DNA from: a virus
Taxonomy: Duplodnaviria > Heunggongvirae > Uroviricota > Caudoviricetes
Strand: one strand, 5' to 3'
IMG/VR virus record: IMGVR_UViG_2721755660_000011
Length of the DNA stretch: 52,258 nucleotides
In this document: positions 1 to 52,258 of the stretch, piece after piece
How the letters are laid out: each line of letters opens with the position of its first letter
Numbering within the stretch: position 1 is the stretch's first letter
Translations under genes and position numbers: made by a program
Notes under the pieces: generated by a model
What the model saw: the letters and a program-made list of their open reading frames with translations, nothing else
Told to the model about the DNA's origin: nothing
The model's database searches: none

Positions 1-11582: not shown

Positions 11583-12254
11583 TCAGCGACCAATCACCAC
11601 AACCTGACCACCGTCCCCCTCGTCTGCCGTGCTGATCTCCTGAGAAGCCACCCGCGACCCCACGCGCATTTCACCGTACAGAACAGGCAGAACATTGCCC
11701 TGGGCAACCATGTTATCCAGTGAGGAGAAATAGGTGTTCTGCTTACCGTTATCCGTTGTCTGTGTACGGGGAGTTCTGGCTTTCGGTGCCAGCATCTGCG
11801 CCACACCACCAAGTACCATACTGGCACCGAGAGAAAACAGGATACCGGTCATACCACCGGCCCCAATGGCTGCCCCCCATGCTGCAAGGGTGGCTCCGGC
11901 AGTAAAGAATGATCCGGCAATGGCGGCAGCCCCCAGGACAATCTGGAATACGCCACCTGACTTGGCCCCGGCGACTCTGGGAACAATATGAATCACAGCG
12001 CCGTCAGGCAGAACCTCATGTAACTGCGCCGTCAATCCGGACGTGCTGACGTCCCGCCCGGAAATCCGTACCTGATACCAGCCGTCGCTCAGTTTCTGAC
12101 GAAACGCCGGGAGCTGTGTGGCCAGCGCCCGGATGGCTTCGGCCCCCGTTTTCACACGCAGATCGATGCGGCGGCCAAATCGTTGTAAATCCCCGTAAAG
12201 GCAGATGCGTGCCATGCCTGGTGACGCCAGAGGGAGTGTGTGCGTCGCTGCCAT
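11583..12254 (-). CDS. I: Tail assembly protein I
   Basis: 223 aa; matches lambda gpI (MAATHTLPLASPGMARICLYGDLQRFG...). Confidence 0.9.
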   Translation of the reverse strand: MAATHTLPLASPGMARICLYGDLQRFGRRIDLRVKTGAEAIRALATQLPAFRQKLSDGWYQVRISGRDVSTSGLTAQLHEVLPDGAVIHIVPRVAGAKSGGVFQIVLGAAAIAGSFFTAGATLAAWGAAIGAGGMTGILFSLGASMVLGGVAQMLAPKARTPRTQTTDNGKQNTYFSSLDNMVAQGNVLPVLYGEMRVGSRVASQEISTADEGDGGQVVVIGR

Positions 12255-12895
12255 TTGTCGGTATACCTCTCTCGTTTGCTCAGTTGTTCAGGAATATGGT
12301 GCAGCAGCTCGCCGTCACCACAGTAAATGGCGGCATGATTCGGCACCGATGAACCAAAGCAGCACAGCAGCACATCGCCCGGTTGTGCTGATGACAACGG
12401 CACCTGATACAGCCCTGTGGCCTCCAGATTATCCAGATAGAGATTCTGACCTGATTTCCACCAGTCATCATGTCGGTAAAAATCCGGCAAATCGATACCT
12501 GCAAGATGATAGGCATCGCGGAACAGCGTATAACAGTCTGTCACCCCGTGCTCAAAACGCCGCCCGGTGAGATGCGGCACACAGCGGAACTTATGAATCA
12601 CTCCCCGGCAGACCAGCCACCACGGCAAATCACTCTGCACCTGCAGCCGCCTGTCGGCCTCACTCAGCCAGGGCAGACCACCGGGGTGGCTGTGGACCAG
12701 CGCCACAATCTCACCCTGCATTTCTGCCTGCAGCCAGTCTTCCGGCGACATACGGAAATACGCCTCCGGCTCACCGGAAATATTCACGCAGGGAAAATAT
12801 CTTTCCCCCTCCGGCGCTCTCACCACGAAGCCGCACGACTCCGCTGGCGCACATCGCCGGGCGTGCGCCAGAATCGCTGATTCTGTCTGTGTCAT
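12152..12895 (-). CDS. K: Tail assembly protein K (NlpC/P60-like)
   Basis: 247 aa; MTQTESAILAHARRCAPAESCGFVV matches lambda gpK; overlaps I as in lambda. Confidence 0.9.
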   Translation of the reverse strand: MTQTESAILAHARRCAPAESCGFVVRAPEGERYFPCVNISGEPEAYFRMSPEDWLQAEMQGEIVALVHSHPGGLPWLSEADRRLQVQSDLPWWLVCRGVIHKFRCVPHLTGRRFEHGVTDCYTLFRDAYHLAGIDLPDFYRHDDWWKSGQNLYLDNLEATGLYQVPLSSAQPGDVLLCCFGSSVPNHAAIYCGDGELLHHIPEQLSKRERYTDKWQRRTHSLWRHQAWHASAFTGIYNDLAAASICV

Positions 12896-12900
12896 GGGAT

Positions 12901-13599
12901 TTACTGCGAAAGTTTGTTAATGGAAAGGAAGCCGCCAAAGTTGCCGACGTTATTGCGGAACTTACAACCGCTCAGGCATTTGCTGCATTTATCCTTCGTG
13001 ATATCGGACGTTGGCTGGTCATATTCATCCGCGACAGCCGGACCGCTATAACCGCACTCATCACCGCGATAGGTCCAGGTGCAGGTGTTGGCCAGCATGA
13101 TACGTCCCGGAAAAACAGCGCCGTCCGTTTCCGTCGGCGTGGACAGTACAAAGGAGGCACTCACCGCGCTCAGTTCGCTGCACTGCTCGATGCGCCAGCG
13201 GCTGATCACCTCCTGCTCCGGATCGGCGTCACTGTTTCCGTTGACGAAGTTCACCGCATCCAGAAAACGGGCGTAAACCTTACGCCGGACCACCGTTCCG
13301 CCGACCAGACTCTGCAGATCTTCCGCCATCCCGGTGACCATACCGTACAGGTTAGAAACCGTCAGCGTGGGGCGCGTACTGGTGCCTTTGCCATTCAGTT
13401 CAAAACCACTCCCCTGAATGGGATACGGCTGATACTGTCGCCCCTGCCAGGTGACCGGCTCACCTTTTTCGTTCTGCTCATTACAGAAAAAATAACGTTC
13501 TCCACCGACCTCTGTCAGGTCGATTTCCCAGAGCACCACGCTGGCCGACTGCTCCGCACGGGTGCATTCATTCAGTGTTTCCTGCCGGATATCCTGCAT
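12901..13599 (-). CDS. L: Minor tail protein L
   Basis: 232 aa, lambda gpL-like by sequence and position. Confidence 0.9.
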   Translation of the reverse strand: MQDIRQETLNECTRAEQSASVVLWEIDLTEVGGERYFFCNEQNEKGEPVTWQGRQYQPYPIQGSGFELNGKGTSTRPTLTVSNLYGMVTGMAEDLQSLVGGTVVRRKVYARFLDAVNFVNGNSDADPEQEVISRWRIEQCSELSAVSASFVLSTPTETDGAVFPGRIMLANTCTWTYRGDECGYSGPAVADEYDQPTSDITKDKCSKCLSGCKFRNNVGNFGGFLSINKLSQ

Positions 13600-13928
13600 C
13601 AGTTCACCACCTGTTCAAACTCTGCGCTGAACTCAACACGCAGCATACTGACCCGCGACGACCATTTTGCGCAGGTCACCTTTATCTGCCGCCACTCATA
13701 AGGCGGCGTCCACAGAAAGGCTTTCCAGCCCCCGTGCTCAGCCAGAAACGACTCCAGCGCCGTGGCCTCCTCACGGGAGACAGACAGCGTCACGCTGTAC
13801 GTTTTCAGGTCAGCGTTCAGCCCGGCAGGCGCTCGCTGGGAATAGCCATCACCAAAGCGCACTTTCCTGACGGAAGGGGCCGAAACCACATCCATACCGG
13901 GTTTCACTTTCCAGCGGAAGGTTTTCAT
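13599..13928 (-). CDS. M: Minor tail protein M
   Basis: 109 aa, lambda gpM-like by sequence and position. Confidence 0.9.
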   Translation of the reverse strand: MKTFRWKVKPGMDVVSAPSVRKVRFGDGYSQRAPAGLNADLKTYSVTLSVSREEATALESFLAEHGGWKAFLWTPPYEWRQIKVTCAKWSSRVSMLRVEFSAEFEQVVN

Positions 13929-16504
13929 CGTCCACCTCCGGAGAACAGGCCACCATCACGCATCTGTGTCTGAATTTCATCACGGGCACCCTTGCGGGCC
14001 ATGTCATACACTGCCTTCATCATCTGTGGACCTGGCAGACCATTCGTACCGTCGTTCTGAATCACCACGTGATTGTTCTGATTAAAATTAATGCCTTCAG
14101 CCCGCCGCATCTGCGCCGGACTTCCGGCACCGCCCACATAACCACCTTCCGCATAGCCCCGCATCAGGCGGTACAGGTTGCCGACACCAATCCGGCTGGT
14201 TGCCTCCTTCGTGAAGACAAATTCACCACGGTGAACAATCCCCGCTGGCTCATATTTGCCGCCGGTTCCTGTGAATCCTCCGGTTGCAAAATGGAATTTC
14301 GCCGCAGCGGCCTGAATGGCTGTACCGCCTGACGCGGATGCGCCACCACCAACAGCCCCGCCAATGGCGCTGCCGATACTCCCGACAATCCCCACCATTG
14401 CCTGCTTAAGCAGAATTTCTGTCATCATGGACAGCACGGAACGGGTGAAGCTGCGCCAGTTCTGCTCACTGCCGGTCAGCATCGCCGCCATATTCTGTGC
14501 AATACCATCAAAGGTCTGCGTGGCTGCACTTTTTACCTGCGACATACTGTCCGTGGCGCTCTCTTTCCACTCGCTCCAGCCGGACCTGAGGCCTGCCATC
14601 CAGCTCCCGCGAAGCTGGTCTTCAGCCGCCCAGGTCTTTTTCTGCTCTGACATGACGTTATTCAGCGCCAGAGGATTATCGCCATACTGTTCCTTCAGGC
14701 GCTGTTCCGTGGCTTCCCGTTCTGCCTGCCGGTCAGTCAGCCCCCGGCTTTTCGCATCAATGGCGGCCCGTTTTGCCCGTTGCTGCTGTGCGAATTTATC
14801 CGCCTGCTGCGCCAGCGCGTTCAGGCGCCCCTGATACGTAACCTTGTCGCCAAGTGCAGCCAGCTGGCGTTTGTACTCCAGCGTCTCATCTTTATGCGCC
14901 AGCAGGGATTTCTCCTGTGCAGACAGCTGGCGACGTTGCGCCGCCTCCTCCAGTACCGCGAACTGACTCTCCGCCTTCCACAAATCCCGGCGCTGCTGGC
15001 TGATTTTCTCATTTGCTCCGGCATGCTTCTCCAGCGTCCGGAGTTCTGCCTGAAGCGTCAGCAGGGCAGCATGAGCACTGTCTTCCTGACGATCGCCCGC
15101 AGACACCTTCACGCCGGACTGTTTCGGCTTTTTCAGCGTCGCTTCATAATCCTTTTTCGCCGCCGCCATCAGCGTGTTGTAATCCGCCTGCAGAATTTTC
15201 CCGTCTTTCAGTGCCTTATTCAGTTCTTCCTGACGGGCGGTATATTTCTCCAGTGGCGTCAGCAGGCGCTCATACGCCTTCTGCGCCTCTCCGGTATACT
15301 TCAGCTGTGACGCCTCACGCTCAGCCCGGTCCCTTGCCACCAGTTCACCGGCTTTTTCCATATCCGACTGCAGCGTGGCTGCCGCCAGCCCCAGACGGGC
15401 ATTTTCACGGTCATCCCATGCACCCTGAAGGTTGGCACGGAAAGAGGAGGTCTTTCCCCGGCGCTGACTCCGGCTCTGGTACCACTGCCATTTTTTATCC
15501 GCCTCATCAAATGCCTTCTGCGCACTGGCGAGCATATCCGCTGAGGATTCAGGACGACCGATATCCAGGATGGCATCCCACATCAATTTGAATGCCTTCC
15601 CGGTTTTATCCGCCCAGTTTTCCAGCGTCCCCATGTTTTCTTTCAGGCGACGGGTCTGCTCATCAAAGCCTTTTGTGGCGATATCGTTCGCCGCCTGTAA
15701 GGCCCCTGCCTCATCCCCCGAACGCTGCAGCTGCGCAACATACGCAATCTGCTCTGCCGTCACGTTACGGAACTGGCGCGCCATAGCCATCAGTCCCGAC
15801 GTCGGGTCGGTGGTCAGCTTTCCAAAAGCCTCTGCAACCTTGTCCACTTCCACACCGGATGCAGAAGCAAAACGCGCCACACTCTGGTTGATGGCATCAA
15901 ACTGTTCACCACCACGCACACCGGCATTCACCAGGGCTGCCAGTGACTCACTCGCCTGGTTAAACGTCAGCCCTGCTGCCTGTCCGGCTCTGGACAGGAC
16001 CAGCATGCGATCTGCCGTCAGACCCGACTGATTGCCGGAAAGGACCAGCGTTTTGTTGAAATCGGACAGGGTTGAGTTGCCCTGATACCAGGCATACGCC
16101 AGCGCACCGGTCGCCACCGCCAGCGAGGTGGCCCCGACCATCGGCAGGGTGATCGCACCGGCAAGCCCCCTGAACATGGGGATCATCCCGCCGAAGGAGT
16201 CCTTAACCTGACCACCCTGTTGCAGCAGGATCAGCCACGGACTTTGCCCGCCTGCAAGCTGCGTGGCCACGTCGGTGAACTGTGCAGGCAGCATACGCAT
16301 GGCGGCTTTATACTGCCCGACGGAAATCCCCGCTTTCTGTGCAGCCAGCGCCTGCCGGTTCATCGACTGTTCAACGACTGCCGCTGTTTTTTTCGCATCA
16401 CTTTCCGTACCGGAAAAATGACGCCTGACTCTGGCCATCTGCTCGTCAAATCTGGCCGCATCAAGACTTAAATCAACGACCAGATCGCCTACCGGTTCAG
16501 CCAT
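13925..16504 (-). CDS. H: Tail tape measure protein H
   Basis: 859 aa, Ala/Gln-rich coiled-coil tape-measure protein in the lambda H position. Confidence 0.9.
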   Translation of the reverse strand: MAEPVGDLVVDLSLDAARFDEQMARVRRHFSGTESDAKKTAAVVEQSMNRQALAAQKAGISVGQYKAAMRMLPAQFTDVATQLAGGQSPWLILLQQGGQVKDSFGGMIPMFRGLAGAITLPMVGATSLAVATGALAYAWYQGNSTLSDFNKTLVLSGNQSGLTADRMLVLSRAGQAAGLTFNQASESLAALVNAGVRGGEQFDAINQSVARFASASGVEVDKVAEAFGKLTTDPTSGLMAMARQFRNVTAEQIAYVAQLQRSGDEAGALQAANDIATKGFDEQTRRLKENMGTLENWADKTGKAFKLMWDAILDIGRPESSADMLASAQKAFDEADKKWQWYQSRSQRRGKTSSFRANLQGAWDDRENARLGLAAATLQSDMEKAGELVARDRAEREASQLKYTGEAQKAYERLLTPLEKYTARQEELNKALKDGKILQADYNTLMAAAKKDYEATLKKPKQSGVKVSAGDRQEDSAHAALLTLQAELRTLEKHAGANEKISQQRRDLWKAESQFAVLEEAAQRRQLSAQEKSLLAHKDETLEYKRQLAALGDKVTYQGRLNALAQQADKFAQQQRAKRAAIDAKSRGLTDRQAEREATEQRLKEQYGDNPLALNNVMSEQKKTWAAEDQLRGSWMAGLRSGWSEWKESATDSMSQVKSAATQTFDGIAQNMAAMLTGSEQNWRSFTRSVLSMMTEILLKQAMVGIVGSIGSAIGGAVGGGASASGGTAIQAAAAKFHFATGGFTGTGGKYEPAGIVHRGEFVFTKEATSRIGVGNLYRLMRGYAEGGYVGGAGSPAQMRRAEGINFNQNNHVVIQNDGTNGLPGPQMMKAVYDMARKGARDEIQTQMRDGGLFSGGGR

Positions 16505-16931
16505 ACCGGACTCCTCCTGCGATCCCTTCTGATACTGTCATCAGCATTACGTCATCCTCCGTCATGTCCGCCACATCCGGGGAAGCGGGGATAACTTCAT
16601 TCCCGTCCGGGCCAAAGCGGACGCCTCCGGCAAGCCCTGCCGCTTTCTGCATCAGCACATCATCTTCAGGCTCTTCGTCAGCCTCACGCCGGTTCAGCAG
16701 ACTGAAATCCAGCGGATGCATATCCGGATCGCTGAAAAACAGGCTGAGCACGGTGTACGTCAGCCCGGAAAAGTGCATATCCAGCAGAACATCATGAAAA
16801 TAATGGGTACTGTAAAAGCGGTGCCAGTCGGCATACTCCGTGGATGACATCCCGGCAAGCATGGCACGCCAGTCGGGTCGCCCCATCTCGCGCGCCAGTT
16901 TCAGGGCAAAACTCAGCTCACCGTCGAACAC
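16497..16931 (-). CDS. T: Tail assembly protein T reading frame (expressed as G-T fusion by -1 frameshift)
   Basis: ORF in -1 frame relative to G, overlapping the 3' end of G; matches lambda gpT. Confidence 0.8.
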   Translation of the reverse strand: MFDGELSFALKLAREMGRPDWRAMLAGMSSTEYADWHRFYSTHYFHDVLLDMHFSGLTYTVLSLFFSDPDMHPLDFSLLNRREADEEPEDDVLMQKAAGLAGGVRFGPDGNEVIPASPDVADMTEDDVMLMTVSEGIAGGVRYG

Positions 16932-17335
16932 TTTCCCGCAGAAACAGGCTCTGCAGGCCCGGCGTCCTCTGCCTGTTCAGGGGCATCATTCACCACAAAC
17001 TCATACATACCGGACAGCCGGTACACCACGTTTTCAGCATGAGAAATTGCCTCTGTGGGCCAGGTGGTAAGCACTTCCTGCTCAATCTGTTTAACGGCTT
17101 CATTCATGGAAGGCTGCTTTGTCTTCTGCGGATGGTTATGCCACAGGGACATAGCCACCACAAAAGCACCGGTTCTGATGGCGTCTTCCACTGTAAACTT
17201 CCGGTTGCTGTCTGACTCCGCCTGTTCTGCCTGCCGTTTCATCAGGGCGAGATGCTCAATGCGCTGCAGGGCTGACAGTTCAGAAAGCGTGACGGTCACA
17301 CCGTTATGTTCAAATGATTCGGTTTTCAGGAACAT
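16913..17335 (-). CDS. G: Tail assembly chaperone G
   Basis: 140 aa, lambda gpG-like; contains slippery site near 3' end. Confidence 0.9.
   Translation of the reverse strand: MFLKTESFEHNGVTVTLSELSALQRIEHLALMKRQAEQAESDSNRKFTVEDAIRTGAFVVAMSLWHNHPQKTKQPSMNEAVKQIEQEVLTTWPTEAISHAENVVYRLSGMYEFVVNDAPEQAEDAGPAEPVSAGKCSTVS
16929..16935 (-). other. Programmed -1 ribosomal frameshift slippery site G GGA AAG (G-T fusion)
   Basis: Minus-strand sequence GCGGGAAAGTG at the G/T overlap; identical heptamer to the lambda G-T slippery site. Confidence 0.8.
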
Positions 17336-17350
17336 CGCTGACTCTCCGGA

Positions 17351-18091
17351 TTAACTGGCGGTGACGGTAATTTCTGCAACCGCAGCAAACTCACCATTAC
17401 CGGATACAACCGGAATGTTGACCTTGCCTGCAGCAACGCCGTTCACGGTGATGGTCATACCACTGACCGACACGGTGGCTTTTGTTTTATCCGCAGACAC
17501 CGCACGAAAGCTCTTGTCGGTTACGCCCTCCGGCTGGAATGCCACGGTCAGCGTGGTGCTCTGCCCTTTCACCACCGAGGTGCTGGCAGGCGTCACGGTC
17601 ATGCCGGTTGCCGCTGTTACCGTGCTGCGATCTTCTGCCATCGACGGACGTCCCACATTGGTGACCTTCACCGTGCGGGTGATCACTTCCTTCGCCGTCA
17701 CCGCCTTACCGATACTGCTGACCCAGCCACGGAACACATCGACCGTGCCGTTCGGGAAGCGGATTTTATAGGCACGGGTATCGCCTTCATTAAACCACGC
17801 CAGCAGCGCCTGCTGCCCCTGCTCTCCGGGCATCCACGCCAGCGTGAAGCTGGTATCTCCGGCAGATTTCTGCCCCTGCCCGGTCGCAGTCCAGTCTGCA
17901 TCTTCATCATCGAGATAGCTGTCGTCATAGGACTCAGCGGTCAGTTCGCCGGGCGTCAGGTCTTTAACTTTTGCCAGACGCGACCAGTCAACGTCTGAAA
18001 GCGGGTTCGCATAAGGGTCGCCGCTCCCGTTATAAACCCACAGGGTGGTTCCGGCACCTTTCACCGGTATTGCTGGATTTGGTACAGGCAT
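17351..18091 (-). CDS. V: Major tail protein V
   Basis: Matches lambda gpV from MPVPNP...; start placed at internal ATG (codon 11 of the longer ORF 17351..18121) to give 246 aa. Confidence 0.9.
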
Positions 18092-18098
18092 ATCGTCC

Positions 18099-18494
18099 TC
18101 ACATTTCATAGGTAATGACATAAGTCAGATCGGCTGAACTCCACAGGCCCGCATCATCGTCGCGCCGGTAGTCATAGCCGCTGGCCACCATACTGGTGAT
18201 CAAATCTGACAGTGCCGGGATATCACTCATCACCGGATAAATCCGGGACTCCATCCACGCATCCAGCTCTGAATCCGGCACCTGAGCAGGCAGGAAAACT
18301 TCGATATGCAGCTCCGCCTGCCAGGTATCGCTGTCCAGCTCTTCGCCCGTGTATTCAGCGCCGGTGAGATAAACGGCAACTGCCGGAAAATCCGCCTCAT
18401 CAAAAACAGCGGGGCGACCATCAAAAAACGTCGCCCCGGTGTCATGCTTCTCCAGTGCATCCAGTACGGCTGCACGGAGTTCAGTATGTTTCAT
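18099..18494 (-). CDS. U: Tail terminator protein U
   Basis: 131 aa, [31 protein letters not shown] matches lambda gpU. Confidence 0.9.
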
Positions 18495-19069
18495 CGCTTT
18501 ATTACCATCCTCAGTTGATGCTGCAGCGCATAGCCCAGCTCTTTCGGAAGACGTTCACGCCGTATCCGCTCAATATTTTGTTTAAACGCCGTGGTCAGCG
18601 GCACCGCCATCGGGATTTTCACTACATCAATGGGGTAACGGTTTTTCCCGGCCACACGCTGCATGACATGCCAGCGGCCATTTTTCAGTTGCTGAATAAA
18701 CGCGCCGGGAATACGACGGTTTCCCACCACAAGCACGCTGCCGCCACCTTTCAGGGCTGAACGCTGCCCCTTTTTACGACGCCTGCGGCGCGAAAGGACA
18801 ACCCGCGCATTACCCAGCCTGATTACGGGCAAATCCCCCCGGTTAACTTTGATTCTGGCCTGCGGATTTTTGACCGTGGCCCTTTTCAGCCTGGCCCTTT
18901 CCTTTACCAGTTTCCGGCGTACCTTTGTCTCACGGGCAACCTGTGACGCCGACTGCGATATCGCGGATGAAGCAACGCGGTTAATGGCCATTGCGGCGGC
19001 ACCAGGCACCGCCGTTTTGCTGATACGGCTGAGGTTTTCAACGGCCTGCTCAAGACCTTTTATGGCCAT
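18491..19069 (-). CDS. Z: Tail completion protein Z
   Basis: 192 aa, lambda gpZ-like. Confidence 0.9.
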   Translation of the reverse strand: MAIKGLEQAVENLSRISKTAVPGAAAMAINRVASSAISQSASQVARETKVRRKLVKERARLKRATVKNPQARIKVNRGDLPVIRLGNARVVLSRRRRRKKGQRSALKGGGSVLVVGNRRIPGAFIQQLKNGRWHVMQRVAGKNRYPIDVVKIPMAVPLTTAFKQNIERIRRERLPKELGYALQHQLRMVIKR

Positions 19070-19080
19070 ACATCCCCCTT

Positions 19081-19434
19081 TCAGCGGCGACGGTTAACGG
19101 CAGGCGGTACGCCCCGCCCAAGCCAGAGATGACAGCTTCCACCATCATCCGGCGAAACCCGGTCTATCCAGAAGTTTTCCTCACCGATGGTCAGCGTGTC
19201 TCCACGCCGCAGTTGCCGCACCTCATCAGTCCGGACAAACAGGGACGGGCTGGAGCCTTCAACGCGCACGCCCTGTCCGGCATAGCTGATATTTTCAGGG
19301 TCATCAAAAACACCACGTATTACTGCGCCGGACTGCTCACCGGATGTCATGGTGGCTGACGTTCCCATGTACCTGCGTATCGTTTCATCGGCGCGGGCAA
19401 TGGCAGCATCGAACAGGTTATCGAAATCAGCCAC
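19081..19434 (-). CDS. FII: Head-tail joining protein FII
   Basis: 117 aa, MADFDNLFDAAIARADETIRRYMGTSA matches lambda gpFII. Confidence 0.9.
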   Translation of the reverse strand: MADFDNLFDAAIARADETIRRYMGTSATMTSGEQSGAVIRGVFDDPENISYAGQGVRVEGSSPSLFVRTDEVRQLRRGDTLTIGEENFWIDRVSPDDGGSCHLWLGRGVPPAVNRRR

Positions 19435-19445
19435 AGCGCCTCCCG

Positions 19446-19841
19446 TTATTGCATTCTGGCCAGGCCACGTTCTGTCATTTCGGCTGCCACACCGGCAGAG
19501 ACACGGAACGCCGTTCCCGGCAGCACAAATGCCACAGCCTCATCCCGCGTGGCGTGAAGTGCATCGGTATGCAGCGTCACCAGTGCCACAACCGTGACCA
19601 GAGCAGCCGTATCAGTCACGGTATCCGTCTGTGCTGATACCAACTCATTTTCATGTCCGGTCAGCGCATTTTCCGGGCTGACAGACGTGTCCTGACCGGC
19701 TGCGTCATCCGTGTCATCAAGCTCCTCTTCCAGCTCTGCCACACGGAGCGCCAGTTCTTCTTTCGTCCCCGTCAGGCTGACATCACGGTTCAGTTGCTCA
19801 CCCAGCGACCGGAGACGGGCAATCAGTTCATCTTTCGTCAT
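19446..19841 (-). CDS. FI: DNA packaging protein FI
   Basis: Matches lambda gpFI from MTKDELIARLRSLGEQLNRDVSLTG; start chosen at internal ATG of ORF 19446..19880. Confidence 0.85.
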   Translation of the reverse strand: MTKDELIARLRSLGEQLNRDVSLTGTKEELALRVAELEEELDDTDDAAGQDTSVSPENALTGHENELVSAQTDTVTDTAALVTVVALVTLHTDALHATRDEAVAFVLPGTAFRVSAGVAAEMTERGLARMQ

Positions 19842-19882
19842 GGACTCCTCCACAGAGAGAAAATGGCCCCGAAGGGCCATGA

Positions 19883-20908
19883 TTACGCCAGTTGTACGGA
19901 CACAAACGCATCAGGGTCAGCCAGCAGCATCAGCGGTGCTGACTGAATCATGGTGAACTCACGCGCCGGATCGCCGGTGGTCACCCAGTTTTTCGGGTAA
20001 CGGGCAGAGGCGTTAATGCCTTCGCGCTGTGCGTCCGCATCCTGAATGCAGCCATAGGTGCGCAGACCGCGTGCCTGAGTGTTCCCCAGCACCATCGTGT
20101 TGTCCGGCAGGAAGTTCTTTTTGACGCCGTTTTCCACGTACTGTCCGGAATACACGACGATGGCCACATCGCCATACATCCCCTTATAGGACACCGCTTC
20201 GCCCAGGTCTTTCACCGCTGTCTCCAGCTCGGAATTAGAGCCACGACGGGTATCCAGCTTCTCCCTGACGGCTTTGAAGGAACGGAACAGCGCCCAGCCT
20301 TTCGGATCGAACACGATGATATTCACCACACCGCTGGCGTTCAGCGCGTAGGCTTCGATATCGTCGGTCGGGTCATACGTGGACTTGTCACGCTTGCTCC
20401 ACTCCGTGCCGCCGGACTGCGTGATGTTATTCTCCTCACTGCGGCCCATATCCACCTCAACCGGATCGAAGGCTTCACCGGTCATGGTGTATTTGCCCTT
20501 AAGCACGGCAGAAACTGCCTGCATCTCTTCGACCTGAGCAATGGCCAGCTCTTCGTCACGCATGTTCTGCATGATGATGCGACGGCGGCGGTAAGCCGGG
20601 TCCGCCAGATTCTGCGGATCTTCATCCGGCAGGCGACGCAGGGTCATCTGCGGATTCACTTCATGCTTCGGCTTGACATATCCCGGCGTAAATTCAGAGG
20701 TGGAGCCGCCACGGGAACGGATAACCTCACCGGAAACAATCGGCGAAACGTACAGCGCCATGTTTACCAGTCCCGGAATTTGTGAGAGATAGACTTTCTC
20801 CGTGGTGAAGGGATAGCTCTCACGGAAAAAGAGACGCAGAAACAGCGGATCAAACTTAAATTTCTGCTCATTTGCCGCCAGCAGTTGGGCGGTTGTGTAC
20901 ATCGACAT
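19883..20908 (-). CDS. E: Major capsid protein E
   Basis: Matches lambda gpE from MSMYTTAQLLAANEQKFKFDPLFLRLFFRESYPF; 341 aa from internal start. Confidence 0.95.
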   Translation of the reverse strand: MSMYTTAQLLAANEQKFKFDPLFLRLFFRESYPFTTEKVYLSQIPGLVNMALYVSPIVSGEVIRSRGGSTSEFTPGYVKPKHEVNPQMTLRRLPDEDPQNLADPAYRRRRIIMQNMRDEELAIAQVEEMQAVSAVLKGKYTMTGEAFDPVEVDMGRSEENNITQSGGTEWSKRDKSTYDPTDDIEAYALNASGVVNIIVFDPKGWALFRSFKAVREKLDTRRGSNSELETAVKDLGEAVSYKGMYGDVAIVVYSGQYVENGVKKNFLPDNTMVLGNTQARGLRTYGCIQDADAQREGINASARYPKNWVTTGDPAREFTMIQSAPLMLLADPDAFVSVQLA

Positions 20909-20963
20909 AAAAAAATCCCGTAAAAAAAGCCGCACAGGCGGCCTTTAGTGATGAAGGGTAAAG

Positions 20964-21296
20964 TTAAACGATGCTGATTGCCGTTCCGGCAAACGCGGTC
21001 CGTTTTTTCGTCTCGTCGCTGGCAGCCTCCGGCCAGAGCACATCCTCATAACGGAACGTGCCGGACTTGTAGAACGTCAGCGTGGTGCTGGTCTGGTCAG
21101 CAGCAACCGCAAGAATGCCAACGGCAGCACCGTCGGTGGTGCCATCCCACGCAACCAGCTTACGGCTGGAGGTGTCCAGCATCAGCGGGGTCATTGCAGG
21201 CGCTTTCGCACTCAATCCGCCGGGCGCGGTTGCGGTATGAGCCGGGTCACTGTTGCCCTGCGGCTGGTAATGGGTAAAGGTTTCTTTGCTCGCCAT
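20964..21296 (-). CDS. D: Head decoration protein D
   Basis: Matches lambda gpD ([39 protein letters not shown]...). Confidence 0.9.
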
Positions 21297-21305
21297 AAAC
21301 ATCCC

Positions 21306-22605
21306 TTACACTGGTGTGTTCAGCAAATCGTTAACGGCATCAGATGCCGGGTTACCTGCAGCCAGCGGTGCCGGTGCCCCCTGCATCAGACGATCCAGCG
21401 CAGTGTCACTGCGCGCCTGTGCACTCTGTGGTGCTGCGGCCAGAATGCGGCGGGCCGTTTTCACGGTCATACCGGGGGTTTCTGCCAGCACGCGTGCCTG
21501 TTCTTCGCGTCCGTGAGCCTCCTCACAGTTGAGGATCCCCATAATGCGGCTGTTTTCTGCCGCAACCGCTGCGGTGATCTGCGCGTTCACGTCCGGCTGC
21601 GCCGCGCTGGCGTTCTCGCCCTCCGTCGCTGGCACCACGTCAGTAACGTCAGCCTGCGAAGCAGTGGCTGAAACAGTTGTTGATTGAGTCTCTTTGGTCA
21701 TTCGCCCTCCTGAGATACGGGATTTACGTGCATCCAGTGCATCACGCATGACGGTGATCGCATCGGTGCTGTTAACAAGTTCATCAGCCAGTCCGGCATC
21801 AATGGCCTCCTGACCGCTGTACACTGCAGCCTCGGTATCCAGCACAGCCTGCACGGACAGGCCGGTATATGCCGACACCTTCTGCGCAAACATCTGGCGG
21901 GTTGCGTCCATCCGGGACTGCAGTGTCTCCCGGACGTCATCCGGAAGATGGCTGTAAGGATTGCCATCCACCTTATGGCTGCCGCTGTAAATCAGCGTGA
22001 TTTCCACGCCCTGTTTCTCCAGGGCAGCACCGTAATTACTGTGAGCCATCATGACGCCGATGGAGCCTGTCCGGGCGGTCTGCGTGACCAGACGCCGGGA
22101 GGCGGCACTGGCAAGCAGCTGACCTGCACTGCAGTTCATGTCGTTGGCCAGCGCCCATACCGGTTTTATGTCACGCACACGGGCGATGATGTCAGCGCAG
22201 TCAAATGCCCCCGCCACCATTCCGCCTGGCGTGTCCATATCGAGCAGAATGCCGTCCACCATCGGGTCGCTGGCGGCCTGTTGCAGACGGGCGATAATGC
22301 CGTTGTAACCGGTCATCCCCGAGTACGGCTGCAGCGCCCGCGTCCGGCTGACCAGCGTGCCGGACACCGGCAGCACGGCGATGCCGTTCATGACCTGATA
22401 ACTGCGGGCCTGTCGTGGTCCGTCATCATCACCGGATAATGCCAGCGTCGCGAGTGCCTCCTGGGCAGTCAGGCTGTCGCCGGACACCGCATCCGTCAGG
22501 CGGCTGATCCCAAGCTGGCCTGCAAGCGCACAAAAGAAAACCCGCGCATAGGCGGGTTCAAGCATCAGCGGCTCATTAAAGGCCATGCTGGCAATATGCG
22601 GGAGA

Positions 22606-22625
<20 letters not shown>
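21306..22625 (-). CDS. C: Head maturation protease / scaffold C (with nested Nu3)
   Basis: Matches lambda gpC from (V)TAELRNLPHIASMAFNEPLMLEPAYARVFF; GTG start at 22625 gives 439 aa; ORF track extends further upstream to 22772. Confidence 0.85.
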
Positions 22626-26306
<3,681 letters not shown>

Positions 26307-26332
<26 letters not shown>

Positions 26333-26852
26333 TCAGCAACCCCGGTATCAGTTCATCCAGCGCGGCTGCTTTGTTCATGGCTTTGATGATATCCCGTTTC
26401 AGGAAATCAACATGTCGGTTTTCCAGTTCCGGAAAACGCCGCTGCACCGACAGGGGGATCCCGTCGAGAATACTGGCAATTTCACCTGCGATCCGCGACA
26501 GCACGAAAGTACAGAATGCGGTTTCCACCACTTCAGCGGAGTCTCTGGCATTTTTCAGCTCCTGTGCGTCGGCCTGTGCACGCGTAAGTCGATGGCGTTC
26601 GTACTCAATAGTCCCTGGCTGGAGATCTGTCTCGCTGGCCTGCCGCAGTTCTTCAACTTCCCGGCGCAGCTTTTCGTTCTCAATTTCAGCATCCCTTTCG
26701 GCATACCATTTTATGACGGCGGCAGAATCATAAAGCACCTCATTACCCTTGCCACCGCCTCGCAGAACGGGCATTCCCTGTTCCTGCCAGTTCTGAATGG
26801 TACGGATACTCGCACCGAAAATGTCAGCCAGCTGCTTTTTGTTGACTTCCAT
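26307..26852 (-). CDS. nu1: Terminase small subunit Nu1
   Basis: 181 aa, MEVNKKQLADIFGASIRTIQNWQEQGMPVLRGGGKGNEVLYDSAAVIKWY matches lambda gpNu1; sequence GAATGAACAATGGAAGTCAAC at the start matches the lambda Nu1 start region. Confidence 0.95.
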
Positions 26853-26891
26853 TGTTCATTCGTAAGCGGCTCGCCAGAACCGTATTGATAT

Positions 26892-28463
26892 TTACTGAGA
26901 GGTCAGATCAACTTTCCAGGGCAACAGATCGCGTACCCGGTTTGCCGGCCAGTCCTGGATATGCTCAATGACGTAACGCAGCCATTTTTCTGGTTCCACA
27001 TTGTTCAGACGGCATGTGCCGATCAGCGAGTACAACACCGCCGCATGTTCGCCACCGCTGTCGGAACCCGCGAAGAGCCAGTTTTTCCGGCCTACGGCCA
27101 CTCCCCGTAAGGCGTTCTCTGCGATGTTGTTGTCGATTTCCACCTGGCCATTACTGCAGTACACGTTCAGGCCATCCCACTGTTTCAGCAGGTATGCGAA
27201 CGCTTTTGCCGTATCCGAGTGACGCGACAGTGTTTTCATCTGAGTCTGTATCCAGTCATACAGTGACTGCATCAGTGGCGCAGCTCTGGCTTTTCTTGCC
27301 GCCAGACGCTGTTCTGCTGTACATCCCCGGACTTCTGCCTCTATGGCATACAGTTCACCGATACGCTGCAGGGCTTCCGTGGTGATGTCGGTGGGCACTC
27401 TTGCATGCACATCGTGGATTTTTCTCCGGGCATGAGCCATACACGCGGCTTCCGTTATTCTGCCGGATTCGTATAACACCCGGTAACCACCGTAAGCATC
27501 GGCCTGAAGCACACCGCTGTAACCGGCCAGATGATTCTGTGGATGGACGCCTTTCCGGTCCGGGCTGTACGCGAACCAGACCGCCGGAGGCATCTGTGAA
27601 CCGGCGTTACGGTCATCACGGACGTAGACCCACAGCCGGGCAGTCCTTGTTTTACCACTGCCCGGCTCCTGGACCGGGACGGGGATATCATCGGCATGGA
27701 CTTTACCGGGCATCAGCACATACTGGCGCAGGACGTCATACAGCGGCTCCAGCAGTTCAGCAACGGCACCTGTCCAGCGCCCCAGCGTGGCGCGGCTCAG
27801 CTCCACGCCCTGGCGACGGTATATTTCTGACTGGCGGTATAACGGCAGATGGTCTGCATATTTCCCGGTGACAACATGGGCCAGAAGCCCCGCTCCGGCA
27901 TAACTGCGTGCAATGGGTTTTGAAGGTACTGGTGCCTGCACGATATGGTCGCACCGGCAACAGGCCAGTTTCGGACGTTGTGCTTCGATAACCTTAAAGG
28001 CGCTGCTGATAAGCTCCAGTTGCTCTGACACATCACATCCCAGAGAACTGAGTTCGCCACCACAGGCCGGGCAGCATTCCTCTTCCGGCCGGATAACCCG
28101 GGTTTCACGGGGAAGTGAGGTCGGTAACGGTTTACGGGCAGAAGACTGGCGCAGGGGGGATGGCAGTGCCGGGTCATATTGCTCACCCAGCGTTTCTGCC
28201 ATTTCTTCCTGAAGTGCGCTGATTCGCTCCTGTGCTTCCTGTATCTGCCGTTCGGTTTTTGCACGAAGTTTTTCTGAGCTTTTACCGAACTGCATACGCT
28301 GCAGTTTCGCAACCAGCGCCTTCAGCCGGTTGATTTCGGAAGCATAAGCCGCCACCCGCTGTGAGAGCAGGCGGTTGTATTCAGCCATCTGGCGGATGGT
28401 GTCCTGTTGTGTCTGCAACAGTGCCCGCAGGCGGGCATTCTCATGAGCAAGTGAGGTGTCCAT
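26892..28463 (-). CDS. IS66-family transposase TnpC
   Basis: 523 aa; N-terminal coiled-coil region then CxxC...CxxC zinc-binding and DDE domain typical of IS66 TnpC. Confidence 0.85.
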
Positions 28464-28482
28464 ATCCTCACTTTACATCGGG

Positions 28483-28830
28483 TTATATGCGGATTCCAGC
28501 GCGTTCCGTTCGTTTCGGGTGCTTCCAGTTGATGCCCTCAAGAAGCATGGACAACTGAGCCGGAGTAAGGTGAACCTTTCCATCGCGGGTGACCGGCCAG
28601 ACGAAGCGGCCCCGCTCCAGGCGTTTGGTGAAGAGGCACAGTCCGTCGCTGTCAGCCCACAACACTTTTATCTGGTCACCCCGGCGTCCGCGGAAGATGA
28701 ACAGATGCCCGGAGAACGGGTCATCCTTCAGGACGTTCTGAACTTTTGATGCCAGGCCGTTAAAACCATTTCGCATGTCGGTGATACCGGCAACCAGCCA
28801 GATACGTGAACCGGCAGGGAGAGATATCAT
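28483..28830 (-). CDS. IS66-family accessory protein TnpB
   Basis: 115 aa, MISLPAGSRIWLVAGITDMRNGFNGL... typical IS66 orfB product. Confidence 0.85.
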   Translation of the reverse strand: MISLPAGSRIWLVAGITDMRNGFNGLASKVQNVLKDDPFSGHLFIFRGRRGDQIKVLWADSDGLCLFTKRLERGRFVWPVTRDGKVHLTPAQLSMLLEGINWKHPKRTERAGIRI

Positions 28831-29480
28831 CAGTGGCTGCTCCCTTTCATTTCGCGGATAAGTGTCTGTAATAACGCCGGTGTCAGTTCACCTTTCAGCC
28901 TGAGAGTTCCGGCCGGCAGAACCAGCTCGCAGCACAGACTGTCTGGCAGTGTATTTATCTGTTCAGGTATCTGCACTGGTGCCGGGATTTTATTATCCGG
29001 CTCCGGAGTTAACGTCACGGGAAGTAGCGATGTTTCATGTTCGCCGGGCGGCTGCAGGCCGCCGTTACGCCAGAGATGCCGCCAGTTAAAGAGCAGGTTA
29101 TCGTTGATTCCGTTCTCACGAGCTATTTGTGCGACACAGGCACCGGGTAAAAGAGTCCGCTGAACAAGTCTCCATTTAAACTCCGGTGAAAATCGGTTCC
29201 GGCGGGGTTTCTCTGCTTTCACAGGCTGAGTCACGGTCGGGGTTGAAGGATATCGCCCCGGGAAAAGAGCCCGGGCCAGTTGCCCGCAGGAATATTCACC
29301 GGAAAGGGGCCAGTCAGTGAATACCTGGTGAAATCGCCTCACCAGAGAAAAAATGGCGGTTTTGCTGACACCAGTCTGCGCAGAAATGCGCGGGTACGAC
29401 AGTGACTCGTCAAATCTCAGCTGTAGCACACGCAGGATCAATTCCGGATTATCTGCCAATACCGCCTTTCGTGCATTCAT
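28830..29480 (-). CDS. IS66-family accessory protein TnpA
   Basis: 216 aa, HTH-containing IS66 orfA-like protein; start-overlaps tnpB stop. Confidence 0.75.
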   Translation of the reverse strand: MNARKAVLADNPELILRVLQLRFDESLSYPRISAQTGVSKTAIFSLVRRFHQVFTDWPLSGEYSCGQLARALFPGRYPSTPTVTQPVKAEKPRRNRFSPEFKWRLVQRTLLPGACVAQIARENGINDNLLFNWRHLWRNGGLQPPGEHETSLLPVTLTPEPDNKIPAPVQIPEQINTLPDSLCCELVLPAGTLRLKGELTPALLQTLIREMKGSSH

Positions 29481-30253
29481 CTTAAATGTCCTTTTACTGC
29501 GAAAATGGACATTAGTATCGGAAACAGGAAAGGGAGGCGAAAGACGGTTTAAATGATGCGCTTACACAATAATAATCTTCTACCCTTATCAGTACCTTTA
29601 CTGCTGTGCTCCAACACAGCAGTTTTTTTGATTATGCTCACATATTTTTCATCCCCACCGCACTGCACATTATAACTGTTGCTTTTCAATTCAGGCTTTG
29701 TGCAGGTATGTCTGAATCTCCTCCGGGAGAGGTCTTCATCGTTATCAGCCCCAAAACACACCAGCGACACTGACAAAGAGCCTGCGAGTGCAGTTGCCCC
29801 GTTTTCGTTTTATGATGTATTCACCCAGTCAAATAATGAGCAAATTCAATCCATGTCAGACGGCAGAGAATCATAAAATTTAACCATCGTGCTTACATAA
29901 ACAATCCGATAAAGACTTAACATACTTAAAATCGCATATTGCATAAGAATAAATAATAAGTCATCAAAAAACATCGGGCAAAACTACCGCAACTCCAGTT
30001 AAAAAGACAATATATTAATCCAGCGACCTCATTTATTATTCAGAAATGCTTAATAATAAGATATTTCCTGTTATTCCTTTATGGAGATCGGGTAACGGCT
30101 CCATGCCAGTCTTGTTGAATGGCTCAAAAAATAAGAGAATAATTCATAACATATATTGTAATTCAGGCTCGGTTATTTCGAATTGAATACTTGCATTAAA
30201 ATCTGATAAAAAATTCGTCATAACAACAACATTCTCTTCTGCATGTGCCATAA

Positions 30254-30283
30254 CCTGCCGTAACAACCCGGCAGGTTTTTTTA
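30254..30283 (+). terminator. Rho-independent terminator in AT-rich spacer between IS66 element and Rz
   Basis: 7 bp GC-rich stem cctgccg / cggcagg with 8 nt loop followed by seven T (30276..30282) on plus strand. Confidence 0.55.
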
Positions 30284-30482
30284 TTGAATAAATTTCCGGT
30301 TTCTTCCACCATCGCACCGGCCAGGCGACTATGAGGGGACAACGCCGCGCTCCGTTAACGCAGTAAACCCCGGTGTGTATCGTTTTTGATTATCCCCGCA
30401 CACTCGCGCAGAGGAGTCTCCCCGTAGGGCTGCGGTCTCTGTTAATGCGGAAATACGGCGACGATACAACGCATTGAAAAAA

Positions 30483-30965
30483 CTATTTCAGGCACTGAGT
30501 ACGGATATATTCCTGAAGCGTTCTCAATGCTGCCTGGTCGCTGATGATTCCGTCTCTGATACCGAGAACGTTTCGTCCAGCAACTGGAGAGAGTTCGACG
30601 CTGGCATCATTGCCCACGCGGGCGGTGGCGGTGGCTTCACGCACGGAGCCTGGACAGGTGGCGTTGATCCGCAGGCGCTTACGACCAGCGGTAACATCAG
30701 CACGCAGAGTTTCATTTTCAGCTCTCGCATCGGCTAATTCCCTCGAGTATTTTGCATCGAGCGCAGCAACATCGTGCTGGCGCTGCTGCATGTCAGCGAT
30801 GGTGGCGGTCGCCTGCTTCAGCTCACTGACTTTTTTATCACGCTGTTCTTTGTAGGCGATGGCGTTATCACGGTAATGATTGACCGCCCACGACAGGCAG
30901 ACGATGATGCAGATAACCAGAGCATAAATAATCGCGGCGACTCTGCTCACTGATCTATCCCCCAA
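30483..30965 (-). CDS. Rz: Spanin inner membrane subunit Rz
   Basis: 160 aa ORF; matches lambda Rz / DLP12 RzpD ([26 protein letters not shown]...); true start may be the GTG at codon 6. Confidence 0.85.
30524..30730 (-). CDS. Rz1: Spanin outer membrane lipoprotein Rz1 (embedded in Rz, +1 frame)
   Basis: 68 aa; lipobox LVVSAC; proline-rich (PPPPPAW) like lambda Rz1; wholly inside Rz in another frame. Confidence 0.75.
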
Positions 30966-31480
30966 CAGGCTAATGCGCTTTCCTGGTCACGACGAATAAC
31001 CTGTCCATAGCAGTTATTTGAACGTATGCGGCAATCGCGCCCACCATCTTTTATCCACCAGCGAATCGCCTCGCATGCACCCTTACGATCACCGGCATTC
31101 AGCCGCTTATAAAACGTCGACGGGAAACACTTACCGGGGCCAATGTTATAGGGACAAAATGACGCTATACCCGCTTTCTGTGGTTCGGTCAGTGGTACTT
31201 TAATATTGCGTTCCACCCATGCCAGCGCCTTATCACGTTCAATAGCGTTAACCTGGTCGCATTTTTCCTTCGACAGCTTCATTCCCGGTATGACGGGCTT
31301 ACCATCCACCATTGTGGCACCACGACAGATGGTCCATATACCGGAACCATCGCGGTATGCCGTAGTGTGGTTACCCTCTTTTTCATCCAGAAACTGGTCA
31401 AGTATTTGAGGAGCAGACGCGCCTGCAGCAATCAGCGCCAGAACGGCAGCCGACAGGCCGTATCTGATTTTTGCGTTCAT
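30947..31480 (-). CDS. R: Endolysin (lysozyme, signal-anchor-release type)
   Basis: 177 aa; matches my recollection of DLP12 RrrD lysozyme ([43 protein letters not shown]...); N-terminal hydrophobic SAR-like segment. Confidence 0.85.
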
Positions 31481-31543
31481 GGATATTTATCAGGATTTAT
31501 CGGTTTCTGCCCACGGACAGGTTTATCTGTTCCGGTCAGTGGC

Positions 31544-31894
31544 TTAAGGTTGTGATTCCGGAGGAGTCTTCAGAGAACCAGTAATTCTTCCTGGTAGCTC
31601 TCCTTTGTAGGTTATCCACACATTCTGCGCCTCTAAAATTACGGGGCGCTTTTCCGGCGACTGCTCATCCCCTTCACATAACCCGGCAGCAACATCCAGG
31701 AAGACCTGTCTGATGCGCCTTCTGGCTGCTGCTTCATAAAACTCCAGCGCGGCACCTTCAACACGGTCCAGCGAGATGTCCAGGTCAAAAATTTCACCGT
31801 CAAAGCGTTTTTTGTCCCGTAACGCTAAAGTTACCGTAACTTTATTCTCAAAATTGCGGATCCCTTTCACAATCAGTTCATAGTTTTGAGTCAT
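31544..31894 (-). CDS. Hypothetical protein between holin and endolysin (YdfR-like position)
   Basis: 116 aa ORF between S and R, a position occupied by ydfR in the K-12 Qin prophage lysis cassette; family assignment is by position and size only. Confidence 0.4.
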   Translation of the reverse strand: MTQNYELIVKGIRNFENKVTVTLALRDKKRFDGEIFDLDISLDRVEGAALEFYEAAARRRIRQVFLDVAAGLCEGDEQSPEKRPVILEAQNVWITYKGELPGRITGSLKTPPESQP

Positions 31895-31898
31895 TGAA

Positions 31899-32114
31899 TT
31901 ACTCTCCCCGTGCAGCCTTACGCTTGTCTTCTCTGATTTTGAAGTACAGATTTGTCAGATAAGTCAGGAAGCCCAGAACCAGACTCCCCAGTACACCAAT
32001 CGCAGCCCACTGTGACGGACTGACCTGATCAAGCCACTGTAAAAACCAGTAGCCAGCACTGCCTGCGGAGGTGCCGTAGGCAATGCCCGTTGAAATTTTG
32101 TCCATGGATTTCAT
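31899..32114 (-). CDS. S: Holin (phage 21 S / DLP12 EssD-like) with dual-start motif
   Basis: [71 protein letters not shown] matches phage 21 S holin; Met1/Met4 dual start typical of antiholin/holin. The longer ORF to 32192 probably overcalls the start. Confidence 0.85.
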
Positions 32115-32225
32115 AACCCCCACCTCGCAGATGCGGGCGTTGTGTAATGGAAACAAAAAAGGCCACCAGCGGCCCGTAAAAACAACACCCAATCAAAGGC
32201 ACCCGCAGATGCCTTTTGCGTGGTG

Positions 32226-32378
32226 TTATTCAGATTTGCGCAGTAAAGGCCGGAGCACGACCAGCACCATCACCACCAGCACACCATCTGCCAGTACCGA
32301 CATCAGCCGTCCGGTAAAATCCACCACCACTACCAGAAACAGCAGGATGGCAGCCAGCACAAGGCGCGCACTTTTCAC
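32226..32378 (-). CDS. Putative small hydrophobic membrane peptide (50 aa, GTG start)
   Basis: Hand translation on minus strand: VKSARLVLAAILLFLVVVVDFTGRLMSVLADGVLVVMVLVVLRPLLRKSE; GTG start overlaps the stop of the upstream 141 aa ORF in a GTGA arrangement. Not in the ORF track (under 60 aa). Confidence 0.3.
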   Translation of the reverse strand: MKSARLVLAAILLFLVVVVDFTGRLMSVLADGVLVVMVLVVLRPLLRKSE

Positions 32379-32800
32379 AGGTACTGCTCCAGTGGTAGCT
32401 GCAGCGCCTGAGCAATTTTCTTCAGTTGCGCTTCTTCATCCGGGCCAATGCCGTCCTGGTCAGCGATATCCAGACACAGGCACAGCACATTAACTGCGTC
32501 ATCAGTACCGGCAACATCAGCCAGCTGACGAAGGGCTTCAGCATTGGCAGAGCGCGGCGACGCTTCATAACGGGCGCGGATATTTGCACTCATTTGTGCA
32601 ATCTCACCGGAGAACGGCGCAAAGGCAGGAAGTGCTGCAATGGTTTTCTCCAGTACCGCGATTTCTTTCGCGTCACAGGTGTCGTCAGCGTATGCAATGG
32701 AATACGCACCCCAGACGGTCGCCTCCACTGCGTCGCGGTTCTCCATCTTCTTCACTTCGGTAATGGCCTTGCGAGTTTTCTTTTTGAAAATACCAAACAT
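32375..32800 (-). CDS. Hypothetical acidic alpha-helical protein (cargo at stx-equivalent position)
   Basis: 141 aa ORF downstream of the phage tRNA cluster and upstream of the holin; composition Ala/Glu/Asp-rich; possible TerB-like fold is a guess only. Confidence 0.5.
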   Translation of the reverse strand: MFGIFKKKTRKAITEVKKMENRDAVEATVWGAYSIAYADDTCDAKEIAVLEKTIAALPAFAPFSGEIAQMSANIRARYEASPRSANAEALRQLADVAGTDDAVNVLCLCLDIADQDGIGPDEEAQLKKIAQALQLPLEQYL

Positions 32801-32974
32801 CGTGACTTTTCCTTTTAGTGGGTGAGCCTGCGCCCGGGGGTGACCAGCCCACAGAGAAAGTCACACTGACCATCCCGTAAGCTCACCCCTGAAAGGCTCT
32901 GTGGTTTTTGATATGCGCCGGGCGTGGCGCGGATACAAAAAAGGCCCGCCAAAGCGAGCCGGGAAAAATAAGTC

Positions 32975-33051
32975 TGGCGCGTTGTACTGGATTCGAACCA
33001 GTGACCGATTGCTTAGAAGGCAATTGCTCTGTCCGACTGAGCTAACAACGC
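32975..33051 (-). tRNA. tRNA-Arg (anticodon UCU), phage-encoded (argO/argN-like)
   Basis: Reverse complement GCGTTGTTAGCTCAGTCGGACAGAGCAATTGCCTTCTAAGCAATCGGTCACTGGTTCGAATCCAGTACAACGCGCCA folds as canonical cloverleaf; anticodon loop CTTCTAA. Confidence 0.8.
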
Positions 33052-33064
33052 ATGATGCAGATAA

Positions 33065-33145
33065 TGGACCGCCATCGAGGACTCGAACCCCGCACCAACA
33101 ACCCTGTTATCGTGTCGTCTGCTCTTCCTGATGAGCTAATGGCGG
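33065..33145 (-). tRNA. tRNA-like gene with noncanonical anticodon arm (possible argN-like or pseudo-tRNA)
   Basis: Reverse complement has a good acceptor stem (CCGCCAT / ATGGCGG), D-arm (GCTC...GAGC), T-arm (CGGGG TTCGAGT CCTCG) and CCA, but I could not fold a standard 5 bp / 7 nt anticodon arm by hand; 81 nt. Confidence 0.4.
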
Positions 33146-33152
33146 TATGTTA

Positions 33153-33228
33153 TGGTGGCCCTTGCTGGATTTGAACCAGCGACCTGGCGATTATGAGTCG
33201 CTCGCTCTCACCACTGAGCTAAAGGGCC
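33153..33228 (-). tRNA. tRNA-Ile2-like (anticodon CAU), phage-encoded (ileZ-like)
   Basis: Reverse complement GGCCCTTTAGCTCAGTGGTGAGAGCGAGCGACTCATAATCGCCAGGTCGCTGGTTCAAATCCAGCAAGGGCCACCA closely resembles E. coli ileX-type tRNA; anticodon loop CTCATAA. Confidence 0.8.
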
Positions 33229-33268
33229 GGGCGCAGGATAATAACGGTACATAACTAATTCTGCAATA

Positions 33269-34327
33269 TCATCCGTTCTGACTGACTAAATCCTGAACTT
33301 CCTTGACCGTCTGCTCAAAACGCTCAGTCTCCAGCTCAACGCCAATTGCACGACGTCCCAGCGCCATCGCTGCTTTGACCGTCGAACCCGACCCCATGAA
33401 AAAATCTGCAACCAGATCTCCCGGACGACTGCTTGCGCTGATTATCTGCTGCAACATTTCTGCCGGTTTTTCGCACGGATGTTTCCCGGGATAGTACTGC
33501 ACCGGTTTATGCATCCACACATCGGTGTACGGCACCTGCACAGTCACACCGAAATACCGCCGCAAATTTTTATATTCTCTCAGCAGTTCCGTATACTGCC
33601 GGTTCAGTTCACTGTATGTGCTGACCAGCTGGTGGTGTGGCTGCTCCAGTTCACCGCGCTGATGTTTTTCTGCTGCAACACGCGCAAACAACGCCTGCAA
33701 TTTGTTGTAATCAGCTTCGTTCGGTAACTGCCACTGACTGGTACCAAACCAGTGCGAAGCCATGTTTTTCTTTCCGGTGGCTTCCGCTATCTGTTTTGAC
33801 GTTATTCCCAGTTCGGCACGAGCATCCCTGAAATACGATATCAGCGGTGCCATTATGTGCTGTTTGAGTTCCCTTTCTTTTGCCGCATAGCCGTCACTTT
33901 TGCCGCGATATGGCCCCTGGTAATGTTCAGCAAACAGAACGCGCTCTGTGGCAGGAAAATATGCGCGCAGACTTTCTTTATTACACCCATTCCAACGTCC
34001 AGACGGCTTCGCCCAGATGATATGGTTAAGCACGTTGAAACGTTCACGCATCATGATCTCAATATCAGATGCCAGGCGATGCCCACAGAACAGGTAAAGG
34101 CTTCCGGCAGGTTTCAACACCCGCCAGAACTGGGCCAGACAGTGGTCCAGCCACTTAAGATAATCTTCGTCCCCTTTCCACTGATTGTCCCAACCGTTGG
34201 GTTTCACCTTGAAGTAAGGCGGATCGGTAACAATCAGGTCAATGGAATCATCAGGCAGGGACTGAATAAAATGCAGGCAATCAGCGTTGATTAAATCAAC
34301 ACTGTTTATTTTTACAGTATTTTTCAT
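33269..34327 (-). CDS. DNA methyltransferase (amino-MTase, likely N6-adenine or N4-cytosine), apparently orphan
   Basis: 352 aa; motif IV DPPY near N-terminus (LIVTDPPYF) and motif I FxGxG near C-terminus (DFFMGSGSTVKAA); no adjacent restriction endonuclease ORF. Confidence 0.8.
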   Translation of the reverse strand: MKNTVKINSVDLINADCLHFIQSLPDDSIDLIVTDPPYFKVKPNGWDNQWKGDEDYLKWLDHCLAQFWRVLKPAGSLYLFCGHRLASDIEIMMRERFNVLNHIIWAKPSGRWNGCNKESLRAYFPATERVLFAEHYQGPYRGKSDGYAAKERELKQHIMAPLISYFRDARAELGITSKQIAEATGKKNMASHWFGTSQWQLPNEADYNKLQALFARVAAEKHQRGELEQPHHQLVSTYSELNRQYTELLREYKNLRRYFGVTVQVPYTDVWMHKPVQYYPGKHPCEKPAEMLQQIISASSRPGDLVADFFMGSGSTVKAAMALGRRAIGVELETERFEQTVKEVQDLVSQNG

Positions 34328-34477
34328 GGATCAGTAAGCGTAACTCTGGTAGGCTCACTCTGCTTTTGCGCTAAAGCAGTGGGCCGTGGTTCGCTTGTGA
34401 CCAGTAAGCATGAGCGAATGGCTGGCAGGTGCTACCAACACCCACCAGCCGCCCATTTTCACAGCAGGAAACCGCCA

Positions 34478-34765
34478 TTACTGGCAGCGTCTGAATTTAT
34501 TCCCGTACCCGCCGTTATCCTTCGCCAGACCCGCCAGAACTAACTGAGTCAGTATTAACTGGCACCGGACTTCGCTTACTCCGGTAGTTCTCGTCATCAT
34601 GCGTGGCGTTACCCACTTGTCAGCAGGTAAGAAATGAAGGACTGCGGCGGCGGTTTCTGTCATATCTTGCTGTTTTAGCATGTTTTTTCCCTTCTGGTTA
34701 ACATGACATACCAATAACTCTTGTCTAAAAAGCCAGCAAGATAAAAAGTCAGTATTCACGACCAC
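34478..34765 (-). CDS. Hypothetical protein, first ORF downstream of putative late terminator
   Basis: 95 aa ORF; real start may be the internal Met at about 34681 (MLKQQDMTETAAAV...). Confidence 0.35.
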   Translation of the reverse strand: MVVNTDFLSCWLFRQELLVCHVNQKGKNMLKQQDMTETAAAVLHFLPADKWVTPRMMTRTTGVSEVRCQLILTQLVLAGLAKDNGGYGNKFRRCQ

Positions 34766-34801
34766 CAGCGTGTTTACTGTACTGCACCAAGTTTACAGGT
34801 A

Positions 34802-34820
34802 CAAAAAAACCGCTCAGCGG
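34802..34820 (-). terminator. Candidate tR'-like terminator (short GC hairpin followed by T-run on minus strand)
   Basis: Minus-strand sequence CCGCTGAGCGG followed by seven to eight T; located between Q region and the late genes, as tR' is in lambda. Stem is only 4 bp, so weak. Confidence 0.35.
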
Positions 34821-34950
34821 CGGGTTTAAGTTGTGTGGCGAAGTAACCACTCTTAACAGCATATTTGATTTTTTACGATTGTAAACGGTTGATTATTCAT
34901 CTCCAATAAAAATAATTGTGTAGGTATGCCCTTAACAATGGATAAGAAAC

Positions 34951-35397
34951 ATGAATAAAATGACTGTATTATTACTTAGCGCAACTATCATTTCAGGTTG
35001 TACTTCTTCCGTACCATTGATAAAGAAAACTCAATCAGGAAAACCTGAGGGGGTTTATCAAAATACGACAAAAGATAAAGTCAAAGATGCCCTTGTGAAT
35101 TACTGCAATAGTAGAGGGTTGATAATTTACAACGCGGATAACAGCAGTGTTATATGTGGTAAAGAACTGGAAGGCGGGTCTGCTGTTTTTGGACAAATGT
35201 TAATCGGCAATGCCTATTCAACAACCCCGGTATCAAAAGTCAGATTTACTATCGCTCAAGTTAATAACGATACAAAAGTGTGGGCCGATATGTGGATGGA
35301 AACTCAAATGGCAATGGGGCAAGTACAACAAATGGCTATAACAGACAACGCAAGCAAAAACACTATCCAACAACGTCTTGATGAATTAAAACCTTAA
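34951..35397 (+). CDS. Lipoprotein (moron), opposite strand to flanking phage genes
   Basis: 148 aa; signal peptide with lipobox IISGC (MNKMTVLLLSATIISGCTSS); AT-rich flanks; sits between Q and the late operon on the opposite strand. Confidence 0.6.
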   Translation: MNKMTVLLLSATIISGCTSSVPLIKKTQSGKPEGVYQNTTKDKVKDALVNYCNSRGLIIYNADNSSVICGKELEGGSAVFGQMLIGNAYSTTPVSKVRFTIAQVNNDTKVWADMWMETQMAMGQVQQMAITDNASKNTIQQRLDELKP

Positions 35398-35417
35398 GTA
35401 AATTAATTAAATAAAAT

Positions 35418-35440
35418 GGGGAGAAATAAATCGACTCCCC
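35418..35440. terminator. Hairpin between convergent lipoprotein gene and Q (likely terminator for minus-strand early transcript)
   Basis: ggggag ... ctcccc inverted repeat with 11 nt loop; T-rich on the minus-strand downstream side. Confidence 0.45.
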
Positions 35441-35482
35441 ACACATTAAACTGATTCAATTACCCCCTCAATAAGAGGTCTT

Positions 35483-35848
35483 CTAACGATCCATCTCTAG
35501 CTCAATTTCTAACATCATTAACATGCCATCAACTACACCTTCAGCCTTTTGCAATAAACGCCCAACCCAGCAATCAGAACGCCCATGTTTACGGGCAAGC
35601 GCCATAAACGTCATACCACCTACATAATAATCCACTAATAAATCGTGCAAATCGCTGTTGTTCTTTTTCAGGCGAGCCATGCACCCACAAATGATCATCG
35701 CGTCATCGTCACAACATTGCGGGCGGGATTTTACTTTTGAAGGGATTAGTCCTTTAAATCCTGCAGCAATAGACGACCAGGTGACATCCTCGTGATTATT
35801 TGCCACCCATGCCCCCCAACGTTCAAGAACCATTTGAATATCACGCAT
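35483..35848 (-). CDS. Q: Late gene antiterminator Q (QuuD-like)
   Basis: [74 protein letters not shown] matches my recollection of DLP12 QuuD; start placed at internal Met of ORF 35483..35863. Confidence 0.8.
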
Positions 35849-35865
35849 CAACTTTCTCCACAAAA

Positions 35866-36855
35866 TCAGGCCAGAACGCCAATTGCCAGCGCACGATCGA
35901 TAAAACGAAATATCAGCTCCAGCTGGGAGCCATACTTCTCTTCAAATGCCACGGTATCCGCATGCAGCTCGTCGTGATGCTTTCTGCACAAAGGCAACAC
36001 AAAAAGGTCATGCGCTTTTGTTCCCATTCCACCCTGACCGTGACCTATCAGGTGGTGGGGATCATCAGCAGGCTTTCCACAACATGCACACGGCTGTGTC
36101 TTAACCCAGCGCGTGTACTTTTCATTAACCCAGCGGCGACGTTTGGGGCGTAACATAAAAGACTCCGGCGACTCCGGATCCACTTTCAGCGCCAGCACCT
36201 TTTTCGCTTTATCCTGGATGATGCTGGTGGCAGGAACCGAAGGCACAAGGTCACACTCCCGGGTGACAGACGGCACAACAGGCGTCGGTAATCTCAGTGC
36301 CTTACGGGCTGCACTTTCCGGTAAGGCATCCGCCAGGTCATTACGAGCCAGCCACCAGCATAGTTCCGGCATTGTCACAACGTGACTGTCATCAAAACCG
36401 AGATCCCGACGCACGACAGATAACACCCACCGGGCACAGTTATCCGTTGCCATTGATTCCAGCCGTTCCGTGAACTGATCGCGCAGCTGGTTATCGCAGT
36501 GCCAGCACAGACGGATTGCGCCCGGAGCGTGTCGCATTGTGGTCATATTCTCGCTGTGCCAGTCGGAATGAGGCCACTGGCAGCCTTTTTCACGAAGTAA
36601 CCAGCGTTCAAGACATTCCACGCCACCAGCACGACGGATTACCGCCTCATTGCGGAACATAGCCCGAACGGCAGGATCATCCGCCAGCGGTTGTGATGCC
36701 GCCGGAACGGCACCACTGGCAAAAGATGAATAACGTTCCGGCTCAGGCTCCAGCAGGACACGCCCCTGCATAAACAGGGGCATCAGTTCTGAACCGGGTC
36801 TGAACAATACGATCCCCATACGTGGGGCAATTTCAGGGGTCAGTAGTGCTCTCAA
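35866..36855 (-). CDS. DUF968-like phage protein (YdfU-like), Cys/His-rich C-terminus
   Basis: 329 aa; adjacent to Q as ydfU is adjacent to quuQ in Qin; C-terminal C..CC and HH..H..GG motifs suggest metal-binding, possibly HNH-like. Confidence 0.5.
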
Positions 36856-36864
36856 CGTAGAACC

Positions 36865-37380
36865 TCACAGCACAATCTGTTTCAGTTTCTGTACCGCTTT
36901 CCCCATATCCGCCATAGCATCAACAAACTCATCAAATTTACGACTTGCCATTCCATACGCCTGGAGGATTTCCAGTTTCAGAGGATCCAGTTGCTTTTTA
37001 ATTTCCGCACGATCATTAAATTTCTTCTCTGCTTCTTCCGCAGCCCTGATCAGCTCCTCAGCATGCCTGCGTAATTCATCCGGAGTAACGGTCTTTTTAA
37101 TCACAACGGGTTCCTCTGTTTTTACTGGTATTTCACTATTTACTGCCTGATGTCCAAATTTAGGATGATGTAACGTTGTAGTTCTTCCATCATTCACAAC
37201 GACCAGAAGTCCACTGTCGCGGATAATGCCAATGAGTATCTCCTTATCCCTTTTATTCAGCAGACTGTACGCCTGCACTTTCTGTGATATCTGGGTCAGT
37301 GTTGCGCCTTCCGGCATTCGTTCAACAAAACGTTTAACCCTGGATAAAACTGGCTGCAGATGGGGTGGTGTAATTCTCAT
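36865..37380 (-). CDS. Hypothetical protein (N-terminal winged-helix-like, C-terminal coiled coil)
   Basis: 171 aa ORF in nin-like region; no confident family. Confidence 0.4.
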   Translation of the reverse strand: MRITPPHLQPVLSRVKRFVERMPEGATLTQISQKVQAYSLLNKRDKEILIGIIRDSGLLVVVNDGRTTTLHHPKFGHQAVNSEIPVKTEEPVVIKKTVTPDELRRHAEELIRAAEEAEKKFNDRAEIKKQLDPLKLEILQAYGMASRKFDEFVDAMADMGKAVQKLKQIVL

Positions 37381-37395
37381 GCTCCACGCCTCCCA

Positions 37396-38307
37396 TCAGT
37401 GAACGGTATCGAGCAGCTTTAACAGCTCAGGGAATCGGGATTCGAAGAAATGCGGCTGCGTCTCGCGCGGATTTGCAGGACTGGTGATGTTCTTGCCGAA
37501 CATGCAGCCTTTCGCCGTCAGCGACCAGAATTTTTTGATGTTGTTAATCGCGGTACGGCTGTATCGTTCGCGTTGTTCAACGATCCCCAGCTTCGCCATC
37601 TGGTGATATGCCTGATTAGCCGTCAGGCGGATACCATACTGCTTCAGCAGTGCACTCAGCGACAGCGTAGGGCGGCTTGAACCATCTGGCGCATCAGCAG
37701 GTGCATCAATGGCATAGATCGGCATAAGTTCAGGAAGACCTGCTACCTTTGATAATTTCTGGTATGCACCAAGTTTCGAGGAGTTTGACAGATTTAGAGT
37801 CTTTGCTGCTGATTCAAGCAGAATGACCCCGGATTTAATTTTGTCGGATGTGGTTTCTTCTGGTGATGAATTATGAAGCGCATCAAAAGTACGTATCACT
37901 TTTAAGCTGAATGCCGGGCTGATCCACATTGCATATGCATAGACCAGCTCTTTACAGACATACGTCCCACCATTGCGCCCCTGAATGGTGATGACAGGAA
38001 TACTACGGGAATCTCCCGTAGTTTCTTCTTCCAGTAATTCCACAAGAGCCTTCGTTTCAGGACGACGCATAAACTCGTGAACTTCCAGCGAACGGGAGGA
38101 GCGATTCTCACCAGCGGCAAGAAGAGCAGCTTTCTGAAGGTCGTTAAGACAGTAGTTAGATTCAAAGTACTGGCGCACAGAAACGCCATCAATTACAAGC
38201 AACTGATTCATTGGTTTCTCCACAAATTTCGGGACTGCACTCCCTTTTCGTTGATGCAAGATGAACTTACTGCGATTTTTAATAGTTATCAAGGATACAC
38301 TGTTCAT
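37396..38307 (-). CDS. KilA-N domain-containing protein (putative antirepressor-like)
   Basis: 303 aa; segment NQLLVIDGVSVRQYFESNYCLNDLQKAALLAAGE resembles KilA-N domains; start could be internal Met at about 38211. Confidence 0.5.
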   Translation of the reverse strand: MNSVSLITIKNRSKFILHQRKGSAVPKFVEKPMNQLLVIDGVSVRQYFESNYCLNDLQKAALLAAGENRSSRSLEVHEFMRRPETKALVELLEEETTGDSRSIPVITIQGRNGGTYVCKELVYAYAMWISPAFSLKVIRTFDALHNSSPEETTSDKIKSGVILLESAAKTLNLSNSSKLGAYQKLSKVAGLPELMPIYAIDAPADAPDGSSRPTLSLSALLKQYGIRLTANQAYHQMAKLGIVEQRERYSRTAINNIKKFWSLTAKGCMFGKNITSPANPRETQPHFFESRFPELLKLLDTVH

Positions 38308-38480
38308 AAATACAGTATCTTTAACGAGGTAATACCCAAATTTAGGGTGTTGCTCAATTCCGTTACCGAGTTGCTAATTTGCAACTCGCTTTTTCGTACT
38401 TACTGATAGTGATCTCGACCTTACCTTCCGGGATAACCGGTCCCCACTCCACCAGCATTCTTTTCACCTGTCTGTCGTCT

Positions 38481-38490
38481 TCCCACACCC
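38481..38490. repeat. IS186 target site duplication, left copy (tcccacaccc)
   Basis: Identical 10 bp tcccacaccc flanks both ends of the IS186 element. Confidence 0.75.
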
Positions 38491-39829
38491 CATAAGCGCT
38501 AACTTAAGGGTTGAACCATCTGAAGAATGCGACGCCTCGGTGCCTCGTTAAGACGATGCCTCGCGTTCTTCAATTGCGTTTTGTAGGCTGTCAGGGATAC
38601 TGTCCCACGAATGGCCACCTGTAAGCTCCAGATGACCATTTTTGTTATTCTCCACAACGAGTTAGTTCTTCTTTTCGGATCCGGCACTTCTGGGGGGGAA
38701 ATCCAGCGATGGCTGGATTATGTCGTCAATTAAAAATGCGGCGAGTAGATTAGCAAATATCCACGCTTTCGCGAGTTCAGGTTCCTTTGCACGCAAAGCA
38801 TCCAGGTGCAGCAAACTTTTGAGCCGCTTAAAAGCCAGTTCAATTTGCCATCGCAGACGGTAACAATCAGCCACTTGCTCTGCTGAATATTCATCTTCCG
38901 GTAATGATGTTAGCAATAGCACATGGCCCGCTGCTTCCAGCGTTTCCGCCTGAACTACTCGTCCTTTTCGACGATTCTCGCTGAGCAGTCGGGTTTTACT
39001 GATTAATGCTTTTTCGGGAGGAAGTGATACGGCAATGAGACGTGCCGGAAAGGGAGCTCCGGCTTTTTTATTACCTGAATTGCCTATCATTACAGTGGTT
39101 TCACCGTTCTTACCGCAATCCAGCCCGCGCAGAAAACCCATCATGTCAAAGCGCATTCCTTCTGCAGTTAACCAGCGCAATCCTCGCCAGTGAACCCGGA
39201 CGATATAATCAGCTTCTCCAAAAGCAAGTGAGCGGATACATTCGGGACGCGAACCGAATCCCCGGTCAGCAATGCGTATCTCGTCTGCCGTTTGCGCAAA
39301 TCGGTCCAGCCGTTCAGCGTCTCTGCTGTCGGTTAGCTCAAAATCAGTGAACTGACAGGTATGAGGATCATATCCCATATGTAGTCGCCATTCAGCGCTG
39401 CCGCCCCCGGGCGCACTGATTGCTGTTCCATCGACAAGACGCAATCTCTTTCCGCTTGTACAACCCGTAACTGCGGCGCGTACAGCAAGTGTTTGTGCGG
39501 CAAGTATGCCAAACCAGTCGGCGGCATTCCGCAGCCGCTTCAGGAGAGCCACGTCAGATAATGTTGCAACGTCATGGAGCTGAGCCCATGCAGTGACTTC
39601 ACGTAATGACATCCCCCCGGGGCCGTAAGCCAGCCCCAGACGTAGCAGAGTTGCAGCATCACGAATTTCGCGGCGGCGGGTTAGAGCCCCGGCATTACGT
39701 GCCGAAGTATCCAGTTCTTCGGGCTTACCAATATGGGCCAGAATTGCTGACCAGTTATCGTGAGAGTAATTCATCGGCACGTTAAATCATATCAGGCGTA
39801 ATACCACAACCCTTAAGTTAGCGCTTATG
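38491..39829 (-). mobile_element. IS186 insertion sequence
   Basis: Terminal inverted repeats cataagcgctaacttaagggttg (38491..38513) and its reverse complement (39808..39829); 1339 bp; single transposase ORF; flanked by 10 bp direct repeat. Confidence 0.9.
38662..39780 (-). CDS. IS186 (IS4-family) transposase
   Basis: 372 aa ORF (MNYSHDNWSAILAHIGKPEELDTSARNAGALTRRREIRDAATLLRLGLAYG...) matches my recollection of IS186 transposase. Confidence 0.9.
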   Translation of the reverse strand: MPMNYSHDNWSAILAHIGKPEELDTSARNAGALTRRREIRDAATLLRLGLAYGPGGMSLREVTAWAQLHDVATLSDVALLKRLRNAADWFGILAAQTLAVRAAVTGCTSGKRLRLVDGTAISAPGGGSAEWRLHMGYDPHTCQFTDFELTDSRDAERLDRFAQTADEIRIADRGFGSRPECIRSLAFGEADYIVRVHWRGLRWLTAEGMRFDMMGFLRGLDCGKNGETTVMIGNSGNKKAGAPFPARLIAVSLPPEKALISKTRLLSENRRKGRVVQAETLEAAGHVLLLTSLPEDEYSAEQVADCYRLRWQIELAFKRLKSLLHLDALRAKEPELAKAWIFANLLAAFLIDDIIQPSLDFPPRSAGSEKKN

Positions 39830-39839
39830 TCCCACACCC
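39830..39839. repeat. IS186 target site duplication, right copy (tcccacaccc)
   Basis: See left copy. Confidence 0.75.
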
Positions 39840-40103
39840 CCGCGTGGGTCAGGGCGTCAAACAGCGCCTTGTTATAGTTGTCCAGATCGCGGATCCGGTT
39901 ATCCGGAGGAAACAACACGATCTCCACTGAAGCAGGTGCCGACGTTGGTTTCGGCAGACGACGTAACTGCTCAACTATTGCTGCGCACGCCGCGCTCTGG
40001 AATTTTCGCCCCGCCGCGCTTATCAGGCTCTTACCAGCAAACGCCCCTTTGTTGGGGTGTCGCCAGTACGTGTTCACGCTGGGCGGGAAAGGCAGTATTA
40101 GCT

Positions 40104-40463
40104 TCATACTTTCAGGCCCCTCTCATGTAACCAGTGGGTTGCACGCAGCCTGGCGTTTTCCTCACCGGCAAGCAGTGAGCGGATAATCCCGACCGCCTCG
40201 CTGTCGTCGTCCTTCACCGCGGTATGAAGCGTTATCCCCCGGGCCACACCACGCTTTATCGTGATGACGCCTTTTTTCTCCAGTGCGCGAAGATGCTCCA
40301 CCGCTGCATTCACTGAACGGTATCCCAGCATGGTTGCCACCTCCTGATTGGTTGGCGGGAAGCCACGTTCTTTCTGGTAAGAAATCAGCATATCCAGCAC
40401 CTGCTGCTGGCATTGAGTTAACGTCGTCATTAAGCCCCCACGTAATTGCCTGACAGATACCAC
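40104..40463 (-). CDS. LexA-N-terminal-like winged-helix DNA-binding protein
   Basis: 119 aa; segment QQQVLDMLISYQKERGFPPTNQEVATMLGYRSVNAAVEHLRALEKKGVI resembles the LexA DNA-binding domain; no peptidase domain. Confidence 0.5.
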   Translation of the reverse strand: MVSVRQLRGGLMTTLTQCQQQVLDMLISYQKERGFPPTNQEVATMLGYRSVNAAVEHLRALEKKGVITIKRGVARGITLHTAVKDDDSEAVGIIRSLLAGEENARLRATHWLHERGLKV

Positions 40464-40918
40464 TCTTCACCCGATGCAGCGCGCTTGCTGCTTTTCCGTA
40501 AGCACCGCTCACGACGCGCCAGAAAATTGTTTCGTTCTGGCTTGGAGTGGCTTTCACGGAATGCCGCCATCCACACGGTTGCAGCACGACGAAATAAGCC
40601 CCTGGACTCCAGTTCTTCCGCCTGGCGGGTCAGGCACAAAATCACCCGTGGATCGTTAGTGCCGACATAGAAATTGCGCACAGGTCTGGTTTCACGAACT
40701 GGTTGTGGTTCCGGCTCCTGCGCTCTCTCAGTCAGGCGTGGGAAATGTCTGCGTGTATCTCCTTCACAACGGTGAGCCACACGCCCACTCTGACGTAACT
40801 TGCTTGCTGACTGCAGAACGCGCTGTCGTGAGTAACCAGCAAAAGCATCCGCAATGTCTCCTGAAGTACACCCCGGATGGGCTTCAATGAATTTCTGAAC
40901 TTCATTCAAAAGACTCAT
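40430..40918 (-). CDS. Hypothetical regulator with PerC-like C-terminal motif
   Basis: 162 aa; C-terminal segment AEELESRGLFRRAATVWMAAF resembles the conserved PerC/Pch-family motif as I recall it; N-terminal winged-helix-like region. Low-confidence family call. Confidence 0.35.
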   Translation of the reverse strand: MSLLNEVQKFIEAHPGCTSGDIADAFAGYSRQRVLQSASKLRQSGRVAHRCEGDTRRHFPRLTERAQEPEPQPVRETRPVRNFYVGTNDPRVILCLTRQAEELESRGLFRRAATVWMAAFRESHSKPERNNFLARRERCLRKSSKRAASGEEWYLSGNYVGA

Positions 40919-41739
40919 AATCCCCCCCTGAATCCTGCCGGGATCTGGCTGTAGTCCACGTTGTCGTAACTGGCTTTGAAGTACGGGTCCTCGCGTCTGG
41001 CTGCAGATACCGCAGGAACTTCCCAGGATTCTTCGAAATGACGATCCGGACCAAAGAACGTGACAGCCTGTTTCACAAATTGTGTGCCGCTGTTACCCAT
41101 CGCAGATACCCAGCCCGCGTAGCGTTTCACACCTTCCAGCATGGTTTCGGGGTTTACCCCCTCATTCAAACGGGCTTTCCAGGCTTTGAAGGCTGCAGAT
41201 TTTGAATTGCCACCAGCACGTTTGGGATAGGCCAGCCATGCCTGCTCAAACTCCGGAGAGTATTCCGGTCGGTTTGAACGAACTCGCACAGACTCATCAG
41301 CAGATGCACCAACAGCTATTGGTTCATTGACTGGTTCTTTGACTGGTTCAAAAGAGTGACTGGTTCTGGGTGAATCTCCTGCACTACCCCCTGGTGCAAC
41401 TCCTGCACTACCTGGTGAATTTGCTGCACCAGATAGTGAATTATTTGCACTACCCCCTAGTGAATCTCCTGCACCATCAAGATGAAGGAGATAGATATTA
41501 CTTGAGTTACCTTTTTCACCTTTCCGGGTGACTTTTTTTACCAGCCCAGACTCACAAAGGGCCGCAATATGATTCATCACAGAACGTTTGCTAATCTCGC
41601 ACTGGTCAGCAATATGCTGGTAGCTGGGCCAGCACTCCCCCTGATCGCTGGCATTATCAGCCAGCTTGATCAGAACCAGTTTTCGCAATGGATTACCCAC
41701 TCGAATTTTCATCGCTTTAACCATCAGCTCCATACTCAT
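40915..41739 (-). CDS. Replication initiator (O-like, HTH N-terminus, internal repeat array)
   Basis: 274 aa; N-terminal HTH; central Gly/Ser/Ala-rich linker encoded by DNA repeats; position downstream of cro/cII-like genes matches lambda O. Confidence 0.6.
   Translation of the reverse strand: MSMELMVKAMKIRVGNPLRKLVLIKLADNASDQGECWPSYQHIADQCEISKRSVMNHIAALCESGLVKKVTRKGEKGNSSNIYLLHLDGAGDSLGGSANNSLSGAANSPGSAGVAPGGSAGDSPRTSHSFEPVKEPVNEPIAVGASADESVRVRSNRPEYSPEFEQAWLAYPKRAGGNSKSAAFKAWKARLNEGVNPETMLEGVKRYAGWVSAMGNSGTQFVKQAVTFFGPDRHFEESWEVPAVSAARREDPYFKASYDNVDYSQIPAGFRGGL
41369..41476. repeat. Iteron-like direct repeats inside replication initiator gene (putative ori)
   Basis: Four to five copies of a roughly 20-24 bp motif (tgcactacc...gtgaat...) e.g. 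gtgaatctcctgcac at 41369 and 41459, ctgcactacc repeated three times. Confidence 0.55.
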
Positions 41740-41960
41740 GCTGCACCTCCGAGATGCTTCATGTTTTTTCCGGAGCGAAAGGCTATAAGCGGCATACTGA
41801 CGCGGTAATTACGGCCCAGCGGTTCACAAATCACCTTCTGACATTCACGGTCAACCAGGCTAACACGTAGAACATGCCCTGCTGGCGTGGTGTACCACTG
41901 ACCGGGGAGAGGACAACGGAAAGTCTGATTGGTAAATCGTTTGAAAATATTCCGGATCAT
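41736..41960 (-). CDS. Hypothetical small protein (74 aa)
   Basis: ORF with ATGA start/stop overlaps to both neighbours (translational coupling). Confidence 0.4.
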   Translation of the reverse strand: MIRNIFKRFTNQTFRCPLPGQWYTTPAGHVLRVSLVDRECQKVICEPLGRNYRVSMPLIAFRSGKNMKHLGGAA

Positions 41961-43120
41961 TTACGCCCCCTTACCTCTGAAGAGTTCAGCGACGAATGAA
42001 TAAGACGGGCAAGAAATGCCGCATCGTTAATTCGGTCATACAGACTTACAGCCAGCGGTGATTCAGCTTTTTCCAGCATGGGATAAAGCTGCTGCAACCA
42101 GACCTGATGAATTGATGAAATGTAGGAATAGAGTACGCTGGCGTTATGTGCAACGTCGCTCGGTACAGCGGGCTTTGAAAGCTGTTTCTCCATCTGGTTA
42201 AAGGCATTGATGTATGCCTCCTTGAACTGGGCTGCACGTTTGCCAGTGAAGCCCATTGCCAAGAACGCGAAGCCGTCGCGGGTGATGTGGTAGCAAGGAA
42301 GTTTGCGAGTACCGCCGTTGGGCTGGTGTACCAAAATTGATGTCTCCGCAAAATTGCGGGCACAAAACTCTGGAGAACAATCCAAAATGCGGATCTTTTT
42401 CAGAACATCGTCATGACGTTTAGAGAAGAAGTCAGCAACAGCCAAAGAAGATGTAACAGCCTGACCATCAACGATGGCAATTTCAGGTTGAGAGAGGGTT
42501 GGGAGAGTAGTCATGGTGACAGCCCCGGTAGTCAGTTTTTCAGAAAACTCACCACATGGGACGCCAATCACAGAGGTGGTGAGACGTACAGGGTTGGCGT
42601 TACCGGAGACTACCGAACCCGGCCCGACCGAAGTCGGCCCTGTACGCCCCACCATAATTTGGGCGTAGCAATGCTCATGACACGAAAAAACCGCATGAGC
42701 GCGGTTATGCTCAGTAATCAATTTCAGGACGCCAATCCCGGCACCCGTTTTATAAGGTGCCTGAACAGTGTAACGTCCCGGAATGGCAGAATCAATGTGC
42801 TGGTGGTCCTTCACACTCAACAAAATCACGCCTGAATTTCCACAAAGGACTAAAGCACTCATGCGGGTAGTCTTTGCGAAGATAGATAACGCGCTGTGTA
42901 TCTGGTTCCCAACGAATAACATGGACATAAAGCCCTCTTCCGTCACGAAACCAGCGGTTAAGTTCCTGCACAACTCGCCCCCCACAGTCAGGTAAAGTTC
43001 TCTGTGGTTACTTACAGCCAGGTGATTTGGTAATCTGCATTCATGCCGTAACAACAGGAGTTCAGCGACGCTGACCACCAGCTGTTGCGACAAACGGTTA
43101 TTTGCCGTTAAACTGTTCAT
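41957..43120 (-). CDS. Rha-family (ORF6N domain) phage regulatory protein with unusual ~200 aa N-terminal extension
   Basis: 387 aa; residues from about 205 (EIAIVDGQAVTSSLAVADFFSKRHDDVLKKIRILD...) resemble Rha domain; ATG at 43120 overlaps upstream stop as ATGA, supporting the long form. Confidence 0.5.
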   Translation of the reverse strand: MNSLTANNRLSQQLVVSVAELLLLRHECRLPNHLAVSNHRELYLTVGGELCRNLTAGFVTEEGFMSMLFVGNQIHSALSIFAKTTRMSALVLCGNSGVILLSVKDHQHIDSAIPGRYTVQAPYKTGAGIGVLKLITEHNRAHAVFSCHEHCYAQIMVGRTGPTSVGPGSVVSGNANPVRLTTSVIGVPCGEFSEKLTTGAVTMTTLPTLSQPEIAIVDGQAVTSSLAVADFFSKRHDDVLKKIRILDCSPEFCARNFAETSILVHQPNGGTRKLPCYHITRDGFAFLAMGFTGKRAAQFKEAYINAFNQMEKQLSKPAVPSDVAHNASVLYSYISSIHQVWLQQLYPMLEKAESPLAVSLYDRINDAAFLARLIHSSLNSSEVRGRK

Positions 43121-43746
43121 GCGTTAGTTTCTCCACAGACACAAAACGCCACGACGCCCGGAGCTGCACACTCGCGGGCGTCACTCTTTTCTGGAGCGCA
43201 AAAGATTTTGTAGACCAGTGCTGCATGCTCCTGGAGCTTCGAAATTGACAGATACAACTCATCATTAATTGCTGTCTGCTCGTGTGGCTCCACTACCCCA
43301 TCTTCGATTGCCGAACGAATCTGCTTTGAGTAACTCCCGATCTGTTCGATGACTTCCAGCAGGCGCTGGTTTATATCGGCGTTCTCTACTTCCTCAATTT
43401 CAGGAAGCGATACGAACACCCCACCAGCAGACTGTGCGACAGCATCCGCAATGTAGTGAGTGCCAGCTGCGCGCTGTAAAACCATTGCCCATCCCAGCGG
43501 GAAAATCTGATCGCCATCGGCACGAAGGCGGTTAAATAATGCGTTCTCTGTTACATCCAGCCAGTCAGCAGCTTCAGCGTAACCACCCGGCAACGCCGCG
43601 ATAGTTTTTCTGACAGCTTTCACGTACCACTCAGGCTGTTTTTCTACTTTCCAGTGATGCTTACCCACGGTTAACTCCTCGTTTCTGTGGTTACGTTTAC
43701 GCAACTGAACCGCTAACTTTTGAATAGCACTCTGGTAATCCATCAT
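43117..43746 (-). CDS. CII-position regulatory protein (possibly YdaT-family)
   Basis: ORF directly downstream of cro; start uncertain (ORF track gives 43779; internal Met at 43746); family call by position. Confidence 0.35.
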   Translation of the reverse strand: MMDYQSAIQKLAVQLRKRNHRNEELTVGKHHWKVEKQPEWYVKAVRKTIAALPGGYAEAADWLDVTENALFNRLRADGDQIFPLGWAMVLQRAAGTHYIADAVAQSAGGVFVSLPEIEEVENADINQRLLEVIEQIGSYSKQIRSAIEDGVVEPHEQTAINDELYLSISKLQEHAALVYKIFCAPEKSDARECAAPGVVAFCVCGETNA

Positions 43747-43960
43747 TTGGATTTGGATAAATATCAGGACGCAGCTCATGGGGGGTTACGGACCAGTTCC
43801 CCAGCTCACAAAGTTGTAAAACTCGTTCCGACGGGACTTGATTGTTAATTACCCAATTAGCGACAGATTGAGTAGATTTAAAACCAAAGCGACGAGCTAC
43901 TTCAGATAAAGACTTTCCCGCAGCCTTTACTGCTTTCTCGGTGTAGTTTTGAGATGACAT
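43697..43960 (-). CDS. cro: Cro-like repressor (HTH)
   Basis: 87 aa HTH protein divergent from cI across an operator-containing intergenic region. Confidence 0.7.
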   Translation of the reverse strand: MSSQNYTEKAVKAAGKSLSEVARRFGFKSTQSVANWVINNQVPSERVLQLCELGNWSVTPHELRPDIYPNPNDGLPECYSKVSGSVA

Positions 43961-43993
43961 ATCTTTCTCCTCTGAAATCCAGAGGGGATAATG

Positions 43994-52258: not shown

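Follow-up and report, generated by a model that had tools for sequence, protein, structure and literature searches.

An IS66-family insertion sequence in place of the cos region upstream of nu1 in a lambda-like prophage

The terminase genes and the inserted element

The window, a stretch of 52,258 nucleotides, carries a lambda-like prophage that is integrated at thrW and possesses a full annotated set of terminase, head, tail and lysis genes, all apparently intact. The features surrounding its terminase genes are as follows.

24407..26332, minus strand: gpA, terminase large subunit, 641 aa, intact (Pfam GpA_ATPase and GpA_nuclease)
26307..26852, minus strand: nu1, terminase small subunit, 181 aa, intact (Phage_Nu1, 164/164 profile positions, E 3.9e-101)
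26854..26861: GTTCATTC, the nu1-side flank of the element and putative endpoint of a 711-bp deletion; equivalent to lambda 182-189, with the junction at 26861/26862
26862..29565, minus strand: complete IS66-family insertion sequence, IS679 group, 2,704 bp, ends read directly
26862..26886: terminal inverted repeat at the tnpC end, adjoining nu1, GTAAGCGGCTCGCCAGAACCGTATT; 17 of 25 positions match the other end
26892..28463, minus strand: tnpC, 523 aa, DDE transposase (Pfam DDE_Tnp_IS66, 283/284 profile positions, E 3.3e-104)
28483..28830, minus strand: tnpB, 115 aa, IS66 Orf2-like accessory protein (Pfam TnpB_IS66, E 4.7e-40; NCBIfam IS66_TnpB)
28830..29480, minus strand: tnpA, 216 aa, helix-turn-helix accessory protein (Pfam HTH_Tnp_1, E 1.7e-16)
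29541..29565: terminal inverted repeat at the tnpA end, on the lysis side; its reverse complement is GTAAGCGCATCATTTAAACCGTCTT
29566..29573: ACAATAAT, the lysis-side flank, which comparison with GB089 and 06-00048 indicates to be the remaining copy of the original 8-bp target duplication
29574..30482: AT-rich stretch (~41% GC) from the original insertion site to an Rz-like lysis gene, without annotated gene and without cos

The inserted element reads GTAAGCGGCTCGCC at its start (26862) and GATGCGCTTAC at its stop (29565). Both ends begin with GTAAGCG, and the imperfect inverted repeats fit the expectation for IS66 (~20-30 bp, 5'-GTAA). Three minus-strand reading frames occupy the element, with an overlap of 1 nt between tnpA and tnpB, and its reading direction is that of the late genes of the prophage, also on the minus strand. 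All three products match NCBIfam equivalogs in excess of the curated cut-offs (for TnpA, IS66_access_TnpA at 282 bits against a cut-off of 150; for TnpC, transpos_IS66 at 476 bits against 180), and TnpC further contains the Pfam domains LZ_Tnp_IS66, zf-IS66 and DDE_Tnp_IS66_C. The ends, the reading frames and the profile matches therefore agree with an earlier note on this DNA, made from sequence alone, which had placed an IS66-family element in front of nu1.

The element is 100% identical both to the copy in E. coli GB089 and to copies on 224-kb plasmids. Copies with a transposase that PGAP names 'IS679 family' match it at 97.6% identity over 2,704 bp, and these PGAP-named copies served as the proxy for its IS679-group assignment, in place of the ISfinder IS679 reference. 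Because the element is intact, and because identical copies exist elsewhere in these strains, it is probably active.

On the nu1 side, the element ends 9 bp from the nu1 ATG, directly at GTTCATTC. The alignment shows no difference between GAATGAACAATGGAAGTC and the lambda sequence surrounding the Nu1 start, while the nu1 -10 and the sequence further upstream have been replaced by the end of the element. The two 8-bp flanks, GTTCATTC and ACAATAAT, differ from each other, such that the window copy has no target duplication; both the coordinates and the unduplicated flanks given in the earlier note are exact. Its second insertion, an IS186-type element in rusA, is likewise real, with IS186/IS421-like ends at ~38494 and ~39831 and a flanking 11-bp GC-rich duplication, TCCCACACCCC.

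Of the components of a lambda-type packaging module, the genes for Nu1 (annotated as DNA-packaging protein WP_000453587.1) and gpA are present, with full-length Phage_Nu1, GpA_ATPase and GpA_nuclease matches. The cosQ-cosN-cosB region directly upstream of nu1 is absent in the window and present in GB089. A cosN sequence was not matched anywhere in the 52-kb window, even with 3 mismatches permitted. On the far side of the element, the 917 bp at 29566-30482, which had been singled out for alignment to cos, do not resemble the cos region of lambda, and gave no BLAST match to lambda 1-900 or 46300-48502.

Sister genomes and the missing 711 bp

The same prophage is found in E. coli GB089 with 1 mismatch in 10.3 kb (0 over 23300-26861 and 1 over 26862-33600). 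Its copy of the element shares the right junction with the window, but GB089 has 711 additional bp between the element and nu1. These end in ACAATAAT, and the GB089 element is thus bordered on both sides by ACAATAAT, a perfect 8-bp duplication. Where the window has the element, GTTCATTC in GB089 continues into CACGGACAAAAACAG..., which belongs to cosB. The 711 bp hold a lambda-like cosQ, cosN and cosB together with a ylcI/ynfO-like gene, and align to lambda across cos, from ~48158 to 181, with a nearly identical cosN/cosB core.

In strain 06-00048 the site is uninterrupted and contains a single ACAATAAT, and the region corresponding to 29574-30482 is contiguous with ylcI/ynfO, cos and nu1. Conversely, the complete sister genome OkiPb01715 has the same junction as the window, from which it differs by 84 substitutions elsewhere. 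A nu1-cos-ynfO query is covered to >=80% in 15 records, and OkiPb01715 is missing from this set, which, given the common junction, argues that the 711-bp segment was lost rather than inverted or moved.

Together, 06-00048, GB089 and the window form a clean series from nature in which the locus is first empty, then occupied by an IS66-family element and finally shortened by a deletion adjacent to it. As judged from this series, the history almost certainly consisted of a GB089-like insertion followed by a 711-bp IS-adjacent deletion. The flanks in the window differ because this deletion took one copy of the duplication, and on the sequence comparison the missing duplication is secondary to it. 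GB089, which keeps both the ACAATAAT duplication and the 711 bp, preserves the pre-deletion state and bears out the suggestion of the earlier note that an IS-adjacent deletion explains the unmatched flanks. An intact 8-bp duplication with an intact cos, which the note had held to speak against its reading, exists in GB089 and not in the window. Two further suggestions, that the element had inserted within cosB and that it separates the terminase genes from an upstream cos, do not hold: in this lineage it entered beyond cosQ and the ylcI/ynfO-like gene, 711 bp away, and cos lay in the deleted segment and is absent from the entire window.

Origin of the deletion and recurrent use of the octamer

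In the first stage, an IS679-type element, probably active, inserted normally, 711 bp upstream of nu1, with ACAATAAT as its 8-bp duplication. The site is a non-essential stretch between the ylcI/ynfO-like gene and the lysis cassette, and this is the state preserved in GB089. In the second stage, the product of which is seen in the window, the resident element would have attacked GTTCATTC in the same DNA molecule. The element and its lysis-side flank would have been kept and the tnpC-side end joined to GTTCATTC, with loss of the intervening 711 bp containing cosQ, cosN, cosB and the ylcI/ynfO-like gene.

The deletion begins exactly at the tip of the element and stops at an octamer that related IS66-family elements have used. 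Since its endpoints are thus the IS tip and the octamer of ordinary, same-orientation IS66-family insertions, they point to transposase chemistry rather than to random deletion. One-step intramolecular transposition is therefore moderately favoured as the mechanism, although one-step adjacent deletion by IS66-family elements is assumed from IS903, IS150 and other families. The transposition mechanism of the IS66 family is poorly characterised and not established, and a literature search on its target specificity, transposition mechanism or adjacent deletions found nothing specific. More generally, missing duplications have been documented to result commonly from adjacent deletions after an IS has inserted (PMC11708052).

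The same product could also have arisen in two steps, if a second copy of the element had inserted at GTTCATTC in direct orientation and homologous recombination between the two copies had then removed one of them along with the 711 bp. Such a route yields exactly the observed arrangement, with the hybrid flanks GTTCATTC and ACAATAAT. Furthermore, GTTCATTC is a proven simple-insertion target of IS679-group elements, identical copies are present in the same strains, and duplications are known to be lost when IS copies recombine with each other (PMC11708052). However, two events are required where one suffices, and the predicted intermediate, with two copies flanking the 711 bp, was found in none of 5,426 genomes. 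In a right-junction search, the element joined to GTTCATTCCACGG occurred only in MSI001 and E203449, neither of which carries this prophage. Recombination between two copies is regarded as the less likely route.

The earlier note implied a different order, in which the element first inserted at GTTCATTC before nu1 and a later tnpA-side deletion took cos up to ACAATAAT. While simple GTTCATTC insertions do exist in other elements, this order is very improbable, because the GB089 state, with its identical element and flanks, ACAATAAT duplication and intact cos, cannot be derived from that of the window without re-creating the insertion junction. Equally hard to credit is a spontaneous deletion unrelated to the element, or an assembly artefact, for which nothing specific speaks apart from the fact that short-read assemblies may collapse sequence beside repeats: the missing segment runs precisely from the IS tip to an octamer known as an IS target, and the window and the complete OkiPb01715 genome agree on the junction despite their divergence.

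The preferred one-step deletion places the new junction at an octamer with a record of insertions. MSI001, in a Qin-like prophage, and E203449, in a satellite-like element, each carry a simple IS66-family insertion at GTTCATTC with the duplication intact on both sides. The elements concerned are two other IS66-family variants, in the same orientation as that of the window. In all, GTTCATTC has been used independently at least three times, by three IS variants, in three mobile elements (the thrW prophage, the Qin-like prophage and a capsid-encoding satellite-like island). This pattern suggests that GTTCATTC is a recurrent IS66-family target. Related copies in TW10828, 201609 and M8, like those in MSI001 and E203449, also have 8-bp duplications.

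The counts of nu1-IS junctions rest on junction-specific queries only. A first BLAST had returned many genomes with nu1 beside an IS66 element, but these were mostly joined pieces or other sites; in W13-16 and TW10828 the element lies inside gpA, and in ETEC strains beyond ydfO. Three species-representative matches to a junction 20-mer, in Hyphomicrobiales and Bacteroidales MAGs, were chance matches without nu1 or IS similarity, and viral and metagenome contigs contained no match to a 23-mer across the junction. ISEc8 in Sakai Sp4 was rejected as a fourth case, since it lies ~260 bp inside a different nu1 type, at another site.

A set of 198 different sequences flanking this IS end, drawn from viral and metagenome contigs, shows a weak AT-centred target preference, with an information content of at most 0.25 bit per position (T/A at -6, -5 and -3). 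Nearly every octamer is unique, and the nu1-site octamer is absent from the set. A strict target consensus was therefore rejected as the cause of the recurrence. As a possible source of the hot spot, the cosB R1 flank was aligned with subterminal IS sequence; the best local match (AAACAG-GAAAGG, p ~0.01, 1 of 8 tests) was not significant after correction. A synthetic junction query detected no opposite-orientation insertions at the site in 5,426 genomes.

It is plausible, at slightly less than even odds, that GTTCATTC, which in lambda-type packaging modules lies between cosB R1 and the first codon of nu1, is a genuine hot spot at which IS679-group elements insert in a specific orientation. If so, something beyond the 8-bp sequence would guide them, candidates being the bent, IHF- and Nu1-bound architecture of cosB, or nearby sequence, and IS66 elements would repeatedly disable phages and satellites that package via cos. 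The repeated use of the octamer before nu1 thus provides a small, testable lead on IS66 target choice.

Packaging, transcription and known systems

With cos deleted, the prophage would be left, despite its intact terminase, head and tail genes, without the cis-acting site at which terminase binds and cuts, and established lambda biology implies that its own genome would be unpackageable. The view that the prophage is defective is therefore upheld with respect to packaging, and 'probably defective' becomes a specific cis-acting defect, in which the packaging site is lost while structural and lysis genes are apparently intact. Spread as a phage would need cos to be restored by recombination with another lambdoid prophage. 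The prophage could still provide terminase and particles to other cos-bearing DNA in the cell.

That late transcription is cut off by the element, as had also been proposed, is unproven. The element is co-oriented with the late operon, a terminator search inside it on the late-operon strand detected only one weak terminator-like site, and the counts of such sites are at the level of shuffled sequence. Moreover, Q-modified RNA polymerase reads through terminators.

An IS insertion with an adjacent deletion that removes cos is an ordinary route to a defective prophage and a known kind of event; the current understanding of prophage decay is unchanged by these results. The element itself resembles IS679, an IS66-family member reportedly described from the EPEC plasmid pB171 by Han et al. 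in 2001, in its length of 2,704 bp, its tnpA/tnpB/tnpC organisation and its imperfect ~25-bp terminal repeats starting with GTAAGCG. The orthologous GB089 copy also shares the 8-bp duplication, which the window copy, unlike IS679, does not have owing to the adjacent deletion.

In the order of events, the window matches IS150 cases in the Lenski long-term lines (PMC11708052), where insertion came first, deletion proceeded from the exact IS end, and one copy of the duplication was lost. It differs from them in its IS family, for which adjacent deletion was not found in the literature.

In nu1::ISEc8 of Sp4, from E. coli O157:H7 Sakai, a co-oriented IS66-family element similarly damages the packaging module of a lambdoid prophage (PMC2669165); there, however, the nu1 coding sequence itself is interrupted and cos has been spared, whereas in the window nu1 is whole and cos is missing. 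The terminase of another prophage can thus still package Sp4 DNA (PMC2669165). The defect in the window, unlike that of Sp4, acts in cis and is not complementable. The cryptic lambdoid K-12 prophages DLP12 and Qin (nohD/nohA) likewise have, according to their annotations, a nu1 homologue beside ylcI/ynfO and have decayed via IS insertions, but unlike them the prophage in the window retains its full annotated head, tail and lysis genes.

The element beside nu1

In this lambda-like prophage, which is integrated at tRNA-Thr beside proA, the packaging genes are adjoined by a complete IS66-family insertion sequence.

Features of the window
24407..26332, minus strand: gpA, intact
26307..26852, minus strand: nu1, intact, with a full-length Phage_Nu1 match
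26862..29565: complete insertion sequence, 2,704 bp, ends read from the sequence
about 38494-39831: IS186/IS421-type element within rusA, with ends CATAAGCGCTAACTTAAGGGTTG and an 11-bp GC-rich duplication, TCCCACACCCC

The element starts with GTAAGCGGCTCGCC and ends with GATGCGCTTAC, and its terminal inverted repeat is imperfect (17 of the 25 outermost positions match). It is filled by three minus-strand ORFs of 216, 115 and 523 aa, which match IS66 TnpA (HTH_Tnp_1), TnpB_IS66 and the IS66 DDE transposase with scores far above the curated cut-offs of Pfam and NCBIfam; the transposase also has leucine-zipper, zinc-finger and C-terminal domains. Copies at 100% identity occur in related strains, 224-kb plasmids among them, and 2,704-bp copies with a transposase labelled 'IS679 family' by PGAP are 97.6% identical to it over the full length.

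The earlier note described the junction exactly: the tip of the element lies 9 bp from the nu1 ATG, and the 8-bp flanks differ, being GTTCATTC on the nu1 side and ACAATAAT on the lysis side. Upstream of nu1, from -10 on, the element has taken the place of the original bases, and this may weaken the ribosome-binding site. cosN is absent from the window even with three mismatches allowed, and the lambda cos region has no similarity to the 917 bp that follow the element on its right.

Loss of the cos segment

The same prophage occurs in GB089, an E. coli genome from ground beef, with no mismatches over window positions 23300-26861 and one over 26862-33600. Its element and right junction are both identical to those of the window, and it has 711 extra bp between GTTCATTC and the tip of the element. 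These terminate in ACAATAAT, which gives the GB089 element a perfect 8-bp duplication at its ends. In strain 06-00048, the same DNA is found without the element and with a single ACAATAAT. Genomes 06-00048 and GB089 and the window form a series of empty site, simple insertion, and insertion with adjacent deletion. The original insertion was therefore at ACAATAAT and not, as first proposed, at nu1, and the later deletion, which the note had suspected, spans exactly from the tnpC-side tip to GTTCATTC.

Aligned to lambda, the 711 bp extend from about 48158, across the cohesive end, to position 181, with nearly perfect identity at cosN and the cosB R sites; a ylcI/ynfO-like gene also lies within them. 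The near-identical prophage of OkiPb01715 (E. coli, bovine faeces) shares the junction between the element and nu1, and this genome is not among the 15 records with at least 80% of a nu1-cos-ynfO query. Together with the missing cosN and the lack of cos similarity to the right of the element, this shows that the segment was lost, neither inverted nor moved; cos has been deleted rather than separated from the terminase genes. At 29600-29623 (plus strand), 35 bp from the element and facing the lysis genes, there is a strong terminator-like hairpin plus T-run. In GB089 and 06-00048 it is found downstream of the ylcI/ynfO-like gene, and it is probably the orphaned terminator of that gene, which is deleted in the window.

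We infer that the transposase produced the deletion. In the preferred route, the resident element would have transposed to a nearby target in a single intramolecular event, the classical adjacent deletion. Alternatively, a second copy may have inserted at GTTCATTC and recombined with the first, which would yield the same final sequence. A search of 5,426 complete E. coli genomes turned up no intermediate. A deletion without connection to the element is unlikely, since one endpoint is its tip and the other an octamer used by related elements for ordinary insertions. It is well documented that IS copies can lose their duplication through adjacent deletion after insertion (PMC11708052); no literature was found on how IS66-family elements transpose or choose their targets.

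Recurrent use of one octamer

Junction-specific searches returned two further genomes, MSI001 and E. coli E203449, with an IS66-family element exactly at GTTCATTC. Both insertions share the window's orientation, have a copy of the octamer on each side and leave cos intact beyond the element.

Copies of GTTCATTC, 9 bp upstream of nu1, and the E203449 locus
26854-26861: window
6555-6562 and 9267-9274: L003 (MSI001 locus)
1932-1939 and 4651-4658: L005 (E203449 locus)
NZ_CM128603.1 3327085-3336384: L005, host island of the E203449 element (annotation)

The MSI001 element, in a Qin-like prophage, is 95.7% identical to that of the window, and the E203449 element (2,711 bp) is 88% identical, with merely 62-66% identity over the 600 bp of its tnpC end, tip included. 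We count three independent events, because GB089 shows that the window junction arose separately, and because gene conversion acting on a common ancestral insertion would hardly account for the divergent tip in E203449. No opposite-orientation insertion at the octamer was found in the 5,426 genomes, and viral or metagenome contigs yielded none. The 198 other distinct insertion sites of the element show a weak, AT-centred preference only, and none is the GTTCATTC site. The recurrence is real: few insertions use the octamer, but a rough estimate puts its use far above what uniform targeting of a 5-Mb genome would predict. This repeated use of one octamer before nu1 by IS66-family elements is the one point of modest wider interest. 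Likeness between the cosB flank and the subterminal sequence of the element, considered as a cause, was not significant.

By its annotation, the E203449 island encodes a primase, SSB, major capsid protein, decoration protein, HTH regulator and Nu1-like small terminase, the last accompanied by a lambda-like cosB, with no large terminase annotated nearby; it looks like a capsid-forming, PICI-like phage satellite.

E. coli 203740 and some 10 related ETEC genomes have another IS66-family element (L016 5145-7843) in a DLP12/Qin-like prophage, where it occupies the interval from ydfO to the lysis genes and runs in the direction of the late genes. Its flanks, CATCAGTC and GTTCACCG, are unmatched, so the same stretch between lysis genes and cos has undergone a second rearrangement associated with an IS.

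The prophage and its packaging

The annotation of OkiPb01715 includes head, tail, lysis, Q and early genes. The window differs from this genome by 84 substitutions, so it is not that assembly itself. All but one of these (83) cluster in the gpJ/tail-fibre region (5797-9654) and are the only substitutions in 1-17025; position 17955 holds the sole other difference in the sequence compared. The pattern is suggestive of a recombination patch affecting the host-range genes. The IS186 that the note had placed in rusA is a simple insertion, given its 11-bp duplication.

A tRNA cluster lies downstream of Q at 32975-33228. Of its members, ARAGORN recognises tRNA-Arg(tct) and one tRNA with a CAT anticodon, annotated in RefSeq as tRNA-Ile, and makes no call for the 'tRNA-OTHER' that RefSeq places between them; the cluster is arranged similarly to ileZ-argN-argO in lambdoid prophages of the Stx type, for instance Sakai Sp4. 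Two genes at 1084-3708, annotated as an ompT homologue and an alpha/beta hydrolase, sit just past the pseudogene for tail-fibre assembly that lies at the prophage end, and may be prophage cargo.

In lambda, cos works in cis, and cosN and cosB give terminase its site for binding and nicking. Because both are gone, terminase would have no site to bind and nick, and the prophage should be unable to package its own DNA despite intact-looking terminase, head and tail genes, in agreement with the earlier view that it is defective. The proposed block to late transcription is not borne out: the element and the late genes run in the same direction, a consensus scan of the late-gene strand inside it found one weak terminator-like site, with site counts at shuffle level, and Q-modified polymerase ignores terminators.

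Prophage decay of this kind is well known, and the window adds another case. In Sp4 of O157 Sakai, the IS66-family ISEc8 splits nu1, cos survives, and the terminase of another prophage packages the DNA (PMC2669165); in the window prophage, by contrast, nu1 is intact and cos has been lost.

What the first reader, a model, noticed from the sequence alone, without database searches (positions are those of the whole stretch)
29566..30482. About 900 bp AT-rich noncoding spacer with a strong plus-strand terminator: candidate small RNA or lost bor-like moron
Between the IS66 element and Rz there is no convincing ORF, but there is a strong intrinsic terminator (30254..30283) on the strand opposite the lysis genes, preceded by promoter-like AT-rich sequence (e.g. 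ttgaat ... taaaaa near 30181..30215). A roughly 70-100 nt transcript would end there. In lambda the equivalent position holds bor on the opposite strand; other prophages encode sRNAs near their lysis genes.
Basis: inference. Interest (0 to 1): 0.35.

Follow-up and report, generated by a model that had tools for sequence, protein, structure and literature searches.

The report
Diverged HnrS-family small RNA gene
The strong terminator closes a predicted 63-nt small-RNA gene that is a diverged second copy of HnrS, a recently described prophage RNA that silences the host regulator Hha, and the first copy next to it has been cut off from its promoter by an IS66 insertion.

Summary
Between the IS66 end (29565) and the Rz stop (30483) no ORF is conserved, and a strong + strand intrinsic terminator lies at 30252-30282. 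It follows TTGAAT (30183-30188), an 18-nt gap and TAAAAA (30207-30212).

The spacer has four parts:
- 29566-29630 is an allele of hnrS (EcOnc10/11/12 of EHEC Sakai; a 66-nt Hfq-bound sRNA that represses hha). IS66 cut it near its 5' end. A further 711-bp deletion removed its promoter, ynfO and cos.
- About 550 bp of largely AT-rich DNA follows, with no conserved ORF.
- 30183-30282 ("T2") is a diverged paralogue of hnrS with the same layout: promoter, AAC repeats, a CUUCU anti-Shine-Dalgarno core, hairpin and U7 tail. It is 69% identical to HnrS. A covariance model built only from HnrS-type copies finds it (25.9 bits, E 0.019).
- 30288-30482 is a GC-richer noncoding block matched in 1851 of 5426 E. 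coli genomes. In lambda, 434, 21 and DLP12 it lies upstream of the bor promoter, and bor is absent here.

T2 occurs in 42 of 5426 genomes, and blastn with HnrS misses it. Expression and targets are inferred, not shown. Verdict: a new member of a known sRNA family, of moderate interest.

The parts
26862..29565 (-). IS66-family insertion sequence (2704 bp; tnpA, tnpB, tnpC). It bounds the spacer on the left.
   Evidence: ORFs and RefSeq annotation of the identical copy in GB089. In GB089 the element is flanked by the 8-bp duplication ACAATAAT. In the window the left flank is GTTCATTC, because 711 bp (cos region, ynfO, hnrS promoter) are missing.
29566..29630 (+). Remnant of an hnrS allele ('T1'): the sRNA body from about +3 to the U-tract, cut off from its promoter by IS66. 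The seed CUUCUACC is kept. The 15-nt mazF-complementary stretch is altered.
   Evidence: The HnrS-only covariance model R1 scores it 69.4 bits, E 1.7e-10, with the promoter positions deleted. The uninterrupted allele in OkiPb01676 is 91% identical to Sakai HnrS.
29600..29630 (+). Intrinsic terminator of T1 (9-bp stem, 6-nt loop, T7).
   Evidence: -14.3 kcal/mol, z = -4.0.
29631..30182 (.). Largely AT-rich spacer between the two sRNA units. No conserved ORF; function unknown.
   Evidence: Identity to the ST866 allele falls to 0.33-0.7, with indels that are not multiples of 3. No ynfO remnant by tblastn or blastn. No PHROG hit. GC profile.
30183..30212 (+). Promoter-like sequence of T2: TTGAAT (30183-30188), then GATAAA or TAAAAA (30205-30212). 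It is homologous to the hnrS promoter TTGAAA-N17-TAAAAA.
   Evidence: Sequence; alignment with hnrS upstream regions; full-length match to model R1, which includes the promoter columns. Not verified by any transcript data.
30220..30282 (+). Predicted 63-nt HnrS-family sRNA 'T2': AUAACAACAACAUUCUCUUCUGCAUGUGCCAUAACCUGCCGUAACAACCCGGCAGGUUUUUUU.
   Evidence: The 5' end is inferred from the position homologous to the 66-nt HnrS. It is 69% identical to HnrS and 87% identical to the ST866 T2 allele, with a core of 21/21 identical bases. Model R1 gives 25.9 bits, E 0.019.
30252..30282 (+).
30288..30482 (.). GC-richer conserved noncoding block. It lies upstream of the bor promoter in bor-carrying phages; here it abuts the Rz stop codon.
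   Evidence: Matches in 1851 of 5426 E. coli genomes, 4460 places, up to 9 per genome; nearly all of them cover only this part of the query. Also 398 phage records. Variable columns show no codon-position bias (24/20/23) and variants carry stops.
30379..30400 (.). 5' arm of a conserved inverted repeat inside the block.
   Evidence: RNAalifold helix at columns 97-118 / 165-184 of alignment A4. Of 18 pairs, 4 have compensatory changes, and 3-5 of 500 shuffles reach the observed values. The strand is not resolved.
30446..30465 (.). 3' arm of that inverted repeat.
30483..30965 (-). Rz (i-spanin), with Rz1 embedded at 30524-30730. This is the end of the lysis cassette. The late operon runs on the - strand, antisense to T1 and T2.

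Best explanation
The terminator at 30252-30282 is the 3' end of a small-RNA gene (T2, about 30220-30282, + strand) that is a diverged paralogue of hnrS. It is transcribed antisense to the late operon.

By analogy with HnrS, a weak sigma-70-type promoter (TTGAAT ... TAAAAA) would give a transcript of about 63 nt. Its 5' AAC repeats (A-R-N motifs) and 3' U-tract would bind Hfq. Its single-stranded CU-rich core (UCUCUUCUGC) would pair with purine-rich ribosome-binding sites and block translation. The hha site GGUAGAAG, the validated HnrS target, is one possible partner.

The neighbouring first copy (T1, 29566-29630) is an ordinary hnrS allele inactivated by IS66.

Shown here: homology of T2 to hnrS over promoter, body and terminator; the hairpin; the absence of a conserved ORF; the tandem arrangement in other prophages. 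Shown by others, for HnrS only: transcription, 66-nt size, Hfq binding and hha repression. Inferred: that T2 is transcribed, binds Hfq and regulates hha or any other mRNA.
For: 1. T1-type equals HnrS.
- The 66-nt sequence is present in identical form in Sakai Sp9, Sp10 and Sp12, on the strands listed for EcOnc12, EcOnc11 and EcOnc10, with a constant coordinate shift.
- It contains the exact complement of the last 15 nt of mazF, as the HnrS paper states.
- Its CUUCUACC is complementary to the hha ribosome-binding site.

2. T2 aligns with hnrS from the -35 element to the U-tract and is 69% identical.

3. A covariance model built only from six T1-type sequences hits T2 full-length as the second-best match in the 52-kb window (25.9 bits, E 0.019). 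It hits the ST866-type T2 allele at 44.2 bits, E 1.4e-5.

4. One terminator pair covaries: U-G (Sakai), U-A (OkiPb01676 type), C-G (T2).

5. The two T2 alleles share 21/21 bases of the core, while the spacer to the left is only about 35-75% identical.

6. T2 occurs in 42 genomes and 72 places, up to 4 per genome, and in 17 IMG/VR contigs. It is found either in tandem with T1 or alone in pig ETEC prophages.

7. Duplex prediction puts the T2 core on the hha AGAAG site at -13.5 kcal/mol, against -12.1 for HnrS.
Against: - There are no transcript data for T2.
- Both candidate -10 hexamers are poor, and the consensus scan did not call a promoter there.
- The model E-value is rough and only 0.019.
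- The higher identity of the T2 alleles begins at about the predicted start site and continues into the 95%-identical block. It may therefore mark a mosaic recombination boundary rather than selection on the sRNA.
- The hha duplex energies are reached by 7-11% of shuffled sRNA sequences, so they do not discriminate.
- The CUUCUACC seed is changed to CUUCUGC, and the mazF complementarity is absent.
- Some T2 copies have weakened terminator stems (GGCAG, GGTAG).
Confidence: 0.65

Rival explanations
1. T2 is a decaying, non-functional duplicate of hnrS. It is a relic of recombination between two prophages, and only its hairpin still works, as an orphan terminator.
For: - Weak -10 elements.
- The seed is altered relative to HnrS.
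- Some copies have weakened stems.
- It is rare: 42 of 5426 genomes against 567 for HnrS-type.
- The surrounding 550 bp look like drifting DNA.
Against: - Promoter, AAC repeats, CU core, hairpin and U-tract are all retained in two alleles whose flanks have diverged to about 65%.
- T2 persists alone, without T1, in a different phage backbone.
- It is multicopy in some strains.
Confidence: 0.2
2. The two + strand terminators act mainly as insulators. They stop antisense transcription that comes from ynfO, or here from IS66, before it collides with the late operon. Any RNA made is a by-product.
For: - Both terminators face the convergent late operon and follow the + strand gene ynfO in intact relatives.
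- In JJ1886 and phage 434 there is no sRNA unit at all between ynfO and the block.
Against: - HnrS has its own mapped 5' end and clear trans-acting phenotypes.
- T2 carries its own promoter-like sequence downstream of T1, which an insulator does not need.
Confidence: 0.1
3. The terminator belongs to a protein-coding moron (bor-like or other) that was deleted from this prophage.
For: bor is indeed missing from this lysis-to-packaging junction when compared with 434, 21, PA28, lambda and DLP12.
Against: - In those phages bor lies between the block and Rz, which is to the right of 30482, and it has its own PhoP-box promoter.
- The terminator is to the left of the block.
- None of the 42 genomes or 17 viral contigs with this DNA has a gene upstream of it.
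- There is no conserved ORF or pseudogene signal.
Confidence: 0.03
4. The real gene is a small protein on the - strand, antisense to T2 (MAHAEEN..., 30251 down to 30144, or the 57-aa GTG-started form 30317-30144).
For: - The frame stays open in the ST866 allele despite two indels, each of 3 nt (own translation).
- PGAP calls a hypothetical protein here in a few pig ETEC genomes.
Against: - Amino-acid identity (about 58%) is below the nucleotide identity.
- The ATG lies 2 nt after its only AGG and inside the terminator hairpin.
- There is no PHROG hit.
- It is not annotated in most genomes.
- There is no counterpart antisense to HnrS.
Confidence: 0.03

Closest known systems
HnrS (EcOnc10/11/12), the Hha-negative regulatory sRNA of EHEC prophages Sp9, Sp10 and Sp12 (Poudyal et al., PLoS Pathog 2026, PMC13502914; first seen as Hfq CRAC peaks in Tree et al. 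2014, PMC4104026)
   Same: - Same genomic slot: + strand, between ynfO/ylcI and the Rz end of the lysis cassette, antisense to the late operon.
- Same layout: TTGAA(A/T) -35, A-rich -10, AUAACAA start, A-A-N repeats, CUUCU core, 9-bp hairpin, U7 tail.
- T1 in the window is an allele of it (91% identical).
- T2 is found by a model trained only on it.
   Different: - T2 is 69% identical and 63 nt rather than 66 nt.
- Its seed is UCUCUUCUGC instead of AAUCUUCUACCC.
- It lacks the 15-nt mazF complementarity.
- blastn with HnrS does not find it.
- It sits in tandem downstream of an HnrS-type copy, or alone in pig ETEC phages, whereas the paper describes one copy per prophage.
- Nothing is known about its expression or targets.
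AgvB / AsxR anti-sRNAs (Rfam RF02702, RF02703) of EHEC prophages
   Same: They are short (51-60 nt) Hfq-bound prophage sRNAs that form families with a conserved 3' part and a variable 5' seed.
   Different: They lie in the moron site downstream of pR', between Q and the holin gene, not after Rz. Rfam finds no match at E up to 1 in 28800-31200. No sequence similarity was seen.
bor / borD moron of lambda, 434, 21 and DLP12
   Same: It occupies the same Rz-to-cos interval on the same (+) strand and is expressed from the prophage.
   Different: It is a PhoP-box-driven lipoprotein gene located between the conserved block and Rz. It is absent from the window, and the terminator in question lies upstream of it.

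Membership tests
HnrS sRNA family | Encoded in a lambdoid prophage among the late genes, between the ynfO/ylcI (DUF3950) gene and the lysis cassette, on the strand opposite to late transcription | tested here: met
   Sakai Sp9, Sp10 and Sp12 have the order Rz - block - hnrS - ynfO-like gene. The window has Rz - block - T2 - spacer - T1 - IS66. ynfO is retained in GB089 and OkiPb01676.
HnrS sRNA family | Detectable sequence and structure homology to HnrS over the whole gene | tested here: met
   Model R1 was built from T1-type copies only. It scores T1 at 69.4 bits (E 1.7e-10) and T2 at 25.9 bits (E 0.019), full length 1-101. The ST866 T2 allele scores 44.2 bits, E 1.4e-5. E-values are rough, and the T2 match in the window is marginal.
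HnrS sRNA family | Primary transcript of about 66 nt with its own start site and an intrinsic terminator | tested here: inconclusive
   The terminator is present and strong. A promoter-like sequence homologous to that of hnrS is present, and the predicted length is 63 nt. Whether it is transcribed cannot be tested with these tools.
HnrS sRNA family | Hfq association | not testable with these tools
   Only sequence hallmarks can be seen: AAC AAC AAC (A-R-N) repeats at the 5' end and a U7 tail after the hairpin.
HnrS sRNA family | [quoted passage not shown] | tested here: inconclusive
   T1 keeps CUUCUACC. T2 has CUUCUGC, giving 7 pairs including one G-U, plus flanking pairs. The duplex energy is -13.5 against -12.1 kcal/mol for HnrS, but 7-11% of shuffled sequences do as well.
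HnrS sRNA family | Perfect 15-nt complementarity to the 3' end of mazF (the most abundant CLASH partner) | tested here: not met
   CTACCCAATCAGTAC is present in Sakai HnrS only. It is absent from the window's T1 allele and from both T2 alleles. The paper found no functional consequence of this pairing, so it is probably not a defining function.
bor moron | A lipoprotein ORF of about 97 aa with a PhoP-box promoter between the conserved block and Rz | tested here: not met
   The block ends at 30482 and the Rz stop codon starts at 30483. There is no ORF and no PhoP box there.
AgvB/AsxR, Esr41, STnc100 and other curated prophage sRNAs (Rfam 15) | Match to the family covariance model | tested here: not met
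   No Rfam match at E up to 1 in 28800-31200 on either strand. The nearly complete T1 also gave no match, so HnrS has no Rfam family in this release.

The most novel reading that the evidence does not exclude
HnrS is not a single sRNA but a diversifying family. T2 would be a second lineage with a retargeted seed, and therefore a different or wider regulon than hha. It can sit in tandem with HnrS and spreads into LEE-negative pig ETEC prophages. Together with the adjacent conserved inverted-repeat block, these units might form a lysogen-expressed antisense module within the late operon. That module could also act in cis on late mRNA.
Probability: 0.2. Interest if true: 0.55.

Novelty: new member of a known kind. 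Interest (0 to 1): 0.4.

Why it matters
HnrS was described only in 2025-26. It is reported as the first phage sRNA shown to counteract xenogeneic silencing, and as being tied to LEE-positive pathotypes.

A diverged paralogue that blastn with HnrS, and so probably other similarity searches, would miss has three consequences if it is real:
- The family is broader than reported.
- Copy-number estimates that rely on sequence similarity to HnrS probably undercount it.
- Seed variation could be studied in natural alleles.

The paralogue occurs in tandem arrays and in pig ETEC prophages. The window also shows a natural knockout of one copy by IS66. For annotation, it explains an 'empty' 900-bp interval and flags one PHROG family as a probable artefact.

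Tried and rejected
- Rfam cmscan of 28800-31200 at E up to 1 gave nothing.
- Six small ORFs of the spacer and one from the ST866 allele were scanned against PHROGs. Only the 46-aa - strand ORF in the block hit anything (phrog_6954, 'Rz-like spanin'). That ORF shows no codon-position bias and is interrupted in many variants, so it was rejected as a gene.
- I tested whether the spacer is a decayed ynfO copy. tblastn and sensitive blastn gave no hit better than E 0.03, apart from the short promoter-region similarity.
- I looked for a gene upstream of the terminator in relatives and found none.
- A pattern scan of one genome per species (GTDB) gave only two hits, in Planctopirus and Akkermansia. 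Both are GC-rich, and the model does not recognise them at E up to 1, so they were rejected as chance matches.
- For the block, I considered alternative stems by eye (CGCACCGG/CCGGTGTG against GTGTG/CACAC). Lambda and S107 break them without compensation, so I dropped the attenuator idea.
- I first argued that the G-U pairs favour the + strand for the block hairpin. The alifold energy is in fact lower on the - strand (-36.2 against -28.8), so the strand is unresolved.
- Genome-wide target prediction for T2 was not possible, because no whole genome is available to the scripts and short matches fall below the BLAST thresholds.
[quoted passage not shown] The identification therefore rests on coordinates, copy number, length and the stated mazF and hha complementarities.

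Full report
**1. What is in the sequence**

The interval 29566-30482 lies between the right end of an IS66-family element (last base 29565) and the stop codon of Rz (30483). Rz occupies 30483-30965 on the - strand.

The terminator scan finds two + strand sites, each with a 9-bp stem and a T7 run, at 29600-29630 and at 30252-30282. The stretch ending there folds at -16.7 kcal/mol, z = -4.2. TTGAAT at 30183-30188, an 18-nt gap and TAAAAA at 30207-30212 precede it. The consensus promoter scan does not list this pair, because the second hexamer lacks the final T.

The interval is not uniformly AT-rich. 29800-30250 is 31-35% GC, while 30250-30480 is 52-57% GC. Rfam gives no match at E up to 1.

**2. 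Comparison with other genomes divides the interval into modules**

The whole 917 bp occurs in only 19 of 5426 complete E. coli genomes. Its right-hand ~195 bp (about 30288-30482) is matched in 1851 genomes at 4460 places, up to 9 per genome.

In the simple and common arrangement the order is: ynfO/ylcI-family gene (+), about 145 bp, the first terminator, the conserved block, and Rz (-). O157 prophages and phage BP-4795 show this.

The window and 41 other genomes carry an extra ~640 bp between the U-tract of the first terminator and the block. This extra piece ends with the second terminator. Four genomes have a 71%-identical allele of it.

**3. The two terminator regions are diverged direct repeats**

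Aligning the ynfO-proximal unit (T1) with the unit ending at 30282 (T2) shows shared features in the same order:
- CGA(A/G)TTGAA(A/T) at the -35 position;
- an A-rich -10 region;
- an AUAACAA start;
- A-A-N repeats;
- a UUCU core;
- CUGC(U/C)GU ... CAAC(A/C)C(G/A)GCAG in the hairpin;
- a U7 tail.

**4. T1 is hnrS**

Table S2 of Tree et al. 2014 lists three Hfq CRAC peaks of nearly equal height. These are EcOnc10 (Sp12, +), EcOnc11 (Sp10, -) and EcOnc12 (Sp9, -).

Poudyal et al. (PLoS Pathog 2026) renamed them HnrS. They describe it as follows:
- a 66-nt sRNA with an intrinsic terminator, present in three identical copies;
- Hfq-associated;
- repressing hha by pairing with its AGAAG ribosome-binding site;
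- perfectly complementary to the last 15 nt of mazF.

In the current Sakai record the same 66-nt T1 sequence is present in Sp9, Sp10 and Sp12. It lies on exactly those strands, with a constant shift of about 130-145 nt from the old coordinates. The spacing from AgvB1 to EcOnc11 (5036 nt) also places the peak on the T1 body.

That sequence contains CTACCCAATCAGTAC, the exact complement of the last 15 nt of mazF, gtactgattgggtag. Its CUUCUACC is complementary to GGUAGAAG just upstream of the hha start codon. The paper does not print the sequence. The identification rests on these four independent agreements, and I consider it secure.

**5. State of T1 in the window**

The window's T1 belongs to an allele that is 91% identical to Sakai HnrS. 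It keeps the hha seed but has lost the mazF 15-mer.

In strain GB089 the IS66 element sits inside it, flanked by the 8-bp duplication ACAATAAT. This is 2-10 nt downstream of the inferred start site.

The window matches OkiPb01715 across the IS66 left junction. Compared with GB089 it lacks a further 711 bp immediately left of the IS. Its left flank is GTTCATTC, 9 nt from the Nu1 start codon. The missing segment holds the ynfO gene and the hnrS promoter and, by its position just upstream of Nu1, presumably the cos site.

This hnrS copy therefore has no promoter of its own. The prophage has probably lost the ability to package its DNA (inference).

**6. T2 is a diverged paralogue**

The predicted T2 RNA (30220-30282, 63 nt) is 69% identical to HnrS.

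A covariance model built only from six T1-type sequences, promoter included, gives these hits:
- the T1 remnant at 69.4 bits, E 1.7e-10;
- T2 as the next best hit of the whole window, full length, at 25.9 bits, E 0.019;
- the ST866-type T2 allele at 44.2 bits, E 1.4e-5, which bridges the two.

One hairpin pair covaries: U-G, U-A and C-G.

The two T2 alleles are 87% identical. Their differences are mostly indels in the AAC repeats, the loop and the U-tract. The core AUUCUCUUCUGCAUGUGCCAU is identical at 21 of 21 positions, while the spacer to the left is 33-78% identical.

One caveat applies. The identity stays high through the block to the right, so a mosaic boundary could produce the same picture.

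**7. Distribution**

| Query | Genomes (of 5426) | Places | Note |
|---|---|---|---|
| HnrS-type, 101 nt (blastn) | 567 | 1161 | Sakai has 3; does not retrieve T2 |
| T2, 141 nt | 42 | 72 | up to 4 per genome |

T2 is also present in 17 IMG/VR contigs. Twelve IMG/VR loci show the T1-T2 tandem about 650 bp apart. In pig ETEC and edema-disease strains T2 stands alone next to a different packaging module.

No deposited phage genome has the tandem. A pattern scan of one genome per species gave only two chance hits.

**8. No protein gene**

ORFs of 25 aa or more in the insert differ in frame and length between the two alleles, and most indels are not multiples of three. There is no ynfO remnant and no PHROG hit.

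An antisense ORF (MAHAEEN...) keeps its frame in both alleles. I still consider it unlikely, for three reasons. Its amino-acid identity (about 58%) is lower than its nucleotide identity. Its start codon lies inside the hairpin. It is annotated in only a few genomes.

**9. Likely mechanism**

By homology, T2 should be a short Hfq-dependent trans-acting sRNA. It has A-R-N repeats and a U-tail for Hfq, and an unstructured CU-rich core that can mask a Shine-Dalgarno sequence.

Duplex prediction places UCUUCUGC on the hha AGAAG site at -13.5 kcal/mol, against -12.1 for HnrS. However, 7-11% of shuffled sequences do as well, so this is only compatible, not evidence. The changed flanks of the core could equally mean a shifted target set.

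Both units are perfectly antisense to the late mRNA, so a cis effect cannot be excluded. None of this is shown for T2.

**10. The bor question**

The order along the + strand in phages 434, 21 and PA28, in lambda (block at 46868-46986) and in K-12 DLP12 is as follows:
- upstream gene;
- the block, or only its right half;
- about 115 bp containing a perfect PhoP box in DLP12 (TGTTTAgggttTGTTTA);
- bor;
- Rz (-).

The window has the block joined directly to Rz. The bor unit is absent, but it would lie to the right of the block, not at the terminator.

**11. The conserved block (30288-30482)**

The block is noncoding by my tests.
- Variable columns fall 24/20/23 on the three codon positions of the only sizeable ORF.
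- That ORF carries stops in 434, 21 and Sakai-type copies.
- The PHROG 'Rz-like spanin' family that matches it therefore looks like an artefact of calling ORFs on conserved noncoding DNA.

Nine diverse copies support an inverted repeat at 30379-30400 and 30446-30465. It has 18 pairs, of which 4 carry compensatory changes, and 95.6% of cells are paired against 30-42% when the partners are slid. Between 3 and 5 of 500 shuffles reach the observed covariation measures.

Thermodynamic support is weak, with z from -0.7 to -3.9, and the strand is unresolved. Its function is unknown. I record it as unexplained.

**12. Verdict**

The small-RNA interpretation is supported and made specific: T2 is an HnrS-family paralogue, next to an IS66-disrupted hnrS. 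The lost-bor idea is correct only about the neighbourhood.

The element is a new member of a recently described family, not a new kind of system. Expression and targets remain to be tested.

Noticed in passing
window 26850-26870 and 29558-29575: The IS66 element has no target-site duplication here (GTTCATTC on the left, ACAATAAT on the right). Compared with GB089, which has ACAATAAT on both sides, 711 bp next to the IS are missing. The lost segment carries ynfO, the hnrS promoter and presumably the cos region, and the deletion ends 9 nt before the Nu1 start codon. The prophage has probably lost the ability to package.
   Followed up: yes
window 30288-30482: A conserved noncoding block of about 195 bp is matched in a third of complete E. 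coli genomes, up to 9 places per genome, and in lambda, 434, 21, Stx phages and Salmonella phage S107. It has invariant flanks, a hypervariable middle and an inverted repeat with four compensatory pairs. Strand and function are unknown.
   Followed up: partly
window 30329-30469 (- strand): PHROG family phrog_6954, labelled 'Rz-like spanin', matches a 46-aa ORF in this block at E 1.4e-14. The ORF shows no codon-position bias and is interrupted by stops in many copies. The family and the 'Rz-like spanin' labels in some phage records are probably annotation artefacts.
   Followed up: partly
L012 6447-6512 (Sakai Sp10); window 29566-29630: The 15-nt mazF complementarity of HnrS, its most abundant CLASH partner, is allele-specific. 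It is lost in the OkiPb01676/window allele (CCCTTATCAG instead of CCCAATCAG) and in the ST866 allele, while the hha seed CUUCUACC is invariant in all T1-type alleles except one single copy (L047, CUUCUAAC).
   Followed up: partly
window 30317-30342 (- strand); L070 1245: A short - strand ORF starting MVEETG begins in the invariant left part of the block in every variant, and it is annotated with a ribosome-binding site in phage 21. Its continuation is unrelated between variants. It could be a conserved translation start or leader rather than a protein family.
   Followed up: no
L078 2940-2960 (K-12 DLP12, upstream of borD): A perfect PhoP box, TGTTTAgggttTGTTTA, lies about 50 nt upstream of the borD start codon. 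The bor promoter therefore lies downstream of the conserved block, and the whole promoter-plus-bor unit is what is missing in the window.
   Followed up: partly
window 30115-30143 (+) and 29981-29953 (-): The scan lists two further sigma-70-like sites in the AT-rich spacer. The + strand one would give a longer transcript of about 130 nt ending at the T2 terminator, but its -35 is not conserved in the ST866 allele.
   Followed up: partly

Follow-up and report, generated by a model that had tools for sequence, protein, structure and literature searches.

A prophage copy of the phage P1 tciA/tciB gene pair preceded by a putative structured leader RNA

Introduction

What does a lambdoid prophage carry at the Q/pR' insertion site for cargo described by Tree et al. 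2014 (PMC4104026), and how might such cargo be expressed? The question was raised by a stretch of viral DNA of 52,258 nucleotides (hereafter the window), in which an initial annotation had recognized, at the position equivalent to that of the Shiga toxin genes, an unknown cargo of two coupled genes with a possible toxin/antitoxin-like or lysis-modulating role. We report that the gene pair is already known, being a prophage copy of tciA/tciB of phage P1, and that the leader in front of it is the one new feature at this locus. In our judgement a widespread accessory module of phages, consisting of structured leader, tciA and tciB, is quite probably present here in complete form in a lambdoid prophage.

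Results

Setting and identity of the gene pair

Gene order on the minus strand of the window runs from a Q antiterminator (35863..35483) over a DNA methyltransferase (34327..33269) and a phage tRNA array (32975..33228), composed of tRNA(CAT), a degenerate tRNA (tRNA-OTHER in RefSeq) and tRNA-Arg(TCT), to two ORFs of 141 aa (ATG start, 32800..32375) and 50 aa (GTG start, 32378..32226), which are followed by a P21-type class II holin (32114..31899; Pfam PF04971, 120 bits), DUF1327/YdfR, lysozyme and Rz/Rz1. All features described below are on this strand unless stated otherwise. The pair had been placed between the phage tRNAs and the holin in a slot equivalent to that of stx, and the gene order confirms this: the position is the Q/pR' cargo ('moron') site, and the same slot holds stx in Stx phages. 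The coupled pair was likewise present as described, with an acidic helical product encoded by the longer ORF and a hydrophobic one by the shorter. The stop codon of the first overlaps the start codon of the second as GTGA (32378..32375), and a Shine-Dalgarno (SD)-like GGAG is located 8 nt 5' of the GTG within the 3' end of the first gene. Because start and stop overlap, the two products are made together.

The cargo is not unknown, as had been supposed. Its products belong to the Pfam families TerB (PF05099) and DUF3927 (PF13064) and to PHROGs 632 and 1470 ('TciB-like'), the genes are homologues of phage P1 tciA/tciB, and RefSeq already carries an annotation of an identical pair. The tciA genes of the window and of phage P1 share 80% nucleotide and 85% amino-acid identity, the latter over 141 residues of proteins of equal length. 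NCBIfam models matched neither TciA nor TciB. DNA related to the pair was detected in 924 of 5426 complete E. coli genomes (about one in six). The coupled small ORF is retained in 212 of the 228 loci with a complete tciA, with a length of 49–60 aa and the motif VDF[TS]..(M/L)S.LADG; being coding, translationally coupled and conserved with its motif, it is a genuine gene, as the initial annotation had proposed, and the larger protein is no housekeeping enzyme. The tciA/tciB junction reads GTGA in both lambdoid clades and TGATG or TAATG in P1-type loci.

Genes for tRNAs adjoin tciAB in three unrelated kinds of phage, this linkage being found in phage P1, JLK-2012, Erwinia jumbo phages and most viral contigs; in JLK-2012, Q is followed by three tRNAs, tciA, tciB and yjhS/nanS-p. 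The flanks of the related loci examined contained no Ter-family genes. Near the pair in the window terC, terD, terE and terZ were likewise absent, its neighbours being tRNAs, the methyltransferase, the holin and lysis genes.

Predicted properties of TciA and TciB

TciA (141 aa; 32375..32800) has the acidic, Ala/Glu/Asp-rich composition noted earlier (Ala 26, Glu 11 and Asp 11 of 141 residues; pI 4.7) and begins with a basic, disordered N-terminus, MFGIFKKKTRK. It matches PHROG 632 over its full length (5e-64) and scores 29 bits against Pfam TerB (cut-off 24.4), a partial match of residues 11–57 to profile positions 60–106 of 118. Neither the single sequence nor a profile found more than chance matches among PDB sequences. 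The AlphaFold2 model is all-helical with six helices (pLDDT 87.5), and the best matches to the predicted fold are the TerB-like structures 2H5N and 2OU3. Very strong purifying selection acts on tciA (dN/dS 0.03–0.08), and its product is a soluble acidic protein of predicted TerB-like fold.

TciB (50 aa; 32226..32378) scores 49 bits against Pfam DUF3927 (cut-off 25) and matches PHROG 1470 with 2e-23; a literature search on DUF3927 yielded no functional paper. The peptide is strongly hydrophobic (GRAVY +1.54), has a pI of 10.8 and is basic at both ends. Two hydrophobic stretches (residues 6–19 and 25–42) are separated by D20-F-T-G-R24, and two membrane helices had been predicted. AlphaFold2 with 24 homologues gives a single continuous helix over residues 2–47 (pLDDT 92), so that the hairpin suggested by hydropathy and charge distribution is still a putative topology. 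The dN/dS of tciB is 0.2–0.6. Its motif VDF(T/A)SRI(L/M)S..ADG is kept even beside TciA homologues of just 38–43% identity (loci L011 and L293, the former of the same clade as the TciA of phage Evi), and the acidic residues of the motif are not conserved in the Erwinia phages.

A putative structured leader RNA upstream of tciA

Covariance modelling and pair counts support a putative structured 5' leader RNA of about 105 nt directly upstream of tciA (32801..32907). Its sequence is near-invariant across loci (57 unique sequences at 252 loci), and the covariance model scores 135 bits at this position, with no other match in the window. The predicted structure consists of the pseudoknot helix P1 (32904..32897 with 32856..32849), helix P2 (32888..32879 with 32829..32820), helix P3 (32876..32868 with 32845..32837) and an anti-SD CCUUU (32896..32892) that is complementary to the SD AAAGG (32815..32811). 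The apical-loop sequence GUGACUUU is also complementary to AAAGUCAC, which is located between SD and AUG. A short P4 hairpin (GGTC/GACT) was considered and dropped, as the longer P3 accounts better for the covariation. The leader belongs to no family of Rfam 15 (4227 families), in which only tRNAs reached the gathering score, and a search with the 201 nt around it gave nothing relevant up to E = 10. In the literature searched, no paper gives the leader sequence or deals with a moron leader.

Pairing was evaluated on several alignments. In the MAFFT alignment 89.9% of cells are paired, as compared with 43–49% in slid controls, and 11 pairs have changed on both sides, a number reached by none of 500 shuffles. 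The curated alignment A6 gave 94.5% paired cells and 18 of 40 pairs with both sides changed, values that carry an acknowledged bias from fitting by hand to the model and from N-padding; it was used because realignment with the covariance model (A4, A5) still misplaced the Erwinia rows. An independent check was provided by an ungapped, uncurated alignment of 29 leaders of a different subfamily, none of which precedes tciA, with 92% paired cells (32–51% in controls) and five of six pseudoknot pairs compensatory. The apical region is complementary to the leader's own 5' flank over at least 5 nt in 150 of 155 leaders, and the complement within a leader has a mean length of 6.1 nt, as compared with 3.6 nt across pseudoknot classes. 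Both-side changes have occurred in P1, P2 and P3 in independent lineages, and none of the 500 shuffles or of the slid controls reached the observed values. The anti-SD:SD pairing, supported by complementarity, is possible in 98.7–100% of cells; as neither this helix nor P2 varies in the wider family, covariation cannot test either of them there.

Thermodynamic folding agreed with the model in part. The single-sequence minimum free energy fold of the leader in the window differs from it (z = −1.9), and RNAalifold on the MAFFT alignment did not recover it, proposing an invariant alternative pairing GAGCC:GGCUC. Other leader types fold singly into anti-SD:SD, P2 and P3. As judged from the alignments, the leader has three covariation-supported helices, one of them a pseudoknot, and an invariant anti-SD:SD helix.

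The sequence before tciA might instead be a boundary or 'linker' at the DNA level that recombination among mosaic phages has maintained, or a protein-binding site, an explanation that we regard as improbable. It would fit the occurrence of the leader exactly at module junctions, the invariance of large parts of it (P2, anti-SD and joining regions) and the finding that one leader type accompanies tciA of two clades only 43% identical as well as many unrelated genes. A linker is at odds with the both-side compensatory changes in P1, P2 and P3 across independent lineages and with the constant placement of the leader in relation to the SD and start codon, whichever gene follows. Moreover, the frequent G-U pairs arise only when the sense strand is read and are A-C mismatches on the opposite strand, which speaks for an RNA and against a DNA element.

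In at least 120 viral contigs, leaders of this family stand before a wide range of unrelated accessory genes. Besides tciAB, the genes that follow encode a glycosyltransferase, a KilAC antirepressor and proteins with tail-fibre-like fragments, and many are of unknown function. The tciA of phage P1 has an unrelated 5' region without a leader match. A TerB-specific riboswitch, suggested by the Mn2+ riboswitch that precedes TerC genes, was dropped because the same leader precedes unrelated genes. Returning to the RNA reading, we are mildly inclined to see in the leader an undescribed family of pseudoknotted SD-sequestering RNAs that forms a portable 5' cassette of dozens of unrelated cargo genes in enterobacterial temperate and Erwinia jumbo phages; the cassette would then comprise, with the same slight preference on our part, terminator, small GC hairpin, leader and ribosome-binding site.

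Flanking hairpins and the tciB-holin spacer

Intrinsic-terminator-like hairpins lie on either side of the unit, and a scan revealed no sigma-70-like promoter of its own. Just past tRNA-Arg, the terminator-like hairpin GGCTCGCTTTGGCGGGCC with its T-run (32937..32960) marks the upstream boundary of the cassette. Nearly all lambdoid loci have an equivalent hairpin ahead of the leader, with stems of differing sequence, and in the wider family a T-run occurs at most 110 nt upstream of 92 of 118 leaders. Between terminator and leader lies a small G+C hairpin, GCGCC-ACGCCC-GGCGC (32915..32930), which is conserved 5' of tciA leaders; a hairpin-like GCRC..GYGC element occurs at most 45 nt upstream of 100 of the 118 wider-family leaders. 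The sigma-70 consensus scan, which weak or activator-dependent promoters could escape, found no promoter between 32943 and 32800, and a promoter in the terminator-to-leader interval was discarded as a candidate for want of a conserved −10/−35. In the annotation of phage P1, tciABC is located downstream of C1-controlled ban promoters.

The 111 nt spacer between tciB and the holin gene (32115..32225) contains a long hairpin followed by an intrinsic terminator (stem 32175..32160, U-run to about 32154) and, on the plus strand, a convergent hairpin (32204..32220). Its fold energy is −49.7 kcal/mol (z = −3.9), and phiP27 and an LT-IIb phage, both without tciAB, have this segment ahead of their holins too. 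Apart from an in-frame upstream extension of the holin ORF, the spacer holds no minus-strand ORF of at least 30 aa. By positional match to published small RNAs it is a candidate small-RNA locus of the PasA/PasC or anti-sRNA type.

The proximity of a membrane peptide to the P21-type holin bears on the proposed lysis-modulating role, in which the pair would act as an antiholin-like or holin-modulating accessory of lysis timing. TciB is such a peptide, and the pair is situated immediately 5' of the holin in many lambdoid loci, including the window. We nevertheless think this role unlikely. Here a strong terminator and the structured spacer intervene between pair and holin; elsewhere the pair occurs with differing holin types or with other genes in between, and in P1 and the Erwinia jumbo phages it adjoins tRNAs and is away from the lysis genes. 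TciB itself matches no holin family, DUF3927 being its only Pfam match.

Discussion

Proposed expression and function

We propose that the unit is transcribed mainly in lytic growth, by Q-modified, terminator-resistant RNA polymerase; the P1 counterpart in the C1-repressed ban operon would likewise be expressed in the lytic phase. The leader may gate translation of tciA, and through coupling that of tciB, by hiding the ribosome-binding site until a trigger arrives, for which temperature, a trans-acting RNA or protein, and processing of the tRNA-containing transcript are possible candidates. In the Ter system a soluble TerB domain works with the membrane partner TerC. By analogy, and only tentatively, TciB could serve as anchor or partner of TciA on the cytoplasmic side of the inner membrane, and the two proteins would represent in minimal form the pairing of TerB with a membrane partner known from the Ter stress system. 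It is conceivable, at a similarly low level of confidence, that the infected cell owes to this complex some protection of its membrane or ion balance, the threats being, for example, pore-forming colicins, superinfecting phage and premature depolarisation. Such a complex would be neither toxin nor lysis machinery, and plaques may well form without it. The module contains no TerC, TerD, TerE or TerZ, and therefore Ter-like phenotypes are not simply transferable to it.

A toxin/antidote pair, with TciB as membrane-damaging toxin and acidic TciA as its neutralizing partner, is likewise an improbable reading. It draws on the small size, high hydrophobicity and basic ends of TciB and on its coupling to tciA, which implies co-translation. 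PADLOC models match neither protein, however, and the unit has no sigma-70-like promoter or autoregulatory architecture of its own, lying as it does inside a late operon between terminators. The best-conserved part of TciB is not generic hydrophobicity but the polar central motif, which suggests a specific protein contact, and TciA evolves far slower than TciB, the reverse of what is typical for an antitoxin. Finally, CRISPRi knock-down of phage P1 tciA/B/C left plaque formation intact and the genes were scored non-essential (PMC10695390). The toxin/antitoxin and lysis-modulating roles suggested in the initial annotation found no support.

A lysogenic-conversion determinant of tellurite or metal resistance expressed from the resident prophage is highly improbable, since Pfam TerB membership and the label 'tellurite resistance' that PHROGs and RefSeq attach are outweighed by the lack of a promoter-like site, the terminator upstream, the predicted sequestration of the ribosome-binding site and the absence here of terC, terD and terE, which the ter operon needs along with terB for resistance, and since the 'tellurite/colicin/cell-division' names of the P1 tci genes were given explicitly 'by homology' only.

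Significance

The pair was named in phage P1 in 2004 and is catalogued in Pfam and PHROGs, and we consider the leader the more interesting result. As a TerB-fold protein with a 50 aa membrane peptide, the pair would be the smallest natural TerB system, and its presence in genetically tractable phages could make the long-open role of TerB directly testable. If the leader is a portable cassette, a whole set of accessory genes would be under one shared post-transcriptional switch. Acting on translation, such a switch would explain the silencing or timing of cargo genes in the late operon, and it would provide a sequence signature for prophage cargo genes as well as a new phage-specific class of RNA.

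Comparison with known systems

The closest relative is tciA-tciB(-tciC) of phage P1, annotated by Lobocka et al. 2004 (NC_005856 gp074-076). The two loci share a TciA of 85% identity, a TciB of the same Pfam and PHROG family with the central motif, overlapping coupled starts and adjacent tRNA genes. They differ in tciC, which is present in P1, the 111 nt spacer of the window holding no third small ORF, and which appears to be specific to P1-type elements; in the operon, which is the C1-repressed ban operon in P1 and a Q-dependent late operon here; and in the junction, TGATG in P1 and GTGA here, P1 also having no match to the leader.

TerB of terZABCDE, the gene cluster for tellurite, colicin and phage resistance, is linked to TciA by a Pfam match above cut-off and by a predicted all-helical acidic fold nearest to TerB-like structures. 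The low and partial Pfam score, the lack of a sequence-level relative in the PDB, a partner of 50 aa in place of a multi-pass protein and the absence of terC, terD, terE and terZ nearby set TciA apart from it.

Like the Stx1/Stx2 cargo, the pair occupies the slot that follows Q, pR' and the phage tRNAs and precedes nanS-p and/or the holin, with terminators and small-RNA-like elements flanking the cargo gene; unlike that cargo, it has no toxin similarity and encodes a presumably intracellular protein and a membrane peptide without a secretion signal. Prophage small RNAs have been described at this site, namely the anti-sRNAs AgvB/AsxR (Tree 2014, PMC4104026) and PasA/PasC (Pearl Mizrahi 2021; Zhu 2026 preprint), the latter reported beside the holin/lysozyme operon with a TerB gene as conserved neighbour. 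The spacer in the window, compared with these by position, is similarly highly structured and terminator-ended and has a convergent hairpin on the other strand.

For the leader, the appropriate comparison is with RNAs that sequester the SD, such as fourU and ROSE thermometers, the expression platforms of pseudoknotted riboswitches and Mu com/mom. In common with these, the tciA leader has a pyrimidine anti-SD, CCUUU, placed to pair with AAAGG, together with covarying stems, invariant joining regions and a predicted pseudoknot between 5' flank and apical loop. Metabolite riboswitches are each tied to one pathway, whereas leaders of the tciA type stand before many unrelated genes.

Gene pair and genomic slot

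The two genes lie on the minus strand as a 141 aa ORF with an ATG start (tciA, 32800..32375) and a 50 aa ORF with a GTG start (tciB, 32378..32226). The tciB start overlaps the tciA stop as GTGA, and a GGAG is read 8 nt 5' of the GTG. The initial annotation had delimited and positioned this pair correctly, including its place between tRNA genes and holin. The larger product is indeed rich in Ala, Glu, and Asp (pI 4.7), and the smaller is strongly hydrophobic (GRAVY 1.54) and basic at both termini, with hydrophobic stretches at residues 6–19 and 25–42 separated by D-F-T-G-R. Gene order runs from the Q antiterminator (35863..35483, minus) through an opposite-strand ORF and a pR'-like promoter and terminator (about 34885..34809) to a DNA methyltransferase, three tRNA genes, and the pair, followed by a P21-type class II holin, DUF1327/YdfR, lysozyme, and Rz/Rz1, all on the minus strand from the methyltransferase onwards. 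The Escherichia coli GB089 chromosome is 100% identical to the window across this stretch. The proposed equivalence of this slot to the stx locus is borne out: the same 'moron' site holds stx2 in Sp5 (Tree et al. 2014, PMC4104026), and in phage JLK-2012 the slot reads Q, tRNAs, tciA, tciB, and yjhS/nanS-p.

Linkage of tciAB to tRNA genes is more constant than its linkage to lysis genes (window and related loci L001, L093, L095, and L098). The adjoining tRNA genes are Arg, Gly, and Val in lambdoid prophages (window array 32975..33228), Asn/Thr upstream and Ile2 downstream in phage P1, and Cys in Erwinia jumbo phages. A 'tRNA-OTHER' of RefSeq (33065..33145, minus), between tRNA(CAT) and tRNA-Arg(TCT), is probably a degenerate phage tRNA, as ARAGORN and Rfam's tRNA model both failed to call it. 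Between Q and the pR'-like site, an ORF encoding 148 aa that include a lipoprotein-like signal (…LSATIISGC; 34951..35397, plus) matched nothing in Pfam and is apparently a further cargo insertion. Between Rz/Rz1 and the terminase region, the late operon is interrupted by an IS66-family element (28830..29480, minus, and downstream; annotated as TnpA/TnpB/TnpC in GB089), and the prophage may thus be defective.

Identity and conservation of TciA and TciB

The cargo had been called unknown, a description that does not hold. TciA matched Pfam TerB (29 bits, curated cut-off 24.4 bits) and, over its full length, PHROG 632 ('tellurite resistance'; 5e-64), and TciB matched Pfam DUF3927 (49 bits, cut-off 25 bits) and PHROG 1470 ('TciB-like inhibition of cell division or resistance to colicin'); NCBIfam and PADLOC searches returned no match for either protein. 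The tciA gene shares 80% nucleotide identity (DNA search) and 85% protein identity with tciA of phage P1, and RefSeq names the identical GB089 proteins 'tellurite resistance TerB family protein' and 'DUF3927 family protein'. Together, these matches identify the pair by homology as TciA/TciB, a widespread and already catalogued module whose function is itself known only 'by homology'. Of 5426 complete E. coli genomes, 924 contain related DNA, located chromosomally or on P1-like plasmids, and TciA homologues at 72–97% identity are found throughout Enterobacterales. Taken alone, the module is ordinary.

The small ORF is conserved as such. Among 228 loci with a complete tciA, drawn from species genomes, viral contigs, metagenomes, and phage records, 212 retain an ORF of 49–60 aa with a coupled start and the motif VDF[TS]..(M/L)S.LADG; the exceptions are mostly truncated contigs, with one frameshift allele and one rearrangement among them. 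Both lambdoid clades have GTGA at the junction, P1-type loci and certain others have TGATG or TAATG, and in Erwinia jumbo phages the tciB ATG lies 3 nt past the tciA TAA. Partner and motif are kept at TciA identities of 43% (locus L011) and 38% (locus L293). The latter lies on a GC-rich bacterial contig (JAESGJ010000051.1, ~1500..2200), where a TerB-like gene 38% identical to Erwinia-phage TciA is followed after 11 nt by a 78 aa ORF with the TciB motif (LVDFASRILSMAADG), without the leader described below. The TciA-TciB pairing thus predates enterobacterial phages. Frameshifted tciB alleles were seen in loci L153 and L208, a rearrangement in locus L072 (4423..5421) joins the first 16 codons of tciB to an ORF of 333 aa lying downstream, and in the homologue P0172 TciA and TciB of P1 type are fused into one protein of 196 aa.

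Nei-Gojobori omega was 0.03–0.08 for tciA, with dS saturated and dN near 0.09, and 0.2–0.6 for tciB (0.23–0.31 in the most divergent comparisons). The weaker constraint on tciB is consistent with a small membrane protein in which aliphatic residues interchange freely. Of the two membrane helices initially proposed, the two hydrophobic stretches stand, but AlphaFold2 gave a single continuous helix (residues 2–47, pLDDT 92), so that two transmembrane helices, predicted from hydropathy and the positive-inside rule, are plausible at most.

A pseudoknotted leader precedes tciA

The unexpected result sits just outside the originally flagged 32226..32800. About 105 nt 5' of the tciA start (32801..32907, minus) are near-invariant among loci whose flanks differ farther upstream, preceded in the window by a small GC hairpin and terminator (32915..32960, minus). 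The leader can be recognised ahead of tciA of either clade as well as in two Erwinia jumbo phages, Asesino and pEa_SNUABM_6, and was absent from phage P1, locus L008, and distant environmental homologues. Defined by complementary blocks, it comprises helices P1 (CCACAGAG with CUCUGUGG), P2 (GGGUGAGCUU with AGGCUCACCC), and P3 (GGGAUGGUC with GGUCACCCC), and an anti-Shine-Dalgarno (anti-SD) CCUUU opposite the SD AAAGG. Since the 5' strand of helix P1 directly precedes the anti-SD and its 3' strand lies in the apical loop, this helix forms a pseudoknot.

Compensatory changes occur lineage by lineage in helix P1 (A-U to G-C, C-G to U-A, G-C to A-U), P2 (U-A to A-U, U-G to C-G), and P3 (G-C, A-U, and G-U swapping at several positions). 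In a MAFFT alignment of 44 sequences, 89.9% of cells were paired versus 43–49% in slid controls, and 11 pairs changed on both sides, a count reached by none of 500 shuffles. A hand-curated alignment of 15 lineage types, biased because it was fitted to the model, gave 94.5% versus 40–49%, with both partners altered in 18 of 40 pairs. RNAalifold and single-sequence MFE folding did not recover the proposed fold for the window's own leader type; folding recovered it for several other types. Support for the anti-SD:SD helix is complementarity alone, as this helix never varies except for U-G wobbles. We interpret the leader as a new, covariation-supported pseudoknotted RNA that is predicted to sequester the SD; it had no match in Rfam or in the literature searched. 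The G-run opening the 5' strand of P2 (~32885..32889, minus) differs in length among loci (4 to 11 G; L096, L140, L016), as does the C-run on the 3' strand of P3; these could be slippage-prone tracts or sequencing errors.

The leader family is common to many different phage cargo genes. A covariance model located two more copies that do not precede tciA: the first lies ahead of a KilAC antirepressor gene, the second ahead of a 246 aa gene of unknown identity. A degenerate pattern of the non-tciA variant matched at least 120 viral contigs with at least 96 unique leaders, ahead of many unrelated accessory genes. Cargo behind the leaders listed includes a 485 aa glycosyltransferase 'moron' (PHROG 1579), proteins with a J-like tail-fibre fragment, and several families of unknown function, and a T-run and small GC hairpin lie upstream of most of these leaders. 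Covariation of the pseudoknot is striking in this wider set, where its pairings are GAAAG/CUUUC, GAGAG/CUCUC, CGAGAG/CUCUCG, CGAUA/UAUCG, CCGUAGAG/CUCUACGG, CCACAA/UUGUGG, and CAGAGA/UCUCUG. Of the 155 unique leaders listed, 150 carry, within their own apical region, a perfect complement of 5 nt or more to the octanucleotide just 5' of the anti-SD (mean 6.1 nt, versus 3.6 nt across classes). An ungapped, uncurated alignment of 29 listed non-tciA-type leaders was 92% paired versus 32–51% in slid controls, with both partners altered in five of six helix P1 pairs, and with one P3 pair occurring as CG (n = 10), GC (n = 10), and UA (n = 5).

A metabolite riboswitch specific for TerB is unlikely because the downstream genes are unrelated. 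That the element acts at the DNA level is improbable, with specific evidence against it. The best reading is that cargo genes of the late operon share an element that gates their translation, or else one that acts in processing or stability.

Expression and proposed role

Intrinsic-terminator-like hairpins on the coding (minus) strand follow tRNA-Arg (32960..32943) and separate tciB from the holin (32175..32160), and a promoter scan found no sigma-70-like site between the former and tciA. With such terminators on both sides, the pair forms an insert in the Q-dependent late transcript, and we infer that its transcription depends on Q-modified polymerase. The tciB-holin spacer (32115..32225, both strands) has a very stable predicted fold (-49.7 kcal/mol, z = -3.9) made up of a long hairpin and a terminator, with a convergent plus-strand hairpin at 32204..32220. 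This segment also lies 5' of holins in phiP27 and an LT-IIb phage, both without tciAB, and agrees with published prophage small RNAs (PasA/PasC, anti-sRNAs) by position alone.

In the mechanism we propose, Q-dependent read-through would make the transcript, the leader would hold the tciA ribosome-binding site closed until triggered, and translation of tciA would bring ribosomes to the overlapping tciB start, so that both proteins would be made together. TciB may then serve as membrane anchor or partner of TerB-fold TciA at the inner membrane. A lysis-timing factor is an improbable alternative and a toxin-antidote pair marginally more so; a lysogenic tellurite-resistance determinant is very improbable. 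Specific evidence stands against each of the three.

Speculatively, and modelled on the pairing of TerB with a membrane partner in the Ter system, we propose a role in which a TciA-TciB complex would steady the infected cell's membrane or ionic state or would exclude competitors. Ter phenotypes include resistance to pore-forming colicins and phages. Such a role would fit lytic-phase expression in three kinds of phage, the non-essentiality of the P1 genes for plaques (PMC10695390), and the suggestion of Iyer et al. (2021) that phage TerB genes serve competition with superinfecting phages. In an hfq mutant, tciA of P1vir was reported to be over-induced and tciB/C under-induced (bioRxiv 10.64898/2025.12.28.696737), which hints at post-transcriptional uncoupling inside the P1 tci operon. 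In phage P1, tciA, tciB, and tciC form an overlapping trio by tRNA genes in the C1-controlled ban operon, an arrangement that, together with Q-dependent transcription of the pair, points to expression in the lytic phase.

Follow-up and report, generated by a model that had tools for sequence, protein, structure and literature searches.

A tRNA-shaped gene without an anticodon loop in a prophage tRNA cluster and its slot-2 relatives in lambdoid prophages of Enterobacteriaceae

What kind of RNA is specified by a gene that sits between two ordinary tRNA genes, keeps the acceptor, D and T arms of a tRNA, and has no standard anticodon stem-loop? Such a gene lies in the window, by which we mean the whole stretch of 52,258 nucleotides analysed here (IMG/VR record IMGVR_UViG_2721755660_000011, Caudoviricetes). 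A sequence-only reading had described three tandem tRNA-like genes upstream of lysis and cargo genes, had likened them to the ileZ-argN-argO cluster of Stx phages, and had offered three options for the middle one: a degenerate pseudo-tRNA, a tRNA of unusual structure or a regulatory RNA. The coordinates that it gave for the middle gene (33065..33145, 81 nt) are exact, with the genes lying on the minus strand, and the surrounding features are the following.

36855-35866, minus strand: DUF968 gene
35863-35483, minus strand: Q antiterminator gene
34327-33269, minus strand: DNA methylase gene
33238..33266, minus strand: promoter-like element TTGCAG-N17-TATTAT, read from the sequence, ending 9 nt upstream of ileZ
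33153..33228, minus strand: ileZ-type tRNA-Ile2(CAU), canonical; called by ARAGORN, 72.5 bits with the Rfam tRNA model, tRNA-Ile in RefSeq
33065..33145, minus strand: 81-nt tRNA-like gene in the argN slot, tRNA body intact, without an anticodon loop; 81.8 bits with our covariance model R1, whose seed includes it
32975..33051, minus strand: argO-type tRNA-Arg(UCU), canonical; called by ARAGORN, 71.7 bits with the Rfam tRNA model
32943..32960, minus strand: intrinsic-terminator-like hairpin and U run, directly 3' of the cluster
32800-32375, minus strand: TerB-family gene

All three cluster genes are read from the minus strand in the order ileZ-type, 81-nt gene, argO-type, and are separated by spacers of 7 and 13 nt, where most relatives have 1-3 nt. 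The outer two fold canonically, as had been claimed; the gap between them receives no gene call from ARAGORN. For the ileZ-type gene (33153-33228), the software reads the CAU anticodon as Met. The claimed location also holds: the cluster lies downstream of Q and upstream of the cargo genes (TerB, DUF3927) and the lysis genes, since beyond TerB the same strand carries the DUF3927 gene, a holin gene, a DUF1327/YdfR gene, and the genes for lysozyme and Rz. The end of the prophage is marked by an integrase gene (49637-50800) adjoining tRNA-Thr(CGU). The TTGCAG-N17-TATTAT element scores below threshold in a simple promoter scan, and the motif TTGCAR-N17-TATTAT-N9 stands upstream of 194 of 275 homologous clusters; we infer that it is the promoter of the cluster. 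The hairpin at the opposite end was the single match to a terminator-like pattern, a count within the expectation from shuffled sequence (mean 1.4).

Read from 33145 to 33065 on the minus strand, the RNA is CCGCCAU-UA-GCUC-AUCAGGAA-GAGC-[AGACGACACGAUAACAGGGUUGUUGGUG]-CGGGG-UUCGAGU-CCUCG-AUGGCGG-U-CCA, in which the bracketed segment comprises 28 nt. Its parts are listed below.

33139..33145, minus strand: 5' strand of the acceptor stem, CCGCCAU, forming a perfect 7-bp stem with 33069-33075; identical to argN
33121..33136, minus strand: D arm, GCUC-AUCAGGAA-GAGC, with the 8-nt D loop that is the family signature (9 nt in argN)
33093..33120, minus strand: 28-nt replacement of the anticodon arm and variable loop, AGACGACACGAUAACAGGGUUGUUGGUG, folding into closed hairpins
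33076..33092, minus strand: T arm, CGGGG-UUCGAGU-CCUCG, canonical
33065..33075, minus strand: 3' strand of the acceptor stem, AUGGCGG, discriminator U and encoded CCA; identical to argN

The body of this molecule is that of a complete tRNA. The acceptor stem has its 7 bp, U8 is present, the D arm carries G18G19 and A20/A21, the T loop begins with UUCGA and the 3' end is UCCA; acceptor, D arm with G18G19, T arm and CCA are thus all in place, with perfect pairing. The third arm is different. It lacks a 5-bp stem capped by a 7-nt loop in which position 33 is U and position 37 a purine, and both the minus-strand reading and folding bear out the description of a gene that keeps three arms without a standard anticodon stem-loop. 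Instead, two nearly isoenergetic hairpins are predicted for the 28-nt arm within an overall cloverleaf whose third arm is closed: one closes an AGG triloop with 7 bp (-26.7 kcal/mol), and the other pairs ACGAC with GUUGU (-26.5 kcal/mol). The strands of the latter stem are 11 nt apart, and an additional inner C-G pair across an A.G mismatch leaves a 7-nt loop, GAUAACA, with A33 and C37, so that this stem counts 6-7 pairs.

Profile searches agree with this description. The Rfam tRNA model finds no tRNA in 33040-33165 even at E<=10, and a permissive Rfam scan of the gene returns only chance-level hits to the mascRNA T arm (13.8 bits) and a CRISPR repeat (11.9 bits); none of the other curated families, tmRNA and the sRNAs included, comes near its gathering score. 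Neither ARAGORN nor the Rfam tRNA model, then, gives a canonical, high-scoring call for the middle gene, in keeping with the sequence-only reading. Existing annotation is uneven: an identical 81-nt sequence in E. coli OkiPb01715 carries the RefSeq label 'tRNA-OTHER', and in the phiP27 record only ileZ and argO are annotated, with nothing entered between them. In E. coli, C35 is the main identity element for ArgRS, and it is absent from the 81-nt gene. Because the third arm is a closed hairpin without a 7-nt loop, U33 and a purine 37, no anticodon is offered and C35 is missing; the RNA should therefore be neither charged with arginine nor read by the ribosome.

How this gene relates to the established occupant of the slot can be seen from argN, the tRNA-Arg(UCG) of 933W-type Stx phages, which likewise sits between ileZ and argO downstream of Q. 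When the cluster of an Stx2a phage is aligned with that of the window, the two genes agree letter for letter in acceptor stem, T arm, discriminator U, CCA and the spacers on either side, and this identity, together with the same slot order, upholds the proposed homology to ileZ-argN-argO. It also helps to put the tRNA likeness of the 81-nt gene far beyond coincidence. Only argN, however, has the 9-nt D loop AUCGGGAUA, the anticodon UCG with C35, an anticodon arm of the form CCAGC/CUUCGAA/GCUGG and an ARAGORN call; its anticodon arm and variable loop together span 23 nt, whereas the 81-nt gene has 28 unrelated nt in their place. At the level of the alignment, the difference between argN and the 81-nt gene is a clean local replacement of the arm between identical flanking parts, not scattered decay.

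Is the 81-nt gene an isolated oddity? We searched for genes with the 8-nt D loop that do not carry the E. coli arm, and then for genes combining the D arm with a CRAC...GUUG stem, and recovered more than 70 loci with 45 alleles of tRNA-like genes of 73-78 nt. These genes have in common the acceptor sequence CCGCCA(C/U) and an encoded CCA, with AUCRGGAA as the 8-nt D loop and UUCGAG as the T loop. The third arm consists of a 5-6-bp stem, of the form (G/A)CAAC/GUUGU, AGCAAC/GUUGUU, GGCAAC/GUUGCC or ACGAC/GUUGU, and a loop of 4-7 nt, such as UAAAU, UUAAU, AUGAU, CCAGGU, CUUGGU, CACAGU, GUAC or GCCU. The window gene, with AUCAGGAA and ACGAC/GUUGU, fits the stem consensus (A/G)C(G/A)AC/GUUG(U/C); its D loop and arm stem tie it to the genes that we designate L287, L289, L291, L285 and L296 types, and its stem recurs in the L287 type, where 4 nt separate the two strands instead of the 11 nt found here. 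Short-loop members include L296 (73 nt), L299 and a copy in E. coli FAM21845 (both 74 nt), L287, L289 and L335.

The genomic positions of these genes are equally consistent. Immediately upstream stands tRNA-Ile2(CAU), the gene that follows is Thr(UGU), Gly(UCC) or Arg(UCU), and the late regions around them resemble those of lambdoid phages of E. coli, Klebsiella and Enterobacter; the window gene, too, comes right behind tRNA-Ile2(CAU) and has Q on one side and the lysis genes of its lambdoid prophage on the other. Short-loop genes mostly have Thr(UGU) and Gly(UCC) downstream, whereas the 81-nt gene is followed by Arg(UCU). At least 606 E. coli genomes carry a slot-2 gene directly before Thr(UGU), counting short-loop, Lys-like and degenerate forms; the slot is also occupied by relatives whose 7-nt loop resembles that of Lys(UUU) but has C33 or A33. 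There are also stand-alone copies without flanking tRNAs, those of the L287 type adjoining LysR and scsB/scsC-like genes, and L139, from Kluyvera, lying beside a truncated ileZ. Annotation has mostly passed over these genes. The Rfam tRNA model misses members of the family, ARAGORN either labels them tRNA-??? with anticodons of 2 nt or imposes a reading as Phe, Leu, Ser or Stop, the short-loop relatives are left unannotated, the 74-nt copy of FAM21845 in RefSeq among them, the Thr(UGU)-linked slot-2 genes are mostly skipped, and the commonest E. coli allele of the 81-nt type has no annotation at all. By its sequence and predicted fold, the 81-nt gene is a member of a widespread, mostly unannotated family of anticodon-less slot-2 genes in lambdoid prophages of Enterobacteriaceae, a large family that the three options named at the outset miss. 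We found no published description of the gene or the family in the literature on ileZ/argN/argO, phiP27, tRNA-OTHER genes in prophages, anticodon-less tRNA-like genes and HK446; both are apparently undescribed, although tRNA-like and pseudo-tRNA genes in phage tRNA clusters are already a known kind.

We turn next to how the family varies. A covariance model, R1, was built from 29 sequences. It scores the family at 85-98 bits, argN at 72 bits, the allele of phage mEp460 at 64 bits and the ordinary neighbouring tRNAs at 36-46 bits; the score of the window gene, 81.8 bits (E about 1e-17), is partly circular because the gene is one of the 29 seed sequences. MAFFT misaligned the arms of minority members, and a model-based alignment was used in its stead. 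In this alignment of 44 distinct sequences, which is fitted to the model and hence favours structure, 95.8% of the cells are paired and all five arm pairs vary on both sides. A compensatory change is seen at acceptor pair 7:66, where 29 sequences have C-G and 12 have U-A. The covariation score of the family is 0.191, as against 0.105 for shuffled sequences (none of 500 reaches 0.191) and at most 0.071 for slid partners.

Diversity within 46-47 complete clusters points the same way. It amounts to 0.046 for ileZ and 0.093 for the tRNA-like gene, with almost all of the latter residing in the loop, where it is 0.5-0.66 per column. Outside the bases fixed by our search patterns, 10 of 36 nt of the tRNA-like body are variable, compared with 16 of 77 in ileZ, while loops (5 of 6 columns) and spacers (2 of 2) are saturated; the patterns fix the D arm and 8 stem bases, and although these are excluded from the counts, ascertainment could inflate the conservation. 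The slot is cleanly absent, with ileZ leading straight to the next tRNA, at 17 loci, versus at least 120 slot-filled loci in each of at least three scans. At the level of sequence, these comparisons show a family body conserved like the neighbouring tRNA-Ile2 and a loop free to vary, as spacers do. With few variable sites and compensatory changes, the body behaves like that of a gene under purifying selection despite having no anticodon loop. This pattern is seen in the 73/74-nt class; the 81-nt lineage consists mostly of damaged alleles.

We interpret the 81-nt gene, with moderate confidence, as encoding a non-decoding, tRNA-shaped RNA that is probably excised as a tRNA would be and whose selected feature is its body. 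The gene would be co-transcribed with the flanking tRNAs, from the promoter-like element to the terminator-like hairpin, and cut out by RNase P and 3' trimming; the product would stay uncharged by ArgRS and unread by the ribosome, and selection may, less certainly, keep the tRNA body. RNase P needs the stack of acceptor and T arm and the D/T elbow, not the anticodon arm. Since the spacers measure only 1-13 nt, an RNase P cut at the 5' end of each unit would free the 3' end of the unit before it, and such a processing role may be the simplest reason for keeping the body of the 81-nt gene. The stand-alone copies (L287 type and L139), which have no flanking tRNAs, speak against processing as the full account; a role still to be discovered that needs only the tRNA body would be equally allowed.

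The most serious alternative is a plain pseudogene, that is, a former decoding tRNA of the argN slot that lost its arm, has no role and persists between two useful tRNAs, there having been too little time for erosion or deletion of the slot-2 copy. The state of the 81-nt lineage in E. coli bears directly on this account. A 49-nt probe that takes in the D arm and the new arm and runs into the T stem matches 1252 of 5426 complete E. coli genomes, or about a quarter, with a median of one site per genome; only 61 of the matches are at >=99%, and the remaining 1191 arm-bearing genomes, at 95-99%, carry a variant allele, as a pseudogene might. The same probe finds no more than 8 phage records, none of them in a different context, and no donor of the replaced arm was found among the E. 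coli genomes and phage records searched with it. The common E. coli allele, present in phage mEp460 and many chromosomes, is unannotated and combines C13U with a T loop shortened to GCGGGU. Among 50 IMG/VR clusters of the 81-nt type, representing 22 haplotypes, 33 have this 6-nt T loop without UUC and 7, phiP27 included, have a G.G mismatch in the T stem; others show U8G or acceptor-stem C.A mismatches. Further defects seen in copies of this type are G-run expansions and a 3' deletion. Only about 9 of the 50, among them the window copy, are fully intact. Decay extends beyond this lineage: many argN alleles of canonical length are broken, one 66-nt copy has no arm at all, WCHEC005784 has a truncated argO, and Kluyvera a truncated ileZ.

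Body constraint thus looks relaxed in the E. coli 81-nt lineage, most copies of which resemble decaying genes, in contrast to the short-loop bodies, which look constrained. Because most of its copies carry damaging mutations, a plain relic stays a strong rival, and the degenerate pseudo-tRNA of the sequence-only reading may hold for this lineage on the same ground; what does not hold is the notion of an isolated degenerate argN. Against a roleless remnant stand the confinement of the difference from argN to the arm, as a clean replacement; the arm stem and D loop, which link it to relatives whose body is conserved and shows compensatory changes; the absence of body defects from the window copy; and the rarity of clean slot loss. 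Weighing these, we consider the pseudogene reading somewhat unlikely. Variation within the arm itself is sparse. The copy L094 has three arm changes that are all compatible with pairing in the family-stem fold, an outcome that we estimate to arise by chance about half the time, and G35C disrupts the triloop fold and leaves the family-stem fold paired, in a lineage with too few variants for covariation. The window copy itself belongs to the minority whose body is intact.

The gene could also be a counter-defence mimic of tRNA, an uncleavable body that binds, titrates or misleads host or prophage abortive-infection nucleases that target tRNAs, with the loop shaped by an arms race. [quoted passage not shown] Among the tRNAs of the lambdoid clusters that carry the family are Thr(UGU), Gly(UCC) and one with CAU, and the occurrence in slot 2 of Lys(UUU)-like loops with C33 or A33 would suit a mimic. 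A hypervariable loop on a conserved body is compatible with diversifying selection; however, the loop varies no more than the spacers, and for this reason neutrality explains its variation. A decoy would moreover have to outcompete the whole cellular tRNA pool, whereas the resistant phage tRNA supplements that pool and does not inhibit OLD (bioRxiv 10.64898/2026.07.10.737580). In addition, the Thr(UGU) of the clusters is identical to the host gene, and host Thr(UGU) gives no rescue (bioRxiv 10.64898/2026.07.10.737580). We regard a mimic of this sort as improbable. A broader form, in which all slot-2 genes make up a dedicated anticodon-less class that temperate lambdoid phages keep against systems such as OLD, PARIS, PrrC and HepS, with the 81-nt gene as one allele, strikes us as similarly doubtful; here a tRNA body without a target would occupy the nuclease or imitate its amputated product, and loop change would be the trace of the conflict.

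A regulatory sRNA derived from the tRNA, whose hairpin or loop would pair with an mRNA or sponge an sRNA after excision, is very unlikely. The replaced arm would form a stable, exposed hairpin and recurs unchanged in about 23% of E. coli genomes, as such a role might have it; in the family, however, the loop is the part least conserved in sequence and length, contrary to what a seed region would show, there is no match among the Rfam sRNA families and no candidate target was found. A tRNA that does decode, through an anticodon loop that is unusual, enlarged or shortened, as a frameshift or nonsense suppressor might, is scarcely credible: once the closing C-G pair is broken, some members can be made by ARAGORN to adopt 7-nt loops and are then read as Phe(AAA), Leu(UAA), Ser(UGA) or a stop-reading UUA, but nearly identical family bodies then bear different 'anticodons', position 33 varies, position 37 is U, loops range over 4-11 nt, the Rfam tRNA model rejects window gene and family alike, and the window gene has only the AGG triloop or GAUAACA (A33, C37) to offer, so that the unusual but decoding tRNA proposed earlier finds no support.

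Two further ideas were discarded. An intron in the 81-nt gene was rejected, as 28 nt is far below the size of a bacterial group I intron. The motif GAUAACAGG in the arm, which we take to occur also in the peptidyl-transferase loop of 23S rRNA and in the I-SceI site, was set aside because sharing a 9-mer with a 2.9-kb rRNA is plausible by chance (about 1 in 5 by a rough estimate).

The tRNAs that phages carry are now seen as a means of countering immunity systems that cleave tRNA, and for that reason the exact content of a tRNA cluster matters. A survey reports that Stx2e-type phages carry two tRNAs only (PMC7366253); a third tRNA-shaped gene is present where that survey and the phiP27 record count two. 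The pattern at the level of the family, a conserved body with a free loop, is unexpected. If the body is indeed conserved for a function, a bacterial tRNA fold would have been kept for a non-decoding use; if the gene is only a relic, slot 2 would be a site of repeated gain and loss of decoding capacity (Arg UCG, Lys-like UUU or none).

How does the non-decoding, tRNA-shaped RNA that we favour compare with known systems? A generic annotation as pseudo-tRNA or 'tRNA-OTHER' puts the same label on the identical sequence and is silent on the family, its conservation and the loss of the anticodon loop. In phage T4, RNAs C and D (species 1 and 2) are stable non-tRNA RNAs of the tRNA operon that are processed together with its tRNAs and whose function is unknown. 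They belong to a virulent phage and differ from the 81-nt gene in size and fold. Closer in shape are mascRNA and its kin, tRNA-like RNAs of eukaryotes that are excised from longer transcripts by the tRNA-processing machinery. The sequences are unrelated, with a weak match in the T arm only (13.8 bits); yet mascRNA and the 81-nt RNA are both tRNA-shaped, both have a non-standard anticodon arm, and both would be expected to serve as substrates of RNase P and CCA-related enzymes.

The second position of the cluster, which follows ileZ and holds argN (tRNA-Arg UCG) in Stx phages, seems from its allele sequences to have often lost its decoding capacity, Stx-type clusters included. A 66-nt allele, from which most of the third arm (the hairpin standing in for the anticodon arm) is gone, occupies this slot in E. 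coli clusters from IMG/VR (comparison loci L239, L253, L263, L270 and others) and carries a compensatory acceptor change, U7C/A66G; a relative in locus L237 has the U7C half alone. Among the IMG/VR ileZ...argO clusters listed, many argN alleles of canonical length are also imperfect, examples being acceptors reading AUGGCAA or AAGGCGG and T loops reading CCCGGGU or CUCGGGU. In ileZ of the phiP27 type (L002, locus position 3055), the D stem contains an A.G mismatch owing to C13A. Seven clusters share this substitution, and the gene is still called by ARAGORN.

Genes of other kinds were found at the slot, and members of the anticodon-less family outside the normal cluster:

L292:6490-6564, stand-alone family member (same type in L287, L288 and L293-L295)
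L139:3260-3409, family body with a different arm type (Kluyvera sp.)
L366:2578-2654, L367:2501-2577 and L370 around 400-478, Lys(UUU)-like slot genes

The stand-alone copy folds perfectly, with the arm ACGAC-GUAC-GUUGU, and is found without flanking tRNAs; its neighbours are thiol-disulfide genes resembling scsB/scsC and a LysR regulator. The contigs that carry it measure 3 to 210 kb, and four of them are at least 75 kb. ARAGORN reads this gene as tRNA-Arg(ACG), on a doubtful fold. In the Kluyvera locus, the same body bears a third arm in which UGACUUU/AAAGUCA forms a 7-bp stem and the loop has 9 nt; its neighbour is an ileZ without its 3' half. The Lys(UUU)-like genes, present in certain phages of E. 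coli (PhiR47_1, Evi) and in one chromosomal prophage, have a 7-nt loop in which the universal U33 is replaced by C33 (CCUUUAA) or A33 (CAUUUAA). One of them is entered in GenBank as tRNA-Lys, and scores merely 40.4 bits against the Rfam tRNA model.

In Thr-linked clusters (L296, L299, L368 and others), the tRNA-like gene lies beside a phage-borne tRNA-Thr(UGU) that is 100% identical to a chromosomal tRNA-Thr of ~4700 E. coli genomes. The phage gene is a copy identical to the host's and not a nuclease-resistant variant.

Other features of the window are:

3971-4168, minus strand, IS009 RNA (Rfam match)
32226-32800, minus strand, TerB-family gene and DUF3927 gene
42572-42659, minus strand, C4 antisense RNA (Rfam match, 82.3 bits)
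42684-42760, minus strand, isrK Hfq-binding RNA (Rfam match, 60.1 bits)
49637-50800, tyrosine integrase gene
50815-50890, tRNA-Thr(CGU)
51005-52258, aldehyde-dehydrogenase-family gene

The integrase gene adjoins tRNA-Thr(CGU), followed by the aldehyde-dehydrogenase-family gene at the window's end; the prophage appears to be inserted at a tRNA-Thr gene, probably thrW beside proA. The IS009 match lies slightly over the Rfam gathering score (120.6 versus 117 bits). The place of stxAB in Stx phages is taken here by the TerB-family and DUF3927 genes, a pair that follows the tRNA cluster in E. coli prophages besides this one. Finally, the Rfam scan placed C4 and isrK next to each other, and together they look like an antirepressor control module of the P1/P7/P22 type within a lambdoid prophage.

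Follow-up and report, generated by a model that had tools for sequence, protein, structure and literature searches.

An M.EcoGII-type DNA methyltransferase gene in the late operon of an Escherichia coli lambdoid prophage and the structured leader RNA preceding it

The stretch of viral DNA considered here (52,258 nucleotides in its full length, hereafter the window) contains a gene for an adenine methyltransferase that, judging by its sequence, belongs to the already characterised M.EcoGII family, and the enzyme itself is nothing new. Probably, it is a non-specific N6-adenine methyltransferase of the M.EcoGII type, with which the late operon of a lambdoid prophage begins, silent in the lysogen, induced through the antiterminator Q and serving the phage against restriction. 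A structured leader RNA immediately in front of the gene and its probable winged-helix partner are the only parts of this locus for which no prior description was found in the literature. The leader is possibly new and, in our opinion, a modestly interesting candidate for a regulatory RNA.

The window represents an E. coli lambdoid prophage inserted beside the tRNA-Thr(CGT) gene next to proA, and its tail and head genes extend down to about position 4400. E. coli OkiPb01715 and GB089 contain, with 100% identity, the 3.1-kb segment around the methyltransferase gene, and therefore the RefSeq annotation of the identical prophage was used for the window. In the direction of the minus strand, a KilA-N gene, a hypothetical gene, DUF968, Q, a reverse-strand ORF and a 67-aa ORF come before the methyltransferase gene, which is followed by three tRNA genes, a TerB-family gene, DUF3927 and the genes of holin, YdfR, lysozyme and Rz. 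Past the lysis genes, there is an IS66-family element and then the terminase and structural genes. Since the lysis cassette lies in the same operon, this operon is taken to be the late operon. On the late transcript, the methyltransferase gene would come second, after the 67-aa ORF, and would be the first ORF of large size, and the earlier note, which called it the first substantial late gene, was essentially right. The coordinates of all features are collected in the Table.

Table. Features of the methyltransferase locus and of the surrounding prophage in the window.
Feature	Position	Strand	Basis and remarks
Integrase gene	49637..50800		
DUF968/HNH-like gene	35866..36855	minus	PF06147, E=4.2e-80
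Q antiterminator gene	35483..35848	minus	PF06530, E=2.1e-51; RefSeq 'antiterminator Q family protein' in the identical locus
Cargo ORF, 148 aa	34951..35397	reverse-strand	
Predicted pR'-like late promoter, TTTACA-16 nt-TATGCT	34858..34885 (34885->34858)	minus	Consensus scan, 9/12 match
Initial transcribed segment and tR'-like intrinsic terminator	34799..34857	minus	Terminator scan
Gene of the 67-aa predicted winged-helix (wHTH) protein	34478..34681	minus	RefSeq WP_000917725.1; upstream of the methyltransferase gene
Structured leader RNA, ~135 nt	34328..34462	minus	Abuts the methyltransferase AUG; P1, P1ext, P4, P3, alternative P2
Methyltransferase gene	33269..34327	minus	ATG start, 352 aa, intact; M.EcoGII-family beta-class N6-adenine DNA methyltransferase
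tRNA block	32975..33228	minus	Directly downstream of the methyltransferase gene; ARAGORN, Rfam tRNA matches, RefSeq
tRNA with CAT anticodon (annotated tRNA-Ile)	33153..33228	minus	
Degenerate 'tRNA-OTHER'	about 33065..33145	minus	
tRNA-Arg(TCT)	32975..33051	minus	
Hairpin and T-run after the tRNA block	32960->32943	minus	Terminator scan
Lysis cassette: class II holin, YdfR/DUF1327, lysozyme, Rz	30483..32114	minus	PF04971, PF07041, PF00959, PF03245; RefSeq
IS66-family element	26892..29480		Between the lysis genes and terminase

The methyltransferase matches the profile PF01555 (N6_N4_Mtase) in Pfam over residues 29 to 341 (E=2.7e-44). All 221 profile positions are covered, and they are spread across 313 residues of the protein, which implies a large central insertion. 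The DPPY sequence (motif IV) begins at residue 35 and the FMGSG sequence (FxGxG, motif I) at residue 310, so that the motif order, IV...TRD...I, is that of the beta class. This bears out the description of the product in the earlier note as an amino-methyltransferase of 352 residues with DPPY ahead of FxGxG. Apart from PF01555, the Pfam scan at E<=0.1 gave two sub-threshold matches and nothing else. The closest solved structures are those of beta-class adenine methyltransferases, namely 8URK/9C3U, M.RsrI, CcrM and M.MboIIA, and their catalytic lobes align with residues 9-115 (motif IV) and 281-343 (motif I) of the window protein, whereas the TRDs of these site-specific enzymes cannot be aligned with it. 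The protein does not belong to the YhdJ (PRK11524) equivalog (114.5 bits against the NCBIfam cut-off of 292) or to the CcrM equivalog (70.4 bits against the cut-off of 830), and it is not of the Dam type (GATC), as the Pfam scan gave PF01555 and the motif order is beta. Phage 1720a-02 has a separate gene annotated as 'DNA adenine methyltransferase' in its nin region, where the window has a gene of a PerC-family regulator instead.

The window protein and M.EcoGII of E. coli O104:H4 (C227-11/HUSEC2011; EGT69837.1, WP_000935520.1) are identical in 306 of 349 positions (87.7%) over the full length. There are no large indels, and the lengths are 352 and 349 residues, respectively, the C-terminus of the window protein being 3 residues longer. 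Identity amounts to 90% in residues 1-134, 72% in residues 135-159, 83% in the TRD (160-237), 88% in residues 238-262 and 93% in residues 263-352; 13 of the 43 differing residues fall within the 78-residue TRD. The sequence WP_000935520.1 from HUSEC2011 was used for these comparisons in place of the M.EcoGII sequence in the supplement of PMC11551740, which was machine-read and contains the artefacts NHHIW, TKVP-Q and GRRRAIG; the two agree in 345 of 348 positions and differ at three sites resembling OCR artefacts. The same E. coli O104:H4 also contains M.EcoGI, a paralog of M.EcoGII. The native M.EcoGII module has the same composition as that of the window, i.e., DUF968, Q, cargo, 67-aa ORF, leader, methyltransferase, tRNAs and lysis genes, with no endonuclease. 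It contains two reverse-strand cargo genes, a spacer of 150 nt between the small ORF and the methyltransferase gene, tRNA-Ile/Arg/Arg, holin and lysozyme. The loci differ in the cargo genes between Q and the late promoter and in that the tRNAs of the window prophage are followed by a TerB-family gene and DUF3927. The 87.7% identity together with the matching locus architecture makes the window methyltransferase a positional ortholog of M.EcoGII.

Full-length relatives of the gene were found in 50 of 260 matching phage records, mostly of Stx-converting phages and also of cdtI, mEp460 and 1720a-02. The genes of 1720a-02, Stx2c phages, cdtI and mEp460 are 85-88% identical to the window gene in nucleotides and 86.6-90% in protein and are located, as in the window, between Q and stx or lysis genes. 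These phages carry stx or cdt, or no cargo, in the downstream slot, unlike the window prophage. The gene of 1720a-02 is 85% identical to the window gene in nucleotides, and its product is identical to M.EcoGII in 326 of 348 positions; Murray et al. called this methyltransferase 'very similar' to M.EcoGII. Among 5,426 complete E. coli genomes, 2,594 (48%) contain the gene in near-full-length form, in up to 8 places per genome. Beyond these, 80 related loci were compared, one genome per species, from many Enterobacterales genera. In all of them the gene occupies the position between the Q region and the lysis genes; DUF968 lies upstream on the same strand in 62 loci, Q of the PF06530 type is present in 40, and lysis genes follow the methyltransferase gene in most.

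M.EcoGII, a beta-class prophage protein of 349 residues, methylates adenines whatever their sequence context and stays silent during lysogeny (PMC5778455). Its biochemistry has been characterised, and it has served as a starting point for enzyme engineering. Its expression is toxic, and M.EcoGI, M.EcoGII and their homologs give no methylation signal in lysogens (PMC5778455, PMC6602927, PMC12707154). In a REBASE-based methylome study, homologs with about 92-94% similarity to M.EcoGI and M.EcoGII were listed as 'nonspecific', and no methylation attributable to them was detected in lysogens (PMC6602927). The allele in the window is probably also non-specific, in view of its sequence identity to M.EcoGII. 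The expectation that a recognition motif could be predicted for a site-specific enzyme probably does not hold for a positional ortholog of a protein that modifies adenine in any context (PMC5778455).

The earlier note had stated that no restriction enzyme gene is adjacent, and this proved correct for the whole 52-kb window, in which no restriction endonuclease was found by RefSeq annotation, by Pfam searches of the neighbours and window-end ORFs or by PADLOC. The matches to PADLOC models were the methyltransferase itself (MTase_II, PDLC03265, E=2.1e-155) and a KilA-N-related candidate model. No second methyltransferase is annotated by RefSeq in the 100%-identical prophage of OkiPb01715. The locus, without an adjacent endonuclease gene, is not a Type II restriction-modification system, and a non-specific enzyme would have no 'cognate' endonuclease. 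The DUF968/HNH-like protein was considered as a hidden partner nuclease and rejected, for it has no PADLOC match, its match to HNHc_6 of Pfam is marginal and it travels with Q. The Qin prophage of K-12 presumably contains DUF968 and Q without this methyltransferase.

The silence of such genes in lysogens can be understood from the region between Q and the methyltransferase. Phages 1720a-02 and cdtI, whose Q is of the same type as in the window, begin to be homologous to the window precisely at the 3' boundary of the -10 hexamer of the predicted late promoter, and by our own reading a TAnnnT-like hexamer is found at the matching alignment position in most of the compared loci. The terminator hairpin (34821->34809, GCCGCTGAGCGGT, GC-type, followed by T7) and its T-run are nearly invariant in the window, 1720a-02, cdtI, a Stx2c phage and the native M.EcoGII locus, and the segment transcribed ahead of the hairpin is common only to phages of the same Q type. 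The Stx2c phage has a Q of another type, and its homology to the window does not reach upstream beyond the hairpin; in the native M.EcoGII locus, the transcribed segment and the hairpin match those of the window, and the sequence before them is divergent. Breakpoints of homology at the -10 edge and at the hairpin are what one would expect if a Q-specific pR'/qut precedes tR'. Transcription from pR' of lambdoid phages is constitutive and, in lysogeny, ends at tR' (PMC7547250). From this, we infer the assignment of the promoter and the dependence of methyltransferase expression on Q. A promoter-proximal terminator explains the silence of M.EcoGI and M.EcoGII in lysogens and fits the reported toxicity. 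An StxS-like small RNA was rejected as an interpretation of this region because the pR' transcript would be about 50 nt here as opposed to 258/74 nt for StxS (PMC7547250) and has no Rfam match. Separately, Rfam gave a weak match to STnc130 on the opposite strand (26 versus 55 bits). The methyltransferase is mentioned neither in a paper on the pR' region (PMC6266700) nor in PMC7547250.

Thus, in the lysogen, transcription from the late promoter would stop after about 40-50 nt, where the hairpin and T-run lie, and the methyltransferase would not be made. This silence matters, since blanket adenine methylation is toxic. After induction, polymerase modified by Q would pass tR' and transcribe the 67-aa gene, the leader and the methyltransferase gene. 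The enzyme would then methylate, irrespective of sequence, a large part of all adenines of the replicating phage DNA before packaging. In a new host, progeny DNA would resist many adenine-methylation-sensitive systems of Types I, II and III with no need for matching specificity. Such an anti-restriction role was proposed by the authors of the M.EcoGII paper (PMC5778455) and repeated in a review of 2025 (PMC12707154), and a direct phage experiment showing this benefit for any family member was not found in the literature. Protection of phage DNA from restriction, which the earlier note had suggested, is the most plausible role of the gene. The phage would pay for this with toxicity and with exposure to m6A-dependent Type IV nucleases, which would target hypermethylated DNA (PMC11037411).

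Mom of phage Mu, whose regulation involves Dam, OxyR and the translational activator Com, is a functional analogue, although its protein and chemistry are unrelated to those of the window methyltransferase. Like enzymes of the M.EcoGII type, Mom modifies DNA, is silent in the lysogen and toxic, is switched on late and provides broad protection against restriction (PMC12707154).

Several other explanations have been weighed against this one. A site-specific orphan methyltransferase, in which substitutions in the TRD would confer a motif and a behaviour unlike that of M.EcoGII, might be suspected from the fact that the TRD is the most diverged folded part of the protein apart from linkers (83% identity), from the mosaic nature of the allele, in which residues 1-159 are identical to those of phage cdtI and the remainder has diverged, and from the RefSeq name 'site-specific DNA-methyltransferase' given to many homologs. 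Such database names, however, are generic pipeline labels. M.PflMI, the nearest relative of M.EcoGII with proven site specificity, is only 27% identical to M.EcoGII, and all six resurrected ancestors between M.EcoGII and its common ancestor with M.PflMI methylate both DNA and RNA (PMC11551740). The window protein is 87.8% identical to Anc291, 86.0% to Anc289, 72.0% to SUPREM and 66.5% to Anc250 (approximate values, as the references are OCR-derived), which would be compatible with a place in clade I, so activity on DNA and RNA extends to ancestors as distant as 66.5%, and no motif was found when M.EcoGII, Anc291 and SUPREM were studied by nanopore RNA sequencing (PMC11551740). We regard site specificity of the window enzyme as quite improbable. 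It is very improbable, too, that RNA is the main substrate in vivo, with m6A being placed on phage late mRNAs, adjacent tRNAs or host RNAs during lytic growth. M.EcoGII is indeed active in vitro on RNA and DNA:RNA hybrids, tRNA genes stand immediately after the methyltransferase gene and a structured RNA leader stands on it, but the initial rate of M.EcoGII on RNA is about 90-fold below that on DNA (0.12 vs 11.12; PMC11551740, Suppl. Table S3), and adjacency of tRNAs is typical of the Stx-like phage region, while the cdtI methyltransferase gene adjoins lysis genes without tRNAs.

The idea, also put forward in the earlier note, that the enzyme alters expression of host genes epigenetically finds a parallel in other prophage methyltransferases, e.g., M.EcoGIII, which affects about 1,900 genes. 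Regulation of host or prophage genes in the lysogen by the window enzyme is nevertheless extremely improbable and, for homologs, largely refuted: a promoter-proximal terminator stands before the gene, no methylation by homologs is seen in lysogens, and constitutive expression is deleterious. A different kind of explanation, compatible with an anti-restriction enzyme of the M.EcoGII type because it bears on present usefulness and not on the encoded product, is that the gene has no function in this strain and is carried along by a decaying prophage. The IS66-family element separates the lysis genes from terminase and IS421 lies inside rusA, interrupting it; in view of these insertions, the prophage may not be inducible and the gene may be idle here. 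On the other hand, the methyltransferase ORF, the leader, the small ORF, Q and the terminator are all intact, five complete genomes of different origin have the 3.1-kb region with at least 99.5% identity, and neither insertion hits a gene known to be essential to late transcription. Such a passenger state is therefore unlikely, although less so than the explanations discussed above.

The small ORF that would be transcribed ahead of the methyltransferase gene encodes a protein of 67 residues, and its homolog is found upstream of the methyltransferase gene in 54 of the 80 related loci, while the product in the native M.EcoGII locus differs in 1 aa. It has no match in Pfam. The ORF matches phrog_331, which has no assigned function, with the query being offset (an in-frame upstream extension at 34562..34765), and homologs are named as regulators of the TrmB, ArsR or IscR family in some database sources. 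An AlphaFold model based on an alignment of 26 sequences (pLDDT 70.8) consists of three helices; an earlier single-sequence model was discarded because of its pLDDT of 51. The top Foldseek matches of the model in the PDB are all winged-helix domains (TMq 0.63-0.66), with E-values that are not significant, and a profile search of PDB sequences gave weak matches to winged-helix segments. Most likely, as far as can be judged from the model, this is a stand-alone winged-helix protein binding nucleic acids.

Between this ORF and the methyltransferase gene, there is a highly conserved spacer of 147-154 nt in most loci having the small ORF, and no obvious Shine-Dalgarno sequence precedes the methyltransferase AUG. 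The fold of the leader in the window is better than that of all 200 shuffled sequences (z=-3.28). A sequence profile detected the leader in 60 of the 80 related loci, always ending at the methyltransferase ATG. As 21 of these loci lack the small ORF, the leader belongs to the methyltransferase gene. Rfam 15, applied to positions 32800..35500, gave only two tRNAs above threshold and nothing on 34328..34462 at E<=1. In a scan of viral contigs with a pattern fixing only the flanks of the hairpin, 80 loci were found; in 78 of them, an M.EcoGII-like gene begins 86-90 nt further downstream, and each of the 25 distinct interiors forms a hairpin when folded.

RNAalifold detected only the main hairpin in a mixed alignment, and a first alignment of 31 sequences showed moderate covariation, for which reason more divergent copies and a covariance model were used. 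The model built from 55 unique copies gives one strong match per locus and includes P1ext (AUGGGC/GCUCAU), the 12-bp hairpin P1, the hairpin P4 and the long-range helix P3 (GGUCA.AAGC/GCUU..UGAUC), which pairs nucleotides -3..-17 before the AUG. On the realignment of the leader, which leans towards the model and contains many closely related copies, these being also the sequences from which the structure was derived, 94.8% of the modelled pairs are formed as compared with 27-48% when partners were slid, and 23 of 39 pairs have changed on both sides as compared with 7.6+-1.8 in shuffles (0/500) and 6-9 in slid controls. With a structure-agnostic MAFFT alignment, 93.1% are paired and 16 pairs have changed on both sides versus 7.1+-1.9. 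The leader structure and its exclusive association with genes of the M.EcoGII family are well supported.

An alternative helix, P2 (UUCGCU/AGCGAA, up to 9 bp in the Yersinia copy), has strands overlapping P1ext and P3 and is incompatible with both. It covaries though it is outside the model (score 0.129 against 0.052 in shuffles, 0/500); one of its pairs occurs as CG in 29 copies, AU in 9, UA in 8 and UG in 5. In the leader, G.U pairs number 155 and A.C pairs 48, and this excess indicates an RNA on the methyltransferase-sense strand and disfavours an operator or palindrome at the DNA level. As an explanation of the conservation, a small coding ORF (ATG GGC GGC TGG TGG...) was rejected: the reading frame changes from homolog to homolog through insertions or deletions of one base in the hairpin loop, the putative ORF has 7 codons in most homologs and 33 in the window, and substitutions compensate pairs and do not concentrate at third codon positions. 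In the window, the calculated energy of conformation A (P1ext and P3) is -56.5 kcal/mol as compared with -52.3 kcal/mol for conformation B (P2), while B is the minimum-energy fold of the Yersinia copy. Nucleotides -3..-17 before the AUG are paired in A and free in B.

These properties tentatively suggest, with rather less than even chances in our estimation, that the leader is a cis-regulatory RNA toggling between A and B and thereby throttling or timing translation of the toxic methyltransferase. Candidates for the trigger might be the co-transcribed 67-aa protein, the RNA-binding methyltransferase itself or SAM/SAH. The function of a switch, its trigger and any role of the winged-helix protein at the leader are a matter of speculation.

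For annotation of prophages, it follows that genes of the M.EcoGII type are routinely labelled as 'site-specific' and that comparisons of lysogen methylomes will not reveal them. With the gene silent in the lysogen, the methylomes of a lysogen and a cured strain would be expected to show nothing, even with a fully functional enzyme. If the leader is a genuine translational switch, it would be a second lock on a dangerous enzyme in addition to antitermination, and the known regulatory RNAs would be extended by one that is specific to a family of DNA-modifying enzymes and precedes their genes. In that case, it might also help in the expression of M.EcoGII-type enzymes.

The start codon of the methyltransferase gene, which is without an obvious Shine-Dalgarno sequence, is directly adjoined by a conserved and structured leader RNA. 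The pairings in this RNA display strong covariation and form two mutually exclusive alternatives, one of which is predicted to sequester nucleotides -3 to -17 relative to the AUG. The leader was found in 60 of the 80 methyltransferase-related genomic loci (one genome per species), there solely in front of M.EcoGII-family genes, and a separate scan of viral contigs gave 80 hits, 78 of them preceding genes of the same family. No Rfam match was obtained for it.

Features in the window around the methyltransferase gene and at the prophage edge
Feature	Position	Strand	Match	Location and remarks
Omptin-family outer-membrane protease gene	1084..2037	+	PF01278, E=1e-129	
IS66-family element (tnpA/tnpB/tnpC)	26892..29480			Inserted between lysis cassette and small terminase gene
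TerB-family gene	32375..32800	-	phrog_632	Followed by small DUF3927 ORF
CAT-anticodon tRNA (annotated Ile) and tRNA-Arg(TCT)				Flank degenerate tRNA gene
Degenerate tRNA gene	about 33065..33145	-	RefSeq 'tRNA-OTHER'; no ARAGORN call	Middle of three phage tRNA genes
Structured leader RNA, ~135 nt	34328..34462	-		
67-aa ORF	34478..34681	-	phrog_331	Upstream of methyltransferase gene
Inferred pR'-to-tR' transcript	34799..34857	-		Predicted length only ~50 nt
148-aa ORF	34951..35397	+	phrog_3152	Reverse-strand; between Q and inferred late promoter
DUF968 protein gene	35866..36855	-		Immediately upstream of Q
IS421	38662..39780			Inserted in rusA

The 67-aa ORF is also kept in this position: 54 of the 80 loci have it, as does the native M.EcoGII locus. 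The ORF's product, for which there was no Pfam match, is modelled as a winged-helix domain. Residues 1–159 of the methyltransferase are 100% identical to those of the phage cdtI enzyme, whereas residues 160–352, comprising the target-recognition domain and the C-terminal lobe, are 64–85% identical. The allele in the window is thus a mosaic, which indicates recombination inside the gene.

A same-strand DUF968 gene is conserved in 62 of the 80 loci. Its product has a marginal match to an HNH-nuclease Pfam family (HNHc_6, 26.9 vs 26.6 bits) and no match among defence models, and no evidence was found for its functional link with the methyltransferase.

Downstream, the native M.EcoGII locus carries tRNAs Ile, Arg and Arg, but the middle one is degenerate in the window. 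The TerB-family and DUF3927 genes fill the post-tRNA slot that is held by stx in Stx-converting phages such as 1720a-02. With two inserted IS elements, the prophage may be a defective one or hard to induce. The omptin-family gene lies just past its tail-fibre end, in a low-GC segment (about 39–42% GC).

The segment between the predicted late promoter pR' and terminator tR' is conserved among phages with the same type of the antiterminator Q and has no Rfam match. Its short transcript is a possible counterpart of StxS, the sRNA arising from terminated late transcripts of Stx phages, although the lengths of the two are unrelated.

The N-terminus of the 148-aa ORF resembles a lipoprotein signal (...LLSATIISGC). 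Other reverse-strand cargo occupies the same slot in cdtI (orf53/54) and in the HUSEC2011 prophage (two hypothetical genes), and these differing contents suggest that the stretch from Q to the inferred late promoter is a hotspot of moron insertion.

Follow-up and report, generated by a model that had tools for sequence, protein, structure and literature searches.

The window, a 52,258-nucleotide stretch of tailed-phage DNA (IMG/VR record IMGVR_UViG_2721755660_000011), carries a gene for a 148-residue lipoprotein between the antiterminator gene Q and the late terminator, and this gene is very probably a genuine lipoprotein moron of the lysogen type. The best overall explanation, with a probability of about 0.45, is that its product is an outer membrane-anchored periplasmic lipoprotein that is expressed in the lysogen and most plausibly serves as a superinfection exclusion factor acting after adsorption. 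Phage exclusion, taken by itself, is a tentative assignment. Nothing about the gene contradicts known rules. Envelope-remodelling morons of prophages govern the range of phages able to infect a strain and, in some cases, the behaviour of that strain in its host. The cassette described here occurs in approximately 3% of complete E. coli genomes, among them that of the model uropathogen UTI89.

The lipoprotein gene occupies positions 34951..35397 of the plus strand, as delimited by the open reading frame list and its translation, and its sequence indicates that it is real and conserved and encodes a canonical signal peptide of the lipoprotein type. The predicted protein begins with MNKMTVLLLSATIISGC, in which Met, Asn, and Lys3 lead into the hydrophobic stretch MTVLLLSATI and then into the lipobox, Ile14-Ser15-Gly16-Cys17 (signal peptide, 34951..35001; cysteine codon, 34999..35001). 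PROSITE rule PS51257 calls for positive charge in the N-terminal region together with a hydrophobic core and a lipobox of the form [LVI][ASTVI][GAS]C, the cysteine of which is at position 15–35; when the rule was applied by hand, the protein agreed with it. Cys17 is invariant in 21 of 21 homologues (alignment A1) and at least 90% conserved among 72 distant homologues (alignment A2), and the earlier note's call of a 148-residue lipoprotein with an ISGC lipobox is upheld. Also conserved in the first of these alignments are a Cys52/Cys69 pair and the motifs TxSGKPE, GNxYSTTP, and ETQMxxGQ. In E. coli, the residue that follows the lipidated cysteine (position +2) sets sorting by the Lol system; since this residue is Thr rather than Asp, Lol-mediated sorting of the predicted lipoprotein to the outer membrane is expected.

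The sole PHROG match of the protein is PHROG 3152, a family of unassigned function that is matched over the full length (E = 1.3e-104; residues 1–148 on profile positions 1–148). The same or a nearly identical protein is UTI89_RS24780 (WP_001033965.1), and a coding sequence is annotated for the gene in UTI89 and in phage PhiR40_1. Searches of Pfam, NCBIfam, PADLOC, and PDB sequences gave no match to the core domain, none of the defence-protein models of PADLOC-DB 2.0 matched at E ≤ 0.1, and all database names of family members are either "hypothetical protein" or "lipoprotein." Literature searches with the lipoprotein, its accessions, the phage name, and the combination of lipoprotein, exclusion, and tape measure returned nothing on the PHROG 3152 family.

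The gene is set in approximately 620 bp of cassette-specific, low-GC DNA (34865..35488) between two blocks that are common to other lambdoid phages. Similarity to other phages breaks off at 34859–34873 on the left and at 35489 on the right. The GC content is 0.35–0.40 over 34650–35550 versus 0.47–0.58 in the flanks, which bears out the AT-rich setting first described for the gene. Q (35483..35848, minus strand) encodes 121 residues that match PF06530 (E = 2e-51) and starts at the ATG of MRDIQ, not at the TTG of the open reading frame list. The Q protein is 85% identical to the quuD-type Q of phage 434B, with the C-terminal 45 residues diverged in a pairwise alignment, and the likeness to quuD at the DNA level ends at the Q stop codon. 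A DNA methylase gene, tRNA genes, and lysis genes come after Q, all on the minus strand. The lipoprotein gene, which had been described as lying on the opposite strand between Q and the late terminator, is indeed antisense to all of its neighbours. An Rfam scan in and around the cassette returned nothing except a sub-threshold match to STnc130.

Two marks by which morons are recognized are seen at this junction. The base composition is unlike that of the surroundings, and the gene is present or absent at the same site among related phages: SfV has nothing in the slot, and six others (cdtI, mEp460, mEp460_4F5, vB_EcoS-569R4, phiP27, and 434B) carry unrelated cargo there. The locus documents a recombination hot spot, extending from Q to the late leader and terminator, in which many unrelated cargo genes are held. 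The earlier note had likened the site to that of the porin gene nmpC in DLP12, and the comparison holds: in the 434B record, an opposite-strand NmpC gene, a porin gene interrupted by IS5, lies just after a Q gene that is 83% identical in DNA to Q of the window. This segment of 434B, comprising the quuD-type Q and nmpC, is marked as non-434 in the record, and we take it to be that of DLP12. NmpC of DLP12 and Lc of PA-2 thus have the slot, the antisense orientation, and a closely related upstream Q in common with the lipoprotein gene, but their cargo is a 16-strand porin rather than a lipoprotein.

The left side of the cassette is bounded by the late leader and an intrinsic terminator (34803..34857, minus strand), for which a terminator scan places the stem at 34809..34823 and the T-run at 34803..34808. 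A hairpin had been reported at 34802..34820; it is present, but its stem is located slightly further to the right. This hairpin is weak alone when folded (z = −0.7). It is homologous to the terminator (tR′) annotated downstream of Q in SfV, and the stretch 34700..34826 is conserved in another 30 phage records, with "terminator" annotated there in SfV and Ayreon. A consensus scan identified a putative late promoter, pR′ (TTTACA-16-TATGCT; 34858..34885, minus strand), back to back with a candidate promoter of the lipoprotein gene (TTGATT-16-AATAAT; 34889..34916, plus strand; 9 of 12 consensus matches) that is 34 nt upstream of the ATG. Both promoters are called by their match to the consensus, in a region rich in AT. 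The putative pR′ is directly upstream of the leader and terminator block that is common to cdtI, phiP27, mEp460_4F5, and vB_EcoS-569R4, and in all four of these a −10-like hexamer lies 0–5 nt upstream of the block; in SfV and mEp460, a promoter lies approximately 50–70 nt before the homologous terminator. By analogy, pR′ probably separates the lipoprotein gene from the left terminator, which would place the moron between Q and pR′, apparently unlike nmpC in DLP12; in the quuD-type region of 434B, Q seems to be followed immediately by promoter, leader, and terminator, and nmpC seems to come after these. This Q allele is always seen together with the cassette. Neither a published comparison of pR′ regions nor a preprint on the Q21 structure provided a sequence usable for placing pR′. 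A pR′ directly after Q, with the right hairpin as its terminator, is less likely because the Q stop codon and the hairpin are only 42 nt apart. The prophage sRNA svsR was considered as a link to the late leader and rejected, the relevant terms being absent from its paper.

The right hairpin (GGGGAG, an 11-nt loop, CTCCCC) folds at 35418..35440, exactly where the earlier note had it, and is common to the convergent Q and lipoprotein genes. Its folding energy is −11.1 kcal/mol on the plus strand (z = −3.3) and −12.9 kcal/mol on the minus strand (z = −3.5). The U-run of this hairpin (AUUUUAUUU) is found on the minus strand only, and the hairpin therefore seems to terminate the Q (early) operon rather than to be dedicated to the lipoprotein gene. 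With a candidate promoter of its own and a hairpin at its end, the gene could be expressed in a repressed lysogen, independent of the lytic programme. Base composition, presence and absence among relatives, alternative cargo, and the promoter-like and hairpin elements agree with the initial structural reading of a lipoprotein moron that is organised as its own unit and runs on the opposite strand.

The cassette is found in 184 of 5,426 complete E. coli genomes (91–100% identical over at least 80% of the length) and in two isolated, viable phages, PhiR40_1 and PhiR55_1. The slot is constant: all 184 genomes and both phages carry the cassette between Q and the late terminator. A tblastn search of 50,697 phage genomes with three family members returned only these two phages. 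The gene is not without homologues: in addition to the PHROG 3152 match, a sequence search yielded 31 clusters of homologues and an exhaustive profile search yielded 823 cluster representatives. Homologues are 40–79% identical in other Gammaproteobacteria and 50–79% identical across Enterobacterales. The host genera include Salmonella, Citrobacter, Morganella, Proteus, Photorhabdus, Haemophilus, and Halomonas, and insect and nematode symbionts are also represented.

Outside E. coli, the gene is housed mainly in lambda-like tail-tip clusters. This location is observed in 23 of the 25 diverged IMG/VR contigs, which were scanned with alignment A1, and in most GTDB and assembly loci. At least five junctions are used (tape measure|M, M|L, K|I, tape measure plus two open reading frames, and before the tape measure), the genes most often found alongside are those for the tape measure, M, K, and I, and tail-embedded copies are always oriented in the same direction as the tail genes. 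Elsewhere, one copy lies in a nin region and one in a P1-like element, and the three Halomonas loci are apparently Mu-like. Although they lie inside late operons, 14 of the 16 inspected copies are followed within 100 nt by a canonical terminator with a GC stem and a T-run. A terminator inside an operon is sensible only for a Q-independent transcript, that is, one made in the lysogen, which argues for autonomous expression; together, the several tail-tip junctions and the gene's own terminator amount to classic moron behaviour. The AT-rich gaps upstream of these copies have a mean sigma-70 match score of 8.1 versus 6.9 for background. The aligned upstream DNA of six homologues is not conserved and contains no conserved promoter. 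Moron and exclusion genes within tail modules are an established theme, as illustrated by HK97 gp15, cor, and T5 llp. Tail modules host morons of many functions, however, and location alone is thus weak evidence of what the lipoprotein does. Given that the family also occurs in P1-like and apparently Mu-like elements, its target need not be specific to lambda-like tails.

An AlphaFold model of the lipoprotein is confident (pLDDT 85, pTM 0.75), and the fold that it predicts is a generic α+β sandwich, like that of the BamC N-terminal domain, KA1, or Flpp3. A Foldseek search with the model returned no match at E ≤ 0.001, and the FhuA–Llp structure was absent among the fold matches. The likeness to the BamC N-terminal domain, KA1, Flpp3 (DUF3568), and DUF4468 lipoproteins is one of fold only, with sequence identities of 6–15%, and no motifs or functional sites common to these proteins and the lipoprotein were found. 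These matches are weak and mixed, so that function is not transferable from them. In 15 of 72 distant relatives, a C-terminal PDZ domain is fused to the lipoprotein domain, which would suit a role in binding proteins in the periplasm. A PDB profile search with the 72 family members matched only this PDZ extension of some of them and not the core domain.

In the proposed mechanism, the precursor would be translocated through the Sec pathway and then lipidated and processed at Cys17, and a compact α+β domain of 130 residues would reside in the periplasm on a tether of approximately 15 residues. Transcription would run from the gene's own promoter, divergent from the probable pR′, to the hairpin that the gene shares with Q, which converges on it. 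The protein would alter the lysogen's envelope and block incoming phages after adsorption, not by masking one receptor but by binding a conserved periplasmic component of the entry pathway or of the ejected tail-tip or tape-measure proteins. The logic resembles that of gp15 of HK97 and Ltp of Streptococcus phage TP-J34, which are moron-style genes with their own signals that exclude phages at the stage of DNA entry or the tape measure. The gene for gp15 is part of the tail operon, beside that for the tape measure, and the lipoprotein Ltp targets the tape measure (cf. PMC3952083 and PMC3594210, the latter a review of morons in general). In contrast to the lipoprotein, gp15 is an inner membrane protein, and Ltp is helical and comes from a Gram-positive host; neither is related to it in sequence or fold. 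Both are exclusion proteins, a role in which the PHROG 3152 family is not known, and neither experiments, annotations, nor PADLOC link any family member to phage exclusion. If true, receptor-independent exclusion after adsorption would be a new mechanism class in Gram-negative superinfection exclusion and would offer a way into the periplasmic stage of siphophage DNA delivery, which is poorly understood. It is more doubtful that PHROG 3152 is the founder of a widespread, hitherto unrecognised class of Gram-negative phage lipoproteins that are linked to tail tips, independent of receptor domains, and able to block genome delivery after adsorption. Members of such a class would, from the periplasmic face of the outer membrane, capture ejected tape-measure or tail-tip proteins, for example, as the equivalent in diderms of the Gram-positive Ltp system, and the PDZ-fused relatives would then suggest the recognition of a protein terminus.

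A post-adsorption exclusion factor is to be weighed against a lipoprotein that serves host fitness or virulence in a Bor-like role (serum or complement resistance, adhesion, or envelope robustness) and leaves phages unaffected, which we consider rather unlikely. Lambda Bor (PF06291) is the same kind of gene, a small prophage lipoprotein moron of the lambdoid late region with a classic lipobox, encoded on the strand opposite the lysis genes and expressed in the lysogen from its own promoter, as the cassette gene would be. The likeness of the proteins, however, is restricted to the signal peptide. No match to the Pfam Lambda_Bor profile was found at E ≤ 0.1, and hhalign aligns residues 1–38 only (34 columns), in keeping with the first impression that the protein does not resemble Bor. 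Bor has 97 residues compared with 148 here, and its gene follows Rz instead of lying between Q and the late terminator. UTI89 and APEC 102026 exemplify the extra-intestinal pathogenic and the avian strains that carry the cassette, but the gene is found equally in strains from food, water, and livestock, and the homologues in insect and nematode symbionts, Halomonas, and Haemophilus argue against niche-specific virulence. A UTI89 promoter trap lists UTI89_C5108 (UniProt Q1R2A6), which is possibly the lipoprotein gene, as induced inside bladder cells (PMC5404293), and this entry is the one lead toward expression in lysogens; in the same DFI-seq data, many genes with nearby locus tags (C5078–C5163) score together, suggesting a regional effect. 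The resemblance of the predicted fold to the Francisella lipoprotein Flpp3 would also fit a host-directed role.

It is clearly less probable that the protein is a helper of the lytic cycle, made late with the tail genes and acting in the periplasm, for example, to spare progeny DNA from debris or to tune lysis. Most copies outside E. coli are co-oriented inside the late tail operon and would be expressed by late read-through, and protection of progeny from debris has also been ascribed to T5 Llp. The terminators that follow 14 of the 16 embedded copies stand against this role, as does the E. coli copy, for which lytic-driven expression is unlikely given that it is antisense to all lytic transcription and is still 78–79% identical to tail-embedded copies. 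The presence of the family in only two of the 50,697 phage records indicates that it is dispensable for lambda-like tails. A very unlikely alternative is a receptor-specific blocker that binds the periplasmic face of the single outer membrane receptor recognized by J and inactivates it. Such proteins are exemplified by Cor (phi80, N15, HK022, and mEp167) and T5 Llp, outer membrane lipoproteins of temperate or virulent siphophages that act from the periplasmic side to exclude FhuA-dependent phages. Cor and Llp are small and their genes adjoin tail or receptor-binding genes (cf. PMC9586334), much as the PHROG 3152 family mostly adjoins tail-tip genes. The PHROG 3152 family does not follow the receptor-binding end of J. 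The co-variation with this end that a Cor-like protein predicts was tested and none was found: loci L090 and L091 encode lipoproteins that are 99% identical and J proteins with 97% identical N-terminal parts but unrelated C termini, and the Salmonella and Jejubacter proteins that are 78–79% identical to that of the window are accompanied by J C termini that cannot be aligned with the window's. This uncoupling makes a Cor/Llp-type blocker unlikely, and the P1-like and apparently Mu-like copies also speak against it. No likeness to Cor or Llp emerged from Pfam or PHROG profile searches, in which no annotated PHROG family of this type was matched. Of the roles suggested in the earlier note, surface exclusion or virulence in the manner of Bor or Cor, the receptor-specific, Cor-like form is the disfavoured one, and the others would be candidates only. 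The chance that the gene is a fortuitous or decaying, non-functional reading frame in an AT-rich spacer is negligible. A functional annotation is absent everywhere and the 3′ hairpin does not have the textbook terminator form on the strand of the gene, but this reading is refuted by the conservation data, namely full-length identity of 50–79% across genera with invariant motifs and lipobox, 823 profile matches, a confident fold prediction, and apparently intact copies in 184 complete genomes.

Past the late terminator, the first open reading frame (34478..34680, minus strand; 67 residues as annotated) belongs to PHROG 331, whose function is unassigned. The match is obtained with a longer, 95-residue reading of the frame (E = 8e-31). 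The frame corresponds to a 204-nt coding sequence in UTI89, mEp460, and cdtI and is named "TrmB-like regulator" in one record.

The prophage is lambda-like and carries its lytic genes on the minus strand in the transcription order DUF968/YdfU (35866..36855), Q (35483..35848; PF06530, E 2e-51), a low-GC gap, a short ORF of PHROG 331, a DNA methylase (33269..34327), tRNA-Met, tRNA-Arg, and the lysis genes, beyond which lies a complete tail cluster of the lambda type, with the tape measure, M, L, K, I, J, and Lom. The GC content is 0.35–0.40 over 34650–35550, compared with about 0.5 or more on either side, and inside this gap, on the plus strand, is a 148-aa ORF (34951..35397, start MNKMTVLLLSATIISGC) with the lipobox I-S-G-C17. 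The lipoprotein ORF, its AT-rich setting, and its orientation against the flanking phage genes are thus as described in the earlier note, the structural interpretation of which is essentially right. The gene is an uncharacterized prophage envelope-lipoprotein moron of a known kind; judged from its sequence, it is a conserved gene for an exported lipoprotein, with the composition of a moron and a presence/absence polymorphism.

The lipobox satisfies the standard rule, and the protein is predicted to be lipidated; residue +2 is a threonine, so sorting to the outer membrane is expected by the +2 rule. The protein matches PHROG 3152, a family of unknown function, from end to end (E 1e-104), and has no match in Pfam, NCBIfam, PADLOC, or PDB sequences. 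A word-indexed search returned 31 homologue clusters, from Enterobacterales only, every one named "hypothetical" or "lipoprotein", and an exhaustive profile search returned 823 family representatives at E ≤ 0.001. In the homologue alignment, Cys17 is invariant, the pair Cys52/Cys69, probably a periplasmic disulfide, is conserved, and three motifs, TxSGKPE, GNxYSTTP, and ETQMxxGQ, are strongly conserved. A C-terminal PDZ domain is present in 15 of the 72 distant relatives sampled in alignment A2, and these fusions support a role of the family in binding other proteins in the periplasm. One PDZ-fused distant member is located at L026 5740–6699, and single distant relatives fuse the lipoprotein domain to TPR/BamD-like, SH3_3, or SHOCT domains. 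The AlphaFold model is confident (pLDDT 85, pTM 0.75) and adopts a β-α-β-β-α-β-β-β-α sandwich. Matches to this predicted fold, which include DUF4468 and SRPBCC proteins, are too generic for function transfer, and Foldseek with the model gave no match at E ≤ 0.001.

Comparison with related phages identifies the slot between Q and the left terminator as a hot spot for cargo genes. Bases 34700..34826, to the left of the cassette, are common to many lambdoid phages, among them Stx2c phages, mEp460, Ayreon, and SfV. The SfV slot is empty: TTGCAT-17-TAAGAT, a lambda-like pause element (AACGATGGG), and a terminator (aacccgccgctgagcgggttttttt) nearly identical to that of the window follow ≤106 nt after the Q stop codon. 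The slot holds two antisense ORFs in cdtI, other antisense ORFs in mEp460_4F5 and vB_EcoS-569R4, and a 409-aa ORF on the same strand in phiP27. Phage mEp460 (L002, 2604–3305) carries, on the same strand as Q, a lipoprotein moron distinct from that of the window, mEp460_051 (138 aa, lipobox LVGC, PHROG 4748); the late terminator flanks it in two nearly identical copies that look like the footprint of its insertion. The proposal that this is the nmpC slot is borne out by phage 434B, in which a quuD-type segment, marked as non-434 in the record and presumably that of DLP12, carries the porin gene nmpC in antisense orientation, interrupted by IS5. The slot cargo proteins of the compared phages all belong to PHROGs of unknown function.

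Of the two hairpins said to bracket the cassette, the right one has precisely the stated coordinates, 35418..35440, and its stability is significant (−11.1 and −12.9 kcal/mol, z about −3.4); the left one is a weak 5-bp stem (34809..34823) with an A-run on one side and a T-run on the other. Because its U-run is on the minus strand only, the right hairpin resembles a terminator for the Q (early) transcript that the convergent lipoprotein gene shares. On the left, a 50-nt leader-plus-terminator block (34803–34857, minus strand; gttaagagtggttacttcgccacaca[a/g]cttaaacccgcc..ggttttttt) is common to the window, cdtI, phiP27, mEp460_4F5, and 569R4. Phages cdtI and phiP27 have Q proteins with no more than about 47–50% identity to the window Q, and the DNA just upstream of the block differs by phage, with a −10-like hexamer 0–5 nt before the block in each. 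Conservation of the block despite this divergence suggests that Q specificity is set wholly by DNA preceding the transcription start, with leader and terminator forming an exchangeable module. In the window, the −10-like hexamer is part of TTTACA-16-TATGCT (34885..34858, minus strand), which, by analogy to SfV and mEp460, would be the late promoter pR′, with a short leader and the terminator downstream. This would place the cassette between Q and pR′ and put a candidate lipoprotein promoter, TTGATT-16-AATAAT (34889..34916, plus strand), back to back with pR′. We assign a probability of roughly 60% to this layout, with 35418..35440 ending the Q transcript; alternatively, the promoter may overlap the 3′ end of Q. 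The window Q allele was never found without the cassette. Its first 80 residues are nearly identical to those of the quuD-type Q of phage 434B and its C-terminal 45 are different, so the window Q is a mosaic. The mechanical ORF call for Q (35483–35863, minus strand) begins at TTG; translation almost certainly starts instead from the ATG at position 35848 (MRDIQ...), giving 121 aa, as in the UTI89 annotation. A 37-aa ORF annotated in PhiR40_1 (34749–34862, minus strand) begins within the TATGCT hexamer and crosses the terminator; it is probably spurious, as cdtI has no ATG at that point.

The most informative evidence comes from the positions of the homologues, which show that the lipoprotein gene has moved between phage modules. 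Homologues are located between the tail genes K and I in Salmonella, Jejubacter, and Morganella, directly 3′ of the tape-measure gene in Citrobacter and several other cases, between M and L in a further variant, and, in Proteus, downstream of the tape-measure gene with two small ORFs in between. In one contig the homologue precedes the tape-measure gene, and in one assembly it follows J. A Phytobacter lineage has its copy in the nin region, one Enterobacter homologue is in a P1-like element, and the Halomonas homologues are near DUF3164, a domain known from Mu-like phages. In 23 of 25 diverged IMG/VR contigs, the gene belongs to the tail-tip cluster and is co-oriented with it in every case. 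Despite the late-operon location, most copies appear to have private terminators, a canonical GC-rich hairpin and T-run being present ≤100 nt downstream in 14 of the 16 inspected, and the upstream gaps are AT-rich with promoter-like matches above background. A private terminator in an operon read by Q-modified polymerase would serve no purpose unless the gene also had a transcript of its own, and such apparent independent transcription with a private terminator is what defines a moron.

The analogy to exclusion or virulence lipoproteins drawn in the earlier note is plausible in its general form. Analogy with HK97 gp15, Ltp, Cor, and Llp, together with the preferred tail-tip neighborhood, leads us to guess that the lipoprotein would block incoming phages after adsorption, in the periplasm. 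A receptor blocker of the Cor/Llp type, by comparison, would be expected to track the receptor-binding C terminus of J. In two IMG/VR contigs (L090 and L091), the lipoproteins are 99% identical, and the J proteins are 97% identical in their N-terminal parts (the first 700 residues) and unrelated in the C-terminal 180, a clean receptor-binding-domain swap. The mature window lipoprotein has 78–79% identity to its Salmonella and Jejubacter counterparts; the corresponding J proteins share 35% identity with that of the window N-terminally and have no C-terminal similarity to it. Coupling of the lipoprotein to the receptor-binding end of J was thus not found in the pairs compared, which makes a receptor-matched blocker, and with it the Cor-like form of the analogy, unlikely. 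Besides this blocker, the rivals to a post-adsorption block are a Bor-like host-fitness factor and a late-cycle helper. Identity with Bor itself, already doubted by eye, was rejected, the likeness in hhalign being confined to the signal peptide.

Of 5,426 complete E. coli genomes, 184 carry the 447-bp gene (91–100% identity), chromosomal in every case; an 801-bp segment that also takes in the end of Q and the left terminator likewise occurs in 184 E. coli genomes, and 50 IMG/VR contigs have the same collinear arrangement. Among 50,697 isolated phage genomes, PhiR40_1 and PhiR55_1 are the sole carriers of the gene or any homologue; the cassette is therefore present in viable phages, yet rare among cultured ones. 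The protein is already in databases as a hypothetical protein, the UTI89 copy being UTI89_RS24780 / WP_001033965.1. The gene is presumably expressed in the lysogen. The sole expression lead is UTI89_C5108, a promoter-trap entry in UTI89 (PMC5404293), which, judged by gene order, may be the lipoprotein gene.

Downstream of the methylase, on the minus strand, are tRNA-Arg(TCT) and tRNA-Met(CAT) (32975–33051 and 33153–33228), where phiP27 has tRNA-Arg (argO) and tRNA-Ile (ileZ). A 141-aa ORF of PHROG 632 ("tellurite resistance", category moron; 32375–32800, minus strand) is flanked by the phage tRNA genes and the holin, a second cargo gene of the late leader region. Rfam places a C4 antisense RNA and the Hfq-binding sRNA isrK at 42572–42659 and 42684–42760 on the minus strand (82 and 60 bits), a P1/P7-type antirepressor-control RNA module within a lambdoid prophage, and an IS009 RNA at 3971–4168 on the minus strand (120.6 bits, gathering score 117), adjoining the tail-fibre genes.

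Follow-up and report, generated by a model that had tools for sequence, protein, structure and literature searches.

An IS186 insertion with a 10-bp target duplication in the rusA gene of an Escherichia coli prophage

The interrupted rusA gene and the inserted element

The window examined in the present study is the whole 52,258-nucleotide stretch of DNA deposited as IMG/VR record IMGVR_UViG_2721755660_000011, and all positions are counted from its first letter. A rusA gene of the prophage is interrupted by a complete insertion sequence, and the following features could be assigned at this locus:

38363-40107, minus strand: rusA, interrupted by IS186
39830-40107, minus strand: 5' part of rusA (nt 1-278, codons 1-92 plus 2 nt), the ATG of which overlaps the stop codon of the upstream LexA-like gene (ATGA)
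39787-40107, minus strand: truncated rusA'-IS fusion ORF of 106 aa, equal to WP_065225513.1
39830-39839: insL-proximal copy of the target-site duplication, TCCCACACCC (GGGTGTGGGA on the gene strand)
38491-39829, minus strand: IS186, 1339 bp, 100% identical to K-12 IS186A/B/C
38491-38513 and 39807-39829: 23-bp terminal inverted repeats of IS186
38662-39774, minus strand: insL transposase gene, intact, 370 aa, DDE_Tnp_1, co-oriented with rusA and the early-right operon of the phage
38481-38490: second copy of the target-site duplication, TCCCACACCC
38363-38480, minus strand: 3' part of rusA (nt 279-396, residues 93-131 and the stop codon), now untranslated

The inserted element is IS186 itself and no mere relative. 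Its alignment with the IS186A, IS186B and IS186C copies of K-12 MG1655 (NC_000913.3) revealed 0 differences in 1339 bp; it starts with CATAAGCGCTAACTTAAGGGTTG and ends with the exact reverse complement of CATAAGCGCTAACTTAAGGGTTG, with perfect 23-bp inverted repeats bounding a unit of about 1.34 kb. The single DDE transposase gene in this unit is intact, and its product, counted from the ATG, matched PF01609 (DDE_Tnp_1) with E=1.6e-26; in strain GB089 the same gene is annotated as WP_001300563.1. The K-12 copies, which PGAP places in the IS4-like element IS421/IS186B family (the label for IS186 copies being “IS4-like element IS186B/IS421 family transposase”), have the same 1339 bp, 23-bp inverted repeats, 370-aa InsL and 10-bp target duplication. 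The element is common in the species: near-full-length matches were detected by megablast in 2146 of 5426 complete E. coli genomes, at a median of three places per genome.

The direct repeats on either side of the element are both 10 bp long and perfect, in agreement with the target duplication of about 10-11 bp (a 6-7 bp core extended by 2 bp on each side) that characterizes IS186, and chance alone would place a 10-bp match exactly at both element boundaries with an expectation of about 4^-10. An earlier note on this DNA had reported an IS186 insertion inside a rusA homologue with an intact 10-bp duplication, and this description is correct to the base: the coordinates that it gave, 38363-40107, are exactly those of the stop and start of the interrupted gene.

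Excision in silico of IS186 together with one repeat copy restored an uninterrupted rusA ORF of 396 nt encoding 131 aa, in line with the earlier claim that the frame resumes across the element; when both repeat copies were kept, the frame was broken. Against the RusA profile PF05866 the reconstructed protein scored 55.4 bits (cut-off 22.8, E=1.3e-14), covering positions 1-123 of the 124 in the profile, and it also matched the E. coli RusA structures 1Q8R, 2H8C and 2H8E in the PDB (E=7e-18, residues 3-120, catalytic motifs aligned), although several gaps in the latter alignment mark the window and K-12 proteins as distant relatives only. In E. coli RusA, residues D70, D72, K76 and D90 are critical, and D91 forms part of the cation site (PMC1636454); D74, D76, K80 and D94/D95 of the reconstructed protein align with K-12 D70, D72, K76 and D90/D91, respectively.

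The insertion cuts through this set of residues. The fusion ORF consists of 92 RusA residues followed by 14 residues, DISANLRVVVLRLI, read from the IS end, and it stops 12 nt before the insL ATG. The resulting 106-aa product keeps D74, D76 and K80, while D94/D95 are encoded in the separated 3' part of rusA and are missing from it together with the rest of the C-terminal 39 residues. Judged from this residue equivalence, the interrupted RusA is predicted to be inactive, since D74/D76/K80 are split from D94/D95 and the C-terminal 39 residues are gone.

Empty site, distribution and age of the insertion

The predicted empty site was assembled by joining window positions 37400-38490 to 39840-40920 (2172 bp) and was searched against the 5426 complete E. 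coli genomes. E. coli N96, isolated from a Tibetan pig, matched over the 2172 bp in one piece with 100.0% identity; it carries a single copy of the 10-bp repeat, an annotated rusA of 396 nt (WP_032240286.1) and the same gene order. The N96 prophage occupies the same tRNA-Thr/proA attachment site as the window prophage and differs from it, outside the IS, by 5 SNPs over window positions 29566-50900 (about 20 kb), whereas the chromosomal proA beside the prophage differs at 76 positions, so that N96 presents a nearly identical prophage free of the IS in another host background. GB089 (ground beef) and OkiPb01715 (bovine faeces) matched the query with 100% identity in two pieces spread over 3521 bp, that is, the 2172-bp query plus a 1349-bp insert made up of IS186 and one repeat copy. 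Both flanks are collinear with the N96 allele and the direct repeats are identical; with a natural empty site that is 100% identical, the insertion is a simple one, as had been proposed earlier.

The window equals neither of these RefSeq genomes; its right half (27259-52258) is 100% identical to OkiPb01715 and differs from GB089 by 3 SNPs, and the left half is 99.7% identical to both. The early region shows 93-97% identity to its counterparts in phages 1720a-02 and mEp460 and in several Stx2a-converting phages. These phages and the N96 prophage share with the window the gene order Rha, replication/HTH, PerC, LexA-like, RusA, but rusA is uninterrupted in all of them, and in most of them a Dam methylase gene, absent from the window, separates the replication gene from the PerC gene.

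The target itself is atypical. Of 59 new IS186 insertions described, 52 were found in canonical 5'-GGGG(N6/N7)CCCC-3' sites and the other 7 were off by one or two bases (PMC5009759). The rusA target reads GGGG-GTGTGG-GAAG, and only one half of it, the insL-proximal GGGG, matches this motif; the three K-12 copies have GGGG(N6)CCCC targets, unlike the window copy with GAAG as its second half, and another copy, located within a group II intron gene, likewise lies in a canonical target. No canonical GGGG(N6/7)CCCC site is present anywhere in the window. The motif is a property of typical insertions and not of the IS186 element, and the identity of the element is unaffected by its absence here. The atypical target is thus a caveat, and nothing contradicts simple insertion; the rusA junction may be recorded as a documented IS186 insertion into a half-consensus target.

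The distribution of the insertion was followed with 140-bp probes spanning each IS186/rusA junction. Both probes were fully covered in only two of the 5426 complete E. coli genomes, GB089 and OkiPb01715. In a larger protein/contig collection the 106-aa fusion ORF, which is a unique signature of the junction, was present on 17 contigs, 15 of them longer than 1 Mb, with identical upstream genes in all 17. Additionally, in many draft assemblies the contig ends at a 92-aa RusA fragment, and 23 of the 24 such contigs read have the gene context of the window; a representative one (L011) stops at rusA nt 277, one base short of the junction. Such contig ends are explained by the breakage of short-read assemblies at a multi-copy IS.

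The same multi-copy nature of IS186 could raise the suspicion that the element was misplaced in rusA by the assembler, as repeats often cause misassembly. The identical junctions and target duplication are, however, found in the independent assemblies of GB089, OkiPb01715 and the 15 contigs above 1 Mb in length; another two, of 34-37 kb, extend 34-118 nt into the IS, and a 10-bp duplication is the mark of genuine transposition. We therefore assign next to no probability to an assembly artefact.

The contig ends could also be read as evidence for an IS186 hot spot at this position of rusA, hit independently many times, which would account for contigs ending at codons 90-96. Hundreds of contigs in the large collection, some of them from Salmonella, do carry RusA fragments of 90-96 aa at their ends, and one contig with a different prophage context including a Dam gene (L010) ends at nt 278. 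However, fragments of the 90-aa class break off at nt 269-271, around nt 270, where rusA has a G/T polymorphism. Of six such contigs shown, four end at 269, immediately ahead of the polymorphic base, and 269 is the end point of both contigs from one and the same assembly, which marks a fork in the assembly between co-resident prophages. In Salmonella, the 96-aa form is a complete ORF created by a CAG-to-TAG nonsense mutation at codon 97. In complete genomes both junctions occur twice only, in the same orientation and context, and a rusA site that matches the IS186 target consensus in just one half does not qualify as a hot spot either. Repeated independent insertion is thereby largely refuted and appears highly improbable, and only the 92-aa class, in the gene context of the window, fits the IS186 junction. 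At the same time, the constancy of orientation, junctions and gene context at a poor IS186 target points to one insertion event that was clonally inherited.

The suggestion of the earlier note that the insertion is probably recent can be upheld only in part. Decay is absent, as the repeats are perfect, the IS equals the K-12 copies and only 5 SNPs in about 20 kb separate the prophage from that of N96; but the insertion is not brand new, being common to GB089, OkiPb01715, the strain of the window and at least 17 contigs elsewhere. It is therefore young with respect to decay and older than the spread of the lineage sampled in beef and cattle.

Loss of cos and the position of IS186 in the early-right operon

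A second insertion sequence is present in the same prophage, and the genes on either side of rusA are arranged as follows:

26862-29565: IS66-family element
35483-35848, minus strand: gene for a Q-like late antiterminator, transcribed in the same direction and lying downstream of the insertion
35866-36855, minus strand: DUF968 gene
36865-37380, minus strand: 171-aa ORF
37396-38211, minus strand: kilA-N, the nearest gene downstream of IS186, which a polar effect would reach
40104-40430, minus strand: LexA-DNA-binding-domain gene, directly upstream of rusA
40430-40918, minus strand: PerC gene
40915-41739, minus strand: HTH/DnaD-like replication gene
41736-41960, minus strand: small ORF
41957-43120, minus strand: Rha gene
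43117-43668, minus strand: cII-like ymfL
43697-43960, minus strand: cro-like gene

The IS66-family element of GB089 is flanked by an 8-bp duplication, ACAATAAT, and N96 has the corresponding empty site. In the window, 711 bp beside this element are missing, and the same holds by coordinate arithmetic for OkiPb01715; the end of the window element lies 9 bp upstream of the Nu1 start codon. The missing 711-bp piece contains ylcI/ynfO and a lambda-type cos, and cosN, GGGCGGCGACCT, which is present in GB089 and N96, is absent from the whole window. The N96 prophage, for its part, is disabled by an IS66 element in its tape-measure gene. With cos lost via the deletion adjacent to the IS66-family element, the window prophage is defective and its DNA packaging is lost, whatever happens at rusA.

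IS186 separates the early-right promoter region from Q, and its insL gene reads in the sense direction; with this operon layout, polarity on the genes from kilA-N through Q is conceivable. The insertion could accordingly be regarded as mainly a regulatory lesion, in which Rho-dependent polarity would cut read-through to kilA-N, DUF968 and Q and so lock the prophage in, or in which phage read-through would drive insL. Several observations are compatible with such a reading: the genes from the cro-like gene to Q are all on the minus strand and close or overlapping, with the IS within this string in the same orientation; the insert adds 1.35 kb, and the untranslated RNA before kilA-N amounts to about 450 nt after insL against about 150 nt when rusA is uninterrupted; the minus strand from rusA to kilA-N shows no sigma-70-like promoter; the rusA' stop is only 12 nt from the insL ATG; and the allele persists in a dispersed lineage. 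Against it, the minus strand inside the IS holds no intrinsic terminator-like site of any quality, and a search in and after IS186 for intrinsic terminators or outward promoters yielded nothing usable on that strand, with hairpins on the plus strand only. Folding of the rusA'/insL junction RNA for fold-back occlusion of the insL start gave an ordinary structure (z=0.89). The persistence of the allele, moreover, needs no selection on Q expression, as the window prophage is already disabled by the loss of cos.

In classical lambda genetics, N-modified transcription overrides IS polarity, so the outcome in this operon would hinge on whether the phage has an antitermination system. No N-like protein was recognised with PHROGs among the immunity-region ORFs. 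Altogether, a mainly regulatory lesion seems to us unlikely.

The arrangement of a sense-oriented IS in the early-right operon with the insL ATG 12 nt past the rusA' stop suggests that induction might raise transposase production. In its most elaborate form, this idea would have SOS induction drive a burst of IS186 transposase by read-through and termination-reinitiation, with Q damped, IS mobility coupled to derepression and the prophage locked in the lineage, and with IS186 able to use a single GGGG flank; such a scenario must be considered decidedly speculative and quite improbable.

A single transposition event and its relation to known systems

The observations are best accounted for by a single IS186 transposition into the prophage rusA gene, yielding a RusA predicted to be inactive, with the allele vertically inherited since, and we consider this reading very probable. 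One copy of IS186 (IS4 family, DDE transposase InsL) would have entered the rusA coding sequence once, within the nin-like region of a lambdoid prophage located at tRNA-Thr (thrW) beside proA. The staggered cut would have generated the 10-bp duplication, GGGTGTGGGA on the gene strand, and RusA is split after codon 92, leaving the 106-aa product. Vertical transmission would then have carried the allele through a lineage associated with cattle and beef, and in some of its descendants IS186 has recombined homologously with other IS copies.

Every part of this case belongs to known kinds, and the insertion is an ordinary one that involves neither a new mechanism nor a new family. Loss of function by simple IS186 insertion is known from the hot spot at the lon promoter in E. 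coli B and K-12 derivatives (PMC3045373, PMC5009759); there, hits are repeated and in both orientations, whereas the rusA site shows one orientation, one context and a presence in 2 of 5426 complete genomes. The rus-1 and rus-2 mutations of the K-12 prophage DLP12 (PMC1636454) resemble the window in that an IS and a prophage rusA are involved. In those mutants, however, IS2 or IS10 lies upstream and switches on an intact quiescent rusA, while in the window IS186 interrupts the coding sequence and the enzyme is cut short. The earlier note was right that K-12 rusA is activated by upstream IS insertions (PMC1636454), but its view of IS activity at this locus as a recurring theme finds no support, the insertion being a single event at a non-canonical IS186 target that destroys the gene rather than activating it.

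Our literature search found no paper naming IS186 together with rusA, and the allele is already contained in public genomes, where it is annotated as a “RusA family” protein beside an IS421-family transposase. In annotation, both rusA fragments and also the 106-aa “RusA family” protein should be treated as one pseudogene interrupted by IS186, and the significance beyond that is small. The junction can be used as a clean clonal marker of the cattle- and beef-associated E. coli lineage.

Finally, IS186 in rusA, the loss of cos beside the IS66-family element and the IS186 recombinants in sister genomes together represent stepwise prophage decay by insertion sequences. In these sister genomes the left junction, rusA'-GGGTGTGGGA-IS186, is retained and the right flank is different. 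The right flank in two of them (L012 and L016) consists of GGGTAAAACC followed by cas3, an IS186-cas3 junction that occurs in 170 of the 5426 complete genomes, and both arrangements arose when two copies of IS186 underwent homologous recombination. In another (L014), IS186 is cut short by an IS66-family element.

Extent and spread of the prophage

The whole lambdoid prophage, of approximately 48 kb (about 2700..50900), is contained in the window together with its integration site and the chromosomal DNA adjoining it.

50815-50890: tRNA-Thr(CGT), prophage integration site
51005-52258: proA, chromosomal neighbour of the integration site
32975-33228: tRNA cluster, downstream of Q

Comparison with E. 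coli N96, which carries a near-identical prophage, revealed only 5 SNPs across ~20 kb of the half encoding early and lysis functions, and 76 differing sites in the chromosomal proA. This combination of a near-identical prophage with divergent proA sequences suggests that the prophage has recently moved horizontally between distantly related hosts. Mosaicism was greater in the structural half, at 95-98.5% identity.

The tRNA cluster consists of tRNA-Arg(TCT) and a CAT-anticodon tRNA, assigned to Ile by PGAP, which also annotates a "tRNA-OTHER" there; a DNA methyltransferase gene comes before the cluster. Stx-converting phages typically show this arrangement. In strain 08-00022, the same integration site is occupied by a related prophage that carries stx1a; the window itself contains no stx.

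Loss of cos beside the IS66-family element

Besides IS186, the prophage carries a second insertion sequence.

26862..29565: IS66-family element, with ends GTAAGCG.../...CGCTTAC

In the complete E. coli genome GB089, this element is flanked by an 8-bp duplication, ACAATAAT, and its empty site is present in N96. In the window, 711 bp adjoining the element are deleted (junction 26861/26862), and the Nu1 ATG therefore lies only 9 bp downstream of the IS end. The deleted piece contains ylcI/ynfO and the lambda-type cos (cosN GGGCGGCGACCT), and cosN is absent from the entire window. Since cos has been lost, the prophage is incapable of packaging its own DNA.

IS186 target sites and recombinants

The IS186 target in rusA (38481-38490 / 39830-39839 and flanks) is non-canonical, reading GGGG-GTGTGG-GAAG versus GGGG(N6/7)CCCC, and no canonical site occurs in the window, despite 297 GGGG or CCCC runs. 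In E. coli W5-6 (NZ_CP032992.1), IS186 lies within ltrA, the reverse-transcriptase gene of a group II intron, at the canonical target GGGGG-TATGGGC-CCCC; this copy surfaced in the rusA-junction searches because its flank resembles the rusA site along ~16 nt. IS186 in ltrA was also seen in many other genomes among the matches of these searches.

Two sister-genome contigs, L012 (3279-4617) and L016, retain the rusA-side junction, but beyond the other end of IS186 they continue with GGGTAAAACC and then cas3. The IS186-cas3 junction was found in 170 of the 5426 complete E. coli genomes searched, and the rusA'-IS186-cas3 arrangement indicates recombination between the rusA copy and a cas3-side copy of IS186. 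In a third such contig, L014, an IS66-family element cuts IS186 short.

The 3' end of rusA and other alleles

The final codons of rusA are overlapped by a feature on the opposite strand.

38367-38388, + strand: terminator-like hairpin with T-run, CGAGTTGCTAATTTGCAACTCG CTTTTTCG

Transcription antisense to the early operon would be halted at this predicted hairpin.

In Salmonella prophages, a closely related rusA is inactivated by a CAG-to-TAG change that creates a stop at codon 97 (L026:3001-3291, Logan SRR31094574), four codons beyond the window's IS186 site; this inactivation is independent of the IS186 insertion. Among rusA alleles, a synonymous G/T polymorphism (GGG/GGT, Gly90) is located at nt 270 of the gene (window 39838), and contigs of many draft assemblies end at nt 269-271, that is, at or no more than 2 bases from this polymorphism, which helps the interpretation of "partial RusA" records.

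Follow-up and report, generated by a model that had tools for sequence, protein, structure and literature searches.

The stretch of DNA analysed here, a prophage of 52,258 nucleotides referred to as the window, contains two small open reading frames on the minus strand at positions 40104-40918. They raise the question of what two putative regulators do within the lytic genes of a lambdoid phage, and whether their targets lie in the phage or in its host. The original prediction described a protein of 162 aa with a C-terminal PerC-like motif and a LexA-N-terminal-like protein without peptidase domain, placed both in the nin region and proposed that they could be prophage regulators acting on host genes, in analogy to the activators of the LEE pathogenicity island. 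Both open reading frames are indeed present at these positions.

The lambdoid prophage that makes up the window is inserted at tRNA-Thr (thrW), adjoining proA, and its divergent repressor has an S24 peptidase domain. The right operon is encoded on the minus strand. It begins with a YdaS-type cro, a CP76/YmfL-type cII, Rha/Ash, a 74-aa open reading frame and the replication initiator, followed by yfdN, the LexA-like gene, an IS-split rusA, KilA-N, a 171-aa open reading frame, DUF968/HNH and Q. A DNA methylase gene, two tRNAs and the lysis genes are located 3' of Q. The relevant features are:

40915-41739, minus strand: replication initiation gene (HTH_36 / DnaD_N-like; Pfam, PHROG 270), directly upstream of yfdN
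40430-40918, minus strand: yfdN-type gene, 162 aa (open reading frame, Pfam PerC, PHROG 1324, RefSeq name)
40104-40430, minus strand: gene of the truncated LexA homologue, 108 aa (Pfam LexA_DNA_bind, TIGR00498, AlphaFold, Foldseek, RefSeq WP_000210170.1)
39787-40107, minus strand: 5' part of rusA, Holliday-junction resolvase (Pfam RusA; comparison with the intact RusA of mEp460)
38486-39828, ends approximate, minus strand: IS4-family element (IS421/IS186-like) splitting rusA (open reading frame list, RefSeq annotation of an identical prophage, RusA alignment)
38662-39780: IS4-family transposase open reading frame within this element
38363-38491: 3' remnant of rusA
37396-38211: KilA-N gene
35483-35848: Q, the antiterminator, which handles late transcription here
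33269-34327, minus strand: N6_N4 DNA methylase gene, downstream of Q

Since both genes lie between the replication gene and Q, the label nin region is a fair one. They are tightly embedded: the stop of the replication gene and the start of yfdN overlap as ATGA, the stop of yfdN and the start of the LexA-like gene as TAATG, and the stop of the latter and the start of rusA again as ATGA. The two genes appear to share a transcript, and to be translationally coupled, with the replication gene on their upstream side and rusA on their downstream side. The minus strand from 40104 to 41739 shows no promoter-like or terminator-like site, and as nothing of this kind separates yfdN and the LexA-like gene from the operon, they should be delayed-early lytic genes. 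The same gene order as here is found in the functional phages mEp460 and mEp390. For the LexA-like gene, the list of open reading frames gives a GTG start (119 aa); translation actually begins with the ATG at 40430 (108 aa) according to RefSeq WP_000210170.1, taken from the annotation of a 100% identical prophage. Compared with the intact RusA of mEp460, rusA is interrupted by the IS element after approximately codon 93, and a second insertion element, IS66, is present in the prophage. A PADLOC search for a role in anti-phage defence gave nothing meaningful.

Both genes are already annotated under these names and are very common, so that their detection is correct but ordinary. PGAP names them 'PerC family transcriptional regulator' (often yfdN) and 'LexA family transcriptional regulator/protein', and RefSeq lists a 'PerC family transcriptional regulator' (162 aa) and a 'LexA family protein' (WP_000210170.1); the products are 97-100% identical to database proteins. 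A 1-kb stretch with both genes is present in 2687 of 5426 complete E. coli genomes, with 95-100% identity in nearly all of them, and in 50 phage records including mEp460, SfV (orf40/orf42), SfII, SfIV, cdtI as well as Stx2c and Stx2a phages. In most relatives a Dam methylase gene of 654 nucleotides sits exactly between the two genes. This cassette is absent here and in SfIV, which is why yfdN directly abuts the LexA-like gene in the window. A literature search retrieved no functional study of YfdN or of truncated LexA proteins from enterobacteria. The sole use of yfdN met in the literature is its deletion to clear the background of a ler::lacZ assay (PMC5931665).

The gene at 40430-40918 is the orthologue of E. 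coli K-12 yfdN (b2357, located in the cryptic prophage CPS-53), as judged from the near-identity of the products (157 of 162 residues, 97%) and the same slot after a prophage replication gene. This slot is shared by K-12 YfdN, SfV orf40 and mEp460 gp44. In RefSeq, K-12 YfdN begins two codons upstream (164 aa), whereas the open reading frame of the window begins at the third codon (162 aa). Homologues from Salmonella, Citrobacter and Hafnia are 66-98% identical, and the protein matches PHROG 1324 'transcriptional activator' with an E-value of 5e-78. An identity with pchD or pchE was considered as well and rejected, as the window does not contain the cloning primers published for these genes (PMC5931665) and the N-terminal sequences are different.

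In the AlphaFold model of YfdN (mean pLDDT 76), residues 1-60 form a winged helix and residues 90-149 three helices; between them lies a disordered linker (63-84, about 25 residues). The two folded parts correspond to these features:

40739-40918, minus strand: winged helix-turn-helix of YfdN, MarR/ArsR-like, codons 1-60 (AlphaFold, Foldseek, NCBIfam BilQ)
40472-40651, minus strand: PerC / ANR-like three-helix core of YfdN, codons 90-149, motif AEELESRGLFRRAATVW (AlphaFold, Pfam, hhalign, NCBIfam)

Within the N-domain, helices are modelled at 3-13, 19-25 and 31-44 and the strands of the wing, a beta-hairpin, at 47-52 and 55-60 (pLDDT 82-91). Foldseek returned only weak, generic winged-helix matches for it (SmtB/ArsR, MarR, BlaI/MecI; E of 0.003 or higher), and the MarR-type NCBIfam model BilQ was matched by 6 of 16 members of the YfdN family (best E 9e-5). 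The N-domain is a probable DNA-binding domain. A relationship of this domain to lambda Ren, which occupies the same slot after the replication genes, was dismissed, since the match to PHROG 142 is weak (E 0.005), BLASTP found nothing and hhalign assigned a probability of 0.5%. The C-domain is modelled with helices 90-105, 109-122 and 126-149 at a pLDDT of about 90. A Foldseek search against PDB and BFVD gave no match to this domain, only the generic winged-helix matches to the N-domain, and a sequence search of the PDB found no relative of YfdN or of the PerC domain.

The PerC-like motif that had been read from the C-terminus holds up. YfdN scores 34 bits against Pfam PerC PF06069 (gathering cut-off 22.6, E 3.7e-08, residues 98-149), and an hhalign comparison of the YfdN family with a bona fide PerC of 95 aa, which itself reaches 114.6 bits in Pfam, yielded a probability of 97.8%, an E-value of 1e-12 and 39% identity over 57 columns. 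YfdN shares the three-helix core and the motif AEELE-x-GL-x-RRAA-x-W with PerC of EPEC and PchA-C of EHEC. These are, however, single-domain proteins of about 90-105 aa, whereas YfdN has 162 aa with an additional N-terminal winged helix and linker, and the match covers only positions 5-56 of the 90 profile positions, so that the last third of the profile is missing. Thus, YfdN does not conform to a PerC protein in the sense of a single domain spanning the full profile.

A second family resembles the same core. Against the NCBIfam model ANR_neg_reg NF033650, YfdN scores 22.3 bits (E 8.5e-5), below the curated cut-off of 32; all 16 of 16 YfdN-family members match this model, each below the cut-off, and so do two bona fide PerC proteins, one of which is divergently paired with an AraC/YdeO-like gene. 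Taken together, these matches range from E 1e-4 to 5e-6, with 22-26 bits against the required 32. The ANR signature A10, E14, A22, W26 and A29 (PMC4983702) corresponds to the family-invariant residues A100, E104, A112, W116 and A119 of YfdN. The ANR proteins Aar and Rnr display the same predicted three-helix layout with the signature residues at the same spacing, but they are proteins of 39-80 aa acting purely by protein-protein contact, in contrast to the larger YfdN with its probable DNA-binding domain. PerC and ANR look like one three-helix superfamily, and YfdN is modelled as a PerC/ANR-type module that is fused to a domain probably binding DNA. ANR proteins contact AraC-family activators and H-NS (PMC4983702). 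Pch, in which no DNA-binding domain can be recognised, works by lifting the silencing imposed by H-NS (PMC4764244).

For the LexA-like protein, the description as a LexA N-terminus without peptidase is confirmed. It matches the whole Pfam profile LexA_DNA_bind PF01726 with 68.7 bits (cut-off 23.7, E 3.7e-19), and its match to TIGR00498 lexA (70.8 bits, below the cut-off of 110.95) covers profile positions 1-91 only. A missing PerC match had been named as the outcome speaking against the original prediction; matches to both Pfam families, PerC and LexA_DNA_bind, were found. The protein is 43% identical to residues 1-90 of E. coli LexA, with 43-51% in the N-terminal winged helix, and its AlphaFold model superimposes on the LexA-DNA crystal structure 3jso with an rmsd of 1.0 Å over 68 residues (Foldseek, E 1e-06, 50% identity). 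It is composed of the winged helix (1-68), a short linker and a two-helix tail (76-103, helices 76-87 and 93-103). The S24 peptidase/dimerisation domain with its Ser-Lys dyad is absent, as the protein ends at residue 108. LexA dimerises via its C-terminal domain, which this protein is without.

Winged helix, recognition residues and the Arg-Gly-Ile wing are common to the LexA-like protein and E. coli LexA (3jso, 1lea). Here, four of the five DNA contacts of LexA (PMC13416735) are kept (Ser39, Asn41, Ala42 and Glu45), Glu44 is replaced by valine and the wing residues Arg64-Gly65-Ile66 are retained. Throughout the family, whose members are 38-66% identical, Ser39 is invariant, Asn41, Ala42 and Glu45 are mostly kept and position 44 is variable. 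Pairwise identity is 0.54-0.56 in helix 3 and the wing, 0.43-0.45 in helices 1-2 and 0.34 in the tail, and the similarity of helix 3 to E. coli LexA (0.60) equals that among the members themselves. In contrast to E. coli LexA, the protein lacks the peptidase and a conserved Ala-Gly cleavage site and possesses the two-helix tail, which is family-specific and conserved down to about 40% identity. An 'AGE' (LLAGEE) does align with Ala84-Gly85, but relatives have LLANEEN, LLVGEEN, MVERESD and others instead; since the site is not conserved in the family, cleavage is not expected.

If this protein reads LexA-type operators, such sites might be found nearby. The window contains five CTGT-N8-ACAG sites, compared with 0.75 expected (simulations: 0 of 100 and 0 of 200), and two of the five are canonical SOS boxes of 22-23 bits, close to the median of known boxes of 21 bits; all bit scores rest on a weight matrix of our own, assembled from known E. 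coli operator sequences. The two boxes are:

38298-38317: canonical LexA (SOS) box CACTGTTCATAAATACAGTA, about 90 bp upstream of the KilA-N gene (pattern search; 22.0 bits on this matrix)
34300-34319: canonical LexA (SOS) box CACTGTTTATTTTTACAGTA, in codons 3-9 of the N6_N4 DNA methylase gene (pattern search, matrix)

The box in the methylase gene has a counterpart at this position in mEp460 as well as in Hafnia phage yong2; as it lies inside coding sequence, its conservation could serve the protein. One or more boxes of no less than 19 bits occur in each of the seven loci with a LexA-like gene, and in EPP-1 and L010 a box is located just upstream of the transcription unit with the LexA-like gene. 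In lambda, the right arm of HK97 and P22 (102 kb together), zero boxes were found. The comparison comprises seven loci and three controls that are related by descent, and the association of SOS boxes with the LexA-like gene is suggestive only. Furthermore, host LexA alone would explain the boxes. Among the other spacings of CTGT and ACAG in the window, no convincing alternative palindrome for the LexA-like protein was found; N10 is represented by five sites against 0.71 expected, but these are GC-rich, lie in coding sequence and have no extended motif.

Although adjacent in the window, yfdN and the LexA-like gene are independent modules and do not form an obligate pair or system. In mEp390, L010 and L012, the LexA-like gene is located just upstream of rusA without yfdN, in L010 despite a different RusA subfamily. 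Hafnia phage yong2 has a short PerC gene in the yfdN slot and carries its LexA-like gene in the left arm, far from rusA. Additionally, the LexA-like gene of EPP-1 comes after the Rha gene, and HK97 has rusA without a LexA-like gene. Divergence is also faster in the LexA-like protein (42-47% identity) than in its neighbour RusA (73-85%).

Against this background, the reading in which both proteins chiefly control genes of the host or of pathogenicity islands, the PerC protein being an activator of LEE/ler like PchA-C, is improbable. It draws on the Pfam membership in the PerC family, on the group 1 Pch proteins, which are prophage-encoded, rise upon SOS/prophage induction and activate ler (PMC5931665), and on PchE, whose over-expression alters csgD and flagellar expression (PMC6265319, PMC7369912). 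However, the protein is YfdN and not a Pch, its match ends within the first 56 of 90 profile positions and it carries an extra winged helix. LEE1 activation has been demonstrated for group 1 Pch and PerC only (PMC5931665, PMC4764244), and PchD and PchE, the non-group-1 Pch proteins of O157, scarcely activate ler (PMC5931665). The genes are present in about half of the complete E. coli genomes including the LEE-negative K-12, and they lie inside a lytic early operon without a promoter of their own. Cargo genes (morons) that are expressed in the lysogen usually show an arrangement different from such overlap-embedded early-operon genes. Nothing ties the LexA-like gene to virulence. So, while the domain assignments of the original prediction stand, the control of host genes that it had suggested, LEE included, is not borne out by the YfdN type of the protein, its occurrence in K-12 without LEE and the lytic operon lacking a separate promoter; effects on host genes may occur during induction.

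Clearly more probable, though still a tentative alternative, is that the truncated LexA represents a phage-specific factor with an operator of its own, acting as activator or repressor and not as an SOS-box binder. The only characterised analogue met is gp6 of the Bacillus tectivirus GIL01, a truncated LexA with 44% identity to the host LexA, which recognises another palindrome and switches on the late promoter P3 (PMC6182141). A similar role would fit the loss of Glu44, the new tail, which implies a new dimer geometry, and the divergence outpacing that of RusA, as is often seen in specificity-determining regulators. GIL01 is nevertheless a different type of phage in a different host, and the enterobacterial family has the extra tail and resides in a Q-controlled lambdoid genome, where late transcription runs via the antiterminator. 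The recognition helix is moreover conserved more than any other part and keeps its resemblance to LexA across hosts, and no other spacing of the half-sites was convincing. About as doubtful as the control of host genes is a function as accessory of recombination or replication, for instance as DNA-binding partner or regulator of RusA. The overlapping or nearly overlapping position upstream of rusA is kept in mEp460, mEp390, L012 and L010, and weak matches to DnaD_N and replication-initiator winged helices exist. On the other side, the arrangements in yong2, EPP-1 and HK97 uncouple the two genes, conservation is concentrated on the sequence-reading helix, and RusA acts alone as resolvase. Hardly credible, finally, is that the prophage is decaying and both genes are left over without a function. 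The insertion in rusA and the IS66 element would be in line with decay, as would the location of K-12 yfdN in a cryptic prophage, but both open reading frames are intact and conserved at 95-100% in phages that form plaques or can be induced (mEp460, SfV, SfIV, Stx2c phages), and relatives at 40-70% identity retain length, domain layout and key residues.

The anatomy of the two proteins is close to certain, whereas their functions are inferred. We favour, with a probability of roughly 0.4, that both proteins are regulators of the lytic cycle, the LexA-like protein being an uncleavable binder of LexA-type operators and YfdN a DNA-tethered PerC/ANR module for nucleoid or AraC-type complexes. Their time of action would be lytic development and not the lysogenic state. 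The truncated LexA may dimerise through its tail, which is a guess, and would occupy LexA-type operators, whose half-sites could be spaced differently from N8. Being uncleavable, it would close SOS boxes again once induction has destroyed the host LexA. Its targets would include the two boxes of the prophage itself, one preceding KilA-N and one at the beginning of the methylase gene, and probably also SOS promoters of the host. YfdN would sit on DNA by its winged helix, while the PerC/ANR-like helices would contact nucleoid regulators or those of the AraC type; the outcome may be a modulated silencing of AT-rich phage DNA or of other horizontally acquired DNA. This mechanism of YfdN is modelled by analogy on the relief of H-NS silencing by Pch and the binding of H-NS and AraC-family activators by ANR proteins.

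A bolder version, which we regard as considerably less certain, would extend this to whole families. A RecA-proof family of LexA mimics, widespread in enterobacterial lambdoid phages, would re-occupy SOS operators after induction and, separately, YfdN would reveal PerC and ANR as one superfamily engaging H-NS/AraC-type complexes, here in a DNA-tethered form. If true, the LexA mimics would shut down the SOS regulon of the host together with the SOS-box genes of the phage, and perhaps also LexA-controlled antirepressors of rival prophages.

As a discovery, the locus is of little weight, and its value lies in hypotheses, cheap to test, on two common, unstudied prophage proteins. The details added here are the domain anatomy of YfdN with its cross-match to ANR, the LexA-like recognition helix and wing combined with a tail of its own, and the two canonical SOS boxes. 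It may be proposed that YfdN, which is present in K-12 itself, is a DNA-tethered PerC/ANR-type modulator of nucleoid silencing. Likewise, lambdoid phages may carry an uncleavable LexA that resets SOS-controlled promoters in lytic growth, which would be relevant to the Stx2c and Stx2a phages carrying this gene.

The same three-helix core is matched by both the Pfam PerC and the NCBIfam ANR (Aar) models, and this holds for the YfdN proteins as well as for the bona fide PerC proteins. The cross-matches lie at:

window 40472-40651, in yfdN
L008, a locus bearing a bona fide PerC gene, 3007-3222
L009, a second such locus, 2501-2788

The PerC gene of L008 and an AraC/YdeO-like gene form a divergent pair, an arrangement as for ANR genes. 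The PerC and ANR families look homologous.

In Hafnia phage yong2 (L007), an 88-aa protein (32012-32278) matches the PerC model only marginally, with 22.1 bits being just under the cut-off of 22.6. Its gene directly follows the replication gene and thereby occupies the slot of yfdN. Because this marginal PerC protein shares the position of YfdN, the comparison suggests that the slot after the replication gene is the conserved feature, not the winged helix.

In most relatives, yfdN is separated from the LexA-like gene by a phage Dam methylase gene of 654 nt (e.g., mEp460, L002 5428-6081), which is precisely missing from the window and from SfIV. Here, the two genes of the window meet at 40430 in a clean TAATG overlap. 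Among the entries of the 50%-identity protein library, P0252, P0253, P0269, P0272, P0273, and P0276 contain two tandem LexA DNA-binding domains per chain, an architecture that would make a dimerisation domain unnecessary.

The prophage contains two canonical LexA (SOS) boxes:

38298-38317, some 90 bp upstream of the KilA-N gene
34300-34319, within codons 3-9 of the gene for the N6_N4 DNA methylase, which lies downstream of Q

The position of the box in the methylase gene is the same in mEp460 and Hafnia phage yong2 (73% DNA identity). This gene belongs to a late region (32975-35848) resembling that of Stx phages, with Q, a small ORF, the DNA methylase, tRNA-Met/Ile(cat), and tRNA-Arg(tct), and the TerB and DUF3927 genes of the window occupy the place of the stx genes in Stx phages.

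In other phage loci, very strong SOS boxes (25-27 bits) lie within the coding sequence of the cI-type S24 repressor, approximately 165-210 nt from the start of the respective gene (mEp460, L002 9867-9886; L012, a locus with the LexA-like gene beside rusA, 836-855). SOS-related cargo with its own SOS box is also present in other phages bearing the LexA-like gene:

mEp390 (L006) 20396-21308, DinI-like and UmuD-like genes
yong2 (L007) 20049-21164, phage recA

In the window, rusA is split by an IS4-family element (IS421/IS186-like):

39787-40107, rusA 5' part
about 38486-39828, IS4-family element, transposase at 38662-39780 on the minus strand
38363-38491, rusA 3' remnant

This element may prevent transcription that starts at pR from reading through to Q. 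If it does, the region of the SOS box upstream of the KilA-N gene would be the sole possible route to Q expression.

Follow-up and report, generated by a model that had tools for sequence, protein, structure and literature searches.

How does a prophage replicate when its initiator gene is accompanied by neither a helicase gene nor a helicase-loader gene? The question is raised by a 52,258-nucleotide stretch of viral DNA (IMG/VR record IMGVR_UViG_2721755660_000011; hereafter the window), in which a preliminary description had pointed to an initiator gene with internal repeats. That description left a choice between entire dependence on host loaders and a truncated replication module in a defective prophage. 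The evidence presented here favors the former, with a module that is very probably complete as it stands.

The initiator gene and its neighbors

The replication initiator gene (positions 40915 to 41739, minus strand) encodes a protein of 274 amino acids, in which an N-terminal winged helix-turn-helix (wHTH) domain of the HTH_36 type is followed by a linker encoded by the repeats, by a C-terminal domain possibly related to the host protein DnaT, and by a DnaT-like tail. In Pfam, residues 17 to 67 of its product scored 44.1 bits for HTH_36, for which 25 bits are required (E = 1.8e-11), and the protein matched PHROG 270 (E = 1e-88), a group annotated as "replication initiation protein". We classed proteins as HTH_36 phage replication initiators when they scored above the Pfam gathering score for PF13730 and matched PHROG 270, and the window protein belongs to this class on both counts. 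Proteins annotated as "replication protein" in mEp460, PhiR47_1, and Stx2c phages are 97% to 99% identical to it at the amino acid level. The N-terminal domain (residues 1 to 88; 41476 to 41739, minus strand), a putative origin-binding domain, is 68% to 97% identical to the N-domains of initiators bearing other C-terminal domains. In addition to HTH_36, it has a weak match to DnaD_N, which at 24.3 bits falls short of the required 27. A Pfam match to DnaB_2 was absent. The gene had been called O-like in the preliminary description, and the position of the repeats inside it does recall lambda; however, Phage_rep_O was not among the Pfam matches at E ≤ 0.01, of which HTH_36, DnaD_N, B-block_TFIIIC, and HTH_20 were the only ones, and the protein is O-like by analogy only.

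The flanking genes are all small or regulatory. Directly upstream, and translationally coupled to the initiator gene, lies an open reading frame (ORF) of 74 amino acids (41736 to 41960, minus strand) that belongs to PHROG 1153, a group of unknown function, and that gave no match in Pfam or NCBIfam searches. It is preceded by a gene for a Rha/Ash regulator (41957 to 43120, minus strand; Pfam Phage_pRha and Phage_ASH), a member of the published "Eru6" signature (PMC8951638). The gene downstream (40430 to 40918, minus strand; PF06069, E = 3.7e-8, and PHROG 1324) encodes a regulator of the PerC family that begins with a MarR-like wHTH; it overlaps the initiator stop codon with its start and is likewise translationally coupled. 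It is followed by a gene for a protein whose only domain is the DNA-binding domain of LexA (40104 to 40463, minus strand; PF01726, E = 3.7e-19) and by rusA (39787 to 40107, minus strand), which is cut by an insertion of IS421 (transposase at 38662 to 39780).

No helicase, loader, or primase was found anywhere in the window prophage. Loader domains (DnaC/IstB AAA+, lambda P, or DciA) were absent from ten ORFs searched against Pfam and PHROGs and from five searched against NCBIfam. An identical prophage in strain GB089, located between ompT and proA, carries no helicase, loader, or primase in its PGAP annotation, nor does the whole genome of mEp460. The earlier statement that the neighboring genes encode small regulators rather than a P/DnaC-like loader or DnaB-like helicase is borne out by these searches, including the proposed check for loader domains on both sides of the initiator gene, which returned only the PerC-family regulator and the PHROG 1153 protein.

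A helicase loader could still be hidden in one of the small neighbors, be it the 74-amino acid ORF, the PerC-like gene, the LexA-domain gene, or Rha. Translational coupling of the first two to the initiator gene and the lack of a known function for PHROG 1153 would fit such a role. Against it, the 74-amino acid gene lies upstream of the initiator in 17 loci that do have a loader, yet is missing from 13 loci that do not; the PerC-like gene is missing from the same number of loader-less loci and from cdtI; and an ATPase or loader-like domain was found in none of the small neighbors with Pfam, PHROGs, or NCBIfam. On this pattern of presence and absence, we rejected the 74-amino acid and PerC-like genes as cryptic loaders, and an unrecognized loader among the neighbors as a whole is hardly tenable.

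Iterons and a putative origin inside the initiator gene

The repeats form an array of five 15-bp dyad cores (41370 to 41474), detected with TRF and a motif search, which read GTGCA-N5-T(T/G)CAC in the sense of the gene. TRF described them as 4.6 copies of a 24-nt unit over the same interval. All five cores (41460-41474, 41436-41450, 41415-41429, 41394-41408, and 41370-41384) match GTG-N9-CAC and are spaced 24, 21, 21, and 24 bp apart, in helical phase. When GTGCANNNNNTTCAC was searched with at most one mismatch, it occurred at 9 places in the 52-kb window, 5 of which lie inside the 105-bp array. The array occupies nucleotides 266 to 370 of the gene, between the wHTH and the C-terminal domain, and encodes a linker rich in Gly, Ser, and Ala, just as the preliminary description had reported. 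It has the makeup of an iteron-type origin, taken here as at least three direct repeats of 15 to 22 bp, in helical phase, beside or within the initiator gene.

Repeats of this kind could in principle be mere low-complexity coding sequence that grows and shrinks by slippage, with the origin located elsewhere. Their units are multiples of 3 nt, the encoded linker is probably disordered, and the copy number is variable: of 93 close relatives, 89 have five copies, whereas cdtI has eight, with a range of 3 to 8 among relatives whose proteins measure 242 to 302 amino acids. What is conserved among homologs, however, is not the peptide but the dyad symmetry (GTG-N9-CAC and variants), the 21- to 24-bp phasing, and the position. 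Homologs from Vibrio and Pectobacterium phages have dyad repeats at the same position that differ in sequence and in encoded peptide. Homologous initiators of D67 (GTGAy-N5-TGTCAC), D56 (GGTGACAGAGAGTCAC), ZF40, phiV039C, and 24B carry 3 to 5 dyad repeats in this place, and Stx2_14040 also has repeats of a differing sequence at the matching position. In these six cases the repeats are conserved as DNA rather than as peptide and change together with the DNA-binding domain. Because homologs keep the dyads in place despite differing sequences and peptides, we regard the repeats as DNA-level iterons. Moreover, the early region contains no other repeat cluster and no DnaA box, and iterons inside the initiator gene are established for lambda O and have been proposed for P22 gene 18 (PMC8022706). 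Slippage alone is highly improbable as an explanation, and the reading of the repeats as iterons of an origin, and as putative binding sites of the initiator, is well supported by these comparisons.

Immediately 3' of the iterons, in the sense of the gene, lies a block that is conserved at the DNA level (41321 to 41368; CAGAACCAGTCACTCTTTTGAACCAGTCAA(AGAACCAGTCAATGAACC)). It contains three copies of GAACCAGTCA, encodes PRTSHSFEPVKEPVNE, and overlaps a second small repeat found by TRF (12 bp, 2.6 copies, 41320 to 41350). A 30-mer of the block is identical in 86 of the 93 relatives. Its synonymous sites are conserved: for 5 of 6 invariant residues in the block, all five phages compared use the same codon, versus 2 of 38 in the N-domain. 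The block may be where the DNA unwinds or where the helicase enters, or else a recombination junction. A relatively A+T-rich stretch (41480 to 41540; GC 0.35 to 0.40), which flanks the iterons opposite this block, was considered as an unwinding element and discarded, as it could not be distinguished from ordinary coding sequence for the end of the conserved wHTH. Neither a DnaA box (at most one mismatch) nor an IHF consensus was found in or near the putative origin.

The same loader-less module in other phages

The module is 94% to 97% identical at the nucleotide level to those of mEp460, 1720a-02, Stx2a_WGPS2 (the Eru6 representative), cdtI, and PhiR phages, with AP012537 (Stx2a_WGPS2) showing 94.2% identity over 88% of window positions 39700 to 44100. 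SfV orf39, mEp460 gp43, and cdtI orf46 are essentially the same gene in the same order (Rha, 74-amino acid ORF, HTH_36 protein, PerC-like protein), at 94% to 97% nucleotide and 97% to 99% amino acid identity. The window copy differs from these relatives in lacking the dam gene that most of them have, in a two-residue C-terminal extension, and in the interrupted rusA.

The loader-less gene order recurs in the complete phage genomes of mEp460, cdtI, 1720a-02, Stx2a_WGPS2, and PhiR55_1, the last of which is recorded with E. coli C as its host. Sequenced phages with the module (mEp460, cdtI, 1720a-02, and Stx2 phages) were isolated or induced; the comparison with intact relatives had been proposed in the preliminary description. 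Among complete E. coli genomes, 809 of 5,426 contained it. The locus is an ordinary one: few replication modules are as common in E. coli prophages and in Stx, Cdt, and serotype-converting phages.

As defined in the literature, an Eru6 replication region has cI and then cro/cII, followed by genes for a Rha(/Ash) and an HTH_36 protein, lacks helicase and primase, and is represented by Stx2a_WGPS2 (AP012537) (PMC8951638). Having both a Rha/Ash and an HTH_36 protein, the window prophage is of the Eru6 type as regards replication only; no stx gene was found in it. According to the papers defining the Eru types, nothing is known about the mode of action of their proteins (PMC8951638).

Elsewhere, the window prophage shows signs of decay, with IS421 in rusA and an IS66 that separates the genes for lysis from those for terminase. 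With these two insertions, this particular copy may now be inactive.

The C-terminal part resembles the end of DnaT

The C-terminal helical domain (residues 152 to 246; 41002 to 41286, minus strand) belongs to a large family outside Pfam, comprising 4,549 clusters at 50% identity; no Pfam domain was found in it. A second homology search with this domain yielded only short proteins or fragments (77 to 182 amino acids), which were used as an alignment. Searches of the PDB with the initiator sequence and with a profile of the C-domain alignment gave no matches. An AF2 model showed three to four helices (core pLDDT 83 to 90) followed by a disordered tail. Its fold matches in BFVD were replisome organizers, DUF1376 proteins, and phage DnaD proteins, with a probability of 1.0 but a TM score of only about 0.5. 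Foldseek found no match to the model in the PDB below E = 1, and DnaT structures were not recovered.

Similarity to DnaT is concentrated at the very end of the protein. The motif SQIPAGFRG (residues 264 to 272; 40924 to 40950, minus strand) matches the final residues of DnaT from E. coli, SQIPPGFRG, within a tail (…SEPD..IPPGFRG) that is nearly invariant across 80 species of Enterobacteriaceae. In the window protein, these nine residues are followed by two more (GL) because the usual stop codon has been lost. The tail peptides concerned are DNVDYSQIPAGFRG on the initiator side and DnaT residues 160 to 179 on the host side.

The strength of the similarity depends on the sequences compared. For the window protein alone, the last nine residues are the sole match to DnaT (E = 0.07), and a DnaT HMM hits the C-terminal end only; sister initiators show a longer match of 20 to 24 residues to the DnaT tail (E = 3e-6). 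In hhalign, the C-domain plus tail of the subfamily ending in GFRG aligned to DnaT 102-179 with a probability of 96% (E = 1e-9). The core without the tail aligned weakly, although in the same register (E = 1.5e-3; 17%). The C-domain family as a whole gave no significant alignment, at 3.9% against a single DnaT sequence and 4.9% against an alignment of 81 DnaT sequences. The N-terminal trimerization and PriB-binding domain of DnaT is absent from the initiator, where the HTH_36 wHTH stands at the N-terminus.

The type of tail follows the neighboring loader

We compared C-domains and adjacent genes in 160 IMG/VR loci, gathered with a distant first sequence. The gene after the initiator encodes an IstB/DnaC-like AAA+ protein in 62 of them and a non-loader protein in 94. 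A shared N-domain and shared iterons accompany both states: in 17 loci, the N-domain of the window type, five iterons, and the 30-bp block are followed by DnaC-like and DnaB-like genes. It is the last approximately 28 residues of the initiator that switch with the loader state. The GFRG tail is present in all 94 loader-less initiators and in all 18 that precede a close DnaC homolog (51% identical), and in none of the 44 that precede other loaders. The 116 tail-bearing cases (94 loader-less, 18 + 4 with a loader) represent a handful of independent lineages rather than 116 independent events.

The tail is also found outside this set. Rac YdaU, whose N-domain is unrelated and which is followed by the DnaC-like YdaV, ends in …IPPGFRG, an outcome that had been predicted beforehand. 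Among 50,697 phage records, every protein with the tail was annotated as a replication initiator and came from an enterobacterial phage; the gene that follows is DnaC-like in Gifsy-2 and 666R9, and SPN1S, BUCT711, and Tritos have no loader there. It is common to host DnaT, to Rac YdaU, to initiators of the Gifsy and 75/02 types, and to the loader-less SfV, mEp460, and SPN1S types.

These data bear on the suggestion that the module is truncated, namely that an ancestral cassette of initiator, DnaC-like, and DnaB-like genes lost its loader and helicase, and with them autonomous replication. The 17 loci that still have such a cassette, and the two IS insertions in the window prophage, are what would be expected of a remnant. 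On the other hand, complete phage genomes and 809 complete E. coli genomes show the loader-less arrangement, and the loader-less tail is a distinct one, 93% to 100% identical across two types of N-domain, rather than a loader-plus tail from behind which genes have gone. A degenerate remnant is therefore very unlikely; for the replication module, the claim of a defect is not supported, and we consider the module very probably complete without a loader, with a putative origin inside the gene.

A less remote alternative concerns the partner of the tail. The DnaT-like end could contact the PriA/PriB restart primosome, replacing or competing with DnaT, or another host factor instead of DnaB·DnaC, in which case helicase loading at the phage origin would go via the restart pathway. 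The initiator shares its tail with DnaT, which acts in the PriA-PriB-DnaT preprimosome and whose documented contacts include PriA and PriB but not DnaC (PMC5778457, PMC13377028). A PriA/PriB partner, however, would not be expected to make the tail co-vary with the adjoining loader (a close DnaC homolog or none versus other IstB-like proteins), and PriB binding and trimerization of DnaT map to its N-terminal domain, at residues 42-66 (PMC5778457), which the phage protein lacks. We consider this route unlikely. As to DnaB·DnaC itself, the correlation between tail and loader fits DnaB as the partner equally well as DnaC, since every system with the tail relies on the helicase of its enterobacterial host.

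A model for recruitment of the host helicase

The explanation that best accounts for the whole, to which we assign a probability of about 0.68, is a complete single-gene module of an SfV/mEp460-type ("Eru6") lambdoid prophage that recruits host DnaB·DnaC. In this model, the HTH_36 winged helix would bind the five dyad iterons in its own coding sequence, probably as dimers, and the origin would consist of the iterons and the adjoining conserved block, comparable to the lambda ori inside gene O. The C-terminal part, with a helical domain possibly related to that of the primosomal protein DnaT and a conserved flexible tail like that of DnaT (…IP(P/A)GFRG), would then recruit host DnaB·DnaC directly to the origin-bound initiator, and a phage-encoded loader or helicase would therefore not be needed. 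Three elements of this model are inferred: that the initiator binds the iterons, where the DNA is unwound, and whether the tail contacts DnaC, DnaB, or both in complex. Reliance on host loaders, one of the two options raised at the outset, is supported by the shared gene order of the five complete phage genomes together with the DnaT-like tail, which suggests that DnaB·DnaC may be recruited directly. That recruitment runs specifically via this tail, a proposal based on sequence comparison, has about even odds.

DnaT is thought to be the factor that brings in DnaB/DnaC (PMC5778457; PMC13377028). Against a role of the tail, a 2026 paper on the preprimosome favors the N-domain of DnaT for this recruitment (PMC13377028). 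Only tentatively can …IP(P/A)GFRG be proposed as a portable docking motif for enterobacterial DnaB·DnaC, and as the means by which DnaT delivers them to the restart primosome.

Comparison with known systems

Like lambda O, the window initiator is encoded in the pR operon after cro/cII, and its dyad iterons lie in the linker that joins an N-terminal domain for DNA binding to a putative recruitment domain at the C-terminus. Lambda has four iterons of 19 bp, however, whereas the window has five 15-bp cores; the C-domain bears no relation to the part of O that binds P; and in place of a P gene, the PerC-like gene lies directly downstream. With E. coli DnaT, the protein shares the C-terminal tail, and the helical domain before it aligns with DnaT 102-179, although similarity in the core is weak for the window protein itself; further, a putative origin-binding wHTH with iterons takes the place of the trimerization and PriB-binding domain. 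DnaT hands stalled forks to DnaB·DnaC, and related phage initiators lie directly upstream of a DnaC homolog, as dnaT does of dnaC.

Replisome organizers encoded with loader or helicase genes include SPP1 G38P-G39P-G40P, Rac YdaU-YdaV, Gifsy-2 O-DnaC, Eru4 (75/02), and Eru7 (Stx2_14040). The Eru4 and Eru7 initiators are modular and have a C-terminal domain of the same family as the window protein, while YdaU and the Gifsy-2 initiator share its tail. Unlike the window type, which encodes neither, these systems have their own DnaC-like loader and, in Eru7, a DnaB-like helicase as well.

Iteron plasmids (pSC101 RepA, R6K pi, RK2 TrfA, and F RepE) also combine one initiator gene with iterons and obtain helicase and loader from the host. 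Their Rep proteins, in contrast, are of the WH1/WH2 family, the iterons are located outside the initiator gene, and DnaA boxes are usually required, none of which occur in the putative origin of the window. Weigel and Seitz, in Bacteriophage replication modules (2006), are said to have used the term "initiator-solo".

A combination of HTH_36 with DnaT_C has been reported for DopC of Cellvibrionales and Oceanospirillales (Brezellec et al. 2017, PMC5509034). DopC thus resembles the window protein in its HTH_36 N-domain and DnaT_C-like C-domain, and derives from a phage O-like gene (PMC5509034). It is, however, a domesticated chromosomal gene without iterons that is paired with the lambda-P-like DopE, whereas the window gene is carried by a phage, contains iterons, and stands without a partner gene.

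Implications

The completeness of the module guards against falsely calling such prophages defective in replication. Its DnaT tail coincides with the use of an enterobacterial DnaC-type loader, whether host-encoded, phage-encoded, or borrowed by loader-less phages, and might serve as an easily read sequence marker by which dependence of a prophage on host DnaB·DnaC could be predicted. The link between tail and loader may also bear on how DnaT recruits DnaB/DnaC, and hence on both phage replication and replication restart. If the docking reading is true, loader-less phages would replicate by means of an origin-binding domain fused to a DnaT-like module and, as a corollary, a phage cassette of initiator and loader may be the ancestor of the dnaT-dnaC operon.

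The replication module lacks a loader gene and is of a common type

The replication initiator, a protein of 274 aa, is encoded on the minus strand at 40915..41739. The N-terminal part hits Pfam HTH_36 (E 1.8e-11) and, with a subthreshold score, DnaD_N; at full length, the protein falls into PHROG 270, "replication initiation protein" (E 1e-88). The early region contains cI (44011..44772, plus strand), and near the initiator gene lie a YdaS-type cro, a CP76/YmfL-type cII, a 387-aa mechanically called ORF for a Rha/Ash protein (41957-43120), a 74-aa ORF without assigned function, and genes for a PerC-family regulator with a MarR-like winged helix-turn-helix (wHTH) and for a protein consisting solely of a LexA DNA-binding domain, as well as a rusA gene interrupted by IS421. 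The 5′ part of the Rha/Ash gene may be a product of fusion or decay, as PGAP splits this ORF into a shorter Rha gene (966 nt) and a DUF4222 pseudogene remnant.

Escherichia coli strains OkiPb01715 and GB089 contain the window at 100% identity, and no helicase, loader, or primase appears in the PGAP annotation of the entire GB089 prophage, which extends from ompT to tRNA-Thr/proA. Together with ORF, repeat, and domain searches, this bears out the preliminary description, which had reported an initiator gene with internal repeats and no gene for a helicase or loader. The neighboring ORFs were checked for loader domains, as had been proposed; the 74-aa ORF has no known function, and the downstream ORF encodes the PerC-family regulator. 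Neither gene is a hidden loader, because their presence does not follow the loader-less state (cdtI is without the PerC-like gene).

The same description had suspected a truncated replication module, as in a defective prophage. When window positions 39700-44100 were compared to phage genomes, this segment was 94-97% identical in mEp460, 1720a-02, phiSTEC1575-Stx2k, Stx2a_WGPS2, Stx2a_1447, PhiR phages (including one with E. coli C as its recorded host), cdtI, and Stx2c phages. In their annotated regions, mEp460, 1720a-02, and cdtI have the gene order of the window without a loader, and the whole genome of mEp460 (44.5 kb) was found to contain no helicase, loader, or primase. Of 5,426 complete E. 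coli genomes, 809 carry at least 80% of window positions 39600-41800. The module is of a known and very common type, and the suspicion of a defect was misplaced. The "Eru6" replication type, whose named representative is Stx2a_WGPS2, was noted to have Rha and HTH_36 proteins (PMC8951638); the same source states that the mode of action of Eru replication proteins is not known. The window differs from most relatives (mEp460, 1720a-02, SfV-like phages, and most IMG/VR relatives), which have a 654-bp dam gene where the PerC-like and LexA-domain genes meet (~40430); the dam-less arrangement of the window also occurs in other E. coli genomes without any IS.

This particular prophage copy may nevertheless be inactive for other reasons, namely IS421 in rusA, an IS66 element, and a 2-aa extension of the initiator. 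IS421 (IS4 family; 38662-39786) lies in the 3′ part of rusA and truncates the Holliday-junction resolvase; among the best matches, only OkiPb01715 and GB089 share this insertion. Decay is also indicated by the IS66-family element (tnpA, tnpB, tnpC; ~26890-29480), which separates the lysis genes from the gene for the small terminase and has no connection with the replication module. At 40915-40923, the initiator stop codon TGA of mEp460 and 1720a-02 reads GGA, which extends the protein by 2 aa (…GFRGGL) to a new stop within the beginning of the PerC-like gene; an additional 1-4 residues beyond GFRG are also seen in some natural DnaT proteins and initiators. At the position that holds tRNAs and stx in Stx phages, between a DNA methyltransferase gene and the lysis cassette, the window has three tRNA genes (two for Arg and Ile, the third unassigned; ~32975-33230) and no toxin gene.

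A probable iteron array and a conserved block within the initiator gene

Tandem Repeats Finder reported a 24-nt unit in 4.6 copies at 41370..41474 and a 12-nt unit in 2.6 copies at 41320..41350. The former contains five 15-bp cores, which in gene sense and in order are GTGCAGGAGATTCAC, GTGCAAATAATTCAC, GTGCAGCAAATTCAC, GTGCAGGAGTTGCAC, and again GTGCAGGAGATTCAC, each with GTG…CAC dyad ends, at start-to-start spacings of 24, 21, 21, and 24 bp. Allowing at most 1 mismatch, GTGCANNNNNTTCAC occurs at 9 sites in the 52-kb window, 5 of them inside this 105-bp array. Among 93 close relatives in IMG/VR, 89 have five copies and three have 3-4, and the pattern was not found in the remaining one (L173); cdtI has 8 copies, through a 66-bp triplet duplication. 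Initiator relatives in the protein database range from 242 to 302 aa, which fits a polymorphic repeat number.

Initiators with a homologous N-domain (the HTH_36 wHTH) carry 3-5 dyad repeats at the same position, with different sequences and encoded peptides: GTGAy-N5-TGTCAC in Vibrio phage D67 (three copies), GGTGACAGAGAGTCAC in Vibrio phage D56 (five), CTGTGCC…CACAG in Pectobacterium phage ZF40 (four), GGGGCAGGAGCTGCCCC in the 24B "O" gene (three), and a further three copies in phiV039C. The Stx2_14040 initiator, whose N-domain is unrelated, has 23-bp repeats that are unrelated as well. Repeats within the initiator gene are an established design in lambda O, which the window array matches, and have been proposed for P22 gene 18 and phage L (PMC8022706). 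From this comparison, we infer with high confidence that the repeats act as iterons that the wHTH binds, with the origin inside the initiator gene. Neither a DnaA box nor an IHF consensus was found in the origin region. DnaA-box-like 9-mers (TTATCCACA, at most 1 mismatch) number 21 in the whole window, where 10.95 are expected and none of 100 shuffles gives as many; they lie mostly on the plus strand in the tail-gene region, with none in the origin.

Directly 3′ of the iterons lies a block of 30-48 bp, CAGAACCAGTCACTCTTTTGAACCAGTCAA (41321-41368), which is identical in 86 of 93 relatives and near-identical across phages of E. coli, Vibrio, and Pectobacterium. In all five phages compared, the same codon is used at 5 of 6 invariant block residues, versus 2 of 38 invariant degenerate residues of the N-domain (p ~1e-4, a hypergeometric estimate from these counts); the constraint on the block is thus at the DNA level. 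Its conservation covers synonymous sites and a rare AGA codon, while the flanking protein is only about 50-70% identical, and its position is the exact point at which initiators swap C-domains. The block could be a candidate site of unwinding and helicase entry, or a recombination junction at the domain-swap point.

The initiator tail tracks the presence of a loader

The helical C-domain (residues ~152-246) is part of an extensive family, with 4,549 clusters at 50% identity, for which there is no Pfam model and no solved relative was detected by sequence or profile search. An AF2 model based on an 89-sequence alignment predicts a core of three to four helices (pLDDT 83-90) followed by a disordered tail. 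Foldseek returned no match in the PDB; in BFVD, it matched replisome organizers, DUF1376 proteins, phage DnaD, and a RepA-like initiator (probability 1.0, TM about 0.5). Initiator domains are shuffled among phages. Window-type N-domains are joined to another C-domain in ZF40 and phiV039C, where a DnaB-like helicase gene follows, and in 24B, where a primase-helicase follows. Conversely, window-type C-domains are joined to another N-domain in BcepIL02 and Shigella 75/02 (Eru4), followed by an IstB/DnaC-like AAA+ loader, and in Stx2_14040 (Eru7), followed by a loader and a DnaB-like helicase.

We scored the gene that follows the initiator in 160 IMG/VR loci whose initiator carries this C-domain. 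It was DnaC-like in 62 (39 of which also had a DnaB-like helicase) and a non-loader, PerC-like or Dam, in 94. The cluster with the window-type N-domain comprised 78 loci without and 17 with a loader, iterons and block being the same in both, and a second N-domain type comprised 11 without and 16 with. It is the final ~28 residues of the initiator that vary with the loader state. Among loader-less proteins of the two N-domain types, the tail EVPAVSAARREDPYFKASYDNVDYSQIPAGFRG is 93-100% identical, but it shares only 8-24% identity with the tails of those loader-plus proteins whose N-domains are 76-97% identical to that of the window protein.

This tail resembles the end of the host primosomal protein DnaT. 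K-12 DnaT, whose tail is almost invariant over 80 Enterobacteriaceae species, ends in …NTVSEPDSQIPPGFRG, and the window protein in …DNVDYSQIPAGFRG(GL). All 94 loader-less initiators end in IP[AEV]GFRG (with one GFRW variant, and two with an extra GL like the window). All 18 initiators followed by a close DnaC homolog, such as 75/02 gp16 (51% identical to E. coli DnaC), end in RD.NT[IV]S.PD..IP.GFRG, and a DnaT HMM matches their last 20-24 residues (E 3e-6 to 7e-3). The tails are unrelated in all 44 initiators followed by more remote IstB-like loaders, which share 34-35% identity with DnaC. A DnaT tail was predicted beforehand for Rac YdaU, an unrelated DUF1376 protein, and was found: YdaU ends in LRQVNTVSLPDSAIPPGFRG, and the next gene encodes the DnaC-like YdaV, 50% identical to DnaC (K-12 Rac, L257 1620-3230). 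This pair of an initiator-like gene and a loader gene mirrors dnaT-dnaC, which hints that the host operon may be of phage origin.

A tblastn search with the last 25 DnaT residues against 50,697 phage records gave 47 matches. Two were mislabeled Salmonella chromosomes, i.e., DnaT itself; the other matches that had annotation beneath them all lay in genes annotated as replication initiators (or with evidently misassigned names), in phages of Escherichia, Salmonella, Klebsiella, and Shigella. In five of the matches, we inspected the gene after the initiator: a DnaC homolog follows in Gifsy-2 (49% identical to DnaC) and 666R9 (50%), and no loader follows in SPN1S, BUCT711, and Tritos. The Uetakevirus initiators of SPN1S (Salmonella; L258 1748-2563) and BUCT711 (Klebsiella; L260 1829-2590) have a clear DnaT C-terminal helix and tail, with a DUF1064 gene next in place of a loader. 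In the SPN1S end, FHHDQWQQKLARSVQ…RDVNAVPEPDSEIPPGFRG, the final helix of the C-terminal domain of DnaT and the tail are plainly recognizable. The Uetakevirus arrangement is thus another loader-less design with a DnaT-like end, independent of that in the window.

In a profile-profile comparison, the GFRG-tailed C-domain subfamily aligned to DnaT residues 102-179 (probability 96%, E 1e-9); with the tails removed, the register was unchanged, at E 1.5e-3 and a probability of 17%. For the window protein, the match of the tail to DnaT is thus solid when seen in context, and the helical core is only suggested to be homologous. In published HHpred results, DopC, a domesticated O-like protein, has an HTH_36 plus DnaT_C architecture (PMC5509034).

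A proposed route to the host helicase

We propose that the HTH_36 wHTH binds the iterons at an origin within the initiator gene, and that host DnaB·DnaC is brought in by the initiator's DnaT-like C-terminal module, so that phages of the window type would need no loader of their own. Sister phages with their own non-DnaC-type loader and helicase would accordingly carry a different tail. The reliance on host loaders raised in the preliminary description is supported in that neither the window nor mEp460 encodes a phage loader; recruitment of the host complex is proposed with moderate confidence. Published work assigns to DnaT the delivery of DnaB/DnaC to the PriA-PriB preprimosome, by a mechanism that it calls unknown, with no contact documented and the tail not discussed (PMC5778457, PMC13377028). 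The tail partner may be DnaC or DnaB; the data fit either, since every tail-bearing system uses the enterobacterial helicase. Alternatively, the tail may bind PriA/PriB. The tail-bearing systems represent a modest number of independent lineages (DnaT; YdaU/666R9; Gifsy; 75/02/Tritos; SPN1S; and SfV types).

This analysis adds a comparative case for the repeats as iterons and the co-variation of the DnaT-like tail with the loader, which turns the question of mechanism into a peptide-binding experiment.
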